Origin: an uncultured Dehalococcoidales bacterium
GTDB taxonomy: Bacteria > Chloroflexota > Dehalococcoidia > Dehalococcoidales > UBA2162
NCBI GenBank assembly: GCA_964606525.1
Contig: CAZSHH010000004.1
Span: forward strand, 1,558-65,557
DNA length: 64,000 nucleotides
Direction: 5' to 3'
Program-made: the position numbers and the translations under genes
The notes under the pieces: generated by a model
The model's input: only the letters and a program-made list of their open reading frames with translations
Databases searched by the model: none
What the model was told of the DNA's origin: nothing
Part shown: positions 1-64,000 of the stretch, piece by piece
How positions within the stretch are numbered: the stretch's first letter is position 1
Layout: the number at the start of each line of letters is the position of its first letter

Positions 1-66
1 ATTGGTAATAAGGAAGTTGATGAGGCCATCCGGATAATGGATCAGGTCCTGGCGGGAGTAAAATAA
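1..66 (+). CDS. partial CDS (3' end only), class-III aminotransferase-like C-terminus (possibly acetylornithine aminotransferase)
   Basis: Frame 1 is open from base 1 to TAA at 64-66 (IGNKEVDEAIRIMDQVLAGVK*). The peptide resembles ArgD-type C-termini and lies directly upstream of argG-argH. Only 21 aa are visible. Confidence 0.35.
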   Translation: MGNKEVDEAIRIMDQVLAGVK

Positions 67-140
67 AAGGACGGCAGGGGATGGCTGTAAATGATAGACG
101 GCCCTCTTTCCGTTTCTTATGATTCGAAGGGAGTGTAAAA

Positions 141-1439
141 ATGGCAAATACCAAAAAAGTAGTTCTGGCATACAGCGGCGGATTGGACACCTCAGTCGCC
201 ATTCCCTGGTTGAAAGAAAAATACGGTATGGATGTCGTTGCCCTGACCATCGATGTGGGTAACGAGAAAGATTTCACTACCGTCAAAGAAAAAGCTCTTA
301 AAGTAGGGGCGGTCAAAGCCATTGTTGCTGATGCCAAGGAAGAGTTCGTTAAGTACTTCTGTTTCCCGGCGGTCCAGGCCAATGCCCTGTACGAGGGTGT
401 CTATCCCCTGGCGACTGCTCTTTCCCGACCTTTAATGGCAAAATTACTGGTTGATGTCGCCCGGGAGGAAGGAGCGACCGCGGTCGCACACGGCTGCACC
501 GGCAAAGGCAACGACCAGGTCCGTTTTGACGTCGGTGTTCATGCCCTGGCTCCTGATCTGCAGGTCATCGCCCCTGCCCGTGAATGGAAAATGACCCGGG
601 AAGAGACCATGGCTTATGCTAAAAAGCATAATGTCCCGGTCCCTGTTACTAAAAAGAGCCCCTATTCCATCGATGAAAACCTGTGGGGTAAATCTATTGA
701 GTGCGGCGTTTTGGAAGATCCCTGGGTTGAGCCCCCGGACGATGTCTGGGTCTTGACTAAATCACCTACCAATGCTCCGAATAAACCAGTATATGTCGAG
801 ATCGGCTTTGAAAATGGCATCCCGGTCAGTCTCAACGGTGAAGAGATTGACGGCCAGGCCTTGATCCGCCATTTGAATGAACTGGCAGGTGAACATGGCA
901 TTGGCCGGGTAGACCATATCGAAAACCGCCTGGTGGGCATCAAGTCCCGGGAATTATATGAAGCTCCGGCGGCGATTACCCTGATTCGTGCTCACGAAGC
1001 CCTGGAAGCTATGACCATGTCCAAGGACCAACTCCGCTTCAAGGCGAAAGTCGCTATCGAAATATCCGATATTATCTACAATGGCCTGTGGTTTGGCGGT
1101 TTAAGCCGGGATCTGTCTGCCTATATCCAGAGCAGCCAGCGCTATGTCACCGGTACCGTGCGTTTACAGCTCTACAAGGGACATATCCAGGTCGTCGGCC
1201 GAAAGTCTCCACATTCCCTGTATAACCTCAGCCTAGCTACCTATGATAAGGGCGATAAATTCGACCAGAGTGCTGCCGTCGGCTTTATCCATCTCTGGGG
1301 TCTGCCCGTGGCGACCCAGGCCCAGGTCCAGCTGCTGCCTGATGCCGAAGGGCCTTTAGCCTTGATGGGCGGGGTAACATCGCCAAAGAAGAATCCAAAA
1401 AACCCAGGAAAAACTGCGAAGAAGAAAGTAAAAAAATAA
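141..1439 (+). CDS. argG: argininosuccinate synthase
   Basis: 432-aa ORF with the N-terminal AYSGGLDTS PP-loop motif and full-length ArgG-like sequence. SD GGGAG lies 7 nt upstream of the ATG. Carries an extra Lys-rich C-terminal tail. Confidence 0.95.
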   Translation: MANTKKVVLAYSGGLDTSVAIPWLKEKYGMDVVALTIDVGNEKDFTTVKEKALKVGAVKAIVADAKEEFVKYFCFPAVQANALYEGVYPLATALSRPLMAKLLVDVAREEGATAVAHGCTGKGNDQVRFDVGVHALAPDLQVIAPAREWKMTREETMAYAKKHNVPVPVTKKSPYSIDENLWGKSIECGVLEDPWVEPPDDVWVLTKSPTNAPNKPVYVEIGFENGIPVSLNGEEIDGQALIRHLNELAGEHGIGRVDHIENRLVGIKSRELYEAPAAITLIRAHEALEAMTMSKDQLRFKAKVAIEISDIIYNGLWFGGLSRDLSAYIQSSQRYVTGTVRLQLYKGHIQVVGRKSPHSLYNLSLATYDKGDKFDQSAAVGFIHLWGLPVATQAQVQLLPDAEGPLALMGGVTSPKKNPKNPGKTAKKKVKK

Positions 1440-1631
1440 ATCGGTAGGAGCGGGTTCTCAGAATGAGTCTCTATATCCTTGAATTGTCATTCTGAGGAGC
1501 CTAACGACGGTCGACTCGGAGTCGAAAGAATCCGTTTTATTAAAGGCCAAGATAAAAACGGATCCCTCGGCTTCAACTCGGGATGATATACTGAAATAGC
1601 ATCTTTAACCCGCACGCTGCAGGAAAAATGA

Positions 1632-3005
1632 ATGACCAATATCCGGGGCCGTTTAAAAAAACCGGCTGACAAGATGGCGAATAAGTATACCGCCTCTATC
1701 CCGTTCGATTGGCGGCTGTACCCTTATGATATCGCCGGCAGCGTTGCCCACGCCATGATGCTGGCCAGGCAGGGTATCATTACTGATGAAGAAGCCCGCT
1801 TGATCTGTGAAGGTCTCTCCCGTATCAGGTTGAAGATCGAAGCCGGAGAATTCGAGTTTAAAAGCGAATTTGAAGATATCCATATGAATATCGAAGCCGC
1901 CCTGATTGAACAGGTCGGTGAAGCGGGGCGAAAACTCCACACCGCCCGTTCCCGTAACGATCAGATCGCCCTGGATATGCGCCTTTTCACCAAACATGCC
2001 ATCACCGACACTATGGAAAGTATCCGGGTTTTACAGCGTGCTCTGGTAGGCCTGGCTGAAAAAAACCGCAAGGTCATTATGCCTGGTTTTACCCATTTAC
2101 AGCATGCCCAACCGGTGCTGTTAGCACACCATCTTTTGGCTTATTTCGAGATGCTGCAACGGGATTTCGACCGGTTTACCGACTGTCTGGAGCGGACGGA
2201 TGTCATGCCGCTGGGCAGTGGGGCATTGGCCGGCCTCCCCTATGATATCGACCGTGACTTTGTCGCCCGGGAATTGTCATTTAACCGGGTTAGCCACAAC
2301 AGCATCGACGCCGTTTCGGACCGTGACTTTGTCATCGAATACGAAGCTTGTGCTGCTACCTGTATGATGCACCTGTCCCGACTGGCTCAGGATATCACCT
2401 TATGGGCGACAGCCGAATTTGGTTTTACTCATATTGATGATGCTTATGCGACCGGTTCAAGCATCATGCCGCAAAAGAAAAATCCGGATGTAGCCGAACT
2501 GGCCCGGGGCAAGACCGGCCGGGTTTACGGCCACTTGACCGCCATGCTGACGGTGATGAAAGCCCTGCCGCTGGCCTATAACTCCGACCTCCAGGAAGAT
2601 AAAGAAGGCCTCTTTGATACCGTGGACACCCTGATTTCGACTCTGGATATCATCTCGGGTATGATGAATACACTGTCCTTCGACCCGGCAAAAACGAGGG
2701 CCGCTGCCGGACAGGGATATATCCTGGCAACCGACCTGGCTGATTACCTGGTCCGGAAAGGGGAAGCTTTCCGTTCAGCCCATGAAATCGTGGGTAAGCT
2801 GGTCAGTCACGCCGCCCAAAGAAACCTTCCGTTGAACAAATTGCCGCTGATTGAATATCAGGCTTTTTCTCCCCGCTTCGCCGCAGATGTCTATGCGGTC
2901 AGCCTGGAGTCATCGCTGCGTGCCCGTAATAGCTACGGTGGTACTTCACCGCAGCAGGTCAGCCGGGCCTTGCGGGCAGCCCGTAAGATTATTGGAGGCA
3001 TATGA
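1632..3005 (+). CDS. argH: argininosuccinate lyase
   Basis: 457-aa ORF with the fumarate-lyase signature GSSIMPQKKNPD. ArgH-like over its whole length and follows argG. Confidence 0.95.
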   Translation: MTNIRGRLKKPADKMANKYTASIPFDWRLYPYDIAGSVAHAMMLARQGIITDEEARLICEGLSRIRLKIEAGEFEFKSEFEDIHMNIEAALIEQVGEAGRKLHTARSRNDQIALDMRLFTKHAITDTMESIRVLQRALVGLAEKNRKVIMPGFTHLQHAQPVLLAHHLLAYFEMLQRDFDRFTDCLERTDVMPLGSGALAGLPYDIDRDFVARELSFNRVSHNSIDAVSDRDFVIEYEACAATCMMHLSRLAQDITLWATAEFGFTHIDDAYATGSSIMPQKKNPDVAELARGKTGRVYGHLTAMLTVMKALPLAYNSDLQEDKEGLFDTVDTLISTLDIISGMMNTLSFDPAKTRAAAGQGYILATDLADYLVRKGEAFRSAHEIVGKLVSHAAQRNLPLNKLPLIEYQAFSPRFAADVYAVSLESSLRARNSYGGTSPQQVSRALRAARKIIGGI

Positions 3006-3009
3006 ACCA

Positions 3010-3690
3010 ATGAATAGTGCCGAAATAAAAATCGCTCCTTCGATCCTGTCGGCTGATTTTGCCAACCTTGGCGAACAGGTTGCACAAGCAACTGCCGGTG
3101 GGGCTGATTATATCCATGTGGATGTTATGGACGGCCATTTTGTGCCTAATATCACTATTGGCCCGGCTGTTGTTTCGGCGATCAAGAAACATACTAACCT
3201 GGTGCTTGACGTCCACCTCATGATTGAACAACCGGAATTATTCATCAAGGACTTCGTCATGGCCGGGGCTGATATTGTTACTGTTCACGTCGAAGCCTGC
3301 CCCCATATTCACCGGACTCTGCAGTTGATCAAAGAAACCGGGGTCAAAGCCGGCGTGTGCCTCAATCCTGGTACACCGTTGTGCAGCCTGGACTATATCA
3401 TCAGGGATGTTGACCAGATATTACTGATGACGGTAAATCCGGGCTTTGGTGGCCAGGTTTTTATCGAAAATTGCCTGCCGAAAATTAACGAACTGCGGGA
3501 GTGGCTTGATGAAGAGAAGTTTAACGCTGACCTTGAGGTAGACGGCGGGATAAATGCTGATACCGCTCCCCATGTTGTTGGTGCCGGAGCAAACATCCTT
3601 GTTGCCGGGTCGGCAGTCTTTGCCGAAGGCCGTACTGTCGCTGCAGGGATTTCGGCGATCAAGCAAGCCGTGAAAGCCAATTTCGGTTAG
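3010..3690 (+). CDS. rpe: ribulose-phosphate 3-epimerase
   Basis: MNSAEIKIAPSILSADFANLG... and VDVMDGHFVPN motifs. I chose the ATG at 3010 because the ORF-track start at 2851 lies inside argH and encodes non-homologous sequence. Confidence 0.9.
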   Translation: MNSAEIKIAPSILSADFANLGEQVAQATAGGADYIHVDVMDGHFVPNITIGPAVVSAIKKHTNLVLDVHLMIEQPELFIKDFVMAGADIVTVHVEACPHIHRTLQLIKETGVKAGVCLNPGTPLCSLDYIIRDVDQILLMTVNPGFGGQVFIENCLPKINELREWLDEEKFNADLEVDGGINADTAPHVVGAGANILVAGSAVFAEGRTVAAGISAIKQAVKANFG

Positions 3691-3721
3691 AAGCAGGGAA
3701 GACCATCCTCGGATGAACGCG

Positions 3722-3749
3722 AAAAGGGCGGTTCTAGCCGCCCTTTTTA
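3722..3749. terminator. bidirectional intrinsic terminator between rpe (+) and rpmB (-)
   Basis: AAAAGGGCGG-ttctag-CCGCCCTTTTT: a 9-10 bp GC-rich stem flanked by an A-run upstream and a T-run downstream. Confidence 0.75.
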
Positions 3750-3772
3750 TGTACTAATGATATGAAACCTGG

Positions 3773-3952
3773 TTAGACTGCTTTTAGCTGGGTCCGCTGG
3801 CAGCGGGTGCAAAGGTTCATCCGCTTCTTTTTACCGTCGATGGTTACCGATACAGTATGCACATTCGGTAGAGCACGGGTGTTGGTCCGGCGTTTCGAAT
3901 GACTCACATTATGTCCGAATAATGGTGATTTACCACACAAATCGCATTTCAA
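3773..3952 (-). CDS. rpmB: 50S ribosomal protein L28
   Basis: 59-aa ORF below the ORF-track cutoff, with a TTG start. Translation (M)KCDLCGKSPLFGHNVSHSKRRTNTRALPNVHTVSVTIDGKKKRMNLCTRCQRTQLKAV matches the L28 pattern (C..CGK...FG..VSHS). Confidence 0.85.
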   Translation of the reverse strand: MKCDLCGKSPLFGHNVSHSKRRTNTRALPNVHTVSVTIDGKKKRMNLCTRCQRTQLKAV

Positions 3953-4001
3953 ATTAGCTTCACCCCTTGACCGAGAGAATCATTTGCAGTAATATTCGTA
4001 A

Positions 4002-4030
4002 ATAATATCACAGGCAATGGTTCTTGGCAA
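4002..4030 (-). promoter_or_regulatory. candidate sigma-70 promoter of rpmB
   Basis: On the minus strand: TTGCCA, 17 nt, TATTAT. Lies about 50 nt upstream of the rpmB start. Confidence 0.4.
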
Positions 4031-4238
4031 GAAAGTTGGAAAATTCCGACTTCCACAGTTCAGGACTGGTGATGGCCGGGTGCTTCGAAATCTCATTATG
4101 CCCGGCATTTGTTCATGTCCGGTTTCTCTTTGTATAAATATGTGGAAAGGGTTGTAAAGCGTCTTGTTATAGCTTCCCTGTTTCCCGGGTTGGTAGGTAC
4201 CTCCCGGTGGCTTTAATGAGGGAAATCCTGGAGGTGGG

Positions 4239-5870
4239 ATGAAACAGGTATCATCAATAAATGGTTCGGAATTCAAAGAGATGCTGGCTACAGCTACCGG
4301 TTGGCTGGAGAAAAGTGCCTCTGATATTGATGCACTAAATGTCTTCCCTGTACCTGACGGGGACACCGGCACTAATATGCTGTTGACGATGCGTTCTAGT
4401 ATCGAAGAGGTTTATCAATCGGCAAATTCCTCGGTGTCATCGGTAGCGCAAGCTACCGCTCATGGGGCTCTCATGGGTGCCCGGGGCAACAGCGGGGTAA
4501 TCCTTTCCCAAATATGGCGTGGAATCGCTATCGGATTGAAAGGAAAAAAAACGATCTCCGGTAAAGATTTCGCAGAGGCTTTCAGCCAGGCATCGAAAAT
4601 TGCTTACAAAGGTATCAGCAACCCTACTGAAGGCACGATTTTAACCGTGATGAAAGATGTGGCTGCCGCTGCGGAAAAAGAGGCAGACAAAACCGATGAT
4701 GCAATCGCCGTTCTTGAAGCCGCTGTCGATGCCGCCAGCGAATCGGTAGCTAATACACCAAGGTTATTACCAGCTCTCAAACAAGCCGGCGTGGTTGATG
4801 CCGGCGGGCAGGGTTTATTAACTATCCTCGATGGGGCTTTACGGTATTTACGCGGCGAAGCTGAACAAATGCAGTTCCGTAAACCGCAAATCGTTGCCAG
4901 CAGTATTTCCGGGCCTGCTCAGCGAGTCTTCCGTTCCGGTGATGACGAGGTTCCTTTTGGATACTGCACGGAATTTCTACTTAAAGGGGAAGGATTAAAC
5001 CCGGATGCTATCCGTGCCCGGTTGCAGAAGAAGGGACAATCCCTGATCACTGTAGGGGATAACACGACCGTTCGTGTTCATGTTCATACTCTAGACCCGG
5101 GTAATGTCATCAGGTATGCCACCTCGTTAGGTACCATGCACCAGGTCAGTATCCGGAATATGGACGAACAGCACCAGGATTTTCTACAAATGCAGAAGGA
5201 AAGAATGCCGGAAATTGACATTGCGATTGTTGCTATCGTTGCTGGTGACGGCCTGGGTGAGGTGTTCGCCAGCCTTGGTACGACAGCCATTGTACCGGGA
5301 GGACAGACTATGAATCCCAGTACTAAGGAGATTCTCCAGGCTGTAAACAATGTGGGATCCAACAAGGTGATCATTTTGCCCAACAATAAAAACATTATTT
5401 TGACCGCCCAGCAAGTCTTGAAATTAAGTGATAAAGAAATCGAAATTATTCCTACCAGGTCTATCCCCCAGGGCGTCGCTGCCCTGCTGACTTTTGATTA
5501 TGAGGCTGATTTTGCGACTAATGTGCAGCTCATGAAAGAGGCCATTGAGCATGTCAAGACTGTTGAGATAACCCATGCCGTCAGGCCGGTCAATCTTAAC
5601 GGGCTGAAAATCAAGAAAAAACAGGCCATCGGGCTTCTCGATGATGAACTGTCGGCGGCTGGTACTACTACTGAAGATGCTCTCCAAAAGGTCCTCACAA
5701 AAGTACCTCTCCGGAAAGCTGAAATAATGACGATCTATTACGGCCAGGATATAAAACTGGAACAAGCAAAGGCGGCCGGTGAGAATATCAGGCAGAAATA
5801 TCCGCACATCCAGGTTGAAGTAGTACACGGCGGCCAACCGCATTATCCCTATATTGTATCCATCGAATAA
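4239..5870 (+). CDS. DAK2 domain fusion protein (YloV family)
   Basis: 543-aa ORF. The N-terminal DhaL/DAK2-like domain has the PDGDTGTNM motif, followed by a YloV-type C-terminal domain. Conserved neighbourhood with rpmB, degV and recG. Confidence 0.88.
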   Translation: MKQVSSINGSEFKEMLATATGWLEKSASDIDALNVFPVPDGDTGTNMLLTMRSSIEEVYQSANSSVSSVAQATAHGALMGARGNSGVILSQIWRGIAIGLKGKKTISGKDFAEAFSQASKIAYKGISNPTEGTILTVMKDVAAAAEKEADKTDDAIAVLEAAVDAASESVANTPRLLPALKQAGVVDAGGQGLLTILDGALRYLRGEAEQMQFRKPQIVASSISGPAQRVFRSGDDEVPFGYCTEFLLKGEGLNPDAIRARLQKKGQSLITVGDNTTVRVHVHTLDPGNVIRYATSLGTMHQVSIRNMDEQHQDFLQMQKERMPEIDIAIVAIVAGDGLGEVFASLGTTAIVPGGQTMNPSTKEILQAVNNVGSNKVIILPNNKNIILTAQQVLKLSDKEIEIIPTRSIPQGVAALLTFDYEADFATNVQLMKEAIEHVKTVEITHAVRPVNLNGLKIKKKQAIGLLDDELSAAGTTTEDALQKVLTKVPLRKAEIMTIYYGQDIKLEQAKAAGENIRQKYPHIQVEVVHGGQPHYPYIVSIE

Positions 5871-5908
5871 TCATCCGTCTAATAACCATATAGAATCGGG
5901 AGGGATTC

Positions 5909-6757
5909 GTGAGTACCAGGATTGTAACTGATAGCCTATCCGACCTGACCAGCGAAATGGCTGAGAAGCTTGATATTACAGTAGTACCGCTTACGGTTCT
6001 GTTCGGCCGTCAGACTTACCTGGACCGTGTTACCATTTCCACTGATGAGTTTTATGACCGCCTGGTGCATGGTTCCATCTGGCCGACGACAACTCAGCCA
6101 ACGCCTGCTGCGTTCGCCGAGGTTTTTAGTAAATTAGCTGATACTACTGATGAGATACTGGTCGTTACCCTTTCTCAAAAACTCAGCGGTACCTACCAGT
6201 CTGCCCTGGGTGCCAAACCCATGGTCAAGAAAAAGTGCCGTATTGAGGTAATTGATTCCGAAACGGTAGCCATGGGATTGGGACTTATCGTCATGGCGGC
6301 GGCAAGAGAAGCTAAAAAAGGTGCTGTTCTCAAGGAACTGGTAGAATTCGTCGGCCAGGCCAAATCGCGCTCTCATTTCATCGCTTATTTTGATACCCTG
6401 AAATATCTGGCTAAAGGCGGCCGTATCGGCAAAGCCCAGGGACTGTTAGGTTCATTGCTTTCTGTAAAACCATTATTGACTACCCGGGATGGCGAAATGG
6501 CGCCGGTAACCCGTGTCCGCTCATTGAATGCCGGTATGGATTATCTGTATAGTTTTGCCGCTCCATATATCGGCCGTATTGAAGCTATCGCTGTGGAACA
6601 CACTACGAACATTGAAGAAGCAGATAAGTTAACCGAAAGATACCGTGATATTGTCCCCAAAGACCGGATTTACCGTTCTACGGTAAGCCCGGTACTGGGA
6701 ACCTACGGAGGGCCCGGGGCCGTTGCCGTAACGGTCTTTGAAACCGCGGGCAAATGA
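5909..6757 (+). CDS. DegV family fatty-acid-binding protein
   Basis: 282-aa ORF with a GTG start. Typical DegV N-terminus (IVTDS.SDL) and length. SD GGGAGG lies upstream. Confidence 0.88.
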   Translation: MSTRIVTDSLSDLTSEMAEKLDITVVPLTVLFGRQTYLDRVTISTDEFYDRLVHGSIWPTTTQPTPAAFAEVFSKLADTTDEILVVTLSQKLSGTYQSALGAKPMVKKKCRIEVIDSETVAMGLGLIVMAAAREAKKGAVLKELVEFVGQAKSRSHFIAYFDTLKYLAKGGRIGKAQGLLGSLLSVKPLLTTRDGEMAPVTRVRSLNAGMDYLYSFAAPYIGRIEAIAVEHTTNIEEADKLTERYRDIVPKDRIYRSTVSPVLGTYGGPGAVAVTVFETAGK

Positions 6758-6760
6758 GCT

Positions 6761-9268
6761 GTGTCTCTGGATGCCAGTTCATTACGTAAGGTACTCCAGC
6801 TCGAAGCTGAAAAGGGCTGTCATGATTCTGCGGTTATCGGTGGTCTGGACCGGTTTTTGAACTCTTGTTTCGCCGGGCCTTCGGATTTGGCAGTCCGTTT
6901 TACTCAAGACAAGAACCTCCGCCAGCATTTTCTCCTTAAATCCGGTTATGCCGCGCTTGACCTGAAACAGCGCGCTGACTGGGTAAATAAAGCACTTTCG
7001 TTACTGGAAGAACCCGGTGGAATCAAGGCAGCCGGCGGCTCCAGGACGGAAACGGCTGCTAAACTGCCGCCGAAACCAATTGCCTTCAAGCACATATTAC
7101 ATTCACCCGCAGAAACGACCAAACACCTCAAACTATCTAAAACAGAAATTCCTAACCTTACCCTGGAAGCAGAGATTACGGTGATCAAAGGCATCAGTCC
7201 TAATATCGCTGCCCGCTTCCGTAAACTGGGGGTAAAAAATATCCGCGACCTGCTGTATTTTTTCCCCCGCCGCCACCTAGATTACAGCGACCGCCGTACC
7301 ATTTCGATGTTGTCCGAAGGCAAAGAAGAAACTATCGTTGCCAGTGTCTGGCAGGCCAAAGTAATCAACCTGGGCCGCCGGCGGAATACAGAAGCGATCG
7401 TGGGTGATGAGACGGGCAACGTTCGCGTCATCTGGTTCAACAATCCATATGTCGCCCGCAGCCTGAAAACCAACGACCGAATCATCATCAGCGGCCGTGT
7501 TTCCCTGTACCATGGGCAATATGTTTTTCAATCCCCGGAATGGGAACCGGAAGAGAGTGAGACTATTCACACCGGCCGCCTGGTTCCCCTCTACCGGCTG
7601 ACACAAGGATTGCGACCCCGCCAGGTAAGAAAACTGATGAAATTGGTCATTGACCAGCAATCTGGAAAATTTCCGGAATTTTTGCCCGGCGAAATTATTT
7701 CCCGGCAACATTTACTGGGCCTGGGCGAAGCCATCAGTAAAGCCCATTTCCCGGATGATATTGCACAAAAAAACCGTGCCCGGGAAAGGCTGGCTTTCGA
7801 TGAACTATTCCTGCTCCAGATAGGCGTTTTAAGTAAGAAACGGTCCTGGCAGGATAGCCAACCCGGTAGTGCCGTTGTCATAAATCGGGCAACCCGTATT
7901 ATCCTTGATAAGTTCATTAAAGCCCTGTCCTTCCATCTGACGGCTGCACAGGATAGGGCCCTACAAGAGATACTGGCCGATATGGCGAAACCCCGGCCTA
8001 TGTCTCGCCTATTACAGGGTGATGTTGGCAGCGGTAAAACCATCGTTGCCGCGGCGTCGCTGCTGGCGGCTGTCGCCAGCGGTTTTCAAGGTGCTTTTAT
8101 GGCCCCCACTGAAATCCTTGCCGAACAACACTTTAATACTCTTTCACAGTTATTGTCCAGGTCGGGGCAAAACACGCTTGAAGAGACCAACCTGCGTACC
8201 TATACAGGCTTGATGCCCGGTCCGGTAACGGTTGCCCTATTGACCGGAGACCTGGATGCCGCTACGCGGCGTTCGCTGCATCAGAAGATCCGCACCGGTG
8301 AGATCAACATTATCGTTGGTACTCATGCCATCATCCAAAAAGATGTCGCCTTCCACCGTCTCGGTGCTGCGATCGTCGACGAACAGCACCGTTTTGGCGT
8401 TACCCAGCGCCTTGCTTTGCGTCAGAAAGGGGCGAATCCCCATATCCTGGTTATGACTGCCACCCCCATTCCCCGTACTTTGGCTCTCACCATTTACGGC
8501 GATCTGGACCTGTCGGTCATTGACCAGATGCCGGCTGGCAGGCAGGTAATCAAGACGAAATGGTTGAGGCCGGAACAGCGGCCGGGCGCTTATAACTTTA
8601 TCCGCCGCGAAGTAGGTAAAGGCCGGCAGGCTTTCCTCATATGCCCACTCGTGGAAGAATCCGAAGCCGTGCAGGCCCGGGCTGCGGTGGCTGAATATGA
8701 ACACCTCTCCCGGGAAATCTTCCCGGACCTCAAGCTGGGGCTTGTACACGGCCGGATGACGGCAGGTGATAAAGACAGCGTCATGCGGCAGTTCCGGGCG
8801 GGTGAACTGAATATTTTAGTAGCGACCCCGGTCATTGAAGTGGGCATCGATGTCCCTAACGCTACCGTGATGATGATCGAAAGTGCCGACCGCTTTGGTT
8901 TATCCCAATTGCACCAGTTCCGGGGCCGGGTCGGGCGCGGTCCCGAGCAAAGCTACTGCATGCTGCTGGCGGAAGATCCCTCGGAAATCGGGCGCCAGCG
9001 TCTGGATATCATCGAGCGAGTTTATGATGGTTTTAAACTGGCCGAAGAGGATCTTAACTTGCGCGGCCCCGGTGAGTTTTTCGGTACCCGACAGAGTGGT
9101 TTGCCTGATTTACGGATGGCCCGGCTCTCCGATGTTGCCATCCTGGAAGCCGCCCGTAAAGAAGCTACCTTACTCTTTACACAAGACCCTCATCTGAAAA
9201 CGCCGCCGCACCTGGCTTTAGCTAATGAATTAGCCCGGATCTGGCCCGAATCTGCCGAATGGAGTTAG
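6761..9268 (+). CDS. recG: ATP-dependent DNA helicase RecG
   Basis: 835-aa ORF with helicase motifs GDVGSGKT, DEQHRFG, MTATPIPRT and QLHQFRGRVGRG. It has about 140 extra N-terminal residues compared with typical RecG. Confidence 0.95.
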   Translation: MSLDASSLRKVLQLEAEKGCHDSAVIGGLDRFLNSCFAGPSDLAVRFTQDKNLRQHFLLKSGYAALDLKQRADWVNKALSLLEEPGGIKAAGGSRTETAAKLPPKPIAFKHILHSPAETTKHLKLSKTEIPNLTLEAEITVIKGISPNIAARFRKLGVKNIRDLLYFFPRRHLDYSDRRTISMLSEGKEETIVASVWQAKVINLGRRRNTEAIVGDETGNVRVIWFNNPYVARSLKTNDRIIISGRVSLYHGQYVFQSPEWEPEESETIHTGRLVPLYRLTQGLRPRQVRKLMKLVIDQQSGKFPEFLPGEIISRQHLLGLGEAISKAHFPDDIAQKNRARERLAFDELFLLQIGVLSKKRSWQDSQPGSAVVINRATRIILDKFIKALSFHLTAAQDRALQEILADMAKPRPMSRLLQGDVGSGKTIVAAASLLAAVASGFQGAFMAPTEILAEQHFNTLSQLLSRSGQNTLEETNLRTYTGLMPGPVTVALLTGDLDAATRRSLHQKIRTGEINIIVGTHAIIQKDVAFHRLGAAIVDEQHRFGVTQRLALRQKGANPHILVMTATPIPRTLALTIYGDLDLSVIDQMPAGRQVIKTKWLRPEQRPGAYNFIRREVGKGRQAFLICPLVEESEAVQARAAVAEYEHLSREIFPDLKLGLVHGRMTAGDKDSVMRQFRAGELNILVATPVIEVGIDVPNATVMMIESADRFGLSQLHQFRGRVGRGPEQSYCMLLAEDPSEIGRQRLDIIERVYDGFKLAEEDLNLRGPGEFFGTRQSGLPDLRMARLSDVAILEAARKEATLLFTQDPHLKTPPHLALANELARIWPESAEWS

Positions 9269-9436
9269 CCGGTACCATGGCTGTCTTTTGCTATGTAATA
9301 CTGCAAAACAAAACCGGTTGTATTACGTTATACTTACTGAATATTCAGGAAAATGTCGTTAGTAACTTAATATTGCATTGTTAACTTTCTTTATAGTAAA
9401 ATTACTGTAATGGATTTACTAAGTAGGTAAAATCAC

Positions 9437-10417
9437 ATGGCAGGAAAAGACTACTATAAGATTCTTGGTGTTAAACGTGATGCCACGGAGCAGGAGATTA
9501 AACAAGCTTATCGTAAACTGGCACGTAAGCTGCATCCGGATGTGAACCCGGGCGACAAGTCCGCCGAAGCTAAGTTTAAAGAAGTAAACGAGGCTTATGA
9601 AATTCTTTCCGATAAAGATAAGCGGAAAAAGTACGACACTTACGGCGACCAGTGGCAGCATGCCGACCAGTTTGCCCGGTCCGGTGCACAACAGAACCCC
9701 TTCTGGCAGTCCGGTGAAACCCGGGAGTTTCAGTTCGATGACGGCGATTTCGCTTCTATCTTTGGAAATCTTTTCCGTGGTGGCCGGACCGGCCGGTCCA
9801 GCCGGACTCGTACCAGGGAAAACCTGGATATGGACCTGCCCATCGAAGTGACCCTGGAAGAAGCCTACCTGGGCACCCGGCGCGTGATCAGCCTGGAAGG
9901 CAGCACCCGTTGTGCCACCTGCCAGGGGACCGGTAGTATTCGGAATGTACCTTGTTCCGTATGCCGCGGCACCGGGGTTTTACCTAACATGAAAAAGATC
10001 GAAGTTACTATTCCTGCGGGGGTTGCCGATGGTTCCCGTATTCGTGTCGCCGGTAAAGGGCGGCAGGATGGTACTGGAAATGCCGGTGACCTGTACCTGG
10101 TAGTAACCGTTAAACCACATAGTATTTTTGAGCGTAAAGGCAATGATTTGTATGTCGATGTTTCCGTCCCTCTGGTTGTAGCCGTACTCGGCGGTGAAGC
10201 CCAGGTGCCGACACCGAAGGGAAACCTGGCTTTGAAAATCCCGCCGGAGACACAAAACGGTGTCACTTTCCGTTTGACAGGCCAGGGTATGCCCCGTCTG
10301 GGAGAGACTCAACGCGGAGATATTCTGGCCCGGGTCAAGGTTGTCTTACCGACCAAATTATCCTCTGAGGGAAAAAAGCTCTTTGAGCAGCTGGGAAAGC
10401 TGCAAGGGAGTAAATAG
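9437..10417 (+). CDS. dnaJ: DnaJ-class co-chaperone (J domain, half zinc-finger, C-terminal substrate domains)
   Basis: 326-aa ORF. J domain DYYKILGV...HPD. Only two CxxCxGxG repeats ([16 protein letters not shown]) instead of four. Directly followed by hspR. Confidence 0.85.
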
Positions 10418-10419
10418 TA

Positions 10420-10803
10420 ATGACGGAATACCGGATGGAATGGCATCGGATCAGTGCAGACAGCGAACCCCGGTATGTGATTAGTGTCGCCGCCAGGATG
10501 CTGGGAGTACAGTCCCATACGCTGCGTTATTATGAGCGGATCGGTATCATCGAACCATCACGTTCCCGGGGCAACATTCGCCTGTATTCGGAAAGTGACA
10601 TTGCTTATGTAAGGCAGTTGAAAAAACTGATGGATGACCTGGGTGTCAATCTGGCGGGCGTTGAAATCATCCTGCGAATGGCAAAAAACATGGATAATAT
10701 GCAGCGCCGTATCGAAGCCCTGGAGTCCGAAATAAAACAACTGCGCGGGGAAGCGTCGAACATTAGTAGCAACCCGCTTGATAACCCGGTGCGAGAGGAG
10801 TAG
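10420..10803 (+). CDS. hspR: MerR-family heat-shock regulator HspR
   Basis: 127-aa ORF. YVISVAARMLGVQSHTLRYYERIGII...NLAGVEIILRM matches the HspR pattern. Starts 2 nt after the dnaJ stop. Confidence 0.8.
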   Translation: MTEYRMEWHRISADSEPRYVISVAARMLGVQSHTLRYYERIGIIEPSRSRGNIRLYSESDIAYVRQLKKLMDDLGVNLAGVEIILRMAKNMDNMQRRIEALESEIKQLRGEASNISSNPLDNPVREE

Positions 10804-10812
10804 GAGTCGCAT

Positions 10813-11610
10813 ATGGCTAGTATTGCTGTTGAAAACGAAGCTAGTGAAGTCGCCCGGCAGCTCTTCGGCTCACGTAAAGCTGCCCGGGCGGACTTTACCC
10901 GGCAGTTGCTGGAAACGTATGACCGGAGCCAGGATAAGGATTTTCTAGTTATCCATAATCCCGGGGGGTGGGGTTGTTCCAGCCTGGACCGCTGTTTGGA
11001 TTGGGAGAAAAGTATCGTGGAAGGGGTGAAATCGACCATCGATCATATGGGTTACAGTTCGATATTAACCCAGTATTTCCGTACCCGGGACAGCATCTGG
11101 TCCCACTTCATGGATATCCGGGAACAAATAAGCTTCTTTTTTCAAGGACATTACAGCCAGGCGCGGGTATTGGCTGCCGAATTGAAATTCCTTGTCGAAC
11201 ACTCTGACCGTTTAAAGATCGTCATGGTCGGTGTCAGCCAGGGCGCGGGCTTTAGCAATACCGTTTTGCGCAATCTCGGTGAAGTGCACGGCGTATACAG
11301 TATCGAGTTGGGGACCATGTTTGTTCATGTTCCCCGGCGCGTGGTTAATGATCATACCCTGGCGATCGATAATAATGGCATTGTCCCCGACCCTTTCGTC
11401 AAGTGCGATCTTTGGGCGGGTATCACAGCTTATGCCGCAGCTTCGCTGCGCTGGTTGAAATACCAGGCGATCCGTAAACCAAAACGTTTTACCAGGTGCG
11501 TGCATATGCCGGGGCACGACTATAGTTGGGAATATCCCGGCGTGAAACCAAAGATAGAGACCTTCCTGAAAACCAGGTTTGGCCGGAAGGCGGAGGAAAA
11601 GCGATCATGA
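10813..11610 (+). CDS. hypothetical protein with a GxSxG (GVSQG) nucleophile-elbow-like motif
   Basis: 265-aa ORF. No family recognised. Its stop overlaps the clpC start (ATGA at 11607-11610), so it is translationally coupled within the hspR operon. Confidence 0.6.
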   Translation: MASIAVENEASEVARQLFGSRKAARADFTRQLLETYDRSQDKDFLVIHNPGGWGCSSLDRCLDWEKSIVEGVKSTIDHMGYSSILTQYFRTRDSIWSHFMDIREQISFFFQGHYSQARVLAAELKFLVEHSDRLKIVMVGVSQGAGFSNTVLRNLGEVHGVYSIELGTMFVHVPRRVVNDHTLAIDNNGIVPDPFVKCDLWAGITAYAAASLRWLKYQAIRKPKRFTRCVHMPGHDYSWEYPGVKPKIETFLKTRFGRKAEEKRS

Positions 11611-14069
11611 AACAGGAAAGATTTACTGAACAAGCCCAGGAAGCATTACAAATGTCCCAGGGCATCGTGCGTGAATTTAAACACAGCCAATGGGATGTCG
11701 AACATGTATTATTAGCACTGTTGAGGCAGGAAAAAGGCCTTGTCGGTGAGATATTGTCGGAACTTAAGGTAGACATCGACACTATCCGGCAGCAGGTGGT
11801 CCGGGCCCTGGAACGGATGCCCAAGCTGTCTTATGAGTCTCCCCAGGCGCAGATGTATGCCACGCCCCGGGTTGCCCAGTTGTTACAGGCAGCGGAAGCG
11901 GAAGCCGACCGTCTGAAAGACGAATTTGTCGGTACGGAGCACCTGTTTATCGCCATCACCCGGGAAGAGAAGGGTGAGGCTTTCTCCATCTTAAAACGCT
12001 CGGGTATCGACCAGGAGAAGGTCTTTCAGGCCTTGCAGAAGCTGCGCGGCAGCCATCGTGTCACCGATGCCCATGCCGAAAGTAAATACCGCTCGTTGCA
12101 GAAGTACGGGCGTGACCTTACCCAGATCGCCCGGGAAGGCAAGCTGGACCCCGTTATCGGCCGGGCAGATGAGATCAAGCGGGTGATGCAGATCCTCAGC
12201 CGCCGTACCAAGAACAATCCTATCATCGTCGGTGAAGCCGGTGTCGGTAAAACGGCCATCGCTGAAGGCCTGGCTCAGAAAATTATCTCCGAAGACGTGC
12301 CCAATTCATTGAAAGGGAAGCGGGTAATAGCGCTGGACATGGGCAGCCTGGTCGCCGGCAGCAAGTTCCGCGGCGAATTTGAAGAGCGGTTAAAAGCTGT
12401 CATGGACGAAGTCCGGGAATCAAAAGGTGAGGTAATCCTTTTCATCGATGAATTCCATACCGTGGTTGGGGCGGGAGGTGCGGAGGGCGCTATCGATGCC
12501 GGCAATATGTTGAAACCGGCTCTGGCCCGGGGTGAACTCCAGTGCATCGGGGCGACTACCCTCAATGAATATCGTAAATACATCGAAAAAGATAAAGCCC
12601 TGGAGCGGCGTATGCAGCCGGTCTTTGTGACCGAACCCAGCGTTGAATCGACCATTGAAATGCTGCGCGGCCTGCGCCCTAAATATGAAGCCCACCATAA
12701 GATCAAAATCGATGATGAGGCCCTGGATGCAGCCGCTAAACTCAGCCAGCGCTATATTTCCGACCGGCACCTGCCGGATAAGGCCATCGACCTCATTGAT
12801 GAAGCCGCCAGTAAGCTGCGTATTGAAAATGAGAGCCCGCCGCCGGAGATACAGGAACTTGAACAGAAACTCAAACAGGTTACCAGCGAAGAAGAAGCTA
12901 CCTCGCACCGACAGGACTATCAGCGTGCCGCTGAAGTCAAGGCGGAACGCCTGCGTATTGAACAGGAATACAATGAAGCCAAAAGCAACTGGTTGAAACG
13001 CAATAAGATCGAAAGTGTAGTAACTGAAAAAACGATCGCTGAGCTGATTTCCAAGTGGACCGGCGTGCCGGTTTCCCAGATGCTGGAAGGCGAAGCCGAA
13101 AAACTGCTGCACATGGAAGACCGCATTCATGAACGACTGGTAGACCAGGAAGAAGCAGTGACTGCCATTTCCGAAGCCATCCGGCGCAGCCGCTCCGGTT
13201 TGAAAGACCCTAAGCGGCCTATCGGCAGTTTCATGTTCCTCGGCCCAACCGGTGTCGGTAAGACCGAACTAGCCCGCAGCCTGGCCTGGTTCCTCTTCGA
13301 TAATGAGAATGCCATGATACGGCTCGATATGTCCGAGTACCAGGAGCGGCATACCGTGTCCCGCCTTATTGGAGCTCCTCCGGGATATGTCGGTTTCGAA
13401 GAAGGCGGCCAGTTGACCGAAGCGGTACGGCGCCGGCCCTACAGCGTCATCCTGCTGGATGAGATCGAAAAAGCGCATACCGATGTCTTCAACACCCTCC
13501 TCCAGCTGCTGGACGACGGGCGATTAACCGACGGCCAGGGGCGTACTGTCGACTTTAAAAATACCGTCATTATCATGACCAGCAATGCCGGCGTCGAGCT
13601 AATCAAGAAGGAATCCTCCCTGGGTTTTACTCCGCAAAAAGATGCGGTTAAAGCCCGCAAGCGCAGTTACGAGGAGATGCGGGACCGGGTGATGGCCGAA
13701 GTGCGGAAGCTGTTCCGTCCCGAATTCATCAACCGCCTGGACGACATCATTGTCTTCCACGAACTGAATGAAGAGCAGACCCGGGCGATCGTCGATTTGA
13801 TGGTCAAAGACCTGGAACGGCGGTTGGCCGAACGGAAGTTGGGACTGGAAATAACCGATGCCGCCAAAGCATGGTTGGCACAAACCGGCTTCGACCCGGT
13901 CTATGGCGCCAGACCGCTGCGCCGAGCCATCGAACGGTACGTGGAGAACCCGCTGTCGGCTAAAATACTGGCAGCGGATTTTGAAGAGGGCGAAATGGTT
14001 GTCGTCGATTTGAAAGAAGACGAACTGGTGTTTACCGCTAAAACCCCGGAAAAAACCCGCCGCCGCTAA
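11607..14069 (+). CDS. clpC: class I Hsp100 AAA+ ATPase, ClpC-type
   Basis: 820 aa from the ATG at 11607 ([14 protein letters not shown]...). Two AAA+ modules ([16 protein letters not shown]). A short UVR-like M-domain is collinear with ClpC, and an LGF tripeptide loop (SSLGFT) is typical of ClpP-binding partners and absent from ClpB. The ORF-track start at 11526 lies inside the upstream gene. Confidence 0.85.
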
Positions 14070-14094
14070 CTTAAGCATCAGGCAGTAACCTTAA

Positions 14095-14132
14095 GACGGG
14101 CATCTCTCATGAGGATGCCCGTCCCGCTTTTT
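14095..14132 (+). terminator. intrinsic terminator after clpC
   Basis: GACGGGCATC-tctcatgag-GATGCCCGTC followed by CCGCTTTTTATT. Confidence 0.8.
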
Positions 14133-14267
14133 ATTACCCCAATTGACTAGAAATGGGAGATTAGATATTCGATATAAGGATTTACTTTGGATTTAGAAAT
14201 TAGAAATTAGGATTTTGTTTTGAGTTTAGCAGTTGAGAGCAAGCTGCTTAAACTCCGCCTTAGTTCT

Positions 14268-14546
14268 TTAGCCCTCGATCCGTCCGTCCACCCAGGTTTC
14301 CTCGCCCGTTTTATCATCATCATCAATTCCTGTATTAAAACCAACACCAGGGTCCTCAACCGGGTTGACCAGGATATGGACAAATACCGCCGCACCCTGC
14401 GGATCATGTTCCAGGACCAACTCCCCCCGGCCGGAGTGATGGCCGATTGGGTTCCGGGCGTTGTTCCTGGTAGTGTATGAGGGAGGTGTGACATGTCTGC
14501 ATGGTCCGCGCTCCCTCGATCGTTCCCGGTAGGGTTGTACCCTCAC
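14268..14546 (-). CDS. questionable small ORF (92 aa), possibly a gene remnant
   Basis: GTG start preceded by GGAGAGG 5 nt upstream. The N-terminal half is Arg-rich and of low plausibility. The C-terminal half (ELVLEHDPQGAAVFVHILVNPVEDPGVGF...) looks protein-like. Two other overlapping ORFs compete with it. Confidence 0.2.
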   Translation of the reverse strand: MRVQPYRERSRERGPCRHVTPPSYTTRNNARNPIGHHSGRGELVLEHDPQGAAVFVHILVNPVEDPGVGFNTGIDDDDKTGEETWVDGRIEG

Positions 14547-14626
14547 CTTCGCCTCTCCCGTCGAGGGAGAGGAAAAATATTTCGTGAGGATTTCTTGTCT
14601 CCTGGTTATTGGTTGCTTATTCAGTT

Positions 14627-14655
14627 TTGATAGTACCTGTATTGTCGGATATAAT
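14627..14655 (+). promoter_or_regulatory. candidate sigma-70 promoter of the ABC transporter operon
   Basis: TTGATA, 17 nt, TATAAT. Lies about 80 nt upstream of the substrate-binding protein start. Confidence 0.5.
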
Positions 14656-14734
14656 TCAGATAGTATACATGCCCTGTTCGTTTATATGGAACGGCTGTTG
14701 AGTTGTGGTGCGGCCAAAGGGACAAGGAGGTTTA

Positions 14735-15730
14735 ATGAACAGGTTCAAAGCATTCCTTTCTATGTTCATTGTTACCGGTTTGGTCCTGGTATCATCGTGT
14801 TCTTCTACCCCCGCCACCGAAAAGCTGGCCAAGATAAGGCTGGTCGGCACGATCGGCCCCATGTCCATTCCTTTGGCATACATGGTAGAAAACAACAGCC
14901 TGGCCTCGGTAGCGGAAGAGACCACCCTGGATATCTGGGCCAATCCCACACAGCTGCAGGCGATCATCACCGGCGGCCAGGGCGATTTCATCTCCCTGCC
15001 GACCAACTCTGCGGCGACCTTCTACAACAAGGGAATCCCGCTGCAAATCCTGGACAGTTCGATATGGAATATACTCTACGTCATTACCACCGACACCGGT
15101 ATTGAGTCCATGGCCGACCTGAAAGGCAAAAAGATCGTGGTGCCTTACCAGGGGGCGGTTCCCGATGCCATTTTCCAGGTTGCCTTATCCCGGCAGGGGA
15201 TCGACCCGGAGCAGGATATCGATATTTTTTATGCCGCCGATCCCGTCCAGGGTTCGCAGCTTTTGTTATCCGGCCAGGAAAAATATGCCCTGTTATCTGA
15301 ACCTTCGGCCACTTCGGTTATCCTTAAAGGGAAGAGCAGCGGGACTGATTTTGTCCGTGCTTTGAATATGCAGGAAGAGTGCCGGAAAGGCGCACAAGGC
15401 CTGGATACCCCGGTGGCCGGGAACATCGCCCTGGGAGCCATGAAGGATAATGATGATGCCGTGAATACCTTTATCAAAGAATATCAAAAAGCGGTGAAAT
15501 GGGTGCTGGATAATCCGGAAGAAGCCGGCGAAATCGGCGCAAAAATATTGGCCACCCAGGGTTTCACTGCGGAAGCCCTGACCCAATCGCTGCAGAGTAT
15601 CGACTGGGAATACGTCTCTGCCCAGCAGGCCCGGCCGGACATGGAGGAGTTCTTTAATGCCCTGGCTGAAGTAAATCCTAATTTCATCGGAGGTAAACTT
15701 CCTGATGACGGCTTCTACGGAAAGCAGTAA
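14735..15730 (+). CDS. ABC transporter substrate-binding lipoprotein, NMT1/THI5 (nitrate/sulfonate/taurine-like) family
   Basis: ATG at 14735 is preceded by AAGGAGG. Signal peptide with a lipobox-like LVSSC. Periplasmic-binding-protein-like sequence followed by permease and ATPase genes. Confidence 0.82.
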   Translation: MNRFKAFLSMFIVTGLVLVSSCSSTPATEKLAKIRLVGTIGPMSIPLAYMVENNSLASVAEETTLDIWANPTQLQAIITGGQGDFISLPTNSAATFYNKGIPLQILDSSIWNILYVITTDTGIESMADLKGKKIVVPYQGAVPDAIFQVALSRQGIDPEQDIDIFYAADPVQGSQLLLSGQEKYALLSEPSATSVILKGKSSGTDFVRALNMQEECRKGAQGLDTPVAGNIALGAMKDNDDAVNTFIKEYQKAVKWVLDNPEEAGEIGAKILATQGFTAEALTQSLQSIDWEYVSAQQARPDMEEFFNALAEVNPNFIGGKLPDDGFYGKQ

Positions 15731-16508
15731 GCCGGTTACAAGTAATATCAGCCTATATCAACAACACCCGGTATTGTTTGTTTTATTGGGAATTGCCAGT
15801 ATGATCATCATCTGGCAATTCCTTTCTATGATTTTTTCTCCAATCATTATTGCTTCTCCCGCTGCCACCCTGGAAGCGGTCATCCGCCTGGCCGGTGACG
15901 GCGAACTCTGGATACAGTTCGGCTACAGCCTGGCCCGCCTCCTGATCGGGCTCGCCGCCGGTTCAGTGATCGGTATTACCCTGGGTATTTTAGCCGGCTT
16001 GAACCCTCCCTTACGTTCTTTCCTTGAACCGATGCGGTGGGGCATTATGACCGTACCGGCCATCGTGATTTCGGTCCTGGCCATGCTCTGGTTCGGCATG
16101 GGCAGCCTCCAGGTCATTTTCATGACCGGCGTGATTACCATCCCCACCAATTACGTAAATACTCTGGAAGGGATGCTGGCGATCGATGCCCGCATCATCG
16201 AAATGTCCGATATTTATCATATCCCCCCCCGCCTCCGCCTGACCCAGATCTACCTGCCGGGCATCGGTTCAGCGGTATTAGCCGGTTTGACCCTGGCTTC
16301 AGGCGTCGGGGTCCGGGCCTCGATCCTGGCTGAGTTCATCGGCGCCCGCAGCGGTATCGGCCACAGCTTGTTTCTATCATGGACCTTCCTGGATACACCG
16401 GCCTTGTTCGCCTGGATCATCGTGACCTTTATCCTGCTGGGCCTTGTGGAATTCGGTATTTTAAAACCGGTCCGGGACCGGTTGACGCGGTGGAAGCGCA
16501 TGGCATGA
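15705..16508 (+). CDS. ABC transporter permease (SsuC/TauC-like)
   Basis: 267-aa hydrophobic ORF with about 6 predicted TM segments and an EAA-like loop. Overlaps the preceding gene by 26 nt. Confidence 0.85.
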   Translation: MTASTESSKPVTSNISLYQQHPVLFVLLGIASMIIIWQFLSMIFSPIIIASPAATLEAVIRLAGDGELWIQFGYSLARLLIGLAAGSVIGITLGILAGLNPPLRSFLEPMRWGIMTVPAIVISVLAMLWFGMGSLQVIFMTGVITIPTNYVNTLEGMLAIDARIIEMSDIYHIPPRLRLTQIYLPGIGSAVLAGLTLASGVGVRASILAEFIGARSGIGHSLFLSWTFLDTPALFAWIIVTFILLGLVEFGILKPVRDRLTRWKRMA

Positions 16509-17191
16509 TCAGATTTAAAAACGTCACTAAAAACCTGGGCGGGCGGACCATCCTCAAAGACGTGAGTTTTAAGATCAGCAAACACGAGTCCGTCGCCGTC
16601 TTGGGTGCTTCCGGTTCCGGGAAAACTACGCTGCTGAAATTGATCGCCGGAACGATACAACCGGATGCCGGGACTATCGAACTCGACAGCCAGAAGATCG
16701 GCTTCGTTTTCCAGGATCACCGTTTATTACCCTGGCGTACTGCCCAGGATAACATTATTCTGCCTTTATTGGCTGCCGGTAAAAATTATGAGTCCGCCCG
16801 CCGCCGGGCCCGGTCCTGGATGGACCATTTGCGGCTCCATGGTTTTTATAACTACTATCCCCGCCAGTTGAGCGGCGGTATGGTACAAAGGGTATCACTG
16901 GCCCGGGCATTTGCCATCGAACCCGATATCATGTTAATGGACGAACCTTTCAGTAGCCTGGATGCCCGCTTAGCCGATTCACTGCGCCGTGAACTTAAGG
17001 AAGTCCTTGCCGGTTACCGCATGACCACCGTATATGTAACCCATGATTACCCGGAAGCGCTGAGTATGGCAAAACGGATATTCCGCCTACAGGAAAGCGG
17101 CATCAACGATACTTCGGTGTCCGACCAGGAGGCGGCCATCAAAGACTATTTCACCGGCCGCCTGAACGATGTCGGGGTGGGATACTGGTAG
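16505..17191 (+). CDS. ABC transporter ATP-binding protein
   Basis: Start MIRFKNVTK at an ATGA overlap with the permease stop. Walker A GASGSGKTT, signature LSGGMVQR, Walker B IMLMDEP. Confidence 0.9.
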   Translation: MIRFKNVTKNLGGRTILKDVSFKISKHESVAVLGASGSGKTTLLKLIAGTIQPDAGTIELDSQKIGFVFQDHRLLPWRTAQDNIILPLLAAGKNYESARRRARSWMDHLRLHGFYNYYPRQLSGGMVQRVSLARAFAIEPDIMLMDEPFSSLDARLADSLRRELKEVLAGYRMTTVYVTHDYPEALSMAKRIFRLQESGINDTSVSDQEAAIKDYFTGRLNDVGVGYW

Positions 17192-17214
17192 GTTTTATCT
17201 CCGGCGGCAAGCGT

Positions 17215-19203
17215 TTATTTCAACCGCCGGTACATGTTCTCCAGGTCTTCGAGCCATAACTGCGCTTCGCCTTCGGAAGGCATGCGCCAATCGCCGCGCG
17301 GCGATAAACTGACGGTACCTACCTTCGGGCCTTCGGGTAAACAGGTTCGCTTGAACTGGTTGCTAAAGAATCGGCGAAGAAAACTGGCAAACCACTTATA
17401 AAGGTCATCCAGGGCATATTGTTTTTCGAATAAACCGCGTTTGGCGGTCTCGTGGGCTAAAAAGAGTATTTTACTGGGCGGCATCCCGAAGCGGATGAAC
17501 GGATAGAGGAAATAATCTGCCAGTTCCACTGGACCGATGATATCTTCGCTTTTCTGGACGATGCGGCCGTTTTCCGGGCGCTGTAATTCCGGCGAAATTG
17601 GCGTTGCCAGGACATCACGTAGTATCCGGCTGGCAGGACTATGTTTCAATTCTTCTTCAGCCACCCAGCGGATGAGATACTGCACGAGTGTCTTGGGCAC
17701 CGAGGCATTGACGTGATAATGCGACATATGGTCGCCGGAAAAGGTCGCCCAGCCTAACGCAATTTCTGTTAGATCCCCGGTTCCCAGTACGATGCCTTTG
17801 ACCTGGTTGGCTTTGTTGAACAGGAATTCGGTACGGTATCTTGCCTGGACGTTCTCAAAGACAACGTCGCCGTTGCCATCATGGGCCAGGTCCTCGAGGT
17901 GTACCTTGCTGCTCCGGGTAATACTGATTTTCTCCAGGTGCACGCCCAGGCTTGCGGCCAAACGTGTCGCATTGCCCCTGGTCCGACTGGTCGTACCAAA
18001 CCCGGGCATGGTAAAGGCATAGACATTTTCTCTCGGCAGCTTCAGGAAGTCAATCGTCTTAACCGCGACCAGGAGGGCGAGTGTCGAATCCAGGCCGCCG
18101 GAGACCCCGATTACCAGTCTTTCCTGACGGGCACCGCGCATCTTCTGCGCCAGGGCCGCTACCTGCATGGCAAAAATATCACGGCACCTCTCGGCCCTGC
18201 ACTCCCGGTCGGCGGGGACAAAGGGATGAGCTTCCAACGGGCGGAACAGGGCAGCAGGAACCGGATCAACAACCTTCACATCTACGATACGGTATGTGAG
18301 TACCTCGGAAGAGATATCACGGAAACTGTTATTGACTCTCCGGTCATGGGCCAAACGCCCCATATCAAGATCACTTACGATCAACTGCGGCCCGGCGGTC
18401 AAGGTTTCCGCTTCCTTGATGACAGTACCATTCTCGGCGATGACGGCATGCCCGCTGAAGACAACATCGTTTGAGGATTCACCGATCCCGGATGAAGTAT
18501 AACAGTAAGCCGCCGAACAACGGCCGGACTCTGAAACGATCATGGTCCGGCGCCATTCTTTCTTGCCCAGCACTTCATTACTCGCCGAAATATTCACCAG
18601 CAGCGTTGCCCCGCCTGCTGCCTGTGATTCATGAGGAGACAGCGGCATCCAGAGATCTTCACAAATTTCTACACCAATAATGGCCTCGCTATTATTTAAA
18701 CGGAACAGGAGGTCGGTCCCGAAGGGTACCTGCTGGCCTGCCAGTTCGATAGTATCTATTTGTGCCGTAGAACCTGAAGACCACCACCGCTCTTCATAAA
18801 ATTCCTTGTAATTCGGGATGAAGGTTTTAGGGATTACGCCCTGTATTTTCCCGGCGTTGATCATCACCGCGCAGTTGAATACCTTTTGTTCCACCAGCAA
18901 GGGCATCCCTACGACGATGAGCATACCCTTACCGGCGGTCTGTTTGAGTAATTGCTCTAATCCCCGCTGCGCTCCCATGAGTAAAACCTGGTGATGAATT
19001 AGGTCGCCGATCGTATAACCGGTAAGCGACATCTCCGGGAAGGCCAGGATTTGTACCTGTTCCGCCTGGGCCTGGGCGATAGCGGCAGTAATGGCGGCGA
19101 CATTGAAATCGACGTCAGCGATCCGTAATCCGGGGACAGACAATCCCATCCGTATAAAACCAAGGTCCTTGCTTAACCGGATCTCGTCTTTACTAATGGC
19201 CAT
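17215..19203 (-). CDS. nadE: glutamine-dependent NAD+ synthetase (CN-hydrolase domain plus NAD synthetase domain)
   Basis: 662-aa ORF. N-terminal nitrilase-like domain (EICEDLW) and C-terminal PP-loop domain (GVSGGLDST). Confidence 0.92.
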
Positions 19204-19261
19204 CTTTTCACCTACTAGAGCTTAAGTAAAGCACTTCTATAAGAAAAATAAGTCCGGATGC

Positions 19262-20608
19262 TTATAATATGGGCAGGTATTTATCGACCTCATAGTCGGA
19301 AATCTGCACCCGGTAGCGGTCCCATTCCACCTTTTTATTGGAGATGAAGGCATTAAAAGTATGTTCTCCCAGGGCTTCCCGCACCAGTTTACTTTTCTCC
19401 GTTAATTGGATCGCTTCCCACAGACTGCCTGGCAACTGGCCGATACCGCGCCGGGCACGTTCTGCTTCCGTCATGTGATATACATTTTCCTCTACCGGCG
19501 GCGGCAGTTCCAATTTCTCATTGATACCGGCCAGGCCAGCCGCCAGTAAGACGCTGAAACAAAGGTAGGGATTAGCCGCCGGGTCGGGAGAACGAATTTC
19601 AAATCTGGTCTCTTTTTCCTTTCCGACCTTGTAAGCAGGCAGGCGGATAAGGTCAGAACGGTTGCGCTGTGCCCAGGATAGATATACCGGGGCTTCATAA
19701 CCCGGCACCAAGCGTTTGTAAGAATTAACCCATTGATTGGTCACCGTGGTAAATTCCGGGGCATATTTGAGTAGACCGGCTAAGAAGTATTGGCCGACTT
19801 TCGATAGATAAAACTTTTCTTTGGGGTCAAAAAAGGCATTGGTATCACCTTTAAATAAGGATTGATGAACATGCATCCCACTGCCGTTAATACCAAATAC
19901 CGGTTTGGGCATAAAGGTCGCATAAACATCGTGCTGGGAAGCTACTTCTTTAACCACCAGGCGGTAGGTCATTACATTATCAGCCATCGTCAGGGCATCA
20001 TCGTACCGCATATCAATCTCATGCTGGCTGATAGCCGCTTCGTGATGCGATTTATCAACCCTGATCCCCATTTTTTCCAGGGCGAGAATGGCATCTCGGC
20101 GCAGGTCTGAAGCTACGCCGCGCGGGTCCATATCGAAATAACCGCCCACATCCAGTGGTTCGGTTCCTTTATTATCTTTGAAATAGAAGTATTCCAATTC
20201 AGGCCCGACATAGAAGGTGTATCCTAATTCGGATGCCTTCTTCAGGTTCCTCTTCAAGACATTGCGGGGATCGCCTTCAAACGGCTTTTTATCAACGGTA
20301 TAAATGTCGCAGTACATCCGGGCTATCGGAGTCTGTTCCGGTACCCAGGGTATCGGGGAATAAGTATTCGGATCAGGAACAGCTATCATATCGCTTTCAT
20401 CAACCCGGACAAAACCCTGGATGGAAGAACCATCAAAGCCTACCCCATCCTCCAAAGCTCCTTCCAACTCTTCAACCGGCAGGGAAAAGCTTTTCAGGAA
20501 ACCAAGAATATCGGTAAACCATAACCTGATGAACTTGATCCCCTGTTCATGGGCAGTTTTGACGACGTATTCTTTTGCTTCGTAGATCTCTTTTCTTCGG
20601 GCGGGCAT
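19262..20608 (-). CDS. glnA: glutamine synthetase type I (GSI-alpha-like)
   Basis: GS motifs (FDGSSI, GSGMHVHQS, NPYL). ATG at 20608 is preceded by AAAGGAGA. The GTG at 20638 used by the ORF track would overlap the predicted -10 box and TSS. Confidence 0.93.
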   Translation of the reverse strand: MPARRKEIYEAKEYVVKTAHEQGIKFIRLWFTDILGFLKSFSLPVEELEGALEDGVGFDGSSIQGFVRVDESDMIAVPDPNTYSPIPWVPEQTPIARMYCDIYTVDKKPFEGDPRNVLKRNLKKASELGYTFYVGPELEYFYFKDNKGTEPLDVGGYFDMDPRGVASDLRRDAILALEKMGIRVDKSHHEAAISQHEIDMRYDDALTMADNVMTYRLVVKEVASQHDVYATFMPKPVFGINGSGMHVHQSLFKGDTNAFFDPKEKFYLSKVGQYFLAGLLKYAPEFTTVTNQWVNSYKRLVPGYEAPVYLSWAQRNRSDLIRLPAYKVGKEKETRFEIRSPDPAANPYLCFSVLLAAGLAGINEKLELPPPVEENVYHMTEAERARRGIGQLPGSLWEAIQLTEKSKLVREALGEHTFNAFISNKKVEWDRYRVQISDYEVDKYLPIL

Positions 20609-20640
20609 CAGGTCTCCTTTATACGTGCAATATGTCACGA

Positions 20641-20649
20641 ATTATAACA
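20641..20649 (-). promoter_or_regulatory. candidate extended -10 promoter element of glnA (TGTTATAAT)
   Basis: The minus strand reads TGtTATAAT about 30 nt upstream of the glnA ATG. No good -35 element. CGGAA(C/T) repeats lie just upstream. Confidence 0.45.
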
Positions 20650-20859
20650 CAATTCCGCACAACAGTGCCCTGATCACGTTCCGGTTAAGAATACTATCAT
20701 TCATCAACAGATAGTTCCGGATACTTATTGCCGGCTGCCGGAGGCATCTCAATAACGGCACAGCGGTATGCCGGGAGAAATCTGAGCAAACGCGGGGAAT
20801 GACCTGACTATACGGAGAAGAACTATAACTATATTGGGAAAACAACGGGAGGGAGTTCA

Positions 20860-21123
20860 ATGGCCGTAACGGGACTGGCAATTGAAGTAATTGCGGCACA
20901 GGAACCCGATATCTTGAACTACGCCGAGAAGCTAAGCAGTCTTGACGGAGTAAGGAATGCCGTAGTCAAGGCGATCGGGCGGGACGGTGAAATGAGCATC
21001 ATCCAAGTGGCTCTGGATGGACAAGCCCTTTCTTTGTTGCGCATCCGGGAGGTCATCGGTAAATTAGGAGGCTCAGTTCGCTTTGTCCTTCAAGTATCAG
21101 CGGCAGGCCAGAATATAGCCTGA
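20860..21123 (+). CDS. DUF211/COG1888 family small protein
   Basis: 87-aa ORF. The pattern EPDILNYAEKLSSLDGV...V..I......I.V.L.G...S...I.EVIGKLGGSV matches my recollection of the mainly archaeal DUF211 family. Strong SD GGGAGGGAG. Confidence 0.65.
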   Translation: MAVTGLAIEVIAAQEPDILNYAEKLSSLDGVRNAVVKAIGRDGEMSIIQVALDGQALSLLRIREVIGKLGGSVRFVLQVSAAGQNIA

Positions 21124-21217
21124 CAAAAAGCCCCTGACGTTTGATATCCAGGCAGCAAGCAATAAGCTTAACTAATCCTTGAGCGGGTCAAGCTATAATA
21201 CAAGCCGGGAATTTGCT

Positions 21218-21994
21218 TTATTCTCGAACCGGGATGCCCCTGGCGGCCAGATAACTTTTAATCTCCGAAATAGAATATGTACCGTAATGGAAGATACTGG
21301 CAGCCAGAACCGCATCAGCCTTGCCTTTCACTACTGCCTGATACAGATCATCCGGCGTGCCCGCCCCTCCACTGGCGACAACGGGCACAGTCACGCTGCT
21401 GGAAATAGCATCCAGCAATTCGATATCATATCCGGACCGGGTGCCGTCAGCATCGATACTGTTGACCACGATCTCACCCGTGCCCCGGTCCACAGCTTCA
21501 TGGGCCCACGCTACTGCATCTTTACCGGTTCCCCGGCCCCCGTCAGCCCCGGTATAAATGAATACTTCCCATCGTGGAGGTTGAGTACCAGGAACTCTCC
21601 GGGCATCCATCCCTAACACGATGCACTGGCTGCCAAAATGATGGGCGCCTTCTGTAATAATTGCCGGGTTGATGACTGCGGCTGTATTGACCGATACTTT
21701 ATCAGCCCCGGCTTCCAGCATCCGGTGCATATCCTGGATGTTTCTTAAACCACCGCCAACCGTCAGCGGAATGAATAACTCCCTGGCCGTCCTTTCCACT
21801 ACCTCAACCATGATCGGCCGGTCATCGCTGGAAGCCGTGATATCATAAAAGACCAGTTCGTCGGCACCTTCCCCAAAGTAGCGGGAGGCTAACTCAACGG
21901 GGTCGCCGGCATCAAGGTGATCACGGAATTTAACCCCTTTCACGACCCGGCCTCCTTTTATATCGAGACAGGGGATGATTCGTTTGGTCAGCAT
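21218..21994 (-). CDS. hisF: imidazole glycerol phosphate synthase cyclase subunit HisF (copy adjacent to hisH)
   Basis: [21 protein letters not shown]..., full-length HisF. ATG at 21994. The ORF track uses a GTG at 22009 that overlaps the hisH stop, so the start is uncertain by 15 nt. Confidence 0.9.
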
Positions 21995-22001
21995 AAAGCC
22001 C

Positions 22002-22643
22002 TCAACCACCCAAGGCCATTTTTAGAAAGTTCCGGTAAAGCTTCAAACCCGGTTCGCCGCTTTTCTCCGGATGAAATTGGGTGGCTACCAGGTTTCCCAT
22101 GGCGATCGCTGCGCAGATATTGACCCCGTATTCCGTCTCTCCCAGGATTACCGACCGGTCGTCCGGCACGGCATGGTAGCTGTGCACAAAATAAAAGTTC
22201 GTCCCGTCAGCGATGTCTTCGAATACCGGGTGCCTCACGGTCAACTGTAGTTGGTTCCAGCCCATGTGAGGTGATTTCAGCCCGGCCGGCAGCCGCTTTA
22301 CCCTGCCTGGTACAATACCCAGGCAATCATGCCAACCCCCTTCTTCCGTACTGGAAAAAAGTACCTGGAGCCCCAGGCAAACACCTAAGAAAGGCCGGTC
22401 ATCGGCAATATACCGGTAAATCGGTTCGATCAGTCCTGATTTCCGCAGGTTTTCCATCGCCGGGGCGGCAGCCCCAACCCCGGGCAGGATTACTGCCTGG
22501 GCTTCTTTAATATCACTTCCCGAAGCCGTGAGTTTCGGCTTATAACCCAGTTTCATGACCGCGTTGGCGACACTGCGCAAGTTCCCGGCACCATAATCGA
22601 TGATCAAAACCTCTGGTTTTTTGTGCTTCAAGCCAGGACTCAT
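22002..22643 (-). CDS. hisH: imidazole glycerol phosphate synthase glutamine amidotransferase subunit HisH
   Basis: [14 protein letters not shown], catalytic GVCLGLQ and the C-terminal HPEKS motif. ATG at 22643 is preceded by AAGGA. Confidence 0.9.
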
Positions 22644-22735
22644 GTATTCCTTATATCCTTTGCTAAGCTGCAATAAACGGTAAACTATTACCGCTTAACC
22701 TATTTTCTCATCTGCAACACACGGCGTCAATAACA

Positions 22736-22774
22736 ACAGGGGACATGCTCGATTTCATAAAACCTGTCCCCTGT
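22736..22774 (-). terminator. hairpin downstream of the second hisF (candidate terminator)
   Basis: ACAGGGGACA, 19 nt, TGTCCCCTGT. On the minus strand it is followed by TGTTATT, a weak U-tract. Confidence 0.45.
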
Positions 22775-22813
22775 TAATACTGCCAGGTCTGCAAGTGTTC
22801 CGTAAAAGTGCTG

Positions 22814-23584
22814 TTACATATGTACCGGGATGCCTCTTTCCTTGAGATAATTTTTCGCCTGCATAATCGAGATTTCTTTAAAATGGAAGATGGAAGCAGC
22901 CAGCACCGCCGAGGCTTTGCCTTCGCTTACCGCCTGGTATAAATGCTCCAGTTTACCAGCGCCGCCGGAAGCGGTTACCGGAATACCAACGGCTTCCGCT
23001 ACCGCACGGGTCATCTCGATATCGTATCCTTCCTTAGTACCATCGGCATCCTTACTGGTCAACAATATCTCTCCGGCGCCAAGCTGTTCTACTTTCCTGG
23101 CCCAGGCCACCAGCTCAAGCCCGGTCGCTTCGCTACCACTTTTTACGACCACTTCCAGCCGTGGTACTTTCCCACCCCGGGGATTTTTCCGGGCATCGAT
23201 CGCCACCACTAAGTGCTGTTTGCCAAATTGTCGGGCAGCTTGTTTAATAAGGTCGGGAGATTTTACTGCCGCTGTATTGATGGAGACTTTATTCACCCCA
23301 AGATCAAAAAGGGTTTTCATGTCTTCCAGGTTGCCGATACCCCCGCCTACGGCGAAAGGTATGGTAACCACATCACACACCCGTTTTACCCACTCCAGCA
23401 TGGTCTTGCGGGCTTCGACCGTAGCAAAAATATCGAGGAAAACGAGTTCATCGGCCCCTTCCTTACTATATGCCATTGCCGCTTCCACCGGATCCCGGGC
23501 ATCTCTTAATCCTTCGAACTTGACACCTTTGACCACCCGGCCGTTCCTGATATCAAGGCAGGGAATTATCCTAATTTCCTTCAC
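22814..23584 (-). CDS. second HisF-type (beta/alpha)8 cyclase paralogue
   Basis: 256-aa [47 protein letters not shown] and ASGGAG are canonical HisF motifs. Its start overlaps the nrpR-like gene by 14 nt. Confidence 0.85.
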   Translation of the reverse strand: MKEIRIIPCLDIRNGRVVKGVKFEGLRDARDPVEAAMAYSKEGADELVFLDIFATVEARKTMLEWVKRVCDVVTIPFAVGGGIGNLEDMKTLFDLGVNKVSINTAAVKSPDLIKQAARQFGKQHLVVAIDARKNPRGGKVPRLEVVVKSGSEATGLELVAWARKVEQLGAGEILLTSKDADGTKEGYDIEMTRAVAEAVGIPVTASGGAGKLEHLYQAVSEGKASAVLAASIFHFKEISIMQAKNYLKERGIPVHM

Positions 23585-24581
23585 GAAGCAGCTCCAAAAA
23601 ATTAGTCAAGCCGTGGTAATCGAACACGGTTGACATACTGTGGTTCTCCACTGCGATCCCGGCTTCCTGCGCTGCAGTGACCGGATTAAGGCCGCCGGTC
23701 AGGATCAAGCCGACCTTGTTCGGTTGAACCGCTACCTCACAGACCGGTTCACTAGGAGCACCTTTAACCAGCACCCCATCGATACCGGAAGCGTTTAATC
23801 CGCTCAGGACTTCCTCTACCACGGGGACACACATCGCAGGTATTTCCCGGAAATTTGCCAGGATCTCGCCGTTCCCGGAAGAAAGAACCTCATTGACCGA
23901 AGTCATGCGGGCTTTGATAAATATTTCTGTCGGATCCAGTGAGCAGCCGTCATAATTAATGATTTCGGTAAAGCGGGTCGGCCGGCCGTCGTTGAACTGT
24001 AAAATACCGCTGAACCGGGAATCCATGGGCACTCCCGCCTTCAGTAAAGTACCATTTATCACAATACTGCATACGGTACCGAAGCCGATCTGATCATCCG
24101 GGACTAGCAGGTCGCCGATGCGTTGTCCCGCCTGGGCAACCGCTACCAACTGGCTGGCACAATAGTTTTTCTCAAAAGCCGGCCTCATCAGCCGTATTGC
24201 CTGAGGGAAATCCGTTTTGTTGAAAAAGGATACGTTCAGCGGCACATTACCATTACATCTCTTGTGATCGAAGGTCGTGCGGAAAGCCAGGAGTTCGATC
24301 TTGGTAATCGCAAAACCGACCTTATCTTTGACTAAGGCGCTTTTTATCTCTGCCTGCCCTTTTTCGGTAATAACCCGGCCGTCCTGGTTGCCTTTTAAAG
24401 CGGTCAAACCTCGCTCATCCATGATTTTTAAATGATATCTGACCGCTCTCTCACTTAAAACCACGCCGTGGTCCTTAAGCTGATGGGCAATCAACCTGCC
24501 CCCCATTGGTTGCTGGCTGGTCTGGAGCACTCTTAATATGGAGAGTATTTTTCTATCGACATCCCGCCGTTCGAAAGTCAT
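23571..24581 (-). CDS. nrpR: NrpR-type nitrogen repressor homologue (wHTH plus DUF128 domain)
   Basis: 336-aa ORF. The N-terminal segment ...GGRLIAHQLKDHGVVLSERAVRYHLKIMDERGLT...GRVITEKG closely follows the methanogen NrpR N-terminus as I remember it. The remainder has the length of one DUF128 module. Confidence 0.72.
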   Translation of the reverse strand: MTFERRDVDRKILSILRVLQTSQQPMGGRLIAHQLKDHGVVLSERAVRYHLKIMDERGLTALKGNQDGRVITEKGQAEIKSALVKDKVGFAITKIELLAFRTTFDHKRCNGNVPLNVSFFNKTDFPQAIRLMRPAFEKNYCASQLVAVAQAGQRIGDLLVPDDQIGFGTVCSIVINGTLLKAGVPMDSRFSGILQFNDGRPTRFTEIINYDGCSLDPTEIFIKARMTSVNEVLSSGNGEILANFREIPAMCVPVVEEVLSGLNASGIDGVLVKGAPSEPVCEVAVQPNKVGLILTGGLNPVTAAQEAGIAVENHSMSTVFDYHGLTNFLELLREGN

Positions 24582-24690
24582 CTTGTTACTCTGAAATGAT
24601 TAGTTTTCGGTTGCCTTGCTTACATTACACGAGGGTAAAACAGTTGTCAAATGATACTTTTTACACTCATCAGAGTACCGCAGTTCGCGG

Positions 24691-25611
24691 TTGTATGTTA
24701 CAATTGAATTTGTGAGATTAGGTGCTTTCGAATTAGATGAACCGCTACCTCAGCTTCATCAACCACACGTTTTGGCGATGCTGGATCCCTGGATTGATGT
24801 GGGTGGTGTCGGGACTCTAACCTTGAACTGGTTGGAGGACCATTTCCAGGCTGCAGACCTTGGCCGAATCGCCCGTCCCGGTCATTTTTTCGACTTCACA
24901 CGGTACCGGCCAAATGTTTATTACGATGAAGAAGGGCGGAAGCAGGTGTCAGTGCCCAACACCTACATGACCTATGGGCAGGGTACCAACGGCCATGATT
25001 TCATATTTCTACACCTGCTGGAACCGCACAACGACAGCGACCGCTATATCGAATCAGTGATACGTATGTTAACCAAATTCAATGTAAAAAGATACTGCCT
25101 GATAGGCAGCATGTATGACTATGTCCCGCATACAATGGCGTTACAGGTCTCCGGTGGTGCCAGCGGACAGGCTGCCGCAGGGGAACTTGAAATATATGGG
25201 ATCGAAGCCAGCCATTACCAGGGGCCGACTACGATTACGACTTTGATCACACAACAAGCCCCAGCCCTCGGTATCGAAACAATGAGTTTGATCGTCCACT
25301 TGCCGCAGTATACCCAGCTGGAAGAGGATTATTCCGGAGCCGCCCGGTTGATGGACATATTATCTACTATCTACGGGATCCCGGTAGACAGCAATTATTA
25401 CGAAAAAGCGCAGCATCAGGCGGAAGAGGTTAACCAGGTACTCGATAAAAATCCGCAACTAAAAGCCCTGGTAAGCGAACTTGAAGCGCAATACCGGAAA
25501 AATCCGCTGCCCAACTCTCAAAACCAGCAGCCTCCATTATCTCCGGAGATCGAAAGTTTTCTCTCCGACATGGAAAAGCGTTTCCGTGAAGGTCCGCAGC
25601 AGGGCAAATAA
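24691..25611 (+). CDS. PAC2 (proteasome assembly chaperone 2-like) family protein
   Basis: 306-aa ORF with a TTG start (alternative in-frame GTG at 24712). The N-terminal region (PHVLAMLDPWIDVGGVG) and acidic/coiled C-terminus resemble bacterial and archaeal PAC2 proteins. Assignment from memory. Confidence 0.6.
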   Translation: MYVTIEFVRLGAFELDEPLPQLHQPHVLAMLDPWIDVGGVGTLTLNWLEDHFQAADLGRIARPGHFFDFTRYRPNVYYDEEGRKQVSVPNTYMTYGQGTNGHDFIFLHLLEPHNDSDRYIESVIRMLTKFNVKRYCLIGSMYDYVPHTMALQVSGGASGQAAAGELEIYGIEASHYQGPTTITTLITQQAPALGIETMSLIVHLPQYTQLEEDYSGAARLMDILSTIYGIPVDSNYYEKAQHQAEEVNQVLDKNPQLKALVSELEAQYRKNPLPNSQNQQPPLSPEIESFLSDMEKRFREGPQQGK

Positions 25612-25636
25612 TTCGCGCTGTTTTTTATGGTCGTAC

Positions 25637-27046
25637 TTATCTGCGGTATACTGTTTTCCCAGCCATCCTTGACCGGTTCAAGCGCTTGCTTAAGTGCAAG
25701 CCTTCCAAGATAAACTCGATGGCGGCAGCTACCGACTCCAGGTTCTCGGAATTTTCGATCGATTTTACCGCCTCGGCCAGGCCGGGGATATCTTTTAAGC
25801 CCTTGATGTAGGATCTGGCGCCCATGGTTTCAGAGACCTCTACGGTAAATCCAGAACTAAAACGGGCGACGATCTCTTCCAGTCTGGATACCTGATAATG
25901 GCGGTTGAACACGAGCAGTACTGCTTTACGGGTAAGGTCATCCAGTATCTTTTCTTCCCTGGTATCTTCAAAGCTCTCTAACTCGATCTTACCGGTGGTA
26001 GAAGCTATCAGGAAGGGGAGATCAGTGATCCGGGGCACAGCGGTCTTCTCGCCGAGAGAGACCGCCCGTCGAATGGCATTGGCGATGGCGGTCTCATAAT
26101 TAGCAATCGATACCCGGACACTGACACCGGAACGCTGATTAATGTCCGAACTCCGTCGACCCAGGTGGGTGATTTCGGCGATTATTTCTTTCATATATCC
26201 CGGTACAAAAACCTGAAAGTCATCGCCGTGGAACCGCCGCCGTTCCTGGTCCATGATGGTAATCTCATCATTGATGGTCATCGGATAATGCGTTCTGATC
26301 TGGGCACCATACCGGTCTTTAAGGGGTGTGATGATACGGCCGCGGCTGGTATAGTCTTCCGGATTCGCGCTGGCTACCAGCAGGACATCGAGTGGTAAAC
26401 GAAGGCGGTATCCCCTGATTTGGATGTCGCTTTCTTCCATAAGGTTGAAAAGGCCTACCTGCAGCCTTTCCGCCAGGTCAGGCAATTCATTGATACAGAA
26501 AATGCCCCGGTTGGTGCGCGGTATCAGGCCGTAGTGTATCGTTAATTCATCCGACAGGTATCTACCTTCAGCGACTTTTATAGGATCGACATCCCCGATC
26601 AAGTCGGCGATCGTTATATCAGGCGTCGCCAGTTTTTCGCCGTAACGGTTCGCTCGCGGCAACCATGCTATTTCCGTAGCATCACCTTCAGCAGCTACCC
26701 GGTCACGGCAGGACCGGCAGATCGGAGACATTGGATTATCATTAACCTCACAGCCCTGAATTACCGGGACCTCATCATCCAGCAGGTTGATCAATAAACG
26801 CATAATACGTGATTTAGCCTGGCCGCGTTCACCAAGAAAGATGATATCCTGGCCTGAAATCACCGCATTTTTTACCTGGGGAATGACGGTGTCACTGTAA
26901 CCTATTATTCCCGGGAAAATCTCAATCTTATCCCGAATCATGCGGATGAGGTTGCGCCTGAGTTCTTCGCGAACGGATACCGGCTGATATCCGGAAGCTT
27001 TCAAATCACCTATTGTTTTCGCCTTCGTGTTCGGTCCCTTTGTCAT
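25637..27046 (-). CDS. AAA+ ATPase, Mg-chelatase ChlI / sigma-54-interaction-domain-like
   Basis: 469-aa ORF. Walker A-like GERGQAKS, Walker B FCINELPD, and a Cys cluster C..N....PIC.SC. Confidence 0.75.
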   Translation of the reverse strand: MTKGPNTKAKTIGDLKASGYQPVSVREELRRNLIRMIRDKIEIFPGIIGYSDTVIPQVKNAVISGQDIIFLGERGQAKSRIMRLLINLLDDEVPVIQGCEVNDNPMSPICRSCRDRVAAEGDATEIAWLPRANRYGEKLATPDITIADLIGDVDPIKVAEGRYLSDELTIHYGLIPRTNRGIFCINELPDLAERLQVGLFNLMEESDIQIRGYRLRLPLDVLLVASANPEDYTSRGRIITPLKDRYGAQIRTHYPMTINDEITIMDQERRRFHGDDFQVFVPGYMKEIIAEITHLGRRSSDINQRSGVSVRVSIANYETAIANAIRRAVSLGEKTAVPRITDLPFLIASTTGKIELESFEDTREEKILDDLTRKAVLLVFNRHYQVSRLEEIVARFSSGFTVEVSETMGARSYIKGLKDIPGLAEAVKSIENSENLESVAAAIEFILEGLHLSKRLNRSRMAGKTVYRR

Positions 27047-27220
27047 TGTTTTCCCTCACTGTACCAATTATGCCAATAGTACCTATCTTAGCTATCACCC
27101 GATTTGACGCGTATGCTATAGGATGATTCTAACACACGTTTTGAACTACCAACAAAATCAACAATGTAACCGGCTGGGTGACTATTTGACTTTTTACACT
27201 TTACCGTGTAAGCTAGGCTC

Positions 27221-27457
27221 GTGACCAGGCAAAAGAGAACTAAAACTAATTGGGACGAAAGAAGCATTAAAGCCTTACGGCACCATCTGGGTTTTACCCA
27301 GGTGGAATTGGCGGCTAAATTAGGGACCCGGCAGCAGACCATCAGTGAATGGGAAAAAGGTGTCTATCAACCGCGGGGAGCATCAGCAACTTTGCTCTCA
27401 ATCGTCGCTGATAGTGCCGGTTTCCACTGGGATTCTGAATATGATGTAGATAAGTAA
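27221..27457 (+). CDS. XRE-family helix-turn-helix protein
   Basis: 78-aa ORF with a GTG start. LGFTQVELAAKLGTRQQTISEWEKG is a classic HTH_3 motif. Confidence 0.75.
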   Translation: MTRQKRTKTNWDERSIKALRHHLGFTQVELAAKLGTRQQTISEWEKGVYQPRGASATLLSIVADSAGFHWDSEYDVDK

Positions 27458-27463
27458 AAAACA

Positions 27464-27499
27464 AAAATAAGATGGGAAACATCCCATCTTATTTTATTG
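27464..27499 (+). terminator. intrinsic terminator after the XRE gene
   Basis: AAAATAAGATGGGA-aaca-TCCCATCTTATTTT followed by ATTGTTT. Confidence 0.8.
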
Positions 27500-27539
27500 T
27501 TTATAATACACGTTAACAGGTAAGGGGAGAGAAAATTCA

Positions 27540-28856
27540 TTGCCGGGCTATGTTAGTGAAAAAATATTAATTGAGTTCTGGCGTCGGCAGGTATGGGGAG
27601 AACGGTTGCTAACCACCGAAAATGGGACTCCGGTAACGGTAGTTTACCCGGGGCGGCTCAATGATGGCAGGGGAGGAGATTATTGTGATGTGGTATTAAC
27701 CCTGGGAGACTGTAAGGTCACGGGTAACATCGAACTTCACACCATAACCAGTGACTGGCAAAACCACGGCCATCACCTGGATACACACTATAATGACGTA
27801 GTACTCCATGTCGTCTATCACAATAACCGGCATGCCTTTACGGTCAGGCAAGATGGCACCTCCATACCCGTTCTTTCGTTAGAAAAGGCCGGCATACCCG
27901 CCACATCCCGTTTGAAAAAAACCTCCAGCCGACTCCGGCCGTGTCAGACGGCTGGTTTTCCCCAAAAGAAGAAATACCTGATCGGTGTCCTCGAGGCTGC
28001 CGGTGACCGCAGGTTTTTCATGAAATCCGAACAGTTTACGATTCAGCTTGCCCAGATAGACGCGGGACAGGTCTTGTTCCAGGGCATAATGGAGGGGTTA
28101 GGCTATGCCAAGAACCAAACGGTATTCCGGGAACTATCAAAAAGGCTTACCCTGGCTGCTCTGCAATCGGAAGCAAAAAGTGCCATCACCGATATCGCCT
28201 ATTTCGTCATGATATTCAATCGGCTGCTAGCGGCGGCCGGTATCCCGCCAAACCAACCAGGATCGATACCGGGCGAAGCAAATCCGGTTACAGCACCGGT
28301 ACCATTGAGGCCAGATTTTTGGCAGCGATTCCGCATCAGGCCTAATAATGCACCGGTGGTCCGGCTGGCCGCTATGGCCTGTTTGTTGGTCAGGTACCGG
28401 GGCTCCAGTTTGCTGGGGGGGCTGATCAATGTCATCAAAGAATTGCCGGAAGATGAAAAATCCCCCATGCTGGAAAACGCAGTTGTCATCTCCAGGGAGT
28501 ATTATTCAAGCCTGGCAGCTTCCTCTCTGCCCGGCTGTCTCACGCCATTGGGCAGCAGCCGGGCAGGAGAGATTACCGTTAACATCATCTTGCCCTTCGC
28601 TCATGCCTACGGGCAAACACAAAACGATCTTGACCTGAGCAGGAAAGCCGCCGCTCTATACCATCGGCAAGATAAAACAGCGGGCAACAACCTGGAACGT
28701 CATATGATAGCACAACTGGGATTATCATCCGGAATTATCCACAACGCCCGCCTTCAGCAAGGACTTTTACACATTTTTCGGCAGTATTGTACCCAGGGGA
28801 GGTGCCGTAACTGTGATTTAAGCCAATTTAAGGTCGGGGAGCACATCCAGGTTTAG
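27540..28856 (+). CDS. DUF2851 family protein
   Basis: 438-aa ORF with a TTG start after GGGGAGAG. The N-terminal pattern (W..Q.......L.T..G..V.V..PG..N...G.D...A......GNIE.H...SDW..HGHH.D..Y..V.LHVV) matches my recollection of DUF2851. Confidence 0.65.
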
Positions 28857-29807
28857 GTTATCTATACTGGATCTGGGAAGGCGGAAATTGGCAGCGGCGG
28901 CAATCATCGCCGCATTATCGGTACAGAACAGGGGAGGAGGGATCAATACCGGTACCGGGCTGGCTTCTCTCATCCGTTTCCGCAAACGCGAATTAGAGGC
29001 CACGCCCCCCGCTAACAAGACCTGTTTGACACGGTACTGCCGTGCCGCTTCGGCCGTCTTGTTCACTAAAACATCAACCACTGCTTCCTGGAAACTGGCG
29101 GCCGCATTAGCCTTATTCTCAATTTCTCCCGCCTTTACCATGCGCATCAAAGCAGTTTTTATGCCGCTGAAACTGAAGTCGTCAGTACCTTTCAGCCAGG
29201 CATGGGGGAGGGAAATCGACGGTATTCCCTCACGGGCTGCCCGGTCGATCGCCGGGCCTCCCGGGTAACCGAGGCCGAGGACACGGGCAGCTTTATCAAA
29301 AGCCTCGCCGGCAGCATCGTCGCGGGTCCGTCCCAATAAAGTATACCGGCCGTGTCCTTCCATAAGTACAATATCACTGTGTCCCCCGGAAACGATAAGG
29401 CAAATGAGGGGGAAAAGCGGCGGTGTCCCGTCATTGGTATTGGACAGCCAGTTGGCATAAATATGCCCCTCGAGATGATTGACCGGTATCAGTGGCAAAC
29501 CACGGGCGAACGAAATCGACTTGGCTACGCTGACACCGACCAGTAATGAGCCAGCCAGCCCGGGGCCATTCGTTACCGCGACGGCATCGATATCATGCCA
29601 GGTTACTGCGGCTTCGTTCATCGCTTTTTGCAGCAGCGGCAGGATGGCCAATATATGCTGCCGGGAGGCGACTTCAGGAACGACTCCACCATACCGGGCA
29701 TGGATTTCGACCTGAGAAGCGATCAGGTTCGATTCTATCTTCAAGCCTTCGACGACGACAGCCACCGCTGTTTCGTCACAGGAAGTCTCGATGCCAAGTA
29801 TCCTCAT
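28818..29807 (-). CDS. tsaD: tRNA N6-adenosine threonylcarbamoyltransferase TsaD
   Basis: [18 protein letters not shown]..., with HLEGH and GGVASN motifs. ATG at 29807. The 3' end overlaps the convergent DUF2851 gene by 39 nt. Confidence 0.92.
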
Positions 29808-29914
29808 AGGTCGATTATAACACAGGTATTTGTTCATTATGCCGCTGGCATACCTTACCCATGTTATGGTTTAATAACTTAATCCTGACATATATAGAAA
29901 AGAGAGTACCAGAT

Positions 29915-31630
29915 ATGCGTATTTCCAAATTGGTCAGCAAGACTCAACGGGAGATTCCTACCGAGGCCGATACCCCTTCGCATCAACTTCTTCTGCGTGC
30001 CGGAATGATCAGCCAGGTGGCCGCCGGTATTTACAATTACCTGCCGCTAGCCTGGCGCAGCCTGTGCAAGATAGAAAACATCATTCGCGACGAAATGGAC
30101 GATGCCAGCGGGCAGGAAGTATTTATGCCTACCCTGCAGCCCCTCGAATTATGGCAAAAATCAGGGCGCGACCAGGCATTCGGCAGCACCCTGCCGGCTC
30201 TAACCACTAAAGACCGCAGGGAACGTATCCTGGTCCTCGGGCCAACTCATGAAGAAGTAGTTACCGATATCGTTGCCCATTATGTGAAAAGTTACCGTGA
30301 CCTGCCGGTAAACATTTATCAAATTCAGAATAAGTTTCGTGATGAACCCCGGCCGCGTGCTGGTTTGATCCGTGTCCGAGAATTTATCATGCTCGATGCC
30401 TACAGCTTCGATAAAGACCAGGCTGGCCTGGACACCGCTTATCAACGAATGCTGACAGCATTCTCTAATATGTACGCCCGCTGCGGGCTAAAATCCATCC
30501 CGGTGGAAGCTGACAGTGGGGCTATTGGCGGCAAGGACTCGCATGAATTCATGCTCCCGGCAGAAACCGGCGAGGATACCGTCATCGTCTGCCCTAGATG
30601 TGGATATGCCGCCAACGCAGAAAAAGCAGTGTTCAATAAGCAAAATACCGGGGCACAGCATGCTGTACCCCTACTGATGGAAGAGGTAGCCACTCCCGGT
30701 AAGAAATCCATCGAGGAAGTTGCCGCCTTCCTGGGTATCAGCACGGCACAAACCCTGAAAGCGGTTTTCTATGTGGCTGACGGCGAGTTCATTTTTGTCG
30801 TTATCCGGGGTGACCTGCCGGTAAATGAAATAAAGTTAGCCCACGCCCTTAAAGTGAAAAACCTCCGCCTGGCAACTCCGACGGAAACGTCCGAACATAA
30901 AATCACCGCCGGTTTTGCTTCACCAATAGGACTTCAAGGCGTCAGAATCGTAGCCGATGATTCCGTCACTACCGCCGTTAATCTGGTAACCGGCGGCAAC
31001 AAAGTAGACACCCATATCAGGAATGCCAATTACGGCCGTGACTTTTCTGCGGATTTCATGGCGGATATTGCCCTGGCCAAAGCCGGGGATATTTGCTCCA
31101 GGTGCGGAAACACCTTACAGGCCGTGCGCGGTATCGAAGTAGGACATATCTTTAAACTGGGCACTGTGTATAGTGAAAAGTTAGGAGCTTATTTCACCGA
31201 TGAAAATGGTAATCCCCAGGTGATCACGATGGGGTGTTACGGCATCGGAGTGGGACGACTGCTGGCAGCTGCGATCGAACAAAACCACGATGATAAGGGC
31301 ATCATCTGGCCGGCCAGTATCGCTCCATATCAGGTCCATCTTTGCGCCCTTTTTATCGATGATCCGAAAGTAGTGGCAGCCGCGGATTCTCTGTACAAAG
31401 ATCTTACGGCTGCTGGAGTCGAGGTATTATACGATGACCGGGCAGAATCCCCGGGAGTGAAATTTAACGACGCGGACCTGTTAGGTATGCCGCTGCGGAT
31501 CACGGTCAGTCCGCGCAATCTGGAAAAGCAAAGCGTGGAAATCAAGTGGCGTACGGAGAAAAAAGCACAATTGATGCCCCTGGAAGATATCGTTGCGGTC
31601 GTGCAGAAAATGCTACAAACCGGAAAATAG
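29915..31630 (+). CDS. proS: prolyl-tRNA synthetase (bacterial type with insertion/editing domain)
   Basis: MRISKLVSKTQREIPTEADTPSHQLLLRAGMI... with class II motifs. ATG at 29915. The ORF-track extension from 29861 has no homology. Confidence 0.93.
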   Translation: MRISKLVSKTQREIPTEADTPSHQLLLRAGMISQVAAGIYNYLPLAWRSLCKIENIIRDEMDDASGQEVFMPTLQPLELWQKSGRDQAFGSTLPALTTKDRRERILVLGPTHEEVVTDIVAHYVKSYRDLPVNIYQIQNKFRDEPRPRAGLIRVREFIMLDAYSFDKDQAGLDTAYQRMLTAFSNMYARCGLKSIPVEADSGAIGGKDSHEFMLPAETGEDTVIVCPRCGYAANAEKAVFNKQNTGAQHAVPLLMEEVATPGKKSIEEVAAFLGISTAQTLKAVFYVADGEFIFVVIRGDLPVNEIKLAHALKVKNLRLATPTETSEHKITAGFASPIGLQGVRIVADDSVTTAVNLVTGGNKVDTHIRNANYGRDFSADFMADIALAKAGDICSRCGNTLQAVRGIEVGHIFKLGTVYSEKLGAYFTDENGNPQVITMGCYGIGVGRLLAAAIEQNHDDKGIIWPASIAPYQVHLCALFIDDPKVVAAADSLYKDLTAAGVEVLYDDRAESPGVKFNDADLLGMPLRITVSPRNLEKQSVEIKWRTEKKAQLMPLEDIVAVVQKMLQTGK

Positions 31631-31654
31631 GAACCCCGCAGTAGGAATCGTACA

Positions 31655-31687
31655 GGGGGGATAGTCTTCTAAAGAGTTTATCCCCCC
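31655..31687. terminator. hairpin shared by convergent proS and pheT
   Basis: GGGGGGATA, 15 nt, TATCCCCCC between the two stop codons. Confidence 0.6.
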
Positions 31688-31693
31688 TTGCCT

Positions 31694-34090
31694 TTATCTA
31701 AGCGTTGCCCCAAATTCCTTTTCCAGTTTTGCTATCATCTGTTTCATGATGGCACTGACAGCATCATCGGTCAGGGTTTTGTTGGGTGATTGGAAGGTAA
31801 TACGGTAGGCCAGTGACTTTTTCCCCGCTGGTACTTGTTCTCCCGAATACACATCAAACAAGGTAACTTCTTCAATAAGAGGAAAGCTTCTTATGATGTC
31901 GATCGCCTGCCGGTGGGTTACTTTCGTGTCGACGACAACAGCAATATCCCGTACCACAGATGGAAAGCGGGGTAATGGTTTATAGCTTTTCCAGGAAGCA
32001 AACATTGATACCAGGACAGGTAAGTCCAATTCGAACAGGTAGACCGGGCCGGAAATTTCAAATTTTTCGCGGACACGGGGATGGACCTCGCCAACAACGC
32101 CCAGTTTTACAGCACCGGCGATGACGGTGGCCTGTAAATCCGCCGCCAGTGTGGGGTCATCACCGGGGACAAAATCAGCCTTAATATTAAAATGCTGCAA
32201 AATTACTTCGGCCAGGCCCTTTACGGTGAAGTAGTCTGGTTTTTTTTCTTCATCCTGCCACCATTTTGTTTCACCGGCTCCGCTGATGACGCCGCATAGT
32301 ATATCGCGCTCATCCGGAAGATCATTTTCCCGGGGTACAAACACTTTACTGGTTTCGACCAGGCGGATAATACCTTCCCCCGACCGCTGGTTGAGGGCTA
32401 ATACCGACAACAGGTTTGCTCTCAGCGTCGGCCGCAGGTATTCCTGTTCCACGGTCATCGGGTTCGATAGCCGTAAGGCTTCGATATGGGTACCGGCGGG
32501 AGTCAGTTTGTTCAACATCTCCGTGCCGATCATAGAAGGAGTCATGATCTCATCAAAGCCGAAGCCGGTGAGGATGTCCCTGGCTTCCCTCTTGATTTTT
32601 ATTGAGAGCAGCGGGTCCTGGGATGGGATAGGCTGGGATAATAAAGTCACCGGAATCTTGTCGTAACCATTGATGCGGGCAATCTCTTCCACCAGGTCTT
32701 CGGTAATCCGGATATCGCTGCGCCAATAAGGCGGGGTAACTACGACTGCGTTTCCTGCAGGATCTACCTTACATTCAAATCCGAGAGACATGAAGATCTC
32801 CGTCATGCGTTCACAGCTGACTTCAATGCCAAGCACTCGTTTTACCTGGGCTGCCGACAGGGTGATCGAAGCAACCGGTTTTTTACCTGGATAGACATCG
32901 ATGATGCCTCTGGCGGCTTCGCCTCCGCCCAACTCCTTGATCAACTGGGTCGCCCGTCTTAAAGCAGGAATCGTCAAATCAGGACGAATGCCCCTCTCAT
33001 AACGGGTAGCAGCTTCACTGGATACACCAAGGTTCCGGCCGGTATAGTGAATATTTGCCGGGTTGAAATTTGCCGATTCAAGGAGAATCGAGGTGGTGTT
33101 TTCGGTGACCTCAGTATTAGCTCCGCCCATGACACCAGCCACGGCGATAGCTCGTTCGGTATCGGCGATCACCAGGGTATTCGCAGTTAACTCACGGTCG
33201 GTACTATCCAGAGTTTGCATCTTCTCACCCGACTTTGCCCGGCGCACGATGATTTTATGTCCCTGTATCCGGTCAAAGTCGAAGGAGTGCAAGGGTTGTC
33301 CGTACTCCAACATCACGAAATTAGTGATATCGACGATGTTATTGATAGGGCGCATACCGCCGGCAATCAGACGTTGTTTCATCCACTCCGGCGACTCTGC
33401 GATATGAATACCCTTGATCAAAGCAGCCGCATAGCGGGGGCATAAATCCGGTGCTTGAATTTCAACGGTAAACTGCTGATCGATGGGGGGTTCTGCTTCA
33501 TCATAGGCATCAGCGGGCAAGCGTACATGTTTACCGGTTAATGCAGCAATTTCACGGGCAATACCGATAACCGACAGGCAGTCAGGGCGGTTAGGTGTAA
33601 TTTCCAGGTTATAGTAGGCATCACTCATATACGCCGCCAGGGGAACTCCCACCGGGGCATCTGGCGGTAATACCAATATCCCGGTATGATTATCCGAAAT
33701 CCCCAGTTCCTTCTCGGAACAGATCATACCACTGGAAGATATGCCGCGGATTTTCGCTTCTTTCAACACTGCTTTTGTACCGGTATGGCCGTCGATTAAC
33801 TCAGCCCCAACACGGGCGAAAGCAATTTTATCACCGATATTGAGATTCGGTGCCCCGCAGACAACGGTAGCCTCTTCATTTCCCAGGTCTACGGTTGACA
33901 ACCGCAGGCGGTCGGCATTGGGATGGGGATTGACAGCCTTTATTTGTCCCACGGTTACCTTGTCCCAATTACCCCCGATAATCTGGGTACTCTTAACCTC
34001 CATCCCGGCCATGGTAAGGCTCTCCGCCACCTTAGCCGCAGGCAGGTCAATGTCTAGATAGTCTTGTAACCATTTTAAAGAAGTTTTCAT
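31694..34090 (-). CDS. pheT: phenylalanyl-tRNA synthetase beta subunit
   Basis: MKTSLKWLQDYLDIDL..., with tRNA-binding, B3/4, B5 and FDX-ACB-like regions. The ATG at 34090 overlaps the upstream stop (ATGA). Confidence 0.93.
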   Translation of the reverse strand: MKTSLKWLQDYLDIDLPAAKVAESLTMAGMEVKSTQIIGGNWDKVTVGQIKAVNPHPNADRLRLSTVDLGNEEATVVCGAPNLNIGDKIAFARVGAELIDGHTGTKAVLKEAKIRGISSSGMICSEKELGISDNHTGILVLPPDAPVGVPLAAYMSDAYYNLEITPNRPDCLSVIGIAREIAALTGKHVRLPADAYDEAEPPIDQQFTVEIQAPDLCPRYAAALIKGIHIAESPEWMKQRLIAGGMRPINNIVDITNFVMLEYGQPLHSFDFDRIQGHKIIVRRAKSGEKMQTLDSTDRELTANTLVIADTERAIAVAGVMGGANTEVTENTTSILLESANFNPANIHYTGRNLGVSSEAATRYERGIRPDLTIPALRRATQLIKELGGGEAARGIIDVYPGKKPVASITLSAAQVKRVLGIEVSCERMTEIFMSLGFECKVDPAGNAVVVTPPYWRSDIRITEDLVEEIARINGYDKIPVTLLSQPIPSQDPLLSIKIKREARDILTGFGFDEIMTPSMIGTEMLNKLTPAGTHIEALRLSNPMTVEQEYLRPTLRANLLSVLALNQRSGEGIIRLVETSKVFVPRENDLPDERDILCGVISGAGETKWWQDEEKKPDYFTVKGLAEVILQHFNIKADFVPGDDPTLAADLQATVIAGAVKLGVVGEVHPRVREKFEISGPVYLFELDLPVLVSMFASWKSYKPLPRFPSVVRDIAVVVDTKVTHRQAIDIIRSFPLIEEVTLFDVYSGEQVPAGKKSLAYRITFQSPNKTLTDDAVSAIMKQMIAKLEKEFGATLR

Positions 34091-34740
34091 TGTCCACTTT
34101 CCGGTGTAATGGGATATGACGGCAAAGCGGGGCTGATATTCATCCACTTCTCCACGAAATCATCAGTGCCGCGTACAGAATAAACCGAATCGCCGATGAT
34201 TGCCATATTGGTGATATATTCCAGGGTACCCCCCACCGGTAATCGTACCGGTAACAAATATCCATCCCGGGCAGCCCGTATCTGCAGGATAAAGGATATT
34301 TGCGGTTTACTTAATCCGGAATATACGGTATCAGTATCATCCGCTTGCAGCCAGTTGGTCAACTCAGTTAAAGAATTGAAATGGCGGGGATATTTGATGG
34401 TTTTCAACTGGTTCGCCTGATCGGTAATAGTCTCCTGGTTAGAGGAAACCTGTTTGTTGAGCGAGGTTACCTGGTTTTCAGCCTCATTGAGATCTTGTTC
34501 CAATGAGGTGGATTTAGATTTTTCCTGGTTAAGTTGTGTCTGTAATGAAGATGCATTACCCTGTAAAGTCGTAACCTGGCCTTGTAAAGAAGCTACCTGG
34601 GCTTCGGACGCATTAAGATCCTTTTGTAGATTACCTTTCTGGACGGCAAACACAATAGTCGCTACCAGCAAGGCTATGACAACAACCGCTGCAACACCCA
34701 TGGTAATCCATCTCGTCATCGGTTTATTTAGTTCTGCCAT
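34087..34740 (-). CDS. hypothetical membrane-anchored coiled-coil protein
   Basis: 217-aa ORF. One N-terminal TM helix, about 90 aa of Q/S/L-rich heptad-like repeats, then a globular C-terminal domain. Inserted between pheS and pheT and translationally coupled to pheT. Confidence 0.7.
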   Translation of the reverse strand: MAELNKPMTRWITMGVAAVVVIALLVATIVFAVQKGNLQKDLNASEAQVASLQGQVTTLQGNASSLQTQLNQEKSKSTSLEQDLNEAENQVTSLNKQVSSNQETITDQANQLKTIKYPRHFNSLTELTNWLQADDTDTVYSGLSKPQISFILQIRAARDGYLLPVRLPVGGTLEYITNMAIIGDSVYSVRGTDDFVEKWMNISPALPSYPITPESGQ

Positions 34741-34782
34741 AATATACCTCCAATACCAAGTAAAAGATTAATATCCTGAGGG

Positions 34783-35820
34783 CTAAAATTGCCTGAGGAA
34801 TCTTAAGTCTCCATTATAGAAGTGCCTCATGTCATCGATGCCGTACCGGAGCATCGGCAGCCGTTCCAGACCCATGCCAAAAGCGAAGCTGGTATATACC
34901 TCCGGGTCGATGCCGCCGCGACGTAGGACATCGGGGTGCGTCATGCCGGCGCCGAGTATCTCCAACCAGCCGCTCTCGCTACAAAGTCGGCATCCCGAGC
35001 CGTGGCAGACTGCGCATTCGATGGACATTTCGACGCCCGGTTCGACGAAGGGAAAATAGTCACAACGAAAACGAACCTTACGTTCCCGGCCGAAATAACG
35101 CCGGGCGAATTCGTATAACGTCCCTTTCAAATCAGCCATGGTGATACCTTTATCTACAGCGATCCCATCGACATTGTGATAGGCATTTAAATGAGTCGCA
35201 TCCGTAGCTTCATACCGGTATACCATCCCCGGTTCGACCGTCCTGATCGGCGGTTTCATATTATGGACTACTCGGGCACTGACGGCGGTACAATGAGTTC
35301 GCAGCAACATCGGCCGTTCGCCCCGATCGTTTTCATAGTCCACCCAGAAAGTAGACATACCGTCCCGTGCGGGATGCTCTTTCGGCATATTTAGGGCTTC
35401 AAAATTATAGTAGTCCCATTCCGCATCAGGGCCCAGGGCCACCTGAAAACCCATGCTCCGGAATATCTCGGATATCTCATCAATCGCCTGTACCAGTATA
35501 TGTTTGTGGCCCAGTACAAAGGGGTATCCGGGCAGGGTAATATCGATTACGGCGGCTGTAGTTTTCCTTGTGACTTCGCTGGCAGTAAAAGTGTCCAACT
35601 TTTCTTTATACCTGTTTTCGAGTGTTGTTTTCGCCGTATTGGCGCGGGCGCCTGCGGCTTTTCTCTCTTCCGGTGCTAAACTACCCAACCCCCGCAAAAC
35701 TTCGGTTATTACACCTTTCCGCCCCAGATATTGGATACGCCATGATTCCAGTGTCCTGGCATCATTCACGGCCTCGAGTTCATTTATCGCTCTAGCTGCT
35801 ATTTCATCAATCGTGGACAT
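34783..35820 (-). CDS. pheS: phenylalanyl-tRNA synthetase alpha subunit
   Basis: 345-aa ORF with class II motifs (HPARD, FRCDYFPFVEPG, GMGLERL). Confidence 0.93.
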   Translation of the reverse strand: MSTIDEIAARAINELEAVNDARTLESWRIQYLGRKGVITEVLRGLGSLAPEERKAAGARANTAKTTLENRYKEKLDTFTASEVTRKTTAAVIDITLPGYPFVLGHKHILVQAIDEISEIFRSMGFQVALGPDAEWDYYNFEALNMPKEHPARDGMSTFWVDYENDRGERPMLLRTHCTAVSARVVHNMKPPIRTVEPGMVYRYEATDATHLNAYHNVDGIAVDKGITMADLKGTLYEFARRYFGRERKVRFRCDYFPFVEPGVEMSIECAVCHGSGCRLCSESGWLEILGAGMTHPDVLRRGGIDPEVYTSFAFGMGLERLPMLRYGIDDMRHFYNGDLRFLRQF

Positions 35821-35848
35821 TTCAAAGCCTCATGTCTTAGTAATTAAA

Positions 35849-35870
35849 GAACCCTCCATGTGGAGGGTTC
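35849..35870 (-). terminator. intrinsic terminator inside the pheS leader (attenuator)
   Basis: The minus strand reads GAACCCUCC-acau-GGAGGGUUC followed by UUUAAUU. It sits 28 nt upstream of the pheS ATG and downstream of a candidate promoter. Confidence 0.6.
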
Positions 35871-35914
35871 GATGATGTCCGGTTTAGTCTTTCCTACGGT
35901 ACTTAAGCCGTAAA

Positions 35915-35998
35915 TTAGCCCCCCACGCGCCAATGGCGCACAGGAAATGTGAATTCTGCTGCGAATTGACGGTTTAAGTTTTCAATTTCATTCATCAT
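35915..35998 (-). CDS. candidate leader peptide (27 aa, MMNEIENLNRQFAAEFTFPVRHWRVGG)
   Basis: Small ORF in the pheS leader with 3 Phe codons within 7 codons. Its stop lies immediately after a GGGGGG run that can pair with the 5' arm of the terminator. The SD is weak. Confidence 0.3.
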   Translation of the reverse strand: MMNEIENLNRQFAAEFTFPVRHWRVGG

Positions 35999-36018
35999 TT
36001 GAAGCAACCTGTGCGCGA

Positions 36019-36047
36019 AGTCTAACATGGGATTATGCCTTTGTCAA
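36019..36047 (-). promoter_or_regulatory. candidate sigma-70 promoter for the pheS leader
   Basis: On the minus strand: TTGACA, 17 nt, TAGACT. Confidence 0.45.
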
Positions 36048-36116
36048 TTTTACTATAGTATCATTTTGGTTAACCATTACGGCCATTTTCCCATACTAAG
36101 GTTAACCTTGTTTTCC

Positions 36117-36476
36117 CTAAGCCTGACTCTTAGCCCGTACCGTGGTCACCAGGTCAGCAAAGGCTTCCGGCTGGCGTACTGCCATATCTGCCAGCAGTTT
36201 ACGGTTCAGGTTGATGCCGGCAGTATGCAGGCCGTTGATGAATTGGCCGTAAGTCATCCCATTGGCCCGGCTGATAGCATTGATACGGGTGATCCATAAA
36301 CGGCGCATATCACCTTTGCGCTCGCGGCGGTGTGCCGTTGCATAGCTTAATGACTTAAGCATCGATTCATGAGCACGGCGGTATAAGGCATGCTTGGTCG
36401 CCCGGTGACCCTTGGTTAATTCCAGTACTTTCTTATGTCGATGATGATAAGTAACGCTACTCTTAGAACGTGGCAC
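36117..36476 (-). CDS. rplT: 50S ribosomal protein L20
   Basis: 119-aa [27 protein letters not shown].... Conserved infC-rpmI-rplT order. Confidence 0.95.
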
Positions 36477-36513
36477 CTTATTTCTCCTTGAGATACTTCA
36501 GGGCAAGTTTTAT

Positions 36514-36714
36514 CTATGCACCATACGGTAGCAGGCTTTTCAGTCTTTGCTCATTCGCAGGACTCAGCACCAGCTTGCCATGATATAGTCTTTTGGTCCG
36601 GGCTTTTTTATGCATGCGCAGATGGCTTTTGCCGATCTTGGCATGTACTATCTTACCGCTACCGGTTACGTGCAGCCGGTCCTGGGCTCCCTTGTGGGTC
36701 CTCATTTTTGGCAT
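36514..36714 (-). CDS. rpmI: 50S ribosomal protein L35
   Basis: 66-aa ORF, MPKMRTHKGAQDRLHVTGSGKI.... SD GAGGTGGA lies upstream. Confidence 0.93.
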   Translation of the reverse strand: MPKMRTHKGAQDRLHVTGSGKIVHAKIGKSHLRMHKKARTKRLYHGKLVLSPANEQRLKSLLPYGA

Positions 36715-37270
36715 CAGTAACTTCCACCTCTTGCTTTACCTTGGGGGCTTTGGTTTTCTGAACGGGTACCGGAGAAAGAATGATATTCATCCTTCTTTCT
36801 TCCATAATCGGCTGCCCGTCAACCGTACCAGCATCTTTCAAAGAATCGGCCATTTTTTGCAGGAGTTTCCAACCTAAATCAGGATGGGTAATTTCTCTAC
36901 CCCGGAACATTACCGTGACCTTTACTTTATCACCGCCGGTAAGCAGCTTCCTGGCGGTTCTTGATTTCGCATCGAAATCATGGTCGCCAATCTTCGGCCT
37001 CAGCCTGATCTCACGTAATAATACAATCTTCTGGCTTTTTCGTGAGTTACGCTCCTTTTTGGCCTGTTCGTATTTGAACTTGCCATAATCAAGCAAACGG
37101 CATACCGGTGGCACTGCAGTGGGTGCGACTTCGACAAGGTCCAGGCTATGGCTCTTCGCCACTTCTCTTGCTTGATATAACGGTAAGGTACCTAGTTGTT
37201 CGCCGTTCTCTCCGACGAGACGCACCTCCCTGGCCCGAATTTCTTCGTTGACGCGGAGTTTCTTAATTAT
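36659..37270 (-). CDS. infC: translation initiation factor IF-3 (non-AUG start)
   Basis: Homology begins at I-I-KKLRVNEEIRAREVRLVGENGEQLG. ATA at 37270 or ATT at 37267 lies 8-11 nt after GAGGGGGAAG. The upstream ATG-extended part of the ORF (to 37336) is non-homologous. The 3' end overlaps rpmI by 56 nt. Confidence 0.85.
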   Translation of the reverse strand: MIKKLRVNEEIRAREVRLVGENGEQLGTLPLYQAREVAKSHSLDLVEVAPTAVPPVCRLLDYGKFKYEQAKKERNSRKSQKIVLLREIRLRPKIGDHDFDAKSRTARKLLTGGDKVKVTVMFRGREITHPDLGWKLLQKMADSLKDAGTVDGQPIMEERRMNIILSPVPVQKTKAPKVKQEVEVTDAKNEDPQGSPGPAARNR

Positions 37271-37367
37271 ATGCTGAACTTCCCCCTCAAAAAAATAGCA
37301 AAATTCAATATAACATACCTTGACCGTACAAAGCAACCTATAGGCTCATAAAAGTCTGAACCTATAA

Positions 37368-39137
37368 TTATAATTCGAGTGCTTTTCGCTGTATGATATC
37401 CAGAATCCGTAATGTAAAATCACCGATAGGCAGGGCGGGCAGCTGTTCCCCGGTCCGTAACCTTGGTGCGACCTGGCCGGATTCCATTTCTTTATCTCCG
37501 ACCACCAGCATATAAGGAATCTTTTCCAACTGTGCCTGGCGGATCCGCTGGTTCATCCGGTCCGAAGTATCATCTACCTGGACACGAACGTTAGCCGATT
37601 TCAACTCAGCAGCCACCTTTTGTGCATAGTCGTTATGCCGTTCGGCGATCGGAATGACCATAACCTGTACTGGGGACAACCAGGCCGGGAAGGCTCCGGC
37701 ATAATGCTCAATCAGGAAAGCCATCGTCCTTTCGATGGCCCCAATCGATGAACGGTGAATGATGATCGGTTCTTTTTCCTGCCCATCTTTATCCCGGTAA
37801 ACCAGATGGAAGCGCTTGGCGCCTACAAAATCATACTGCACAGTAAAAGCAGTATCTTCCTTACCGGCAAAATTTTTCATCTGAATATCTATCTTGGGCC
37901 CGTAAAAAGCGGCTTCGTTTGCAGCTTCGAAAAAATCAGCCTGACGTTTTTTCAGGACCTGCCGGAGGACTTCCTCGGCATAATCCCACGCAGCATCATC
38001 TTTATAGTATTTGTGTTCATCATGACGGTCACCCAGGGACAACCTGTAGCGCCGTCCTTCGTCCAAACCCAGGACTTTGGCGGAATACTCGATTAGATCA
38101 AGAACCGTCATGATCTCATCGACGGCCTGTTCTTTCTGGCAGATGATGTGGGAATCAGCCAGGCAGAAACTGCGGACCCGGATCAGACCAGTCAATTCAC
38201 CTGACCGCTCATAACGGAACTGCTTCGCCAATTCGGCGATACGGAAAGGCAGTTCCTTGTAGGAACGCGGCCGGCTGGCATACAACTGGTAATGGTGGGG
38301 ACAGGTCATCGGCCGCAGCATCAGCTCTTCATCATCTACTTTCATGGGCGGATACATCGTTTCCTTATAATACGGATAATGTCCGGAGGTTTTATATAAT
38401 TCGATATTTGCTAAATCAGGGGTATAGACATGACGGTAACCCCGTTTGATCTCCTCATCGACTACGAACCGCTCCAACTCACGCCGGATGACCGAACCCT
38501 TCTCGGTAAACAACGGTAAGCCTTTACCAACCAGGTCGGAAAAAACGAACAGATCCAGGTCTTTACCTATCTTACGGTGGTCCCGTTTCTTGATCTCTTC
38601 CTGGAATTTCAAGTATTCTTCCAGTTCTTTCCGGGAACTGAAACAAAGACCATAAATCCTTTGCAGCATGGGGTTTTTTTCTGAGCCCCGCCAGTAAGCT
38701 CCGGCAATACGTTCCAGCTTTATCGCTTCAGGATGTATTTCTTTTGTTGTGGCCACATGAGGCCCGGCACATAAATCAACAAAATCACCGGAACGGTAAA
38801 CTGAAATAGCATCATCGGATAGATCCGCGATCAGTTCCAGTTTATACGGCTGGTCCTTAAAAAGCTGCCGGGCAGCTTCTTTGGTAATATTCTCCCGGTT
38901 AAAGGTAAGTCCTTTTTTGATTAATTCCCGCATTTTCTCTTCAATACGTGGTAAATCCTCCGGGGTGAGGGGACGCGGGAGATCGAAATCATAATAAAAA
39001 CCATTTTCGATCGCAGGGCCGATGCCGAATTTCACATCGGGGAATACCGACCTGACTGCTTCGGCCATGATATGCGAAGCAGAATGACGGGCTGTTTCCA
39101 GCTTGTTATGATCACTATTTTTTTCTTCAGCACCCAT
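37368..39137 (-). CDS. thrS: threonyl-tRNA synthetase (short form without N-terminal TGS domain)
   Basis: 589-aa ORF. Begins at the editing-domain motif (ARHSASHIMAEAV), followed by the class II core and anticodon-binding domain. Confidence 0.93.
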   Translation of the reverse strand: MGAEEKNSDHNKLETARHSASHIMAEAVRSVFPDVKFGIGPAIENGFYYDFDLPRPLTPEDLPRIEEKMRELIKKGLTFNRENITKEAARQLFKDQPYKLELIADLSDDAISVYRSGDFVDLCAGPHVATTKEIHPEAIKLERIAGAYWRGSEKNPMLQRIYGLCFSSRKELEEYLKFQEEIKKRDHRKIGKDLDLFVFSDLVGKGLPLFTEKGSVIRRELERFVVDEEIKRGYRHVYTPDLANIELYKTSGHYPYYKETMYPPMKVDDEELMLRPMTCPHHYQLYASRPRSYKELPFRIAELAKQFRYERSGELTGLIRVRSFCLADSHIICQKEQAVDEIMTVLDLIEYSAKVLGLDEGRRYRLSLGDRHDEHKYYKDDAAWDYAEEVLRQVLKKRQADFFEAANEAAFYGPKIDIQMKNFAGKEDTAFTVQYDFVGAKRFHLVYRDKDGQEKEPIIIHRSSIGAIERTMAFLIEHYAGAFPAWLSPVQVMVIPIAERHNDYAQKVAAELKSANVRVQVDDTSDRMNQRIRQAQLEKIPYMLVVGDKEMESGQVAPRLRTGEQLPALPIGDFTLRILDIIQRKALEL

Positions 39138-39229
39138 ATTTTAATCCTTCTTGATGTCGGGCTTATTATCCGGAGGATAAGATCTGAAGCATATGCAATA
39201 CTTCAAGTCATCCGCAATAAGGTAAGGCT

Positions 39230-39258
39230 ATTATATCAATCCGCGTTTTGAGGTGCAA
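39230..39258 (-). promoter_or_regulatory. candidate sigma-70 promoter of thrS
   Basis: On the minus strand: TTGCAC, 17 nt, TATAAT. Lies about 90 nt upstream of the thrS ATG. Confidence 0.55.
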
Positions 39259-39374
39259 TCGAACTGAAATGAATGATCATGTGTTTTCGAGTTTTTTCAT
39301 AACTTGACGTGCTTAACGGCCGGATGTTACATTAATGAACGTGTGTGAATTAGAGATGAGGAGGTACCGGCGCG

Positions 39375-40175
39375 GTGGACATGATTGTGTGCTGTAAGCA
39401 AGTCCTTGACCCGGAAGCACCACCGGCAAGTTTCAAAATCGACCCTGCAACAAATAAAGTAATTCCCCCACAAGGGGTTCCCCCCGTTATCAGCCCATTT
39501 GATGAGCAAGCGGTAGAAGCAGCTTTACGCGTGAAAGATGCTAAAGGCGGAAAAATTACCGTCATCAGCCTGGGCATCAATCTCTTGAGAGACGTAGTGA
39601 AAAAACCTTTATCGATGGGTGCCGACGAACTGGTCTTATTAGAAGATCCCGCATACGTGGACGGGGATTCCTGGTCGACGGCCTACGCCTTGGCAATGGC
39701 CATTAAGAAGATCGGAAAATTCGACCTTATTTTCTGCGGCCGGCAAGCCGCAGACTGGGATTCGGGACAGGTAGGTTCCGGAATTGCCGAAATTCTCGGC
39801 CTGCCCAGCGTGACTATCGCCAAAAAAGTTGAAGCACTTGATGGCAAAGCACGCGTAGAACGTATCACCACTGATGGCTTTGAAGTAGTGGAAGTTGCCT
39901 TGCCGGCGGTAATCACGGTAACTAATGAATTAGGGGCGGCTCGTTATCCCACGATCAAGGGGATCATGGGTGCCAAACGGAAAGAACCGATCATCTGGAA
40001 ACCCGCCGATATCGGCGCCGATGCAGCTAAATTGGGTGCCGCCGGAAGACGCACCAAGATAGCCAAATTATTCCAGCCGGTCAAAGAAGCCAAATGTGAA
40101 ATAATTACCGGTGAGACTCCGGAGGAAGCAGCGGTGAAGCTGGCCTTAAAGCTACGGGAAGCAAAAACACTGTAA
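39375..40175 (+). CDS. etfB: electron transfer flavoprotein beta subunit
   Basis: 266-aa ORF, (MD)MIVCCKQVLDPE.... GTG at 39375 is 10 nt after GAGGAGG. Alternative ATG at 39381. Confidence 0.9.
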   Translation: MDMIVCCKQVLDPEAPPASFKIDPATNKVIPPQGVPPVISPFDEQAVEAALRVKDAKGGKITVISLGINLLRDVVKKPLSMGADELVLLEDPAYVDGDSWSTAYALAMAIKKIGKFDLIFCGRQAADWDSGQVGSGIAEILGLPSVTIAKKVEALDGKARVERITTDGFEVVEVALPAVITVTNELGAARYPTIKGIMGAKRKEPIIWKPADIGADAAKLGAAGRRTKIAKLFQPVKEAKCEIITGETPEEAAVKLALKLREAKTL

Positions 40176-40236
40176 TAAATGATGCCGGTTATACCCACGA
40201 AGATGTGAAAACCGGTAGTTTACAGGAGAGAATAGA

Positions 40237-41229
40237 ATGGCGAATGGAATATTGATATTCAGTGAAATTATTGAAGGCAAGCTGGCTTCGGTAACCACCG
40301 AACTACTCGGCTGCGGGCGTAAGTTGGCTGGTGAAACCAACCAGGGGCTTTCTGGCGTACTGATTGGAAATGGGGTAAGTAATTTCTCTGCGCAACTCAT
40401 AAGTTATGGAGCGGATAAAGTATATCTGGTCGAAGACCCCCTGCTGACCGATTACCAGACCGAAACATACCTGACCGTCATGGAAAAAGTAATTAAAGAG
40501 GCCGATCCCCAAATCATCCTCTTCAGTCAAACCGCGATCGGCCGTGACCTGGCACCCCGGCTGGCATTCCGTTTGGGTACCGTTGCTACCATGGACTGCG
40601 TGGCCGTCGAAGTAGACCCGCAGACCAAACGGCTGCTGCCGACCAAACCGGTCTATGGCGGGAATGCGCGGGCAGTATACAGTTATGATTCTGACCCCCA
40701 GATAGCGACCATCCGGGCAAAAGCCGTGTCTGCCCTGGAACCGGATGCTAACCGGAAAGGCGAAGTGATCAACATCGCTGCCGGTATCGAACCGGCTGCG
40801 GTACGGGCAAAAGTGGTCCAGAAAGTTAAAGAAGAAGTTAAGGGGGTAAAACTCGAAGAAGCTCCCGTCATCATTAGCGGCGGACGCGGCATTGGCGGGC
40901 CAGACGGTTTTAAGGAATTGGATGCCATCGCCAAATTGTTAAAAGGAGCTGTCGGAGCCAGCCGCCCGGCGTGTGACAGCGCCTGGATGCCTGATACCGC
41001 CCAGGTTGGCCTGACCGGTAAAGTAGTCACCCCGGACCTCTATATCGCCGTTGGCATCTCCGGCTCGAGCCAACATATGGCTGGATGCTCAGGTGCTAAA
41101 GTTATCGTAGCGATCAATAAGGACCCGGAAGCGAACATTTTTAAAGAAGCCCGATATGGAGTCGTTGGCGACTGGAAGAAAATTATCCCCGCTTTCACTC
41201 AGAAACTAAAAGAGTTGTTGGCTCAATAA
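40237..41229 (+). CDS. etfA: electron transfer flavoprotein alpha subunit
   Basis: 330-aa ORF. C-terminal FAD-binding motifs (SRPACDSAWMP...QVGLTGKVV.P.LYIAVGISGSSQH). Confidence 0.9.
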   Translation: MANGILIFSEIIEGKLASVTTELLGCGRKLAGETNQGLSGVLIGNGVSNFSAQLISYGADKVYLVEDPLLTDYQTETYLTVMEKVIKEADPQIILFSQTAIGRDLAPRLAFRLGTVATMDCVAVEVDPQTKRLLPTKPVYGGNARAVYSYDSDPQIATIRAKAVSALEPDANRKGEVINIAAGIEPAAVRAKVVQKVKEEVKGVKLEEAPVIISGGRGIGGPDGFKELDAIAKLLKGAVGASRPACDSAWMPDTAQVGLTGKVVTPDLYIAVGISGSSQHMAGCSGAKVIVAINKDPEANIFKEARYGVVGDWKKIIPAFTQKLKELLAQ

Positions 41230-41236
41230 ATTAATG

Positions 41237-41290
41237 GGAGTTCCGTACTGCTTAATTGACGATAACAACAGCACGGAACTCCTCCTTTAT
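41237..41290 (+). terminator. intrinsic terminator after etfA
   Basis: GGAGTTCCGTaCTG, 18 nt, CAGcACGGAACTCC followed by TCCTTTATT. Confidence 0.6.
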
Positions 41291-41340
41291 TACCATTAGT
41301 TCATATTACATTTGAAGTTAAACTCCCGATGTTTTGTGGT

Positions 41341-41356
41341 ATGATTGGTCAATCAT
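41341..41356. promoter_or_regulatory. 16-bp palindrome upstream of tetR (candidate operator)
   Basis: ATGATTG-gt-CAATCAT, about 40 nt upstream of the tetR start. Confidence 0.4.
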
Positions 41357-41394
41357 TCACTGTCTGTTAATCTTGCGGAAACCGGAGAAAGAAA

Positions 41395-42009
41395 ATGGTA
41401 AAGTACACGCGGCAAAACGAATCGTCATCCTCCGTAAAAAAAAGCCGGATACTGGATAAAGCCGGAACCCTGTTCTGGAGAAAGGGTTATCACAGCACCA
41501 GTATGCGAGACATCGCCAGTGCCTGCAACTGCAAAGCAGCCAATATCTACAATTATTTCGCCGGTAAAGAAGACATCCTTTTTGAAGTTACCCGGGATAT
41601 CCATGAACGGGCGGTAGCCTCGGTGAAACACCTGGATGAGGATGAGGTGACCAGTCCGGTAGAACAATTACGCTCGTTGGTCAAGAGTCATTTTGGATTG
41701 CTGGTACGCATGAAACGTTCCAGTATCCTGATATCAGATACCGGGCTGAAAGACCTATCGACCGAACACCGTAAAGCAATTGTCCAGCTTCGTGACATCT
41801 ATGATAACATCATGGGTAAGGTCATTGAGCGGGGTATTAAACAAGGAATTTTCGAAGTAAAGGATATTAAAGTAACGATCTACTTAACTTCTTCCGTGAT
41901 AATCAGAAGTACTATCTGGTTCTCACCAAAAGGCCGGTTATCAGTCGATGAAGTCGGTGAAATCATGTTCGATTACGTATATCGCGGCATAAAAGTGGAA
42001 AAGAAATAA
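41395..42009 (+). CDS. TetR/AcrR family transcriptional regulator
   Basis: 204-aa ORF with the TetR HTH signature (F..KGYH.TSMRDIA.A........Y.YF..KE.IL). Confidence 0.85.
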   Translation: MVKYTRQNESSSSVKKSRILDKAGTLFWRKGYHSTSMRDIASACNCKAANIYNYFAGKEDILFEVTRDIHERAVASVKHLDEDEVTSPVEQLRSLVKSHFGLLVRMKRSSILISDTGLKDLSTEHRKAIVQLRDIYDNIMGKVIERGIKQGIFEVKDIKVTIYLTSSVIIRSTIWFSPKGRLSVDEVGEIMFDYVYRGIKVEKK

Positions 42010-42058
42010 CGGAGACCTTTTTTTCAAAAGAATAAACTCGACCGGCTCGGAGGGTGTA

Positions 42059-42598
42059 ATGCTGGAAATTGCCGATACCATGCTCCTGGTAATTGATGTT
42101 CAGGAAAAACTATTCCGGGTCATGCATGATAAGGAAAACCTGTTGCTAAACCTGCAAAAATTATTACAGGGAATACAGGTTTTGGAAGTTCCAGTATTAG
42201 TGACCGAACAATACCCCCAGGGACTGGGTCCCACACTTCCCGACATCTCATCAATAATTCCGGGATTCGATCCGGTCTCCAAGATTAGTTTCAGCTGCTG
42301 GCAACATGATGAATTCAAAAACCGATTGATCAAGCAAAATCGTAAACAAATCCTTATTTCCGGTATCGAAGGACATATCTGCGTTTATCAGACTGCCTGT
42401 GATTTGATCAAGAACGGATATCAAGCCCATGTAGTAACGGATACGGTATCGTCCCGGACTTCCTTTAACCGCCAGCTTGCTCTTGATATGATGCAGCAAG
42501 CCGGTGCCCGGTTGACCGGAACCGAGACCGTGCTTTTCGAATTACTCAAGGCCGCCCAGGGAGATCAATTTAAAAAGATCAGCCAGATTGTCAAGTGA
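42059..42598 (+). CDS. isochorismatase-family (cysteine) hydrolase
   Basis: 179-aa ORF. LLVIDVQEK, ...ISGIEGHICV... (catalytic Cys context). SD GGAGGG. Confidence 0.82.
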   Translation: MLEIADTMLLVIDVQEKLFRVMHDKENLLLNLQKLLQGIQVLEVPVLVTEQYPQGLGPTLPDISSIIPGFDPVSKISFSCWQHDEFKNRLIKQNRKQILISGIEGHICVYQTACDLIKNGYQAHVVTDTVSSRTSFNRQLALDMMQQAGARLTGTETVLFELLKAAQGDQFKKISQIVK

Positions 42599-42616
42599 AA
42601 GGATAGTGACTATAAT
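42588..42616 (+). promoter_or_regulatory. candidate sigma-70 promoter P1 of selenoprotein gene 1
   Basis: TTGTCA, 17 nt, TATAAT. The -35 element lies in the last codons of the hydrolase gene. The 11-mer TATAATCATTA is shared with P2. Confidence 0.5.
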
Positions 42617-42723
42617 CATTAACAAAACATAGCAAGTTAACTCCGGGCAATTTTACCGATACCCTTTGATGATAACGACTAAATGACATCGATTTGACGA
42701 ATACTAAAGGAGAAGGAAGAGCC

Positions 42724-44481
42724 ATGCCAGCAAAAAAATTTAAATGCCTCAACCCTGTCGGTATCCAGGAACCAATCACGCTTTACCCTCTTGCACCGCG
42801 GCTAGATAAGCTTGACGGTAAAACGATCTATGTCAGCATCAATGCCGGCGGCGACCAGGACATTACGATTCCCTTACTCAAACGGCTGCCGCAGGACTAT
42901 CCTAATGTCAACTGGAAAATCAAGCGGCAGTTCGGATTCAGTGCGGAATTAACCGACGAAGAAAAAAAGGATGCCGATGCCGTCATCGCCGGCGTCATCT
43001 GGTGACACGGTGCGATCTGGGAACAGTTGTTCCAGGTTGCCGACAACGAACAGTCAGGTATTCCCACAGTGTCCATGCTGTATGCTGACCAGGATGAAGC
43101 CTTCGTCCAGGCCGGGAAAATGAGCGGTTCCCCCCACCTGCGCAGAATTCACGTTTCCCGCACTTTACCCGGGCCGGTGGACGTGGATGGCTTTATTGGG
43201 TCTTTACTGGACGGCTTGGTCCGGCCTCTAACTAAAGAAGAAAAATCCGGTGGTGTGTATGAGATCAATAATGACCGGATACTTTTTGAAGGAACGCTCG
43301 AAGCAGCCCAGGAATTTTACATGCAGTCCGAGAAGATCCCCACTCTCCGATATAATGCTCCGATCGCGAAATATACCGACGGCCTGCCCATCATCGTGCC
43401 CACGGAAGAACGGGTAGCGGCCATGCTCAAGGGTACCAGCCATAAACCGGACGAGTTTATCGTGCATCAAACCGACCGGGCGGAATTTGCTTTCCAGGCG
43501 AAAGGGCACAAGATAGAAAAAGGTACGCCGGTTAAGTTTATGCCGCTGAAACGTACGGCCACGGTCGAAAGAGTCGCCGTAAACGCGGTGATGGCCGGGT
43601 GCCGGCCGGAGTATTTCCCGGTAGTGCTGGCAATCGCTGAAGCGGGTGGGGGCGGTGGTTCAGATGGGCGGGGCAGCCAGGGCTACGTGGTCAGCGGTCC
43701 GATTTCCAAGGAAATCGGCATGAATTTCGATGTCGGTATCTTTGGCCCGGGTAACCCGGCGAACCGCAGTATCGGCCGGGCGGCCGAACTGATGTGGCGG
43801 AACTTCGGCGGCAACGTCCCGAATGTCACCAATGTGGGTGTAATGGGGTCACCACTGTTCAACTGCATTCCGGAAGACCTCGATAACCTCCCGCCGGGTT
43901 GGCGCGGCTTGAACGAAGAGTACGATTTCAAGCGCAGTGAAAGTATCATTTACGTGATGAACCTCGGCCGCGGCGGCACGACTAACATCCACCGCACCGA
44001 ATTTTCTCCCGGCGGATACCGTGCTTTCCAGAAATCCGGCCACGGTGGTATTGCCCGGCGCCTCGGGGTCAAAGGTGTACCCGGCTCTAAGAACTGGTTG
44101 GGCTATCTCATCCCCGGTGTCTGGCATGATCGTGAAGGCGGTATTACTTTCCTGATGCTGCCCCAGATGGCCCGCCATCTTTACGAAGCCGGTTTCAAGA
44201 CCAAGGACGAGGTCTATGAGTGGATCTACAAGCAGAGCTTCCGGCCGCTGCGCGAATACCGGACGCATTCCTGGGTCGATGTTAATACGGCCTCCTGGAC
44301 AGGTATCGAACGCACTTCCGGCAAACCCTGGAAGGAATTATCCGACGATTACCTGGTTCCCTTTGTGAACGATCCCTGGGAAAGCTGCATCATTGTCACT
44401 GGCGGCGGCGAAGAATATCCGCAATGGGTGGGTGCCCGCCGTCCTGGTATTAAACCTATCAATATCGACTACTGGCGCTAA
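42724..44481 (+). CDS. candidate selenoprotein, copy 1 (585 codons, in-frame TGA = Sec94 at 43003-43005)
   Basis: ATG at 42724 follows AAAGGAGAAGGA. The 93-aa and 484-aa ORFs of the track are in the same frame and are joined by TGA plus 7 conserved codons. A SECIS-like hairpin follows. A paralogue with identical architecture lies downstream. Confidence 0.75.
43012..43040 (+). promoter_or_regulatory. SECIS-like hairpin downstream of UGA (copy 1)
   Basis: GCGAUCUGG-G(bulge)-AAC-[AGUU]-GUU-CCAGGUUGC. 12 pairs including 2 G-U. The apical loop starts 19 nt after the UGA and contains GU. Confidence 0.6.
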
Positions 44482-44503
44482 CAACACCGATTTGTCATCA
44501 AGC

Positions 44504-44542
44504 AAGAAGCTGGAGGGAAAAATCCTCCAGCTTCTTTTTTCT
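44504..44542 (+). terminator. intrinsic terminator after selenoprotein gene 1
   Basis: AAGAAGCTGGAGG-gaaaaat-CCTCCAGCTTCTT followed by TTTTCTTT. Confidence 0.85.
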
Positions 44543-44592
44543 TTGCCGGGACGATAGTGGCTTTTCGATTTTAACATTACCAGAAAGCCGCA

Positions 44593-44621
44593 TTGTAAAG
44601 GTGTTGGATTGGCGATATAAT
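44593..44621 (+). promoter_or_regulatory. candidate sigma-70 promoter P2 of selenoprotein gene 2
   Basis: TTGTAA, 17 nt, TATAAT, followed by the same CATTA as P1. Confidence 0.5.
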
Positions 44622-44692
44622 CATTACAATTTTCACCAACATTGTCATATTATCGTAAATGTTTGTAAGGATTTTAAGGAGACGGAATCACT

Positions 44693-46450
44693 ATGCCAGA
44701 AAGAAAATATAAGTGTCTGAATCCTGTTGGTATCCAGGACCCGGTAAAAATCTATCCTTTAGCTCCCAGGCTTGACAAGATCGACGGTAAGACCATCTAT
44801 GTCTGTATAAATGCCGGCGGCGACCAGGATATCACGATCCCGCTGCGCAAGCGGCTGCCCGCTGATTACCCGAACGTCAACTGGAAGATGAAGCTGAATT
44901 ACGGTTTCAGTGCTCAATTGACCGATGAGGAAAAGAAAGATGCTGACGCTGTGATTGCCGGCGTCATCTGGTGACACGGCGCTATCTGGGGACAGTTGTT
45001 CCAAGTAGCGGAAAATGAACAAGCCGGCATTCCAACCGTATCTCTACTATATGCCGACCAGGATGAATGTTTCCACCAGGCTGCGCTGATGAGTGGCTCT
45101 CCCAATCTCCGGCGCGTGCACGTATCCCGAACCCTCCAGGGGCCGGAAGATGTCGACCGTTTTCTGCCTGTGATGCTGGAGGCCCTGGTCCGTCCCTTAG
45201 CAAAGGATGAAAAGGCAGTTGGGAAGCTGGAACTGGCAGACGACAGGGTACTCTTTGAAGGTACCATGGAGGCAGCATATGAATTCTATACGCAGACGGA
45301 AAATATTGCTGCTCTGAAAAATAATGTACCGATCGCCAAGTATACCGACGGCCTGCCGATCGTGGTTCCTACGGAAGAAAAGGTGGCATTAATGCTCAAA
45401 GGTACCAGCCATAAAGCGGATGAATTGATCGTGCAAACCAGGGAACACGGCGGCTTGCCAATGGGCATGGGGGTACCCCGGAAGAAAGGCGACCCGGTCT
45501 TATTCCAACCGCTTAAAAGAAGAGCGACAGTGGAAAAAGTAGCGATCAATGCCGTGATGGCCGGATGTAAACCGGAATATATGCCTTTATTGCTGGCGAT
45601 CGCAGAAGCGGGCGGGGGCGGCGGTGGAGACGGCCGCGGCAGCCAGGCTTTCATCGTCAGCGGCCCTTATTCCAAAGAGATCGGTATGAACTGCGACGTC
45701 GGCATCCTCGGCCCGGGCAATCCGGCCAACCGGAGCATCGCCCGCGCCGCCGAACTGATGTGGCGCAACTTCGGGGGGAATATCCCTGCTGTCACCAACT
45801 GCGGCGTGATGGGAGCGCCGCTCTTCAACTGCATCCCAGAAGACCTCGATAATCTACCGCCGGGTTGGCGCGGTCTGAATGAAGAATACGATTACAAGAA
45901 AAACGAGAGTATCGTCTATGCTGCTAATATCGGGCGGGGCGGTTCTACCAACATTCACCGCACCGAATTCTCTCCGGGCGGCTACCGGGCTTTCCAGAAA
46001 TCCGGCCACGGCGGGATTGCCCGCCGTTTGGGCGTCAAAGGCAAACCCGGTCCCAAGAACTGGCTGGAATACATGCTGCCCGAACTCTGGGCCGGCCGTG
46101 AAGGCGGCATCACCTTCCTGATGCTGCCCCAGATGGCGCAAGCCCTCTGCGATGCCGGTTTCAAGACGAAGGATGAGGTCTACGAGTGGATCTATAAAGC
46201 CAGCTTCCGGACTGTCCGCGAATACCGCGCCCATTCCTGGCCTGATGTGCAGACCAACGCCTGGAATGCTGTAGAAAAAGTCTCCGGGAAGCCCTGGAAA
46301 GATCTGTCCGACGATGCCCTGGTGCCCTTTGTCAGCGAGCCTTATGAAAATTGTATTATCGTGACCGGCGGTGGCGAAGAGTATCCCCAGTGGCTGGGGG
46401 CCCGCCGGAACATGGGCAACCCGGCATACAGTATCGACACCTGGCGATAA
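44693..46450 (+). CDS. candidate selenoprotein, copy 2 (585 codons, in-frame TGA = Sec94 at 44972-44974)
   Basis: ATG at 44693 follows TAAGGAGA. Same split-ORF geometry and same frame (44693 and 44996 are both 2 mod 3). The flanks DADAVIAGVIW-TGA-HGAIW are identical to copy 1. Confidence 0.75.
44980..45010 (+). promoter_or_regulatory. SECIS-like hairpin downstream of UGA (copy 2)
   Basis: CGCUAUCUGG-G(bulge)-GAC-[AGUU]-GUU-CCAAGUAGCG. Same geometry as copy 1, with one C-A mismatch and one compensated pair. Confidence 0.55.
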
Positions 46451-46476
46451 TATTCCCCTACAGACGCAATGAAAGT

Positions 46477-46510
46477 AAAAAAGACCGGGGGTAACTCCCC
46501 GGTCTTTTTT
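46477..46510. terminator. bidirectional intrinsic terminator (selenoprotein gene 2 and DUF2812 gene)
   Basis: AAAAAGACCGGGG-gtaact-CCCCGGTCTTTTTTT, with an A-run upstream and a T-run downstream. Confidence 0.85.
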
Positions 46511-46588
46511 TACGGCAAATCAACATATTCCAGAAGGAGTTGTTAATATTGCCTTTTATATTCTTGTTCCTGATTTTGTCACTGAGGA

Positions 46589-47119
46589 TCAGTTCCTTTT
46601 CAACCGTTTGATCTTTTGGGCTAACTTGATAACCGCAAATACCAGCAGCATAATTACCACGAGATAGAAAAGCTTGATACCACCCCACCATAACCCCGGC
46701 CCCTCGTTGATAACCTGTCCGCCAAAGACCGACAATAATAGAATTATCATGAACCCCGTAAAAGCCAGCGCCCTGTTGTATTTGGCGATTTTCGATTCTA
46801 CATCGGTAAATATCTCGTTTACTTCCCCGGGTTTCAACTCCTTACGGAAATATTGCCAGGCAGATAATTCCCCGATATGTTCCCAGCCGGCGTCCTGAAA
46901 CAACTGCAAATATTCCTTTTTGTCCTTCCTGGTAAAAGACTGATAATCCATACGGTAAACGTATGAACGTGGTTCAGCCACTTGAAAGGTATATATGCCG
47001 GGGATGCACACTGAATTAAGGTGAAACCCTTTACCGGACATCTCTGCCAACCAGCGCTCTTCGGCCTCGTCCTGCCAAGCCCAGAACCATCTGAATCTGG
47101 TGACCTGCTGCTTTGCCAT
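46589..47119 (-). CDS. DUF2812 family membrane protein
   Basis: 176-aa ORF. N-terminal W....EE.WL.EM..KG..L pattern and two C-terminal TM helices. Typical partner of PadR regulators. Confidence 0.7.
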   Translation of the reverse strand: MAKQQVTRFRWFWAWQDEAEERWLAEMSGKGFHLNSVCIPGIYTFQVAEPRSYVYRMDYQSFTRKDKKEYLQLFQDAGWEHIGELSAWQYFRKELKPGEVNEIFTDVESKIAKYNRALAFTGFMIILLLSVFGGQVINEGPGLWWGGIKLFYLVVIMLLVFAVIKLAQKIKRLKRN

Positions 47120-47151
47120 GATTTTTTTACCCTCTCCCTGCCGGGTTGTGT

Positions 47152-47481
47152 CTATATCAGCCGGCTTAACACTATAAGCCCGCTGCGACTCATCGTACCT
47201 AACCGTCTGATCTGGTTAAGGAGGACGGACTTTCCCTTAAGTGTCAACTGGTATAATTTCCGGCGTTCTTCCTCCCCGGTTTTTTCAATCAATCCTTCCC
47301 TTTCCAGGGTGCTGAAGGCGCCGTATAAGGTTCCCGGGCCCAATTTTACCAAGCCGTTGCTGATCTCAGCTACTTTCTGCATTACACCGTAACCATGCAG
47401 CGGATCGACCAGGGCCAGCATGATATAGTAAGTCGTTTCGGAAAGAGGTAGATATTTACTGATGTTATCCCGGGATAACAT
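47152..47481 (-). CDS. PadR family transcriptional regulator
   Basis: 109-aa ORF with the winged-helix pattern ...YYIMLAL...LHGYGVMQKV...S.G.VKLGPGTLY.A...LE.EGLI. Confidence 0.85.
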   Translation of the reverse strand: MLSRDNISKYLPLSETTYYIMLALVDPLHGYGVMQKVAEISNGLVKLGPGTLYGAFSTLEREGLIEKTGEEERRKLYQLTLKGKSVLLNQIRRLGTMSRSGLIVLSRLI

Positions 47482-47496
47482 ACACTTTATCCTGAA

Positions 47497-47544
47497 ATAA
47501 TAATATATCGTTAGTCGTTATATCGACTAACGATATATTATTAT
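47497..47544. promoter_or_regulatory. 48-bp perfect palindrome (21-bp arms, 6-bp spacer) at the padR promoter
   Basis: ATAATAATATATCGTTAGTCG-ttatat-CGACTAACGATATATTATTAT. Ends 16 nt upstream of the padR start. A TTGACA (47558-47563, minus), 17 nt, TAATAT promoter places the -10 inside one arm. Confidence 0.6.
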
Positions 47545-47611
47545 GAGCTTAAATATTTGTCAATAGCTGATTCGAAAAAGGGTAAGAACACAGTGATACC
47601 CGGTAATACCA

Positions 47612-47638
47612 AAAGGGGGAGATAATTTCTCCCCCTTT
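47612..47638. terminator. intrinsic terminator after the EF-G paralogue
   Basis: AAAGGGGGAGA-taatt-TCTCCCCCTTT. A- and T-runs on both sides. Confidence 0.8.
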
Positions 47639-47660
47639 GTAATATTCATCGAAATTATTA

Positions 47661-49724
47661 CTAAGCGGTTGTTTTTTCCTGCTGCCGTTCGGTGATGATT
47701 TTCTGTACTACCAGAGCAGGCGTTTCCTGGTAATGATCGAAAGTCATGGAAAAAGTTCCCCGGCCCTGGGTAATAGATTTCAAGTCGATGGCATAACGCT
47801 GGATTTCCGCCAGCGGCGCCTGGGCCTGGATGACCTGGATGTGGTCCTCCAGGGCCATACCCTGCATCTGGGCCCGCTTGGTATTCAAGTCGCTGATGAT
47901 ATCGCCGGTGAATTCCTCAGGGACCCGGATAGTCATATTCATGATCGGCTCGAGAATAACCGGTTTACCGTCAGTCATGCCCTTCTTCAAAGCCCCGGCG
48001 CCGGCAATCTTGAAACAGATTTCCGAGGAGTCAACAGGATGGAAGCTACCATCGACGAGTATCACGCGAACATCGTCGATGGGATACCGTGCCAGGACAC
48101 CTTCGGTCTTCGCTTCATTCACCCCTTTTTCTACGGCCGGGATATAGTTCTTGGGGACGGAACCACCGACGACACGGTCGACGAACTCAACACCGCTGCC
48201 GCGGGGGAGGGGTTCGAGTTCGATAACGACGTGTCCGTACTGGCCGTGGCCGCCGGTTTGTTTCTTATGTTTATATTCCGCTTTGGTTGGCATGGAAATG
48301 GTCTCTTTGTAAGGGACTTTAGGTGTTTCCAGGTTAACCCCGACGCCGAATTTACGCTGCATCTTTTCGGCGGCGACATCAAGCTGAGTCTCTCCCATGC
48401 CGGAGATGATGGTTTCCACGGTATCGGCATCACGGCGGACCTGGAGGGTGGCATCTTCTTCGACCAGCCTGGTTAAGGAACTGCCCAATTTATCCAGGTC
48501 AAGCTTGGTCTTGGGATAGACGGCTTTACTGAGGATCGGTGCCGGGAAAGTAACCGGGATTATTTTTATCGGTTTTTCTTTGACTCCCAGCGTGTCTCCC
48601 GTCGCCGTCAGACTGAGTTTAGCCACTGCTCCGATATCCCCGGCGCGTATCTCGGTAACCGGCTCCTGGTTTTTCCCGGAAACCTTGTATAACTGGCCGA
48701 TGCGTTCGATATCATTACGGTTCAGGTTCCACACCTGGGAGTTACTGCTGAGGACACCGTTATAAACACGGAGGTAGGTTAGTTTACCCACATAAGGATC
48801 GGCGCTGGTCTTGAAAACCAGAGAACATAACGGCCCATCTTCACTGGCCTGTAATTCCTGCGTGCCTTGATCGGCTACCGCAATAATCGGCCGGTCATTC
48901 GGTGTTGGCAGATAATTGACGATAGCATCCAGCAGCAAACTGGTACCTACATTCTGCAGCCCGGATGCCGCCAGGACCGGTACGATCTTACGCGAGGAAA
49001 TTGCTTTCTGTAATCCGCTGGTAATTTCCTCGGGAGTCAGCTGCTCGCCGCCCAGGTACTTCTCCAGCATCTTGTCATCCTGTTCGGCGATACCTTCAAT
49101 CAACTTCTCCCGGTAACTGTCAACCTGGGCTTTGATGCTATCCGGTACCGCCCCTTCCTTAGCAGGAGACCCGGTATAAGCTTTCATGGTTAAAAGATCG
49201 ACGATTCCCTGGAAGGTTGTATGGGCGCCGATCGGGACCTGGATCGGTAAAACCTTGGTACCGAACTTTGCCTGGAGTTGATTGATACTCTTGTTGAAGT
49301 CCGCATTCTCCCGGTCCATTTTATTTACGACGAAGACCCGGGATAATTTGGCTTCTCCCGAATATTCCCAGGCCTGTTCCGTACCAACTTCAACGCCCGA
49401 GTTGGCGCTTACGGCGATCAAGGCACTCTCACTTACACGTATCCCGGCTTTGATCTCAGCGATAAAATCGGCATAACCGGGGGCATCCAGGATATTCAAC
49501 TTGGTAGATTTCCAGATGCAGGGTAACACCGAAAGACTGATACTGATTCTTCGCTTGGCTTCTGCCGGATCATAATCTGAAGCAGTAGTACCATCGTCAA
49601 CCTTGCCCAGGCGGTTGACGGCACCGGTAGAAAAAAGCATCGCTTCCGATAGTGTCGTTTTTCCGGAGCCGCTGTGCCCGAGTAATACCAGGTTGCGTAT
49701 GTTGGTTAGACCGTACTTATCCAT
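47661..49724 (-). CDS. elongation factor G paralogue (EF-G2 type)
   Basis: 687-aa ORF with all five EF-G domains. The G1 motif is GHSGSGKTT instead of the canonical AHIDAGKTT. Confidence 0.88.
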   Translation of the reverse strand: MDKYGLTNIRNLVLLGHSGSGKTTLSEAMLFSTGAVNRLGKVDDGTTASDYDPAEAKRRISISLSVLPCIWKSTKLNILDAPGYADFIAEIKAGIRVSESALIAVSANSGVEVGTEQAWEYSGEAKLSRVFVVNKMDRENADFNKSINQLQAKFGTKVLPIQVPIGAHTTFQGIVDLLTMKAYTGSPAKEGAVPDSIKAQVDSYREKLIEGIAEQDDKMLEKYLGGEQLTPEEITSGLQKAISSRKIVPVLAASGLQNVGTSLLLDAIVNYLPTPNDRPIIAVADQGTQELQASEDGPLCSLVFKTSADPYVGKLTYLRVYNGVLSSNSQVWNLNRNDIERIGQLYKVSGKNQEPVTEIRAGDIGAVAKLSLTATGDTLGVKEKPIKIIPVTFPAPILSKAVYPKTKLDLDKLGSSLTRLVEEDATLQVRRDADTVETIISGMGETQLDVAAEKMQRKFGVGVNLETPKVPYKETISMPTKAEYKHKKQTGGHGQYGHVVIELEPLPRGSGVEFVDRVVGGSVPKNYIPAVEKGVNEAKTEGVLARYPIDDVRVILVDGSFHPVDSSEICFKIAGAGALKKGMTDGKPVILEPIMNMTIRVPEEFTGDIISDLNTKRAQMQGMALEDHIQVIQAQAPLAEIQRYAIDLKSITQGRGTFSMTFDHYQETPALVVQKIITERQQEKTTA

Positions 49725-49928
49725 TCAATTCACCCACATTCATTGATATTGTAAATACTCTTTACCGCTTGTCTCTAACGCGCTTGCTCATTATACATGA
49801 TGCTACAGGTCAGGTAAAACAGGGTTGTCATGATACCGATCCGAAGAAAAAATCACATGGACCAACGCGCCTCATCTCAAATAAGCAGGGCTGTTACTCC
49901 GCGAACAGGTTCTATTAAATAGGTCGCG

Positions 49929-50201
49929 TTATACTGTTTTTGACAAGATGACTGCCAACACAATGAGGATAACTAACGCAACACCAGCCAATATTCCGAT
50001 CGTTTTCAGTTCCCGGGGAACATTAGTGTAAGAAGCCAGGGCAGCTGCGGTGGACGCCCGGGGTTCCGTTGGCCGAGGGCTGCTCGCAGATTGGGCTCTT
50101 ATCTCCGGAGCGGCCGCAGTAACCTGCGGACGGGCGGCCGGTACCGGATTACGGCGCTGCCCGGCATATTTATTAAATTTTCGTCTTGATTTTGGGGACA
50201 T
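49929..50201 (-). CDS. hypothetical tail-anchored small protein
   Basis: 90-aa ORF. Basic, Pro/Ala-rich N-terminal part and a single C-terminal TM helix. Lies 17 nt downstream of the recombinase gene. No homology recognised. Confidence 0.4.
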   Translation of the reverse strand: MSPKSRRKFNKYAGQRRNPVPAARPQVTAAAPEIRAQSASSPRPTEPRASTAAALASYTNVPRELKTIGILAGVALVILIVLAVILSKTV

Positions 50202-50218
50202 CTGATCTCTCCTGATGA

Positions 50219-51202
50219 TTACTTAGCCCGGGGATGAGATTTATCATAAGTCCGCCGGACGTGTTCGGTAGTCAGGTGGGTATATACCTGGGTCGTGGAG
50301 ATATTGGCATGCCCAAGTAATTCCTGTACCGACCTCAAGTCGGCCCCACCGCTTAACATGTGAGTGGCAAAGCTATGCCGCAGTGTGTGCGGGGTTATTT
50401 CGCTACCGAGGTCGGCCTGTTTAGCATAACCTTTCAGTATCTGCCAGAAACCCTGGCGGGTTAAGCGGTCGCCGCGCCGGTTAAGAAAGAGGCCTTTCTC
50501 ATTATGGTCCTGTGTCAGCTGCGGCCTTCCGTTTTTCAGATAATCATCAACCGCATCTAAAGCCCGCTGGTGTACTGGAATGATTCTCTCTTTATGCCCT
50601 TTGCCAAAACAGCGCACATAGCCGTCGGCTAATACATCTTCGATATTAAGGGAAGTCAGTTCGCTGACCCGCATGCCGCTGGCATAGAGCAGTTCCAGCA
50701 TGGCACAATCCCGTTTACCTTCCGGGGTATTTTGTCCGGCCGGTTGTTCCAATAGCCTCCGTATCTGATTAACCGTGATCGGTTTGGGCAACGGCCGCCC
50801 TACGTTAGGAGCCCCGATATTCTCCGTGGGGCTGACTTTTAGACGTCCTTCTTTGACCAGAAAACCAAAGAAAGACTTGGCGGCCGCGATTTTGCGTGCC
50901 TGGGTAGTCGCGGCATAGCCGCGCTCTTTCAGATGCAGCAGGTAGCTGATGATATCCTGGCGGTTAAAACCTATCCAGGACGGCATATTACCGCGTTTAT
51001 TCATTTCTTTTTCGGCGAATTGCAGCAAATCGTTCTGCAGGTCATTGCGGTAAGCTGCCAGGGTATTATCGGAAAAACCTTTCTCTACGGAGAGATAGGT
51101 CAGAAATCTTTCAATATCTTCTTTCACACTAACTCCAGATGAAGAGTATTCGGGAAACCAACGAGATAACGGAATTCTACTACTTCCGTTATGTATAGTC
51201 AA
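50219..51202 (-). CDS. tyrosine site-specific recombinase, XerC/XerD type
   Basis: C-terminal catalytic motifs HTLRHSFATHML...LLGHANISTTQVYTH. Homology starts near VKEDIERFLTYL, so the GTG at 51127 (after GGAG) is a likely true start. Confidence 0.85.
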   Translation of the reverse strand: MTIHNGSSRIPLSRWFPEYSSSGVSVKEDIERFLTYLSVEKGFSDNTLAAYRNDLQNDLLQFAEKEMNKRGNMPSWIGFNRQDIISYLLHLKERGYAATTQARKIAAAKSFFGFLVKEGRLKVSPTENIGAPNVGRPLPKPITVNQIRRLLEQPAGQNTPEGKRDCAMLELLYASGMRVSELTSLNIEDVLADGYVRCFGKGHKERIIPVHQRALDAVDDYLKNGRPQLTQDHNEKGLFLNRRGDRLTRQGFWQILKGYAKQADLGSEITPHTLRHSFATHMLSGGADLRSVQELLGHANISTTQVYTHLTTEHVRRTYDKSHPRAK

Positions 51203-51269
51203 TTTTTTTTACCCGCTTCTGCGGCTGGCGACTTTCAATGCACCTGACAATTCGGTAGAATAAGCTGTC

Positions 51270-53849
51270 ATGAATGATGTCACCCCCATCCGCCGCCAGT
51301 ATCTTAAGGTAAAACAGCAGCATCCCGGTAATCTGGTGTTGTTCCGCCTGGGCGATTTTTATGAAACCTTCGACGACGATGCCCGGATCGTCGCCCGGGA
51401 ACTGGAGATCGTACTTACCTCCCGGGAAATGGGCAAGGGCAACCGTGTCCCCATGGCAGGGATTCCTTACCACGCCCTGGATAATTATCTGGCCCGGTTG
51501 GTTAGCCGCGGGTATAAAGTTGCCATCTGCGAACAAATGACCCCGCCCACTCCCGGCCGGGGTATCGTAGAACGGGAAGTGACCAGGGTGGTAACTCCCG
51601 GGACCGTGGTCGAACCGGCTTTACTGGACAGCCAAAAGAACAATTACCTGGTCAGCCTGGCAGCCGATGATACCCAGGCCGGCATCGCTTATATCGACAT
51701 CACCACCAGTGAATTCGCCACCACCCAACTACCCCTGAACCAGGCCAGGCTGGAGATCAACCGACTGGCTCCAAGCGAAATAATCACCCCACAAAACAGC
51801 CTGGGTGGTTGGGATATCTCCGGACTGGCGGGGGTCACCCGCCTGGATGATTTCGTCTTCAGTCCCGAGAATGCAGCCCGCCTCCTCCAGGAACATTTCG
51901 GCGTTACCTCTTTGGAAGGCTATGGATGTGCCAATCTACCACTGGCAGTGAGTGCCGCCGGTGCGGTCATTCATTATATCCGCCAGACCCAGAAATCATC
52001 CTTAGCCCAGATAACCCGGTTGTCTACTTACCACACCGGTTCTTTTATGTCCCTGGATGAGCAGACTCTGATCAACCTGGAAGTACTGCAAAACAGCCGT
52101 ACCGGCCTTGCCGAAGGTTCTTTGCTGGGTGTCATCGACCTGGCCAAAACGCCGATGGGCAGCCGCTTGATGCGTAAATGGTTGAGTCAACCCCGGTTGG
52201 ACCTGCCGGAACTGCTTAAACGGCAGGAAGCGGTCGCCTGGGCAGTCGAAGAAACGATGGTTCGGGCCAGCCTGATATCACTCTTCAGCAAATTTTCCGA
52301 TATCGAACGGCTGATCAACCGTATCGGCAGCAGCGTTGCCTTGCCCCGGGAGGTAGTAACCTTACGCCGCAGCCTGGAGATGATCCCTTCCCTGGTTTCC
52401 AGCCTGGATAATGCCCGGGTGCCGCAGTGGCTGAGGGAAGGGCTAAGGCCTTTTCCGGAGACCGCCGCTTTGATTGCAGGGGCGATTCTTGATGAACCAT
52501 CATCCAGCCCGGGTGACGGCAACGTTATTAAACCGGAGTTTTCCGAAGAACTGGACAACCTGCGCCGTACCTCCAAAGACGCCGCCCAGTTCCTGGCCAA
52601 CCTCGAGCGTGCAGAACAAGAAAAGACCGGCATCAAATCACTGAAAGTCGGCTACAACAAGGTTTTCGGTTATTACATCGAAGTCTCCAATGCCAACCTG
52701 CTCCAGGTGCCACCGCAATATATCCGTAAACAAACCCTGGTCGGCGGGGAGCGTTTTATCACCCCGGAACTCAAGGAATATGAGTCACTGATATTGAATG
52801 CTAAAGAGCGGATCGAAGAGCTTGAAACCAGCCTTTTTAAACAGGTCTGCCGACAGATCAACGGGGAGAACGAGCACATTTTAGCTCTGGCCGCCGCCAT
52901 TGCCCGGTTGGACGTGATCGCCAGCCTGGCGGAAACCGCCGTCCGCCAGAACTTTATCCGGCCTGAACTCGATGAAGGAGCCCGCATTGAGATCAAAGAC
53001 GGGCGCCACCCGGTGGTGGAGAAGAGCCTGGGCGGGGGTAGTTTCATACCCAACGATACGGTGCTTGATAATAACGAATCCCAAATCGTGATTCTGACCG
53101 GCCCGAACATGGCCGGCAAATCAACTTACCTGAAACAGGTAGCCCTGATCGTGCTGTTAGCCCAGACCGGCAGTTTCGTTCCGGCAGGTAAAGCACATAT
53201 CGGCCTGGTTGACCGTATTTTCACCCGTATCGGGGCGCGCGAAGACCTGGCCTCCGGCCAGTCTACCTTCATGGTGGAAATGGTGGAAACCGCCAATATC
53301 CTCAATAATGCTACGCCCCGCTCCTTGCTGATCCTGGATGAGATTGGGCGCGGTACCAGTACTTACGACGGATTGTCGATTGCCCGGGCGGTCGCCGAAT
53401 ACATCCATAACAACGCCCGCATCAGTGCCAAGACACTCTTCGCCACTCATTACCATGAAATGGTAGAACTCGCCGATTATCTGCCGAAAGTAAGGAACTA
53501 TAATGTGGCCGTCTCCGAAAATAAGGGTGAAGTGGTTTTCCTGCGGAAAATTATCCCCGGAGGAGCCGATAAGAGTTACGGCATCCATGTTGCCCAGATG
53601 GCGGGCCTGCCCCGCGGCGTCGTCCACCGGGCACATGAAGTATTGATTGACCTTGAAGCCAAAAGCACGAACAAGCCCCGGCCGGGGTCGAAGGGCCGCC
53701 GTCCCGCCCCGACTACCCTGCAGATTTCCTTGTTCGGCGAGAAATCACCTGTCCTGGAAGAACTGGAAAACCTGCAGGTTGATTCCCTGACCCCGCTGGA
53801 AGCCTTGAACAAGCTATTCGAACTGCAAAAAAAAGCCCGGGGGCAGTAA
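51270..53849 (+). CDS. mutS: DNA mismatch repair protein MutS
   Basis: 859-aa ORF. N-terminal TPIRRQYLKVK...GDFYETF, Walker A GPNMAGKST, and a C-terminal HTH-like region. Confidence 0.95.
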   Translation: MNDVTPIRRQYLKVKQQHPGNLVLFRLGDFYETFDDDARIVARELEIVLTSREMGKGNRVPMAGIPYHALDNYLARLVSRGYKVAICEQMTPPTPGRGIVEREVTRVVTPGTVVEPALLDSQKNNYLVSLAADDTQAGIAYIDITTSEFATTQLPLNQARLEINRLAPSEIITPQNSLGGWDISGLAGVTRLDDFVFSPENAARLLQEHFGVTSLEGYGCANLPLAVSAAGAVIHYIRQTQKSSLAQITRLSTYHTGSFMSLDEQTLINLEVLQNSRTGLAEGSLLGVIDLAKTPMGSRLMRKWLSQPRLDLPELLKRQEAVAWAVEETMVRASLISLFSKFSDIERLINRIGSSVALPREVVTLRRSLEMIPSLVSSLDNARVPQWLREGLRPFPETAALIAGAILDEPSSSPGDGNVIKPEFSEELDNLRRTSKDAAQFLANLERAEQEKTGIKSLKVGYNKVFGYYIEVSNANLLQVPPQYIRKQTLVGGERFITPELKEYESLILNAKERIEELETSLFKQVCRQINGENEHILALAAAIARLDVIASLAETAVRQNFIRPELDEGARIEIKDGRHPVVEKSLGGGSFIPNDTVLDNNESQIVILTGPNMAGKSTYLKQVALIVLLAQTGSFVPAGKAHIGLVDRIFTRIGAREDLASGQSTFMVEMVETANILNNATPRSLLILDEIGRGTSTYDGLSIARAVAEYIHNNARISAKTLFATHYHEMVELADYLPKVRNYNVAVSENKGEVVFLRKIIPGGADKSYGIHVAQMAGLPRGVVHRAHEVLIDLEAKSTNKPRPGSKGRRPAPTTLQISLFGEKSPVLEELENLQVDSLTPLEALNKLFELQKKARGQ

Positions 53850-53953
53850 CCAGGTAGGGGATGGTCTGTGGAGGCCGTCTCAAAATGACATTTCAGGAAT
53901 TCTGAGACAGCTTCGAAGAACCACCCCCTATAAAACAATAGCCTACTACTGGA

Positions 53954-55111
53954 TTACCGTGCTTTTCTCCGCCGCCGTACCACGATAAAGATGATGATGC
54001 CGGCGATGATCCATACCGGGCTGAAGATACCCAACCATATTGCTATGTTAGTTAGTGCCCGGCCGAAAGCTGCTAAACCATTCCAGGCATTGCTGACGAT
54101 ATTTCCTGCCGACCAGCCAGCCTTGACATTCACATAATCAGCCATGGTTTCGGCAACCGTATTGCCGCGGTCATCGGTCACGGTGAGGGTCACCGTATAT
54201 TCACCGGCTGCCCGGTAGATATGTACCGGATAATCTTCATTGCTGGTTTTACCGTCGCCGAAATCCCATTGATAGCTGTATGGGGCAAAACCACCGGCAA
54301 TGCTGGGATTAAACCTGACCGACTGCCCTGACTTGATGAACCGGCCACTGGCATTGAAAGTGACGTCCAGCCGGGACTGTTCCAGGCTAACCTCGATCAG
54401 GGACATGGCGGAGGTCTTTTCCAGGTACTGCATGCGGCCCTTGGTCTGTTCGATCTGGGTACGGATATCGGTCAACTGTTTCTGCACGGCCAGAATGTCC
54501 TCGACTTTTTCCGCTTTGCCCATAATTATCAATAACTGCTGTTCCGTGGCTTCCAGGGTACTCAACTTCGCCGTCAGGTCGACATACTCCTCGGTCACAT
54601 CCTGGCTGGTGGTGGTCTGGGAATTAACCTCTACGGCCAGATCGCCGATCATTTTCATGATACCGGCAAAATCACCGGCGGGCACTCTAATGGTAATAGT
54701 GCCGTACAGCCGCTCGCCGTCCCGCCAACTATTCGAGGAAACGATATATCCATCTCCGGACTCAGCTAGATCAGCGATACGGCTGATGGCGGCAGTCACA
54801 TTATCTACGACCACCGACATGTAGCCGGTACGGACGATCATACGGTCTTCTGGGACCGTTCCTGACATACCGCCATAGGGAGTAGTACTTTCATCCGTGG
54901 TATAAGTTGGTTTATGCGTTGCTTGTGGTACCGAAGTTGTAGGCCTGGCCGGGGTCATTGTCGGCTGATTGCCTCCTTTTCCTTCGGTATCTACCCCCCC
55001 ATTTTGATATGCATTTTCACTCATGACGGCACTTCCACTGCCGCAAGCAGCCAGCAATAATAACATCCCTGCTGCCAGCAGCCCGGCCAGTACTTTTATC
55101 CGTGATTTCAT
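53954..55111 (-). CDS. lipoprotein with DUF4349-like domain, PKD domain and C-terminal TM anchor
   Basis: Signal peptide with lipobox LLAAC. The central region matches my recollection of DUF4349. PKD repeat (YQWDFGDG...YTVTLTVTD). C-terminal TM helix plus RRRRK. Confidence 0.7.
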   Translation of the reverse strand: MKSRIKVLAGLLAAGMLLLLAACGSGSAVMSENAYQNGGVDTEGKGGNQPTMTPARPTTSVPQATHKPTYTTDESTTPYGGMSGTVPEDRMIVRTGYMSVVVDNVTAAISRIADLAESGDGYIVSSNSWRDGERLYGTITIRVPAGDFAGIMKMIGDLAVEVNSQTTTSQDVTEEYVDLTAKLSTLEATEQQLLIIMGKAEKVEDILAVQKQLTDIRTQIEQTKGRMQYLEKTSAMSLIEVSLEQSRLDVTFNASGRFIKSGQSVRFNPSIAGGFAPYSYQWDFGDGKTSNEDYPVHIYRAAGEYTVTLTVTDDRGNTVAETMADYVNVKAGWSAGNIVSNAWNGLAAFGRALTNIAIWLGIFSPVWIIAGIIIFIVVRRRRKAR

Positions 55112-55254
55112 AGCTGCCCCCTTATTGCAGAATCAAGCTGAGTGCTAATTGTTTATACGAAAAAGACGAAAAAGTATCGCCTTCGTTTATCTGTAGCATC
55201 AATATATAACGTGTCCGGGGGAAAAAAGTTGTTCCCGCAGTTGTGAAAGCGTGA

Positions 55255-55617
55255 CTAACTCCGGAATCCCGGCAGGACGCCGGTAACCCACAGAACGATC
55301 AAAGTAATGATCAGGACAGCCATGATGAGGGTAACCACAAGGCGGCGCCGGCGCGTCCGCAGTAGAGATAGGAAAGAAGGCCGGTAGGCTTGCAGTTCCG
55401 GCTGCAGCTCTCTCCAGGTGTCCCGGCGGTATCCCGCCTGCGAAGCCGCGGCATGGAATGCCTGGCGCAGGTTGGTCTGCGCTTTCGCCAGTTCATCTAA
55501 TTCTTTTGAACAGTCCGTACACACCACCAGGTGGGCCTCGATTTGACGGCGTTCTTCTGCTGTCACCTCGTTGTCCAGGTAAGCAGCCAGCAGTTGTTTT
55601 ACTTCTTTACAGTCCAT
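55255..55617 (-). CDS. anti-sigma factor (zf-HC2 type)
   Basis: 120-aa ORF. N-terminal H-x3-C-x2-C motif (AHLVVCTDC) and a single TM helix. Immediately downstream of the ECF sigma gene. Confidence 0.75.
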   Translation of the reverse strand: MDCKEVKQLLAAYLDNEVTAEERRQIEAHLVVCTDCSKELDELAKAQTNLRQAFHAAASQAGYRRDTWRELQPELQAYRPSFLSLLRTRRRRLVVTLIMAVLIITLIVLWVTGVLPGFRS

Positions 55618-55645
55618 CTTTTATCCGTTAATAATGTTAATTATC

Positions 55646-56158
55646 TCACGATTGCGGCCCGAACCGCTGCCGCAGTGCCTTCAATCCGTGGTTTATTCTC
55701 GATTTTACCGTCCCCAGGGGAATGCCCACTACCTGGGCTATTTCCTCATAAGATAGATCGTTGAAATACCGCAGGACCAGTACGGCCCGCAGCCGCCCGT
55801 CCAGGGTATTCAAGGCCCGCATCATATCCTCATTTTCAAAATGGGCCAGCAACTTCTCATCACGCCCGCCGCCCGCCTCCGGCAGTTGTACCTCGTCGAG
55901 GGGGATCATGGGGGGATTTTTCCGCCGTTTCCGTAATGATTCATTTACGGTGATACGGTGCAGCCAGGTACTCAATTTCCCCTTTGCCGGGTCATAAGTA
56001 TGGCGGGACTTCCAGACCGAGGTAAATACCTCCTGTAAAATATCTTCGGCATCCTCCCGGTTGCCTGTAATGAGATAGGCATTATTAAAGACGGCTCTCT
56101 CGTATTCACGAAAGAAGTCCTCAAAGGCCGCGATATCGCCGGTCTGCCATTTCTCCAT
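55646..56158 (-). CDS. ECF-type RNA polymerase sigma factor
   Basis: 170-aa ORF with sigma-70 region 2 (DAEDILQEVF..VW) and region 4 (LSYEEIAQVVGIPLGTVKSR). Confidence 0.88.
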   Translation of the reverse strand: MEKWQTGDIAAFEDFFREYERAVFNNAYLITGNREDAEDILQEVFTSVWKSRHTYDPAKGKLSTWLHRITVNESLRKRRKNPPMIPLDEVQLPEAGGGRDEKLLAHFENEDMMRALNTLDGRLRAVLVLRYFNDLSYEEIAQVVGIPLGTVKSRINHGLKALRQRFGPQS

Positions 56159-56184
56159 CAGGCCGTCCCTAATCAGCTAATATA

Positions 56185-56209
56185 GTCGTTTCCTGTCATG
56201 ATTTGTTCA
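56185..56209 (-). promoter_or_regulatory. candidate ECF-type autoregulated promoter
   Basis: On the minus strand: TGAAC, 16 nt, CGAC. Lies about 27 nt upstream of the sigma-factor ATG. It resembles the generic GAAC-N16-CGT pattern, but the match is short. Confidence 0.3.
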
Positions 56210-56409
56210 TGATCGATAAGGATGGAGCAAGATTACTACTTTTATCCTGTTGATACAACCGGAAATCGAACGGCATCCCGAAAATCAATAGTCCTCTCGT
56301 TGGATTTACATGCAGGTATTGTACCTTCTCCATTTGTCAGTTATAGTGGTATTGGCCTTTCATCTGACTCAACCCTGACTATTATAAGCAGCCGTGTGGG
56401 AGGAGCAAA

Positions 56410-56709
56410 ATGATCAGGCATGTCATCATGGGGAATTTTAAAGCCGAAATCACCCCGGAATGGAGAGACAGGTTCATCCAGAAGGCAGAAGAAGCTTTGG
56501 CTAAAGTACCCGGGACGCATAATGTATACATGGGCAAGGCTTCGGAAATCCAGGGGAAAAACCGGTACGAGTTAGCTCTCTTTATCGATTTTGCTGATGA
56601 AGCCACCTTTCAAGCTTATCAAGACCATCCGCTGCATAAAACTGTTGCCGAACAAATACCGGCCGTTCTCAGCGAAGTAGCACGGTTTAATTATGATCTC
56701 CTGGATTAA
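56410..56709 (+). CDS. Dabb (stress-responsive alpha/beta barrel) domain protein
   Basis: 99-aa ORF, MIRHVIM.KFK......, ...F.D.A...AY..HP.H pattern. Confidence 0.78.
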   Translation: MIRHVIMGNFKAEITPEWRDRFIQKAEEALAKVPGTHNVYMGKASEIQGKNRYELALFIDFADEATFQAYQDHPLHKTVAEQIPAVLSEVARFNYDLLD

Positions 56710-56714
56710 ATCGT

Positions 56715-56915
56715 ATGACGCGGATGGCTCAGGAGGGAATTTTTTTGGATGTAGAGGATCACTTCGAATATAAAACGTGTCCGTTCTGCGGCCAAAGCGC
56801 CTTATATGTATATCCGGACGGCTGGTATGTCAAATGCCTGAATGAGAAATGTAAGATCACGGGGATCATCGCTCAGGACGGCGATGCGAGATTTGTCGTC
56901 AAGAGCCCGTCGTAA
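56715..56915 (+). CDS. hypothetical zinc-ribbon protein
   Basis: 66-aa ORF with CPFC...16 aa...C....C. Starts 5 nt after the Dabb gene. Confidence 0.45.
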   Translation: MTRMAQEGIFLDVEDHFEYKTCPFCGQSALYVYPDGWYVKCLNEKCKITGIIAQDGDARFVVKSPS

Positions 56916-56984
56916 AACATTCAGATGACAATCGAGTAATACTCCAGAAGTAACTGAAGAGAACTGACCCGGGCTGGAATTCAG

Positions 56985-57515
56985 CTAACTCATCCAAATC
57001 GATCCGGTAGTACCCGTGACTGTCCAGGTATCATTTATCATCTCGACAATAAACGTGGTACCGCCGCCACCCGTTCCCCCGTAATAAAGGCTGGCAGTTA
57101 CCTGGACAGAGTTATCTTTTTGAAGATGGATGTTTCCCAAAATAACCTGGCAGCTTCCCCCTGCAAACACGTCATCGATCGGAATTTCACTAGCCTGACT
57201 CACCCAAACATATATTCTCTTTGTGTCAGTTAATTCAGAGATTACCGCCTGTTGCAGTAATTCTGGAAGAACCATCGTGTTGGCTTCAACTTGTGGAACA
57301 CCACCGCTGTCGTCAGTGGATTTCATAATATAGACGGTCTGCGGTCCTCTTTGACCGTCCCCGAAATCTTGATACAAGCGTTTTATCACCGCTGCATATA
57401 TCCTGGCTTGATCATCCAGCTTAATAACAAGCGAGTTTTTACCGCAGGATATTAAGGCTAATGATAGCGCCAAACAACTCATAGAAATAAGCCTTAAAAC
57501 TCGGTTCTTTTTCAT
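56985..57515 (-). CDS. hypothetical lipoprotein
   Basis: 176-aa ORF. Signal peptide with lipobox LISC. No family recognised. Confidence 0.6.
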   Translation of the reverse strand: MKKNRVLRLISMSCLALSLALISCGKNSLVIKLDDQARIYAAVIKRLYQDFGDGQRGPQTVYIMKSTDDSGGVPQVEANTMVLPELLQQAVISELTDTKRIYVWVSQASEIPIDDVFAGGSCQVILGNIHLQKDNSVQVTASLYYGGTGGGGTTFIVEMINDTWTVTGTTGSIWMS

Positions 57516-57838
57516 ATTTTCCCCCAGTTCTTCAGCCGAGTGAGATCTGACTAATATAGTAATGATTGGTCTGGAATGTTCATAACATTGATCAACCGGT
57601 TTTTTATAATATCATTTTGAACTTGTTTCAGAAACCAGAAGGTTAGATCAGGATAGATTCTGGTTTTCGCCAGAATGACATAGTGTTGAGCAAGACACTC
57701 CTTATTTTGCAATGAGTTTCTGAGAAAGGATACGAGTTCCCAAGAACAGTTCTAGTAATGCCCTGGGAATTGTGTTAGACCTTTTAAACGCGTTACGAAT
57801 ATATAGATATCGGTTTGAGTTTGTTTGGATGGAGCGGA

Positions 57839-57913
57839 AGACGAGATTCGAACTCGCGACCTCCTCCTTGGCAAGGAGGCATTCTACCGCTGAACTACTT
57901 CCGCATGCGGTTA
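57839..57913 (-). tRNA. tRNA-Gly (anticodon GCC), CCA encoded
   Basis: The minus strand reads GCGGAAGTAGTTCAGCGGTAGAATGCCTCCTTGCCAAGGAGGAGGTCGCGAGTTCGAATCTCGTCTTCCGCTCCA. The cloverleaf folds with a 7-bp acceptor stem, anticodon loop TTGCCAA, T-loop TTCGAAT and discriminator U. Confidence 0.95.
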
Positions 57914-58066
57914 ACACTAATATTAAACAGAGAAACGCGCTCCGCGTCAAGCGAACCGTCACCACTACTCATATTTTGGTAACACGAAACATACTATCAG
58001 CCTGTCCTTGAGTTCCGTACTCAAAGACAGGCTGATTCATAATTACACAAGATAAAGTACGGTATC

Positions 58067-58552
58067 TTATTTCTTCGCTTTCTTGGCCGGCTTGGCTGCC
58101 GGTTTGGCCGCGGCGGCTTCAGTAGCGGCCTTGGCGGCTGCTAATTCGGTCGGGGTGCCGTATTCCTTGGTCGCCGAAATCTCCAGGAAGACGAAGGGTT
58201 TGGTAATTTTGGTTACTTTCAACGGGCAGTGCTTCATCCCCGGCGGGATGGAAACGATGGCGGCGCTGGTGATGACATGTTCTTCCAACTCGTCACCCAG
58301 GCAGATATGGACCTCCGCTCCCAGGTCATTGATATGTTCCGGGTCCCCGCCGATGAAGCACAGCAGTTCATGGAAGTCATGCGAATGGGTCATCGGAGCT
58401 TCATAGTAGTCATTGATGCAGTGATAACCCAGCGTGGTGCCGTTCTTATATTCATCGTGGTGCGCCCAGATCGATAAACCGGTTGTCCCCGGTTCGGCAT
58501 TGAGATAGAAAGGCCCCCGGGTAACCTGTCGCCAATATTTTTTTTGTTCCAT
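58067..58552 (-). CDS. cupin-like protein with Ala/Lys-rich C-terminal tail
   Basis: 161-aa ORF. His-rich cupin-like core (HSHDFHELLCFIGG...) followed by AAAKAATEAAAAKPAAKPAKKAKK. Confidence 0.6.
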   Translation of the reverse strand: MEQKKYWRQVTRGPFYLNAEPGTTGLSIWAHHDEYKNGTTLGYHCINDYYEAPMTHSHDFHELLCFIGGDPEHINDLGAEVHICLGDELEEHVITSAAIVSIPPGMKHCPLKVTKITKPFVFLEISATKEYGTPTELAAAKAATEAAAAKPAAKPAKKAKK

Positions 58553-58802
58553 TACAAGAATCCTCCCTCAATAGTATTAGTTATTGTTATAACATGCGCT
58601 GAAGAAACGGCCTTATTCTATCACACCTGAAAAAAGAGGAACAATGTGCATCATTCCCTGGATTGATCCCTGATAATGTTCCTGTATGTTCAGAACAGCT
58701 TGAAAACAAAAATCCTACGGTAATCCTGCTTAAATTATAAGATTTCCCGTATAAGCTGTTATACTCCTGTCTGTTATTTTATTAGCTAAAGACCTCAAAA
58801 AA

Positions 58803-59432
58803 ATGTTGTTATTAAGTCATACTGGAATCACTCTGGCCGTTGCGGCGATTATCTCAAACATATTACCTGTGTCTAAACAAACTGACATTCCGGCACACCC
58901 GGGGGATATCAATTCCCACGCTGCGGTATCCGGGGCTACTCATCTGACTTTTTTTGATCGTTTAGCACATTATGTGGATATGCGGTTGATATTTGTGGGA
59001 TCCATGCTTCCTGACATTATCGATAAACCCCTGGGGCATTTGATATTCAAGGACCAGCTGAGTAATGGACGTCTCATGTGCCACTCATTACTTTTTTTCA
59101 TCCTATTAAGCCTGTCGGGTATTTTCCTGTGGCGTAAGTCGAATAAAAGATGGCTGATGGCTGTATCCTTTGGTGTCATTTTACACCTGGTCCTCGACCA
59201 AATGTGGTTAAACCCAGGAACATTGTTCTGGCCTGCTTTGGGTTTCCCTTTTGAGAAGATCGACATCGAAAATTGGATGCCGATTATGTTACATAATATG
59301 GTTACAGATCCTGCACTTTATGTTCCCGAACTGACCGGGCTCTTTTTCCTGTTATGGTTTGTTTGGGTGATCTTTAGAAAAAAGTCGGCCTGGTTTTTTA
59401 TCAAGTCCGGAGCAATTCGAAAAGACCGCTGA
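58803..59432 (+). CDS. membrane protein, possibly DUF457/YdjM-type metal-dependent hydrolase
   Basis: 209-aa ORF with multiple TM helices and conserved-looking His/Asp positions (SHTG, DIIDKPLGH, HLVLDQ). Assignment from memory. Confidence 0.5.
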   Translation: MLLLSHTGITLAVAAIISNILPVSKQTDIPAHPGDINSHAAVSGATHLTFFDRLAHYVDMRLIFVGSMLPDIIDKPLGHLIFKDQLSNGRLMCHSLLFFILLSLSGIFLWRKSNKRWLMAVSFGVILHLVLDQMWLNPGTLFWPALGFPFEKIDIENWMPIMLHNMVTDPALYVPELTGLFFLLWFVWVIFRKKSAWFFIKSGAIRKDR

Positions 59433-59454
59433 AATTATACGTTGTTACCCGAAA

Positions 59455-59739
59455 CTACATTACGTAACGGCGGGAGTCTGCCGGTTCTAAACATTTTTCC
59501 GGCAATTCCAATATAATCCCGATCTTGGTAATAAAGACTTCATAACACCTTGGTTGTTCTTTACAACATTCACTGTTCGGTGAGAATACGTCATCCGTAT
59601 TAGCGATATATCCGATCTTTTCGTTATATGTCAAAAATTGAGATGGAATTGAATTGTTGATTTCATCATCACAACTGGGTACGACGACCTTAACCCTCTG
59701 TCCGATCGTAAAGCGGGGAACTTGCTGTTCACTGATCAT
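59455..59739 (-). CDS. hypothetical protein
   Basis: 94-aa ORF. SD GGAGGGAACC lies upstream of the ATG. No family recognised. Confidence 0.4.
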   Translation of the reverse strand: MISEQQVPRFTIGQRVKVVVPSCDDEINNSIPSQFLTYNEKIGYIANTDDVFSPNSECCKEQPRCYEVFITKIGIILELPEKCLEPADSRRYVM

Positions 59740-60074
59740 TATGGTTCCCTCCTGATTGTATGCACTACCGTAAACCTATTGGAGGATCCTCTAATACGAC
59801 AGTACCAGCCTGCTTCATCGTCGTCAAGATTAATTAAATTACCTTAAGTTACCTTATATTCTTAACTTTTAGTACTAATAGGTCAGGACTATCGTCACCA
59901 CGATCGAAAAAACCAGGCGGGCACAAAAAGATAGATTTCCCCCCGTACCGATGGACTGGTGCTCAGCATATCCTGAATTGAGTTTTTGCCGATTCGGATA
60001 CTTACTGAAAAGGTAGTATAATCACTGCGGCCGGATAAAAAAAGCAGCAGAATCCTGCATTAAGGGAGGACCGT

Positions 60075-62003
60075 ATGACCAAGTGGCATGATCTAGTGGA
60101 AAAAGACGGCACAGTACCTTCGTGGCCGTACCCGATACGCTACGACCAGGAACAGGAAACTGAAACCGATGTATTAATTATCGGCGGAGGCATTGCCGGT
60201 TGTTGGGCCGCCATCAGCGCTGCCCGGACCGGTGTTAAGGTCACCCTGGTGGAAAAAGGCGACACCATCAGGAGCGGCGCCGGCGGGCCCGGTTGCGACC
60301 ACTGGTGCAACGTGCCGGCGAATCCTCATTCGAAAGTCGATCCTGATGATTGGGCCAGGCAGATCACAGAACGGCCAGGAGTTATGGGGCCGCTGGCCGC
60401 CCCGGTAAAAATATCCTACGCCAACGGCATCGGGAATCAAATCCAATGCCGCGAGGACTACGATACCTTGCTCGAGATGGAGCAAATGGGAGGCAAGATC
60501 AGAGATTCGCAGGACGAATATGTCGGTGCCGAAGGCCGGTACAACGATACCAAATTTATGCTCTCGCCGCGTTACAGCCCGAACCATGCTACCGAGGTCG
60601 TAATCCGTATCTGGGGCACGACTTTCAAACCAGCTTTGAAGCGTGAATGCAAGCGGTTGGGGGTGAAAATATTCGACCGCGTCATGGTTACCAGCCTGCT
60701 GACCGAGGGCGGCATCCAGGGCAACAAAGTGATTGGTGCCACCGGTTTCAACAACCGCACCGGGGAATTCATGGTCTTTAAGTCGAAAGCGGCGGTACTG
60801 TCGACCGCCGGCAATTATTCCCTGTGGCAACTTAATACCGAACTTGCCGGGCATAATACTTTCCGTTCCCGTACCATGACCGGCGACGGCATGGCGATGG
60901 CCTGGAAAGCAGGTGCGGAACTCACACTGATGGAACGCAGCGGCATCTTGATGCTGGGGACAGGTTATAAACATACCTGGTACGGCGGCGCCGGCGATGC
61001 CAGCTATGAAAATATTCAGCTTGTCGATGCCAATGGCAAGAAATTACCCTGGCCGACCCAGGGGTGGCCGGATGGCGGCGCCATGGGACCGCCGCCGGAT
61101 GTCCGCGAATCTATCCGTAAGGGGATTCAGACGGGCGAGTGGGCTCTTCCCTTTTATGGCGACTTCCCGGCCATGCCGGAAATCGAACGCCGGGCAACCT
61201 GGAAGCTCATGCTGGGCGAAGAATCCACGACTAAGATCATCACCGATACTTACGAGCGGGCGGGCTTCGACCCTGCCAAACACCTGCTCCAGAATTATAC
61301 TTTCATCGAAGGTACCAGTCCCCCCCACTGGCGGATCGTCAGCGGCAGCGGCCCCATCGTCGACTGGGACCTCAAATCCACCCTTGATGGGCTATATATC
61401 GCCGGGGAGCAGATGTTCTCTCACGGCGACCACAGCTATGCTGCCTCGACCGGCAGGTATGCCGGAAGAAAAGCTGCTGAACACGCCCGGCAGACCGGAG
61501 AATGCGCTGTTTCCCGTGACCAGGTAGCCCTGGAAAAAGCCCGCGTTTACGCCCCGATAAAACGGTCCGACGGTATTGATTGGAAAGAGTTGAATGCCGG
61601 CATCTCCCGGACCATGCAGTCTTTTTGCAGTGAATTTAAGACCGCATCCCTGTTGCAGATGGGACTTGATTCCCTGCAGGAAATAGAGGAAGTATTTGTC
61701 CCCAGGCTCTACGCCCTCGATCCGCACAAACTGATGCGCAGTATCGAAGACCTCAGCCTGCTGACTCACGGACAGATCATTTTGAATGCGTCCCTGGCCC
61801 GCAAAGCCAGCAGCCAGCTGCTCAACTTCTTCCGCATCGACTATCCCGAAGTGGACCCGCCGGAGTGGAATAAATTTGTGACCGTCAAAATGGAGAATAA
61901 CAAGGTCAAGGCTGGGGCATATCCGCTTAACTATTGGGGCGATATGAAAAAGAATTACGAAGCCCATAATAAAGACTATACCGGGGTCTACAATTACAAA
62001 TAA
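60075..62003 (+). CDS. FAD-dependent oxidoreductase, adenylylsulfate reductase alpha (AprA)/fumarate reductase flavoprotein-like
   Basis: 642-aa ORF. Dinucleotide fold DVLIIGGGIAGC. Overall collinearity with AprA, including the C-terminal ...R.DYPE.D..EW.KFV... segment. SD AAGGGAGGA. Confidence 0.78.
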   Translation: MTKWHDLVEKDGTVPSWPYPIRYDQEQETETDVLIIGGGIAGCWAAISAARTGVKVTLVEKGDTIRSGAGGPGCDHWCNVPANPHSKVDPDDWARQITERPGVMGPLAAPVKISYANGIGNQIQCREDYDTLLEMEQMGGKIRDSQDEYVGAEGRYNDTKFMLSPRYSPNHATEVVIRIWGTTFKPALKRECKRLGVKIFDRVMVTSLLTEGGIQGNKVIGATGFNNRTGEFMVFKSKAAVLSTAGNYSLWQLNTELAGHNTFRSRTMTGDGMAMAWKAGAELTLMERSGILMLGTGYKHTWYGGAGDASYENIQLVDANGKKLPWPTQGWPDGGAMGPPPDVRESIRKGIQTGEWALPFYGDFPAMPEIERRATWKLMLGEESTTKIITDTYERAGFDPAKHLLQNYTFIEGTSPPHWRIVSGSGPIVDWDLKSTLDGLYIAGEQMFSHGDHSYAASTGRYAGRKAAEHARQTGECAVSRDQVALEKARVYAPIKRSDGIDWKELNAGISRTMQSFCSEFKTASLLQMGLDSLQEIEEVFVPRLYALDPHKLMRSIEDLSLLTHGQIILNASLARKASSQLLNFFRIDYPEVDPPEWNKFVTVKMENNKVKAGAYPLNYWGDMKKNYEAHNKDYTGVYNYK

Positions 62004-62013
62004 GGAGATTACG

Positions 62014-62316
62014 ATGACTGAGAAAAAGGTATATATGCTGCCGAATATTACCACTCCCTCAACGCCGGTAGTCTTTAATGATAAAGTCTGTAACGGATGC
62101 AACCACTGCGTTGAAGTATGCCAGGTCGATGTTTACCTCCCGAACCCGCAAAAAGGCAAGCCGCCGGTGATACTACATCCCGATGAGTGCTGGTACTGCG
62201 GCTGCTGTGTTAATGACTGCCCTCGTCCCGGGGCTATCTCGTTCAACTGGCCGCTTCAGCAAAGGGGATACTGGAAGGATAAGGCCACCGGTAAGGTTTT
62301 AAAAGATAATTATTAG
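62014..62316 (+). CDS. 2x[4Fe-4S] ferredoxin, AprB-like
   Basis: 100-aa ORF with CNGCNHCVEVC and CWYCGCCVNDCP clusters. Starts 10 nt after the flavoprotein gene. Confidence 0.8.
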   Translation: MTEKKVYMLPNITTPSTPVVFNDKVCNGCNHCVEVCQVDVYLPNPQKGKPPVILHPDECWYCGCCVNDCPRPGAISFNWPLQQRGYWKDKATGKVLKDNY

Positions 62317-62392
62317 TTTACATTTTCCGGGTCAGGCATCGTCCTTGTCCCGGCATATCGGTGTTCCCCATCAAGTAAAAATGGACTGAGAA

Positions 62393-62433
62393 AAAGATAA
62401 GAGGCGGGTTCGCTGCCCTGCCTCTTATCTTTT
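62393..62433 (+). terminator. intrinsic terminator after the ferredoxin gene
   Basis: AAAGATAAGAGGCGGG-ttcgctg-CCCTGCCTCTTATCTTTT. Confidence 0.8.
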
Positions 62434-62449
62434 GTGTAATATTATAGTT

Positions 62450-64000
62450 GTGGAAATAGAAAATAGAAACCGCTTAGCCGCCGAGGCCAGCCCTTATCTC
62501 CAGCAGCATGCCCGGAATCCGGTTGCCTGGTATCCCTGGAGCGAGGAAGCTTTTACACGGGCACAAAACCAAGACAAGCCCATCTTTCTCTCCATCGGAT
62601 ATTCAACCTGTCACTGGTGCCATGTCATGGCACATGAATCATTTGAAGACCTGGTGGTAGCTGCTTTGCTGAATGATGCCTTTGTCTCAGTCAAAGTAGA
62701 CCGTGAAGAACGTCCCGACATCGATATGCAGTATATGAAGGTATGCCAGATGATCACCGGCAACGGGGGATGGCCACTGACGATCATCATGACTCCGCAA
62801 AAACAACCTTTTTTTGCCGCAACTTATATCCCCAGGGAGGCCTCATTCGGACGCAACGGTTTGGTGGACCTGATACCCCGTATCAAACAATTATGGCAAA
62901 CTCGCCGCAGCGAACTGTTGGCTTCTGCGCAACAAATAACAGATACCATCCGAGAAAACACGACGTTTTCCGGTGAAGAACTAGCCATGGCCGATCTGCA
63001 CCAGGGATATCAAGAGTTGAAAACAGCTTATGATCCGAAGTGGGGGGGCTTCAGCATCGCACCTAAATTCCCTTCACCCCATAATCTACTGTTCCTGTTA
63101 AGATACTGGCGGCGGACACAAGAACAAGATGCCCTCGACATGGTGAAAAATACGCTTAATTGCCTAGCCCGGGGTGGGATTTACGATCACGTCGGCCATG
63201 GATTCCACCGTTATGCCACTGACAGGCAGTGGCTGGTACCTCACTTTGAAAAAATGTTGTACGACCAGGCACTATTGATCATGGCTTTTACTGAAGCATA
63301 CCAGGCTACACATGATGACCATTATGCGCTTGCTGCCCGGCAGACGATTGCGTATATCCTGCGTGATATGACTCATCCGGGAGGCGGCTTCTATACCGCC
63401 GAGGACGCCGATAGTGACGGTGAAGAGGGTAAATTTTACCTTTGGACGCTTAATGAAATCAAGGATATTTTAACCGGGGATGAAGCAAGCTTGTTTATCG
63501 AGTTCTTTGATATCCGCGAAACCGGGAATTTCCAAAACGACTTCGCTGAAGGGACACGAGGATTGAACATACCTCATCTATCCCGTACTCTTGAAGAAGC
63601 CGCCGCCGCGAAAAATTTACCGGTGGATTTCGTTAGAAATACTCTGGAAGAGGCACGCCAAAAATTATTCGTTCAGCGGGAAAAGCGTAATCACCCATTT
63701 AAAGATGACAAGATTTTGACTGACTGGAACGGCTTGATGATTGGCGCCCTGGCACAGGCGGCCAGGATGCTGAATACCCCGGCTTTTTTGGCTCCAGCCA
63801 GGCAAGCGGCTGACTTTATTCTGGAGCATATGACTGGCCCCGGTGGCAGCCTGCTGCATTCTTACCGTGCCGGCCAGGCATCTGTAACCGGCAATCTTGA
63901 TGATTATGCTTTCCTGGTTTTTGGCTTGATCGAGTTATACGAAGCAACTTATGAAACAGTTTATCTGAAACAGGCACTCAAGCTAAACGAATATATGTCC
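62450..64000 (+). CDS. thioredoxin-domain protein YyaL/DUF255 family (partial, continues past window end)
   Basis: GTG at 62450. The frame is open to base 64000 (517 codons). [29 protein letters not shown] and an N-acylglucosamine-epimerase-like (alpha/alpha)6 region. Absent from the ORF track because there is no stop codon in the window. Confidence 0.85.

What the first reader, a model, noticed from the sequence alone, without database searches (positions are those of the whole stretch)
42724..46450. Tandem paralogous genes each split by a conserved in-frame TGA: candidate undescribed selenoprotein pair
In both copies the ORF track shows a small ORF ending in TGA. It is followed 21 nt later by a 484-aa ORF that only 'starts' at TTG.
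- The two pieces are in the same frame in each copy. 42694 and 43027 are both 1 mod 3. 44693 and 44996 are both 2 mod 3.
- The 7 codons between the TGA and the TTG are conserved as protein (HGAIWEQ vs HGAIWGQ). Nucleotide differences here and just downstream are mostly synonymous third positions (ggt/ggc, gcg/gct, cag/caa, gtt/gta, gcc/gcg).
- No SD precedes either TTG.
- The residues flanking the TGA are identical (DADAVIAGVIW-TGA-HGAIW).

Reading TGA as Sec gives two proteins of exactly 585 codons with Sec at residue 94. They align without gaps and look roughly two-thirds to three-quarters identical by eye (not computed). TGA is an ordinary stop elsewhere in the window (argH, degV, ABC permease, hisH), so a global UGA reassignment does not explain this. 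A nonsense mutation at the same codon in both copies is also unlikely.
Basis: partly seen in the sequence, partly recalled or inferred. Interest (0 to 1): 0.9.

Follow-up and report, generated by a model that had tools for sequence, protein, structure and literature searches.

The report
Unannotated selenoprotein gene pair, Dehalococcoidales
Two neighbouring genes each carry a conserved in-frame TGA that almost certainly encodes selenocysteine, and they belong to a large, multi-copy enzyme family of Dehalococcoidales bacteria that public databases split into two "hypothetical proteins".

Summary
Copy A (42724-44481) and copy B (44693-46450) are each 585 codons, with TGA at codon 94, and are 75% identical.

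The selenocysteine reading is strongly supported:
- All 60 family copies in 49 Dehalococcoidales genome loci plus the window have TGA at this codon, never TAA, TAG or a Cys codon.
- One full-length homologue (P0045) has Cys there.
- The 18 nt after the TGA vary mainly at third codon positions, so they are translated.
- A hairpin starts 10 nt after the TGA. Its C-AGUU-G apex is invariant in 60/60 copies. That includes a Leu codon fixed as TTG, which is only 12% of Leu codons in these genes. Stem pairs covary.
- Each copy has its own promoter-like site, Shine-Dalgarno sequence and terminator.

The N-terminal ~150 residues are a divergent UGSC-type domain, a known selenoprotein family, and Sec sits where the U of UGSC sits. 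The C-terminal ~440 residues match no Pfam or NCBIfam model and no solved structure.

So the pair is not fully undescribed at domain level. It is an unannotated, Sec-dominated, highly paralogous variant that lacks the UGSC resolving Cys.

Sec machinery could not be checked: the window has none and the rest of the genome was not available. The biochemical function is unknown.

The parts
42588..42616 (+). Promoter-like site for copy A (TTGTCA-17-TATAAT, 11/12)
   Evidence: Consensus scan. It is a consensus match only. It lies about 100 nt upstream of the ATG at 42724.
42707..42721 (+). Shine-Dalgarno region of copy A (AAGGAG, 11 nt before the ATG)
   Evidence: Sequence read directly.
42724..44481 (+). 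Copy A: a single 585-codon selenoprotein gene (Sec94), stop TAA
   Evidence: It is 94% identical to L001.
42748..43161 (+). UGSC-like N-terminal domain of copy A (residues 9-146); it spans the TGA
   Evidence: Pfam PF24696, 18.1 bits, residues 9-144. Relatives with the same architecture pass the threshold.
43003..43005 (+). Sec codon (TGA) of copy A, codon 94
   Evidence: It aligns with Cys99 of P0045.
43012..43040 (+). SECIS-like hairpin of copy A (GCGAUCUGG-G-AAC AGUU GUU CCAGGUUGC); apical loop AGUU at 43025-43028
   Evidence: dG -15.2 kcal/mol, z -2.0.
43600..43602 (+). Invariant Cys293 (VMAGC motif) of copy A; candidate partner of Sec94
   Evidence: Invariant in 46/46 full-length Sec forms. 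The partner role is inference only.
44504..44536 (+). Intrinsic-terminator-like hairpin after copy A
   Evidence: 14-bp stem followed by a T run.
44593..44621 (+). Promoter-like site for copy B (TTGTAA-17-TATAAT, 10/12)
   Evidence: It shares ATAATCATTA(A)CAA with the promoter of copy A.
44676..44681 (+). Shine-Dalgarno AAGGAG of copy B, 11 nt before the ATG
44693..46450 (+). Copy B: a single 585-codon selenoprotein gene (Sec94), stop TAA
44717..45130 (+). UGSC-like N-terminal domain of copy B (residues 9-146)
   Evidence: Pfam PF24696, 21.3 bits. NF041046, 16.9 bits. Graft scan.
44972..44974 (+). Sec codon (TGA) of copy B, codon 94
44981..45009 (+). SECIS-like hairpin of copy B; apical loop AGUU at 44994-44997
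   Evidence: dG -14.1 kcal/mol, z -1.9.
45566..45568 (+). Invariant Cys292 (VMAGC) of copy B
46477..46510 (.). Terminator-like hairpin after copy B; bidirectional, shared with the convergent DUF2812 gene

Best explanation
Each copy is one monocistronic gene, with its own promoter-like site, Shine-Dalgarno sequence, ATG and terminator.

Recoding (supported by comparative sequence evidence; Sec insertion itself not demonstrated): the UGA at codon 94 is recoded co-translationally as selenocysteine by the standard bacterial route. In that route, SelB carrying Sec-tRNA(Sec) is recruited by a SECIS hairpin in the coding sequence. Here the hairpin occupies nt 10-38 after the U of UGA, with an invariant C-AGUU-G apex 19 nt after the codon. 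The product is a 585-residue, two-domain protein.

Placement of Sec (shown by homology): residues ~9-150 form a divergent UGSC-type alpha/beta domain. Sec94 sits at the end of a beta-strand and the start of a helix, at the position of the U in the UGSC motif.

C-terminal domain (shown): residues ~175-585 form a conserved domain with no family or structural assignment.

Chemistry (inferred, low confidence): Sec94 is the catalytic redox or nucleophilic residue. The second Cys of UGSC is missing (the motif here is U-H/S-G-A). Sec94 may therefore cycle against the invariant Cys293 (VMAGC) of the C-terminal domain as a selenenylsulfide, acting on a small-molecule substrate held by that domain. The many paralogues per genome, in varied catabolic neighbourhoods, suggest different substrates for different copies.
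For: 1. The TGA is conserved. 47/47 readable homologous loci from Dehalococcoidales genome bins (MAGs), at 52-94% identity, have exactly one in-frame stop, a TGA, at the aligned codon. A motif search that allowed any codon at the site found TGA in 60/60 copies. The same genes end mostly in TAA or TAG.
2. There is a Cys homologue. P0045 (585 aa, 59% identical, full coverage) reads GVVW-C-HGAIWEQ.
3. The 18 nt after the TGA are translated. Mean entropy by codon position is 0.32, 0.35 and 1.30. Homologues without Sec are continuous through this region. The Pfam UGSC domain spans residues 9-146, across the TGA.
4. There is a SECIS-like hairpin.
 - CAGTTG is invariant in 60/60 copies, although TTG is only 12% of Leu codons in these genes.
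 - Pair 21-28 is G-C in 25 sequences, A-U in 22, G-U in 1 and unpaired in none. Pairs 18-31, 19-30 and 20-29 also covary.
 - The hairpin has dG of -14 to -17 kcal/mol and z of about -2 in five subfamilies, always with the same AGUU loop.
 - The Cys form has Val where every Sec form has Leu(TTG).
5. Gene structure fits a single gene. A promoter-like site and AAGGAG precede each ATG, and a terminator follows each copy.
6. Sec sits at the UGSC position. Relatives with the same architecture pass the Pfam UGSC threshold at 51-67 bits. Grafting CGSC along the domain gives the best NF041046 score when its first Cys is on residue 94 (33.7 bits, against 14.8 for a neutral control).
7. Dehalococcoidia are known to use Sec heavily. 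BSepDB lists MAGs of this class with 46-49 selenoprotein genes (PMC13326102).
8. For the proposed chemistry: U94 and C293 are the only invariant Sec/Cys positions in 46 full-length sequences.
Against: - No selA, selB, selD or tRNA-Sec gene is in the 64-kb window or in the 49 fetched loci. The rest of the genome could not be searched.
- No Rfam family matches the hairpin. Rfam's coverage of bacterial SECIS elements may be limited (my understanding, not checked here), so this is weak evidence.
- Over 77 nt the folding energy is not better than shuffled sequence (z -0.2 and -0.4). Only the 42-nt segment reaches z of about -2.
- The covariation involves a few subfamily-level events among related sequences, so it cannot be treated as a formal probability.
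A hairpin-loss control on Cys forms could therefore not be run.
- The proposed U94-C293 pairing is untested. The structural model is poor around residues 98-171. Distant family members lack one or both residues.
Confidence: 0.88

Rival explanations
1. These are two separate genes per copy. Translation ends at the TGA, giving a 93-residue protein. A 484-residue protein is then started at the conserved TTG 21 nt downstream, with the G-rich run acting as a Shine-Dalgarno sequence. This is how public annotation currently reads the locus.
For: - Gene callers everywhere annotate it this way. 119 of the 120 best hits are fragments of about 420-500 aa, and most fragments of 470-495 aa begin at that Leu/TTG.
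- About 360 N-terminal fragments, those listed nearly all 93-105 aa, are called as separate ORFs.
- The TTG is invariant and is preceded by GGGA/GGGG.
Against: - The 18 nt between TGA and TTG show a codon-periodic substitution pattern, so they are translated in frame.
- The Cys form and the homologues without Sec are continuous across the site.
- The split would cut the UGSC domain (residues 9-146) in half.
- The stop is TGA in 60/60 copies and never TAA or TAG, unlike the genes' true ends.
- The G-run is only 4 nt from the TTG and pairs with downstream bases, with covariation.
- No promoter or strong Shine-Dalgarno sequence is specific to the downstream piece, whereas each ATG has both.
Confidence: 0.04
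2. The UGA is read through, but as a standard amino acid (Trp, Cys, Gly or Arg) by near-cognate or programmed read-through. Selenocysteine is not inserted, and the hairpin only stimulates read-through.
For: The presence of Sec machinery in this genome is unverified. A hairpin 3' of a stop codon can stimulate read-through in other systems (general knowledge).
Against: - The aligned residue in the only sense-codon homologue is Cys.
- The site corresponds to the U/C of the UGSC selenoprotein motif.
- The hairpin's geometry fits the bacterial SECIS model as summarised in the reviews read and as I recall it for E. coli fdhF: an apical loop with G-U about 19 nt after the UGA.
- A sense codon would be a cheaper way to get any standard residue, yet TGA is kept in 60/60 copies.
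- The class is rich in Sec users (PMC13326102).
Confidence: 0.05
3. These are pseudogenes. A nonsense mutation was inherited by both tandem copies, or arose in each independently.
For: None beyond the presence of a stop codon.
Against: - The same TGA occurs in 60 copies, 58 of them in loci from about 20 MAGs, at 52-94% identity, with no other frame disruption.
- Synonymous changes far outnumber non-synonymous ones on both sides.
- 83 residues are invariant across 46 sequences.
Confidence: 0.01

Closest known systems
UGSC family (seleno)protein (Pfam PF24696; NCBIfam NF041046). First reported from the Olavius symbiont and GOS metagenomes (PMC1976440, PMC2398784).
   Same: - The N-terminal ~150 residues are homologous. 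The window proteins match weakly, and relatives with the same two-domain architecture match above threshold.
- Sec sits at the position of the U in the UGSC motif.
- Like UGSC in GOS (255 Sec forms against 21 Cys forms), Sec forms greatly outnumber Cys forms.
   Different: - The window proteins score below both curated cut-offs: 18-21 bits against 25, and 12-17 bits against 125.
- The motif is U-H/S-G-A, without the second Cys.
- The protein is 585 aa rather than about 150 aa, because a ~440-residue domain is fused to it.
- The distribution is Dehalococcoidales, with many paralogues per genome.
'UGSC/Unknown_1 fusion' selenoproteins noted in the GOS survey (Zhang and Gladyshev 2008, PMC2398784, Figure S1A)
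   Same: It has the same kind of architecture: a UGSC-type Sec domain fused to a conserved domain of unknown function.
   Different: I could not test whether Unknown_1 is the C-terminal domain found here. The figure is held only as an image, and the stored sequence supplement is cut before the UGSC section. Those sequences carry the UGSC motif and come from aquatic plankton.
UGSC-domain fusion proteins without Sec, sharing the same C-terminal domain (P0285, P0290, P0295, P0309, P0317; about 550-670 aa)
   Same: - They have the same two-domain architecture.
- They share the C-domain motifs TDGLP..PTE..V..ML.GTS, VMAGC/A.PE and GP.N.AN..IGRA.
- They share the C-terminal S[IV]D.WR motif.
   Different: - The Sec position holds Cys (P0285, GSCGG) or a non-redox residue (Gly, Thr, Met or Ser).
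- There is no in-frame TGA.
- Identity is 35-45% in the C-domain.
- Some carry signal or membrane N-termini.
E. coli fdhF-type bacterial SECIS element
   Same: - It is a hairpin inside the coding sequence directly 3' of the UGA.
- It has a small apical loop carrying G-U about 20 nt after the codon, and a bulged upper stem.
- It constrains the downstream codons (here Gln-Leu is frozen as CAG TTG). The fdhF features are from my own knowledge and from the reviews read.
   Different: - The loop and stem sequences are specific to this family.
- No curated RNA model matches.
- Binding by a Dehalococcoidales SelB is untested.
Glycine reductase selenoprotein B and D-proline reductase PrdB (PF07355, TIGR01917)
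   Same: As a concept only: a Sec nucleophile (UxxC) in an alpha/beta domain that works with a separate substrate-binding module.
   Different: The native sequences give no hit. A weak TIGR01917 match (E 0.04) appeared only in an artificial variant carrying a grafted CGSC motif, so this is not evidence of homology.

Membership tests
Bacterial selenoprotein gene (Sec-UGA recoding) | An in-frame TGA conserved at the same codon in orthologues and paralogues, with coding conservation on both sides | tested here: met
   TGA in 60/60 copies. Exactly one in-frame stop in 47/47 loci. A versus B, codons 1-93: 40 synonymous against 16 non-synonymous changes.
Bacterial selenoprotein gene (Sec-UGA recoding) | Homologues with Cys aligned to the TGA | tested here: met
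   P0045 reads GVVW-C-HGAIW. This is the only such form among the 120 best hits of two searches. The more distant P0285 has GS-C-GG at the site.
Bacterial selenoprotein gene (Sec-UGA recoding) | A SECIS hairpin shortly 3' of the UGA, with G (G-U) in a small apical loop | tested here: met
   The hairpin occupies nt 10-38. The AGUU loop lies 19 nt after the UGA and is invariant. Stem pairs covary. There is no Rfam match.
Bacterial selenoprotein gene (Sec-UGA recoding) | selA, selB, selC (tRNA-Sec) and selD present in the same genome | not testable with these tools
   None is in the window or in the 49 loci. At class level, Dehalococcoidia MAGs have 46-49 selenoprotein genes (PMC13326102).
Bacterial selenoprotein gene (Sec-UGA recoding) | Direct detection of Sec in the protein (mass spectrometry or 75Se) | not testable with these tools
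   This needs an experiment.
UGSC family (PF24696 / NF041046) | A score at or above the curated cut-off of the family model | tested here: not met
   Pfam: 18.1 and 21.3 bits against a cut-off of 25. NCBIfam: 12.4 and 16.9 bits against 125. Relatives with the same architecture do pass the Pfam cut-off (51-67 bits).
UGSC family (PF24696 / NF041046) | A U/C-G-S-C motif (Sec plus a resolving Cys three residues on) | tested here: not met
   The motif is U-H-G-A in most copies and U-S-G-A in one subfamily. No Cys follows within 3 residues.
UGSC family (PF24696 / NF041046) | Sec at the position homologous to the U of the motif | tested here: met
   The graft scan gives the best NF041046 score (33.7 bits) with the first Cys of CGSC on residue 94. 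Neighbouring positions give 23-30.5 bits and the neutral control 14.8 bits. This test is indirect.
GrdB/PrdB selenoproteins (PF07355) | Sequence match of the native protein to the family model | tested here: not met
   No hit at E <= 1 for the native sequences. Only an engineered variant gave E 0.04.

The most novel reading that the evidence does not exclude
These genes may represent a large, so far unrecognised class of selenocysteine-dependent enzymes. Its defining feature would be a UGSC-type Sec 'arm' that works against an invariant Cys in a catalytic domain of a new fold. The class has expanded to several copies per genome in Dehalococcoidales (up to four in 12 kb, and five loci in one MAG). 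It may underlie substrate-diverse reductive or group-transfer chemistry in subsurface Chloroflexota, much as reductive dehalogenase paralogues do. If so, the selenoproteome of this class is substantially under-counted.
Probability: 0.3. Interest if true: 0.75.

Novelty: new variant of a known kind. Interest (0 to 1): 0.62.

Why it matters
- **Annotation.** Hundreds to thousands of database entries are mis-split into two 'hypothetical proteins'. NCBI-annotated MAGs are affected too, for example ACFLUG_04965 and ACFLUG_04970. One profile for the full-length protein would correct them and would raise selenoproteome counts for Dehalococcoidales.
- **Selenium biology.** Sec forms outnumber Cys forms by more than 100 to 1 among close relatives, and the family is kept in several copies per genome. 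This argues for chemistry in which selenium is hard to replace.
- **Enzymology.** The C-terminal domain is confidently predicted, yet it has no family or structural neighbour. That makes it a defined target for structure determination and function discovery in an abundant, poorly cultured subsurface lineage.
- **RNA.** The hairpin with the invariant AGUU loop gives a lineage-specific SECIS signature. It could be used to find further selenoprotein genes in these genomes.

Tried and rejected
- **Cys forms in metagenomes.** I scanned metagenome contigs for the Cys-form pattern W-C-H-G-A-I-W. None of the 56 hits encodes a relative by tblastn.
- **DNA of the Cys homologue.** I could not test whether the hairpin decays in a Cys form. 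Only the Leu-to-Val change at the loop codon is visible, at protein level.
- **Rfam.** Neither the gathering threshold nor a relaxed search gave a SECIS match.
- **tRNA-Sec.** ARAGORN found none in the window or in the 49 loci.
- **Sec machinery in the window.** Pfam scans of the window's larger ORFs found housekeeping genes only.
- **Other selenoprotein genes.** A search for other in-frame-TGA genes with a similar hairpin in the window and loci found only this family plus four implausible hits.
- **Solved structures.** A profile search of PDB sequences gave nothing. Foldseek of the AlphaFold model against the PDB gave no hit at E <= 0.001.
- **Better structural model.** The N-domain and the interface between domains therefore remain poorly modelled.
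- **UGSC and 'Unknown_1' sequences from the GOS supplements.** The figure is an image and the sequence file is truncated.
- **Literature.** Haft and Tolstoy 2025 (PMC12013261) is not held. BSepDB has no supplements held as text.
- **GrdB/PrdB relationship.** Considered and rejected, because the only match came from an artificial variant.
- **Global UGA reassignment.** Rejected, because TGA ends 9 of 44 long ORFs in the window.


Full report
**1. Observation**

| | Copy A | Copy B |
|---|---|---|
| ATG | 42724 | 44693 |
| TGA (codon 94) | 43003-43005 | 44972-44974 |
| TTG used by ORF finders | 43027 | 44996 |
| Stop (TAA) | 44479-44481 | 46448-46450 |

- Read through the TGA, each copy is 585 codons long.
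- The two products are 75% identical (438/586), with one compensated single-residue indel.
- The flanks DADAVIAGVIW-TGA-HGAIW are identical.
- Between A and B, the 93 codons before the TGA are 37 identical, 40 synonymous and 16 non-synonymous. The small upstream ORF is therefore under purifying selection as coding sequence.
- TGA is a normal stop elsewhere in the window. It ends 9 of 44 ORFs of at least 200 aa.

**2. The TGA is decoded, and as selenocysteine**

*Conservation of the codon.* A scan of one genome per species found 49 loci, all in Dehalococcoidales or Dehalococcoidia genome bins (MAGs).
- In 47 of 47 readable loci (52-94% identity) the match runs in one frame from residue ~1-6 to 585. 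It carries exactly one internal stop, a TGA, at the aligned codon.
- A motif search that left the codon free found 60 copies in the loci plus the window. All 60 have TGA. None has TAA, TAG or a Cys codon.
- The true 3' ends of the same genes are mostly TAA or TAG.

*A Cys homologue.* Among the 120 best database hits, 119 are fragments of about 420-500 aa. Nearly all of those in the 470-495 aa range begin at the Leu/TTG just after the TGA. One hit, P0045, is full length (585 aa, 59% identical) and reads GVVW-C-HGAIWEQ. A search seeded with P0045 again found it to be the only full-length form among its 120 best relatives, even at 82% identity. Cys is therefore a rare, recent replacement inside a clade of Sec forms.

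*The stretch between TGA and TTG is translated.* Across 48 sequences, the mean entropy of the 18 nt after the TGA is 0.32, 0.35 and 1.30 for codon positions 1, 2 and 3. The residues encoded are H/S-G-A-I/V-W/K.

*The split would cut a domain.* The Pfam UGSC match covers residues 9-146. More distant homologues without Sec are continuous across the site.

*Gene structure.* Each copy has a near-consensus promoter-like site (42588-42616 and 44593-44621). Each has an AAGGAG 11 nt before its ATG, and each is followed by a terminator-like hairpin (44504-44536 and 46477-46510). Nothing comparable serves the 484-aa piece on its own.

**3. The recoding signal**

A hairpin starts 10 nt after the U of the UGA. 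In copy A it is GCGAUCUGG-G-AAC-AGUU-GUU-CCAGGUUGC.
- In a gap-free alignment of 48 sequences, the six bases C22-A23-G24-U25-U26-G27 are invariant. They are invariant in all 60 copies.
- These bases are the codons CAG TTG (Gln-Leu). TTG is only 12% of Leu codons in these genes, so the synonymous sites are frozen.
- The upper stem covaries:

| Pair | G-C | A-U | G-U | Other |
|---|---|---|---|---|
| 21-28 | 25 | 22 | 1 | 0 |
| 20-29 | 15 | 14 | 6 | 13 |
| 18-31 | 36 | 4 | 7 | 1 |

- The 13 'other' cases at pair 20-29 fit a bulged-A register.
- One of these exchanges couples a synonymous change (GAA to GAG) to a Phe-to-Pro change.
- The paired fraction falls from 83.5% to 32-50% when the 3' partners are slid by 1-3 columns.
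- Five subfamilies fold to the same AGUU tetraloop, with dG of -10 to -17 kcal/mol and z of -1.4 to -3.0 over 42 nt.
- A loop with G-U about 19 nt after the UGA fits the bacterial SECIS model, as I know it from E. coli fdhF and as summarised in the reviews read.
- The Cys form P0045 has Val where every Sec form has Leu(TTG). This is what relaxation of the RNA constraint would look like, but it rests on one sequence.

Caveats:
- The covariation comes from a few subfamily-level events.
- Rfam has no matching model.
- Over 77 nt the folding energy is unremarkable.

**4. Rival explanations**

- *Two coupled genes, stopping at TGA and restarting at TTG.* This is contradicted by the codon periodicity of the 'spacer', by the continuity of the Cys and non-Sec homologues, by the split UGSC domain, by the exclusive use of TGA, and by pairing of the G-run within a covarying stem.
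- *Pseudogenes.* This is excluded by conservation in 60 copies, with 83 invariant residues.
- *Global UGA reassignment.* This is excluded by normal TGA stops in the window.
- *Read-through as a standard amino acid.* This cannot be excluded formally without proteomics. It is disfavoured by the Cys homologue and by the match to the Sec position of a known selenoprotein family.

**5. What the protein is**

*N-terminal domain.* It matches only the UGSC family, and below threshold: Pfam 18.1 and 21.3 bits against a cut-off of 25, and NCBIfam 12.4 and 16.9 bits against 125. An exhaustive search with the C-terminal part found 2,877 clusters (at 50% identity) at E <= 0.001. Among them are proteins of about 550-670 aa with the same two-domain layout. 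Their N-domains pass the Pfam UGSC threshold at 51-67 bits. The architecture is therefore 'UGSC domain plus a large C-domain', and the window proteins are a divergent branch of it.

*Position of Sec.* I grafted a CGSC motif at each position from 90 to 98 of copy B's N-domain. The best NF041046 score (33.7 bits) came with the first Cys on residue 94. A neutral control scored 14.8 bits, and neighbouring positions 23-30.5 bits. Sec therefore sits where the U of UGSC sits. The second Cys is absent: the motif is U-H-G-A, or U-S-G-A in one subfamily.

*C-terminal domain.* It has no Pfam or NCBIfam match. A profile found no sequence relative in the PDB. An AlphaFold model of P0045 is confident for residues ~230-585 (pLDDT about 90) but poor for residues 98-171. 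Foldseek against the PDB found no match at E <= 0.001.

*Conserved residues.* In 46 full-length Sec forms the invariant residues include U94, G96, A97, H240, D243, E244, E282, C293 (VMAGC), S324-G325-P326, E330, N334, N347, F427, P429-G430, Y432-R433, K437, G441-G442 and the C-terminal D-x-W.

**6. Distribution and context**

- The window is chromosomal core DNA. It carries argG, argH, recG, clpB, glnA, hisAFH, ProRS, PheST, IF3, ThrRS, EF-G and mutS.
- Its closest relative is L001 (MAG MFD00905.bin.2.93), at 94% identity. L001 shares ThrRS, EtfB, EtfA, a TetR-family regulator, an isochorismatase-family gene and EF-G, and it carries both tandem copies.
- The family is strongly paralogous. The 49 loci hold 67 C-domain ORFs. 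L017 has four copies in 12 kb. One MAG (W31_56) contributes five loci.
- Copy B is no closer to copy A (75%) than to copies in other MAGs (up to 79%), so the duplication is old.
- Neighbours vary. They include short-chain dehydrogenases, cupin-like proteins, flavoproteins, MFS and ABC transport components, and CoA-ligase-like genes.
- In L003, L022, L048 and the P0045 contig, a class-V aminotransferase (SufS-like) and an IscU/NifU-like gene lie directly upstream.

**7. Mechanism**

*Supported by comparative evidence.* Each copy is one gene with Sec at codon 94, the UGA is followed by a conserved SECIS-like hairpin, and Sec sits at the UGSC position.

*Inferred.* Insertion depends on SelB. The machinery could not be checked for this genome.

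*Inferred, with low confidence.* Sec94 is the catalytic redox or nucleophilic residue. Without the UGSC resolving Cys, it may pair with the invariant Cys293 of the C-domain. The paralogues may differ in substrate. The occasional SufS/IscU neighbours could instead point to sulfur transfer or to an Fe-S centre. I could not tell these apart.

**8. Known or new**

- The UGSC family has been known since 2007-2008. The GOS survey mentions a 'UGSC/Unknown_1' fusion (PMC2398784). I could not establish whether that is the same fusion.
- A 2026 review gives a Pfam, NCBIfam or CDD model for each prokaryotic selenoprotein family it lists (PMC13188914). The window proteins reach the cut-off of no Pfam or NCBIfam model.
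- Every source name for the fragments is 'hypothetical protein'. This includes adjacent NCBI locus tags ACFLUG_04965 and ACFLUG_04970 for the two halves of one gene.
- I therefore classify this as a new variant of a known kind. The decoding mechanism and the Sec-domain superfamily are known. The subfamily is unannotated, has a different motif, carries a large uncharacterised fused domain, and shows an unusual expansion of paralogues.

**9. Limits**

- No Sec machinery was seen in the accessible sequence, and whole genomes could not be queried.
- There is no experimental evidence.
- The model of the N-domain and of the interface between domains is poor.
- The function is unknown.

Noticed in passing
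L003:2024-3883, L022:3889-5773, L048:4120-5928, and the P0045 contig: A class-V aminotransferase (SufS / cysteine-desulfurase-like, Aminotran_5) and a small IscU/NifU-like protein sit directly upstream of family members, on the same strand, in at least four independent contexts. This could mean sulfur or selenium transfer, or Fe-S cluster involvement.
   Followed up: partly
L017 (TGA sites at 916, 6274, 8295, 10269); L001:6274 and 8234; L016:6274 and 8109; L003:4339 and 6274: Tandem arrays of the family are common, with up to four copies within 12 kb. One MAG (W31_56, DAOULV01) contributes five separate loci. The tandem pair in the window is conserved in its closest relative, L001.
   Followed up: partly
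window 42606-42625 and 44611-44630: The two promoter-like regions share the string ATAATCATTA(A)CAA at and just after the -10 box. A TetR-family regulator gene lies upstream at 41395-42009. This may be a shared operator.
   Followed up: no
P0315 and P0380: Distant relatives consist of two tandem copies of the C-terminal domain and no UGSC domain. Most relatives that carry a UGSC domain end in the motif S[IV]D.WR at the extreme C-terminus. The C-domain is therefore an independent module of unknown fold, found in 2,877 clusters (50% identity) at E <= 0.001.
   Followed up: partly
window 23571-24581 (-): This gene encodes an NrpR-type regulator (PF01995 plus HTH_12), which I know mainly as an archaeal nitrogen repressor. 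It sits next to hisA, hisH and hisF, and about 3 kb from glnA (19262-20638), in what looks like a Dehalococcoidales chromosome.
   Followed up: no
window 6755-6763: The TGA stop of DegV (5909-6757) is in frame with the GTG start of RecG (6761). A scan for in-frame TGAs flags the pair, but they are two ordinary adjacent genes with unrelated Pfam domains.
   Followed up: yes
window 25637-27046 (-), 10813-11610 (+), 34087-34740 (-): Three sizeable ORFs (469, 265 and 217 aa) have no Pfam match at E <= 1e-5.
   Followed up: no
window 39375-41229 (+): EtfB and EtfA (electron-transfer flavoprotein) genes lie upstream of the TetR-family regulator, the isochorismatase-family gene and the selenoprotein pair. 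The arrangement is syntenic in L001. A functional link to the selenoproteins is not established.
   Followed up: no

Follow-up and report, generated by a model that had tools for sequence, protein, structure and literature searches.

Bacterial SECIS elements, of which that of Escherichia coli fdhF is the archetype, are stem-loops that lie within the coding region, directly after the UGA that is read as selenocysteine (Sec). The bacterial consensus (bSECIS; Zhang and Gladyshev 2005, as given in PMC13188914) comprises a loop of 3-9 nt in which position 1 or 2 is a G with a U after it, an upper stem of 4-16 bp, a UGA-to-loop spacing of 16-37 nt, and a minimum free energy (MFE) of -7.5 kcal/mol or lower. 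In BSepDB, 12.6% of the entries for bacterial selenoproteins are without a canonical SECIS, and the Dehalococcoidia are documented Sec users and among the most selenoprotein-rich bacteria (PMC13326102). The 2008 account of the GOS selenoproteome (PMC2398784) includes a UGSC domain fused to a conserved unknown domain, termed the 'UGSC/Unknown_1 fusion'.

We analyzed a stretch of DNA of 64 kb (64,000 nucleotides, here called the window), whose genes have their nearest named relatives in the Dehalococcoidia. Two tandem genes in the window each carry an in-frame UGA followed closely by a hairpin, and we consider it very probable that the two hairpins are bacterial SECIS elements, each within a selenoprotein coding region. 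The genes, their UGA codons and the signals around them are as follows.

42724-44481, plus strand: predicted selenoprotein gene copy 1, 585 codons with Sec as codon 94, a single frame through the UGA.
43003-43005, plus strand: in-frame UGA (predicted Sec codon) of copy 1, in frame with the ATG at 42724.
44693-46450, plus strand: predicted selenoprotein gene copy 2 (tandem paralogue), 585 codons with Sec as codon 94.
44972-44974, plus strand: in-frame UGA (predicted Sec codon) of copy 2, in frame with the ATG at 44693.
42588-42616, plus strand: promoter-like site 5' of copy 1, TTGTCA-17-TATAAT, 11 of 12 matches in a consensus scan only.
44504-44536, plus strand: intrinsic-terminator-like hairpin and T-run 3' of copy 1, a 14-bp stem followed by TTTT.
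44593-44621, plus strand: promoter-like site 5' of copy 2, TTGTAA-17-TATAAT, 10 of 12 matches in a consensus scan only.

In each copy, the UGA joins a 93-codon ORF to a 491-codon ORF to make the 585-codon gene; counted from a TTG codon, the ORF downstream of and in frame with the UGA has 484 codons. Across these C-terminal 484 aa the two copies are approximately 73% identical. The predicted Sec-containing peptide across the UGA is GVIW-U-HGAIWEQLFQVADNEQSGIPTVSMLYADQDEAFVQAGK. The Sec motif of copy 1 is GVIW-U-HGAIW, and U-H-G-A is present in both copies. A scan of the window for TGA codons lying in frame between long ORFs left only these two copies as credible selenoprotein genes.

Homologues were examined at the codon aligned with the UGA. 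Of 136 homologous loci, 121 have TGA at this place, 5 have a Cys codon and 10 have some other sense codon; none has TAA or TAG. A full-length Cys homologue, P0045, aligned without a break through the UGA, with X94 of the window protein opposite Cys99 and a motif of W-C-HGAIWEQ at the Sec position. Within the close family, the Sec motifs are U-H-G-A, U-S-G-A or U-H-N-A, and more distant full-length relatives have CGSC or CPGC versus UGSC or UPGC in the Sec forms. A second homologue search for further close Cys forms returned only fragments. In both copies, amino acid conservation is found on both sides of the UGA, and the frame is continuous.

Public annotation pipelines call two ORFs here, as would be expected if the UGA were a true stop separating a 93-aa protein from a TTG-started 484-aa protein, with the hairpin being either incidental or involved in coupling termination to reinitiation. 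Other genes of the window do end in TGA. The database homologues came to 2,921 matches with clustering at 90% and to 2,103 clusters at the 50% identity level, and among the matches listed, almost all were fragments, either N-terminal ones of 92-93 aa that stop at the UGA or C-terminal ones of about 480 aa beginning at or just after the TTG. Against this stands the conservation, as protein, of the seven codons from the UGA to the TTG (H-G-A-I-W-E/G-Q), as well as the 121 loci that all use TGA to the exclusion of TAA and TAG. Furthermore, the Cys homologues are single ORFs, the frame is always kept across the UGA, and the TTG is without a Shine-Dalgarno sequence, whereas the ATG starts are preceded by AAGGAGA. 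A true stop is therefore very improbable.

Even less credit is due to reassignment of UGA to Trp or Gly (codes 4 and 25), or to a TGA arising from sequencing error or a pseudogene lesion. Nothing specific speaks for these explanations, which are the generic alternative for any in-frame TGA. TGA is the ordinary stop of 4 of the 25 confident window genes, indicating that the genetic code is not reassigned, and homologues carry Cys at the Sec position rather than Trp or Gly. An error or lesion is at odds with the occurrence of the same TGA in both copies and in 121 independent assemblies. The TGA stops in the window, taken with the codon counts across the 136 loci, effectively refute this group of explanations. 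One result that counts against the UGA as a Sec codon is that the genes selA, selB and selD and a tRNA-Sec gene were sought within the 64-kb window and not found, the only tRNA there being a single tRNA-Gly. ARAGORN searches for tRNA-Sec in 44 homologous loci gave only one call, a tRNA-Glu of 95 nt.

The window protein consists of a divergent UGSC-like domain, bearing the W-U-H-G-A motif, and a C-terminal domain of about 480 aa and of unknown fold. Residues 9-144 of copy 1 gave a weak match to PF24696 (UGSC) at 18.1 bits versus a cutoff of 25, and no match to NF041046 or other NCBIfam models was obtained with the window proteins. Distantly related proteins that share this two-domain architecture pass the PF24696 cutoff with 82-103 bits but fail that of NF041046, with 64-76 bits versus a cutoff of 125. 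In two of the homologous loci (L071 and L103), a literal U-G-S-C motif is fused to the same C-terminal domain. The N-terminal domain of the window proteins, about 140 aa, is thus remotely similar to the UGSC family with Sec at the homologous position, but the window proteins lack the UxxC redox motif, as the W-U-H-G-A motif has Ala in place of the resolving Cys. The N-terminal domain is probably redox-active. By its description in PMC2398784, the 'UGSC/Unknown_1 fusion' resembles the window architecture. With the C-terminal domain as query, neither a PDB profile search nor Foldseek with an AF2 model (pLDDT 77) returned anything at E < 1. The N-terminal fragments aligned poorly. Isochorismatase-like, SDR and NifU-like genes are among the neighbours.

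The hairpins following the two UGA codons are as follows.

43012-43040, plus strand: predicted SECIS hairpin of copy 1, in which a lower stem of 9 bp is followed by a single bulged G, an apical stem of 3-5 bp and the loop AGUU.
43021-43032, plus strand: apical stem-loop of SECIS 1, GAAC-AGUU-GUUC with the loop at 43025-43028, forming the core that is conserved and that SelB is presumed to contact.
44980-45010, plus strand: predicted SECIS hairpin of copy 2, RNAfold MFE -14.1 kcal/mol.
44990-45001, plus strand: apical stem-loop of SECIS 2, GGAC-AGUU-GUUC with the loop at 44994-44997.

An earlier note on this DNA had placed SECIS-like hairpins at these positions 3' of the UGA codons, and both the sequence and RNAfold agree. 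The stems begin 6 nt (copy 1) and 5 nt (copy 2) after the UGA, within the 5-6 nt given in the note, and the AGUU loop lies 19 nt past the UGA in both copies. Alignment of the copies also bore out the three differences the note had described, namely, G43014-U43038 becoming U44983-A45007, A43022-U43031 becoming G44991-U45000, and C43017-G43035 becoming a C-A mismatch in copy 2. For copy 1, RNAfold returned exactly the fold that had been drawn. In the centroid structure, 43012-43020 pairs with 43032-43040, G43021 is bulged, and AAC pairs with GUU around the loop from A43025 to U43028, with a hairpin energy of -14.9 to -15.2 kcal/mol. Placing the bulge at G17, G18 or G19 is isoenergetic and gives copy 1 an upper stem of 3, 4 or 5 bp. 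For copy 2, the apical stem-loop and outer stem were retained as drawn, with base-pair probabilities of 0.87-0.98 for pairs 19-30 to 22-27, but in the MFE fold the middle register is shifted so that the C-A mismatch is avoided, yielding a 5-bp upper stem and an energy of -14.1 versus -12.6 kcal/mol for the drawn fold.

The TTG at 43027-43029 in the loop of SECIS 1 is a Leu codon that gene callers misread as a start codon. Both hairpins lie in the coding region directly 3' of the in-frame UGA, both have a small apical loop of A-G-U-U with G at position 2 followed by U, and their 19-nt spacing and MFE values of -15.2 (copy 1) and -14.1 kcal/mol (copy 2) fall within the bSECIS limits. The Sec/Cys pairing with conserved flanks, seen with P0045 and with 5 Cys and 121 TGA codons among the 136 loci, is in keeping with this assignment. 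The loop differs from that of fdhF, which is GGUC, as in 78 of 79 distant superfamily members, whereas the window loop is AGUU closed by C-G. Both window copies have a single bulged nucleotide 5' of the apical stem. We take this bulge to be reminiscent of U17 in fdhF, and the earlier note had likewise referred to an upper-stem bulge in fdhF; it is present in the window copies but not conserved among the subgroups of homologues. Rfam includes SECIS families, which have the biological role that we assign to the window hairpins. Their covariance models did not match, and no other relevant Rfam model did so, either in the window at gathering thresholds or in 42600-45200 at E ≤ 10.

Compared with shuffled sequences, the stability of the hairpins was unexceptional. 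Dinucleotide shuffling gave z-scores of -1.65 and -2.11 for 43-nt segments and -1.08 for 60-nt segments. Synonymous recoding gave z = -0.63 for copy 1 and -0.24 for copy 2, with approximately 28-41% of recodings at least as stable, and across 51 homologues the mean z was -0.67, with only 11 below -1.64. The window hairpins are thus no better than codon-shuffled controls, which goes part of the way to an outcome that the earlier note had named as refuting its reading, although stability above codon-preserving controls is not part of the published bSECIS consensus. The synonymous-recoding MFE test is not discriminating here, since E/G-Q-L-F encodes the stem with any G-ending Leu codon, and because this amino acid sequence is itself fitted to the stem that it has to encode, shuffling of synonymous codons makes the constraint look weaker than it is. 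A single sequence is thus no more stable than chance allows, and it is comparative conservation and covariation that carry the signal.

These z-scores might be taken to mean that the UGA encodes Sec while the hairpin is a mere by-product of conserved amino acids, with the recoding signal elsewhere or not a hairpin at all; the 12.6% of bacterial selenoprotein entries without a canonical SECIS in BSepDB provide a precedent. The lower stem also fits such a reading. The compensatory pair cited in the earlier note (columns 12-36) had no statistical support even with 10 close relatives, and lower-stem covariation among the 10 closest relatives was not significant (69 of 500 shuffles reached it). The lower stem is kept as pairing, with a register that varies among subgroups. 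Given all 44 close homologues, RNAalifold found no more than 2 pairs because the lower stems do not share one register, and folding was therefore done per subgroup. The fold of copy 1 is the alifold consensus of its closest relatives, with 95.8% of cells paired in 10 relatives.

The apical stem-loop behaves differently from what a by-product hairpin would predict. Columns 22-27 are CAG-TTG (Gln-Leu) in all 49 distinct close homologues, with zero entropy, while entropy at the remaining third-codon positions of this 48-nt stretch is 1.1-1.95 bits. The synonymous positions of Gln and Leu are therefore frozen, though TTG makes up only 12.4% of the Leu codons in the same genes. The states of pair 19-30 among close homologues are GC 21, AU 18, GU 2 and CG 1, and its covariation score of 0.405, versus 0.166 in shuffles (reached by 0 of 500), is above that of all slid registers. 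The pairings made through a synonymous site in the apical stem are AGG..CCT, GGG..CCC, CGG..CCG and GAA/GGA..TTC. Among Pro-coded sequences, A in column 19 goes with CCT in 18 of 18 and G with CCC in 18 of 20 (Fisher p = 6e-9, without correction for phylogeny), so that the synonymous base of Pro varies with the first base of the codon that lies three codons upstream. The pair states are interspersed on the protein tree, and loci that are 88% identical (L010 and L086) have A-U and G-C, respectively; the states have switched several times independently.

Retention of the hairpin also extends across differing amino acid sequences. Subgroups reading E-Q-L-F, G-Q-L-S, E-Q-L-P, R-Q-L-P or I-Q-A-E all keep a hairpin at the same distance from the UGA, which is 19 nt to the loop in all close homologues, with apical stems of 4-6 bp. 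Two more distant relatives, L099 and L100, have a different hairpin in the same place, and the wider superfamily has the classic GGUC-loop hairpin with covarying stems. Three Cys forms (GHCSTC) have GTG where GTC is otherwise invariant. Taken together, the frozen synonymous sites, the covariation and the constant position make a by-product hairpin quite improbable. The structure in homologues beyond amino acid conservation to which the earlier note had looked is present in the apical stem-loop, and the real covariation sits there, not in the lower-stem pair cited earlier. The SECIS reading made in that note is supported by the Sec/Cys pairing, the fit to the consensus, and the apical conservation and covariation in homologues.

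The mechanism of Sec insertion at these genes would be the ordinary, already known one. By analogy with the established bacterial pathway, SelB with GTP and Sec-tRNA(Sec) would bind the apical loop and stem, including the loop G-U, as the ribosome nears, and the advancing ribosome would melt the lower stem. Once the UGA is in the A site, SelB would compete with release factor 2 to deliver Sec-tRNA(Sec) there. The ribosome would then read on through the hairpin codons H-G-A-I-W-E/G-Q-L-F-Q-V-A to yield a 585-residue protein, predicted to carry Sec in the W-U-H-G-A motif of its UGSC-like N-terminal domain. We further suggest, tentatively, that these genes may belong to a selenoprotein subfamily so far uncatalogued, which in Dehalococcoidia is abundant and multi-copy and which combines a UGSC-like domain that has lost the resolving Cys (W-U-[HS]-G-A), a domain of about 480 aa for which neither Pfam, NCBIfam nor the PDB gave a relative, whether by sequence or by predicted fold, and its own SECIS with a C-AGUU-G tetraloop.

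The window genes leave the understanding of the recoding mechanism unchanged. They do, however, offer natural variation with which models of the bacterial SECIS and of SelB specificity could be refined, in the form of the compensatory series AGG/CCT, GGG/CCC, CGG/CCG, GAA/TTC and GGG/TCC; the loop variants AGUU, GGUC and AGUAU, read within one genome, could serve likewise. Practically all public records cut this widespread gene in two at the UGA, and recognition of the SECIS restores a 585-aa selenoprotein. Two genes are thereby added to the selenoproteome of a Dehalococcoidia-like organism. If the subfamily reading is true, they would belong to a new class of selenoenzyme, with thousands of database entries in which it is systematically mis-annotated as a pair of hypothetical ORFs. 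The finding points to a large family of two-domain redox proteins without known function.

Two predicted selenoprotein genes, tandem paralogues, were located on the plus strand of the window:

42724-44481, plus strand: selenoprotein gene copy 1, 585 codons, single in-frame TGA at codon 94
43003-43005, plus strand: in-frame TGA of copy 1
44504-44536, plus strand: strong terminator-like hairpin after copy 1, 14-bp stem and T-run
44693-46450, plus strand: selenoprotein gene copy 2, 585 codons, single in-frame TGA at codon 94
44972-44974, plus strand: in-frame TGA of copy 2
46477-46510, minus strand: strong terminator-like hairpin after copy 2, 14-bp stem and T-run

The two copies each come with a separate promoter-like site and terminator-like hairpin. 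A weak Rfam match to the Bacillus sRNA ncr1015 at 44504-44536, on the strand opposite the terminator-like hairpin, was rejected as spurious. The mechanical ORF list cuts each gene into a 93-codon ORF running up to the TGA and a 484-codon ORF in the same frame, which "starts" at a TTG 24 nt downstream of the TGA. The sequence AAGGAGA precedes the ATG starts of both copies, and no Shine-Dalgarno sequence was found before the TTG of either. This TTG (43027-43029 and 44996-44998) is an invariant Leu codon in the hairpin loop described below. ORF finders and gene callers take it as a start, which accounts for the best-scoring homologues uniformly covering ~83% of the query, and database entries for homologues open with LFQVA... 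or MFQVA....

The homologue search returned 2,921 matches at 90% clustering and 2,103 clusters at 50% identity; among the matches listed, almost all were "hypothetical" fragments beginning just after the UGA position or ending exactly before it. We retrieved 173 homologous loci and counted the codon aligned to codon 94 in the 136 whose N-terminal region aligned over it. This codon was TGA in 121 loci, Cys in 5, another sense codon in 10, and TAA or TAG in none. The full-length relative P0045 (58% identity across the N-terminal 208 aa) has Cys exactly at the Sec position, with the alignment unbroken across it, and more distant full-length forms carry CGSC or CPGC in place of the UGSC or UPGC of Sec forms. 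Four of the 25 confident genes in the window end in TGA, indicating the standard code. Judged from these alignments, the pattern at codon 94 is the classic Sec/Cys signature.

The earlier note had proposed SECIS-like hairpins 3' of both UGA codons (43012-43040 and 44980-45010). Its coordinates and spacings all agreed with the sequence, and the three differences it listed between the copies were borne out by sequence and alignment. RNAfold returned exactly the copy 1 fold that had been drawn, with 43012-43020 paired with 43032-43040, a one-G bulge, AAC paired with GUU, and the loop A43025-G-U-U43028, at -14.9 to -15.2 kcal/mol. For copy 2, the apical stem-loop and outer stem recurred in the MFE fold (-14.1 kcal/mol), but the middle register was shifted relative to the fold originally drawn (-12.6 kcal/mol). 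The bacterial SECIS (bSECIS) consensus has a loop of 3-9 nt with G within the first two positions and, as a rule, G or U next to it, an upper stem of 4-16 bp, a UGA-to-loop distance of 16-37 nt, and an MFE of <= -7.5 kcal/mol (PMC13188914). The window hairpins have a 4-nt A-G-U-U loop 19 nt after the UGA and energies of -14 to -15 kcal/mol; the upper stem is 5 bp in copy 2 and 3-5 bp in copy 1, because three alternative Gs can be bulged there without a change in energy. None of the Rfam models matches the hairpins.

Taken alone, both folds had only a modest advantage over dinucleotide shuffles (z -1.1 to -2.1). When codons were recoded synonymously according to each gene's own codon usage, z was -0.63 for copy 1 and -0.24 for copy 2, with a mean of -0.67 over 51 homologues, in part the outcome that the earlier note had named as counting against its proposal, namely energies no better than codon shuffles. 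These values are weak because the encoded residues are themselves co-adapted to the stem; the seventh and tenth residues after Sec covary in the manner of base pairs, and therefore the apical hairpin survives with any G-ending Leu codon. Pairing in the lower stem is 95.8% across the ten closest relatives, its covariation there is not significant (reached by 69 of 500 shuffles), and its register differs in other subgroups. The lower-stem pair at alignment columns 12-36, which had been offered as covariation support, is UA in five of the ten, UG in two, GU in one and mismatched in two, and its covariation is not statistically supported.

To analyze the apical stem-loop, the TGA and the 51 nt after it were aligned without gaps across 44 close homologues (protein identity 47-94%), and the set was enlarged to 51 distinct sequences. 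The closing pair and the loop are formed by the Gln-Leu codons, and all 49 sequences encoding Q-L use CAG-TTG here. Synonymous-position entropy is zero in CAG-TTG and 1.1-1.95 bits at other third-codon positions of the same 48 nt. Downstream in these genes, only 12.4% of the Leu codons are TTG. In the apical stem, columns 19-22 pair with 27-30; its covariation score is 0.405 versus 0.166 in shuffles, reached by 0/500 shuffles and above every slid register. Among the 44 close homologues the pair 19-30 is GC in 21, AU in 18, GU in 2, CG in 1 and unpaired in 2. Column 30 falls on the third, synonymous base of a Pro, Phe or Ser codon: AGG occurs with CCT in 18/18, GGG/GAG with CCC in 18/20 (the remaining two being G-U), and CGG with CCG; in the subgroup to which the window copies belong, TTC accompanies GAA or GGA, and TCC accompanies GGG. 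Two of the loci (L010 and L086) encode proteins that are 88% identical, yet have A-U and G-C, respectively, at this pair. The pairing states are scattered over the protein tree, indicating several independent double changes. Two relatives at 37% identity with other residues here (I/V-Q-A/S-E) still fold into a hairpin of 6 bp in this position, its loop being AGGCU or AGUCU. This comparative evidence, namely invariant synonymous sites together with recurrent compensatory change in the apical stem, is decisive, rather than thermodynamics or the single lower-stem covariation first noticed, and supports the reading of the window hairpins as, very probably, SECIS elements.

A distant superfamily (25-30% identity) carries the motifs U-S-T-C (G[HL]-U-S-T-C), U-G-G-C, U-H-G-C, U-P-G-C, U-D-G-C and U-G-S-C, with what can be called a textbook SECIS. 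Its loop, 17 nt after the UGA, is GGUC in 78/79 distinct sequences and AGUU in one; the Val codon is GTC in 78/79 sequences and GTG in three Cys forms (GHCSTC). Pair 18-27 is GC in 69, CG in 8 and UA in 2, pair 19-26 is AU in 29, GC in 27 and GU in 13, and covarying stems include CCCGAC/GUCGGG, CCCCAC/GUGGGG, CCCUAC/GUAGGG and CCGGAG/CUCCGG. These distant homologues (within L022-L160, e.g. L040:2956, L107:1956, L063:4008) occur in MAGs labelled Proteobacteria (alpha, beta, gamma), Deltaproteobacteria/Thermodesulfobacteriota, Acidobacteriota, Actinomycetes and Chloroflexota. At L078, a 95-nt tRNA-Glu(ttc) predicted by ARAGORN (1786-1880), of unusual length for tRNA-Glu, lies ~900 nt upstream of such a homologue's in-frame TGA (L078:2787).

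Several paralogues of this selenoprotein occur within single genomes, frequently in tandem as in the window (also L005:953, L009:5475, L163:3206). One Dehalococcoidales MAG (CAZBAN01; L021, L080, L162) has paralogues with AGUU, GGUC and AGUAU loops, differences that imply a resident SelB tolerant of a wide range of loops; all three are evidently read by one SelB, their common feature being the loop G-U. Following the steps of Sec insertion summarised in PMC13188914 (SelB binding, helix unwinding, delivery at UGA), the SECIS would be bound by SelB with GTP and Sec-tRNA(Sec), the lower helix would unwind on arrival of the ribosome, and the UGA in the A site would then receive Sec-tRNA(Sec). Genes for Sec machinery or tRNA-Sec were not found within the 64-kb window.

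Against Pfam UGSC, the N-terminal ~140 aa scored 18 bits, below the cutoff of 25. Distant relatives with the same architecture score 82-103 bits, some with a literal UGSC motif, and their Sec position is homologous to that of the window proteins. In contrast to the UxxC of the UGSC family, the window subfamily motif is W-U-H-G-A, and therefore lacks the resolving Cys. The C-terminal ~480 aa (43027-44481 and 44996-46450) form a sizeable conserved domain in which motifs such as MLKGTSH, VMAGC and FSPGGYR are invariant. Pfam and NCBIfam gave no family for it, the PDB gave no sequence relative, and its AF2 model (pLDDT 77, pTM 0.80) had no PDB match by Foldseek at E < 1. The GOS selenoproteome paper mentions a "UGSC/Unknown_1 fusion" (PMC2398784), whose Unknown_1 may be this C-terminal domain.

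Directly upstream of the tandem pair is an isochorismatase-family hydrolase gene (42059-42598, plus strand), as in the closest relatives (L161:4368-4907 and the contig of the homologue P0001). In other relatives the selenoprotein gene is preceded by short-chain dehydrogenase genes and followed by a NifU_N gene, and the Cys form P0045 adjoins Aminotran_5 and NifU_N genes; these surroundings may constitute a functional neighbourhood. Just upstream of the isochorismatase-selenoprotein cluster, within 39375-42009, are etfB, etfA and a 204-aa ORF, TetR-like by eye. Elsewhere in the window, an NrpR-type nitrogen repressor (23571-24581, minus strand) lies ~3 kb from glutamine synthetase (19262-20638, minus strand) and ~4.4 kb from an NAD synthase gene; the NrpR family is best known from archaea.

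The nearest named relatives of the window proteins are from Dehalococcoidales MAGs, and some bacteria of this class rank among those richest in selenoproteins (PMC13326102). The window hairpins are new, unannotated cases of a well-known recoding element, and the selenoprotein family that hosts them is under-described and systematically mis-annotated.

What the first reader, a model, noticed from the sequence alone, without database searches (positions are those of the whole stretch)
42724..43300. Sec region resembles the GrdB/PrdB selenoprotein B architecture but lacks the UxxCxxC cysteines, and is fused to a large unassigned domain
The local pattern is ...EEKKDADAVIAGVIW-U-HGAIWEQLFQVADNEQSGIPTV.... 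That is a beta-strand, then Sec at the start of a helix, then a GIP(T/V)V strand.

From memory this parallels the Sec region of glycine/betaine/sarcosine/proline reductase protein B (...DAVILTST-U-GTCTRCGATMVKEIE..GIPVV...). However, no Cys lies within 10 residues of the Sec in either copy.

The remaining ~480 aa carry motifs YTDGLPI(I/V)VPTEE, AVNAVMAGC(R/K)PEY, AEAGGGGG.DGRGSQ, PLFNCIPEDLDNLPPGWRG and CIIVTGGGEEYPQW. I cannot assign this part to any family.

Cys residues conserved in both copies are C8 (KCLNP), the AGC, the FNC and the (S/N)CIIV cysteine. Any of them could be a resolving partner. Together this points to a redox enzyme with a domain combination I do not recognise.
Basis: inference. 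Interest (0 to 1): 0.7.

Follow-up and report, generated by a model that had tools for sequence, protein, structure and literature searches.

The report
Cysteine-less UGSC-type selenoprotein fused to partner
Two tandem genes each encode a 585-residue selenocysteine protein: a divergent copy of the little-understood "UGSC" selenoprotein module, which has lost its usual partner cysteine, fused to the unannotated domain that accompanies UGSC across bacteria, so it is a new variant of a known but uncharacterised family.

Summary
Genes 42724-44481 and 44693-46450 each have an in-frame TGA at codon 94. A full-length homolog has Cys at that position, and a covarying hairpin starts 9 nt downstream. 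About 95-105-aa and 484-aa fragments of the family fill metagenome databases as split "hypothetical proteins".

The N-terminal ~165 residues are a divergent UGSC-family domain (PF24696/NF041046). They score below the curated cut-offs. A UGSC profile built without this clade still finds them (E 1e-10 to 1e-13).

UGSC domains give weak but repeated matches, apparently in register at the Sec, to GrdB/GrdF/GrdH/PrdB models.

Nearly all other UGSC domains surveyed carry U-x-x-C. This Dehalococcoidales clade has W-U-[H/S]-[G/N]-A, and most members have gained a Cys at position 8.

The C-terminal ~370-residue core has no Pfam, NCBIfam or PDB match. It is nevertheless UGSC's regular partner: it was fused to or adjacent to a UGSC domain in 72 of 80 genome loci. 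Its VMAGC cysteine is nearly invariant.

Most likely this is a single-chain Sec-dependent redox enzyme. Its substrate is unknown. It is a new variant of a known kind.

The parts
42724..44481 (+). Gene A: 585-codon selenoprotein gene (UGSC-like domain fused to the partner domain), read through the UGA at codon 94
   Evidence: Translation. Full-length Cys homolog P0045. Gene callers split the family at the TGA.
42707..42712 (+). Shine-Dalgarno-like AAGGAG, 11 nt upstream of the gene A ATG
   Evidence: Read directly from the sequence.
42588..42616 (+). Promoter-like site (TTGTCA-17-TATAAT, 11 of 12 matches) upstream of gene A
   Evidence: Consensus scan. This is a consensus match only.
42745..42747 (+). 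Cys8 codon (KCLNP). This Cys is specific to the clade and is a candidate substitute partner thiol.
   Evidence: Cys in 112 of 120 N-terminal fragments of the clade. Cys in only 1 of 69 UxxC-type UGSC domains.
42748..43203 (+). Gene A UGSC-like domain (about aa 9-160)
   Evidence: Pfam UGSC match below threshold, E 0.003. A UGSC HMM built without this clade scores 40-48 bits, E 1e-10 to 3e-13. End-to-end alignment A8.
43003..43005 (+). Gene A UGA = Sec94
43012..43040 (+). Gene A SECIS-like hairpin (12-bp stem with one bulge, AGUU loop)
   Evidence: MFE fold. Conservation and covariation in 14 homologs.
43372..44478 (+). Gene A conserved core of the partner domain (from YTDGLP to the C-terminus). 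It has no Pfam, NCBIfam or PDB match.
   Evidence: Alignment A7 across phyla. No family hits. No PDB hit by sequence or by fold.
43600..43602 (+). Cys293 codon (AVNAVMAGC), nearly invariant across the whole partner superfamily
   Evidence: Invariant in A2. At least 90% conserved in A7. 118 of 119 in the clade.
44504..44536 (+). Intrinsic-terminator-like hairpin plus T-run after gene A
44593..44621 (+). Promoter-like site (TTGTAA-17-TATAAT) upstream of gene B
   Evidence: This is a consensus match only.
44693..46450 (+). Gene B: tandem paralog (75% aa identity to gene A) with the same architecture
44717..45178 (+). Gene B UGSC-like domain
44972..44974 (+). Gene B UGA = Sec94
44981..45009 (+). 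Gene B SECIS-like hairpin
45341..46447 (+). Gene B partner-domain core (Cys292 codon at 45566-45568)
46477..46510 (.). Terminator-like hairpin after gene B. The scan reports the 14-pair stem on the minus strand and a shorter 5-pair stem on the plus strand at 46487-46499.
42059..42598 (+). Isochorismatase-family gene immediately upstream. It is a recurrent neighbour, but it is not shown to be functionally linked.
   Evidence: Pfam match. The same family lies next to paralog P0108 and again about 3 kb upstream in L081, and it also occurs in L017 and L074.

Best explanation
Each gene encodes one polypeptide in which UGA94 is decoded as selenocysteine.

Residues ~9-160 are a divergent UGSC-family domain. 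This is a flavodoxin-like alpha/beta module that carries the Sec between a beta-strand and a helix. It is distantly homologous to the Sec-bearing region of selenoprotein B-type reductases (GrdB/GrdF/GrdH/PrdB).

Residues ~217-585 are the conserved but unannotated domain that accompanies UGSC throughout bacteria. In Proteobacteria and Acidimicrobiia it is encoded by the adjacent upstream gene and has its own thioredoxin-like CxxC domain. In Dehalococcoidales, Acidobacteriota and others it is fused to UGSC.

Inferred mechanism: the C-terminal domain binds an unknown substrate and supplies the near-invariant Cys293 (VMAGC). Sec94 is the redox-active nucleophile that attacks the substrate or the oxidised Cys293. 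The resulting selenenylsulfide (or Se-adduct) is resolved by Cys293 or by the clade-specific Cys8, because this clade has lost the +3 Cys of the canonical UxxC motif. An external thiol system then reduces it.

What is shown: Sec decoding, domain identities, the UGSC-partner linkage, loss of UxxC and gain of Cys8. What is inferred: the redox-pair chemistry, the identity of the resolving Cys, the electron donor and the substrate.
For: Sec decoding:
- In-frame TGA with conserved sequence on both sides.
- Cys homolog P0045.
- SECIS-like hairpin with covariation.

UGSC identity:
- Pfam PF24696 E 3e-4 to 3e-3.
- An independent UGSC HMM that excludes this clade gives E 1e-10 to 3e-13.
- Full-length alignment with the Sec in the same column.
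- An intermediate fused form in Acidobacteriota passes the Pfam threshold (99 bits) and carries U-G-G-C.

Link to selenoprotein B:
- 13 of 28 UGSC domains hit TIGR01917 (best E 1.5e-5); 11 hit GrdF, 9 hit TIGR01918, 7 hit GrdH and 6 hit PrdB. The only other family hit more than once is the thiol oxidoreductase DsbE, 2 of 28.
- On an ungapped estimate the Sec-equivalent maps to about model position 346-349 of GrdB and 148-149 of PrdB. The PrdB Sec is U151 in C. difficile (PMC11229817).

Partner linkage:
- A UGSC domain is fused to or adjacent to the partner domain in 72 of 80 loci.
- Proteobacterial partners carry a Trx/redoxin-type N-terminal domain.
- selA and selB lie beside the gene pair in six alphaproteobacterial loci.

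Conserved Cys: VMAGC is invariant or nearly so.

Clade-specific change: the motif is UxxA in all 14 clade sequences examined, and UxxC in nearly all other Sec- or Cys-bearing UGSC domains. Cys8 is present in 112 of 120 clade fragments, against 1 of 69 other UGSC domains.
Against: - No direct GrdB/PrdB match for the window protein itself.
- The UGSC match is below the curated cut-offs.
- No substrate, cofactor or fold assignment for the C-terminal domain.
- Distances between Sec94 and Cys8 or Cys293 could not be measured, and the Sec loop is low-confidence in the model.
- Cys8 is replaced by F or Y in some clade members (L001-L003).
- One Acidobacterial paralog has VMAGA instead of VMAGC.
- Gene neighbourhoods of the Dehalococcoidales clade are variable, so they give no pathway.
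Confidence: 0.6

Rival explanations
1. Sec94 is a ligand or carrier rather than a redox nucleophile. Together with the clade-conserved cysteines (C8, C126, C293, C371, C381, C555), it binds a metal or Fe-S centre, or carries a persulfide or selenium species.
For: - The UxxC partner Cys is lost while several clade-specific Cys are conserved.
- The Cys-form homolog P0045 lies directly downstream of NifS-like (Aminotran_5) and NifU_N genes.
- Ferredoxin and FAD/Fe-S oxidoreductase genes recur near paralogs.
Against: - There is no canonical cluster-binding motif.
- Only Cys293 is conserved across the wider superfamily.
- Gene A itself lacks C126 and C371.
- Most other UGSC clades keep a classical UxxC redox motif.
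Confidence: 0.15
2. It is a selenoprotein-B-type substrate reductase in the strict sense. The C-terminal domain carries an electrophilic cofactor, for example a Cys-derived pyruvoyl group made by cleavage at VMAG|C. Sec94 attacks a substrate carbon, as in proline or glycine reductase.
For: - UGSC is distantly homologous to the GrdB/PrdB Sec region.
- In Prd, the Sec subunit works with a Cys-derived pyruvoyl subunit (PMC11229817).
- The partner domain has a near-invariant Gly-Cys.
- Neighbours across the superfamily are small-molecule catabolic genes: SDR in 11 loci, family III CoA-transferase in 9, AMP-binding in 4, TctC in 4 and isochorismatase in 3.
- Etf genes lie upstream in the window.
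Against: - None of 41 partner-domain sequences hit a PrdA or GrdE model, even at E <= 1.
- In the model the Cys lies between two helices. From my own knowledge, known pyruvoyl cleavage sites sit in loops between strands; I did not test this comparison.
- No PrdH-like gene was looked for or seen.
- One paralog has Ala at the Cys position.
Confidence: 0.15
3. It is a generic thioredoxin-fold thiol:disulfide oxidoreductase for antioxidant defence, as UGSC proteins have been loosely classed in reviews.
For: Reviews list UGSC among proteins that exhibit or 'likely' have a Trx-like fold (PMC2398784; PMC13188914). Proteobacterial partners carry a real Trx-like domain.
Against: - The model of the N-domain is a parallel beta-alpha-beta sandwich. 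Its best, though weak, fold matches are CheY-, TIR- and flavodoxin-like, not thioredoxin.
- There are no Trx-family HMM hits for the window protein.
- The CxxC/UxxC motif is absent.
- A conserved ~370-residue catalytic-looking domain is attached.
Confidence: 0.08
4. The TGA is a genuine stop. There are two separate genes (93 aa and 484 aa), or the gene is a pseudogene.
For: All public annotations call two ORFs.
Against: - Codons between the TGA and the first possible downstream start (HGAIWEQL) are conserved.
- A Cys-containing single-chain homolog exists.
- The hairpin covaries.
- The same TGA column is found in hundreds of homologs and in the UGSC family.
- The downstream ORF would need a TTG start, and I saw no ribosome-binding-like sequence before it in the DNA.
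Confidence: 0.02

Closest known systems
UGSC family (seleno)protein (Pfam PF24696, NCBIfam NF041046; 'UGSC-containing protein' of Zhang and Gladyshev 2008)
   Same: - Same domain from end to end (LNP.G...APRL..L.GKTIY ... DAVI..V..-U-....E..GIPTV ... G.P..R).
- The Sec is in the same alignment column.
- Mostly Sec rather than Cys.
- Always linked to the same partner domain.
- Function unknown.
   Different: - Scores below the curated thresholds (18-21 bits against 25; 12-17 against 125).
- The motif is W-U-H-G-A rather than D-U-G-S-C(xxC).
- The HP(I/L)(G/Q) motif after the second strand is also lost.
- Fused to the partner instead of being a stand-alone protein of about 170 aa.
- Most members have gained a Cys at position 8.
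Fused UGSC-partner proteins of Acidobacteriota and Chloroflexota (e.g. L011 5530-7326); possibly the 'UGSC/Unknown_1 fusion' of the GOS study
   Same: Same two-domain order, and the Sec lies at the same place.
   Different: - They keep UxxC (UGGC, USTC) and pass the Pfam UGSC threshold.
- L011, the one whose N-terminus I read, has a Tat-like signal peptide.
- They are only about 30% identical in the C-domain.
- They lack the clade-specific GGGGG.DGRGS and KSGHGGIARRLGVKG segments.
Selenoprotein B of glycine, sarcosine, betaine and D-proline reductases (GrdB/GrdF/GrdH/PrdB; PF07355, TIGR01917/01918, TIGR04483)
   Same: - Strand-Sec-helix-GIPxV strand layout.
- UGSC domains give repeated weak matches, with the Sec near the Sec position of those models on an ungapped estimate.
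- The Sec module works with a separate catalytic subunit or domain (mechanism: PMC11229817).
   Different: - No direct HMM match for the window protein.
- No UxxCxxC.
- The partner is unrelated, by sequence, to the pyruvoyl subunits PrdA and GrdE.
- No grd or prd genes were found among the neighbours scanned.
Proteobacterial 'TlpA family protein disulfide reductase' of about 528 aa (e.g. WP_293360934.1, Phenylobacterium), with a downstream UGSC gene
   Same: The C-terminal ~370 residues are the same domain as in the window protein, including TDGLP..PPT.E and AINAVMAGC.PEY.
   Different: - It has an N-terminal redoxin domain (CxxC) and an RPGCGS linker in place of a fused UGSC.
- UGSC is a separate gene.
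- selA and selB are adjacent.

Membership tests
Bacterial selenoprotein gene (general) | An in-frame UGA with coding conservation on both sides, and a Cys-containing homolog aligned at the UGA | tested here: met
   Other Cys forms occur in the wider family (L023, L043, L063).
Bacterial selenoprotein gene (general) | A SECIS-like stem-loop just 3' of the UGA | tested here: met
   Hairpin at +9 to +37 nt. 78% of cells paired against 35-49% in slid controls. Six pairs show changes on both sides. None of 500 shuffles reached the observed percentage paired or covariation score. Rfam has no matching family.
Bacterial selenoprotein gene (general) | The genome encodes SelA, SelB, SelD and tRNA-Sec | not testable with these tools
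   None of these is in the 64-kb window, and the rest of the genome is not available.
UGSC family (PF24696 / NF041046) | Match to the family HMM at the curated cut-off | tested here: not met
   PF24696: 18.1 and 21.3 bits against a cut-off of 25. NF041046: 12.4 and 16.9 bits against 125. A custom UGSC HMM that excludes this clade gives 40-48 bits, E 1e-10 to 3e-13 in a small database. Homology is therefore supported, but curated membership is not.
UGSC family (PF24696 / NF041046) | Sec or Cys at the conserved column between the central strand and the helix | tested here: met
   Alignment A8 and hmmalign.
UGSC family (PF24696 / NF041046) | U-G-S-C (UxxC, often UxxCxxC) motif | tested here: not met
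   The motif is W-U-[HS]-[GN]-A in all 14 clade sequences.
UGSC family (PF24696 / NF041046) | Linkage to the conserved partner domain. This feature was established here; it is not part of the curated definition. | tested here: met
   The window protein is a fusion. The linkage was seen in 72 of 80 loci.
Selenoprotein B (GrdB/GrdF/GrdH/PrdB) | Match to PF07355, TIGR01917, TIGR01918 or TIGR04483 | tested here: not met
   No hit for the window proteins at E <= 1. Only their UGSC relatives give weak hits, E down to 1.5e-5 and far below the cut-offs.
Selenoprotein B (GrdB/GrdF/GrdH/PrdB) | UxxCxxC motif | tested here: not met
   No Cys within 10 residues of the Sec.
Selenoprotein B (GrdB/GrdF/GrdH/PrdB) | Pyruvoyl partner subunit (GrdE or PrdA) and a grd or prd operon | tested here: not met
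   The neighbours are EtfB, EtfA, TetR, isochorismatase, DUF2812 and PadR. The C-domain has no PrdA or GrdE similarity.
Thioredoxin-fold oxidoreductases | Trx fold with a CxxC/UxxC active site | tested here: not met
   No Trx-family HMM hit. The model is a flavodoxin-like parallel alpha/beta fold with CheY, TIR and flavodoxin-type fold neighbours at weak E. The motif is absent.

The most novel reading that the evidence does not exclude
UGSC plus its partner domain is a widespread and so far unrecognised selenoprotein-B-type enzyme system. The partner domain alone has about 3,600 clusters at 50% identity.

In this reading a PrdB/GrdB-like Sec module serves a catalytic domain of a fold absent from the PDB. 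That domain possibly carries a Cys293-derived electrophilic cofactor.

The Dehalococcoidales clade would then be a radiated, single-chain version, with several tandem paralogs per genome. It has re-wired the catalytic cycle by discarding the UxxC resolving Cys. The clade would be a family of substrate-specific reductases that explains part of the large, unannotated selenoproteomes of Dehalococcoidia.
Probability: 0.2. Interest if true: 0.85.

Novelty: new variant of a known kind. Interest (0 to 1): 0.6.

Why it matters
UGSC has been one of the most abundant selenoprotein families in aquatic metagenomes since 2008, yet it has no known function. Reviews still class it as 'Trx-like'.

Three results here make that question testable:
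- UGSC has an obligate partner domain, fused or adjacent, that no curated library describes.
- UGSC is distantly related to the Sec region of glycine and proline reductase protein B.
- A large Dehalococcoidales clade runs the same two-domain machine without the canonical UxxC cysteine.

There is also a practical consequence. Thousands of these genes are split into two 'hypothetical proteins' in public annotation. The clade falls below the Pfam and NCBIfam UGSC thresholds, so current selenoproteome counts for Dehalococcoidia probably miss it.

Tried and rejected
- **Direct family assignment of the C-terminal domain.** Pfam and NCBIfam scans of the window proteins and of 41 diverse relatives at E <= 1 gave only UGSC and Trx hits from the appended domains. 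PDB sequence searches with a single sequence and with profiles found nothing. Foldseek of the AF2 model against the PDB gave no match below E 0.01, only generic alpha/beta hits to the N-domain.
- **Structure prediction of the window protein itself.** I modelled the natural Cys homolog P0045 instead.
- **Alignments mixing N- and C-terminal fragments.** MAFFT misaligned them (A3, A5), so I tuned the mix of sequences in the sandbox.
- **Model coordinates.** They are not exposed, so Sec-Cys distances could not be measured.
- **Conserved neighbourhood with the window's Etf, TetR and isochorismatase genes.** tblastn against the 80 loci found none. Five further Dehalococcoidales contexts were variable.
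- **Literature.** There is no functional study of UGSC. The GOS supplementary figure of the UGSC/Unknown_1 fusion is an image. Haft and Tolstoy 2025 is not held.
- **Rfam.** It found no SECIS family in the window, only a tRNA-Gly.
- **The DegV/RecG pair.** These are in the same frame across a TGA (5909-9268). I checked them and dismissed them as two ordinary genes.
Full report
**1. The observation**

The window holds two tandem paralogous genes on the plus strand, 42724-44481 (gene A) and 44693-46450 (gene B). They are 75% identical at the protein level.

Each gene has:
- a Shine-Dalgarno-like sequence;
- a promoter-like site upstream (42588-42616 and 44593-44621);
- a terminator-like hairpin downstream (44504-44536 and 46477-46510).

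Each is interrupted by one in-frame TGA at codon 94.

**2. Is the UGA a selenocysteine codon?**

Four independent lines say yes.

- *Database pattern.* A search with the joined protein returned 2,921 relatives among 8,000 scored candidates. Of the best 120, 119 are fragments of about 420-500 aa that begin just after the TGA. The one full-length protein, P0045 (585 aa, 59% identical), reads ...GVVW-C-HGAIWEQ....
- *N-terminal fragments.* A search with the N-terminal part returned more than 110 separate ORFs of 95-105 aa. They end in GV(V/I)W, immediately before a stop. Gene callers therefore split this family systematically.
- *RNA structure.* The 29 nt that start 9 nt after the UGA fold into a hairpin with an AGUU loop. 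In 14 family members from 11 loci, 78% of the base-pair cells are standard pairs, against 35-49% when the 3' partners are slid. Six of 12 pairs show changes on both sides. None of 500 column shuffles reached the observed percentage paired or covariation score. One compensatory pair couples a synonymous GAA/GAG change to a Phe/Pro codon change, which is hard to explain by protein constraint alone.
- *Family alignment.* The codon aligns with the Sec of an established selenoprotein family (section 3).

TGA also ends the neighbouring gene 42059-42598, so it is a normal stop in this genome. The window has no selA, selB or tRNA-Sec, so co-occurrence with the Sec machinery could not be tested.

**3. 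The N-terminal domain is a divergent UGSC domain**

Pfam gives only a sub-threshold hit to PF24696 (UGSC) over residues 9-146: E 3e-3 and 3e-4, 18-21 bits against a cut-off of 25. NCBIfam gives a weaker hit to NF041046.

To test this independently I scanned one genome per GTDB species for relatives of the C-terminal part. That scan gave 585 confirmed stretches, of which 80 loci were kept. I then translated the loci in six frames with TGA read through.

Starting from a bona fide UGSC selenoprotein of Phenylobacterium (ALAD-U-GSCTTC; PF24696 E 2.7e-50), I built a UGSC profile from 63-72 domains. All Dehalococcoidales-type loci and the window were left out. The profile finds both window proteins over about 135 residues at E 1e-10 to 3e-13, 40-48 bits.

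The alignment is colinear from LNPVG to the end of the domain. The Sec sits in the same column.

An intermediate form links the two. Acidobacterial proteins have the same two-domain order, and the one I read in full (L011) also has a Tat-like signal peptide. They read AIGH-U-GGC, and they pass the Pfam UGSC threshold at 99 bits.

**4. Relation to GrdB/PrdB**

The window protein itself gives no hit to any selenoprotein-B model. UGSC domains do.

Of 28 diverse UGSC domains scanned one by one against NCBIfam at E <= 1:

| Model | Domains matching | Best E |
|---|---|---|
| TIGR01917 (GrdB) | 13 | 1.5e-5 |
| GrdF | 11 | 5.7e-5 |
| TIGR01918 | 9 | 2.9e-4 |
| GrdH | 7 | 6.5e-4 |
| TIGR04483 (PrdB) | 6 | 3.8e-5 |

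The only other family hit more than once is DsbE, 2 of 28.

In six domains the Sec-equivalent residue maps consistently, on an ungapped estimate from the ends of the matched stretch, to about model position 346-349 of GrdB, 350-351 of GrdF and 148-149 of PrdB. The Sec of C. difficile PrdB is residue 151 (PMC11229817). From my own memory, GrdB Sec is near residue 350. I could not view the residue-level alignments.

Canonical UGSC is in fact U-GS-C-TT-C, which is the UxxCxxC pattern of GrdB (PMC13188914).

Reviews still describe UGSC as a probable Trx-fold protein (PMC2398784, PMC13188914). The AF2 model of P0045 (pLDDT 82, pTM 0.85) instead shows a parallel beta-alpha-beta domain with strand 91-96, the Sec position at 99, helix 103-115 and strand 120-125. 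Its only fold neighbours, all weak, are CheY-, TIR-, flavodoxin- and Rossmann-like.

**5. What is specific to this clade**

Nearly all the other Sec- or Cys-bearing UGSC domains recovered have a Cys at +3: UGSC, UGGC, USTC, UGAC, UGTC, UGHC and others. The exceptions are a Streptomyces UGTS form (L029) and a Cys-form CGTS (L043). Two further domains have lost the Sec/Cys altogether (L019 has Ser, L056 has Gly).

All 14 Dehalococcoidales-type sequences examined have W-U-[H/S]-[G/N]-A. The HP(I/L)(G/Q) motif of UGSC is also gone.

Conversely, the residue just before LNP is Cys in 112 of 120 clade N-terminal fragments and in 9 of 13 clade genome loci. It is Cys in only 1 of 69 UxxC-type domains, where it is I, L, V or A.

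Within the clade the conserved cysteines are:
- C8;
- C126, in 95 of 119;
- C293, in 118 of 119;
- C371, in 105 of 119;
- C381, in 96 of 119;
- C555, in 109 of 119.

Gene A has lost C126 and C371. Gene B keeps them.

**6. The C-terminal domain**

From YTDGLP onward (about residue 217 to the end) the protein matches nothing in any of these searches:
- Pfam or NCBIfam, for the window protein or for 41 relatives at E <= 1;
- PDB by sequence or by profile;
- PDB by fold.

It is nevertheless a large family. A profile search of 1.84 billion cluster representatives found 3,605 clusters at E <= 1e-3 and 1,928 at E <= 1e-10.

Its conserved blocks across phyla are:
- TDGLP(I/L)(V/I)PPT.E.V..ML.GT;
- TVEK.A.NAVMAGC.PEY.PV..A;
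- NGPIR...GMN...GA.GPGN.AN.TIGRA..L..RN.GG;
- E.E..SPW.PL.

The Cys of VMAGC is nearly invariant.

The key finding is its linkage to UGSC. In 72 of 80 loci a UGSC domain is either fused to its N-terminus or encoded by the next gene downstream.
- Fused: Dehalococcoidales, Acidobacteriota, other Chloroflexota, some Bacillota and Desulfobacterota.
- Adjacent: Alpha-, Beta- and Gammaproteobacteria, Acidimicrobiia and Myxococcota.

In the unfused form the partner has its own N-terminal redoxin/TlpA-like CxxC domain and an RPGCGS linker. NCBI accordingly names it 'TlpA family protein disulfide reductase'.

In six alphaproteobacterial loci selA and selB lie beside the pair. Longer non-Sec relatives are again UGSC fusions, and all are annotated 'hypothetical'.

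The 2008 GOS paper mentions a 'UGSC/Unknown_1' fusion. This is probably the same architecture, but I could not verify it.

**7. Context**

The window region consists mostly of housekeeping genes:
- FakA, DegV, RecG, Clp, NadE and ProRS;
- PheST, IF3, ThrRS, EF-G and MutS.

Directly upstream of gene A are etfB, etfA, a TetR regulator and an isochorismatase-family gene.

None of these neighbours is found in the 80 genome loci. The contexts of five other clade members differ from one another. An isochorismatase-family gene does recur, in L081 (twice), L017 and L074.

Tandem paralogs are typical of the clade:
- two or three copies in L003, L004 and L005;
- four UGSC-partner pairs interleaved with SDR genes in L082, only one of them of the window's UxxA type;
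- at least three copies in the complete 2.33-Mb genome CP070800.

Across the whole superfamily the recurrent neighbours are:
- SDRs, in 11 loci;
- family III CoA-transferases, in 9;
- URO-D-like genes, in 5;
- acyl-CoA synthetases, in 4;
- TctC, in 4.

This pattern looks like small-molecule metabolism rather than stress defence.

**8. Mechanism**

*Shown here:*
- a Sec in a selenoprotein-B-like module;
- its permanent coupling to a domain with one near-invariant Cys;
- coupling to a Trx-like CxxC domain in the unfused versions;
- loss of the +3 Cys and gain of Cys8 in this clade.

*Inferred.* Sec94 is the nucleophilic redox centre. It acts on a substrate held by the C-terminal domain, or on Cys293 itself. 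The Se-S (or Se-C) intermediate is resolved by Cys293 or Cys8 in place of the missing UxxC Cys. An external thiol system regenerates the enzyme.

The rival readings are a Sec-ligated metal or sulfur carrier, a strict Prd/Grd-like mechanism with a Cys-derived pyruvoyl group at VMAG|C, a generic Trx-like oxidoreductase, and two separate genes. Each is set out under rival explanations with the evidence for and against it.

**9. Verdict**

The finding is real.

It is a new variant of a known but functionally uncharacterised kind. Three by-products may matter more than the variant itself: the UGSC-partner linkage, the UGSC-selenoprotein B homology, and a large mis-annotated Dehalococcoidales radiation.

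Noticed in passing
L047 3332-7550 (Phenylobacterium); also L037, L044, L049, L051, L058, L059, L076: In Alphaproteobacteria, selB lies immediately upstream of the partner gene and the UGSC gene, and selA lies nearby on the opposite strand. This suggests UGSC may be the selenoprotein for which the Sec machinery is kept in these organisms.
   Followed up: partly
L082 2086-11449: Four UGSC-partner gene pairs lie within 9.4 kb on one Dehalococcoidales contig, interleaved with three short-chain dehydrogenase genes.
   Followed up: partly
L005 3896-11475: One MAG carries two UxxA-type paralogs in tandem. They are followed by a third fused paralog that keeps a UxxC motif (GG-U-DGC) and an SDR gene, so both motif types coexist in one genome.
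   Followed up: no
L011 5530-5640 (Acidobacteriota): The Acidobacterial fused form I read in full starts with a twin-arginine-like signal peptide (MNRRQLLSLLGISPALLATPAEA). That suggests a periplasmic location, unlike the signal-less window proteins. I did not check the related loci L012-L016 and L022-L024.
   Followed up: no
window 43099-43101 and 43834-43836 (gene A residues 126 and 371): Gene A has Ala126 and Val371 where 80-88% of the clade, including gene B, has Cys. The two tandem copies may therefore not be functionally equivalent.
   Followed up: partly
Contig of P0045 (JGI sample 3300075153; no DNA held): The only full-length Cys form found sits directly downstream of a NifS-like aminotransferase (Aminotran_5) and a NifU_N gene. 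It sits upstream of a gene pair encoding FAD_binding_2 (649 aa) and Fer4_20/Pyr_redox_2 (596 aa).
   Followed up: no
window 60075-62003; L084 10607-14367: The window encodes a 642-aa FAD_binding_2 protein that is 44% identical to the one next to paralog P0081. It lies 13.6 kb from gene B and has no Fer4_20/Pyr_redox_2 partner, so the link may be coincidental.
   Followed up: partly
window 42059-42598; L081 6612-7259 and 11518-12186; L017 3876-4799: Isochorismatase-family hydrolase genes recur next to UGSC-partner genes in unrelated contexts.
   Followed up: partly
window 5909-9268: DegV (5909-6757) and RecG (6761-9268) are in the same frame and are separated only by a TGA. Pfam shows two complete, unrelated proteins, so this is ordinary gene adjacency and not a Sec site.
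   Followed up: yes
L023 179-1924: A Cys-form Acidobacterial paralog (H-C-STC) has VMAGA in place of the otherwise near-invariant VMAGC. It may be a degenerate copy.
   Followed up: no
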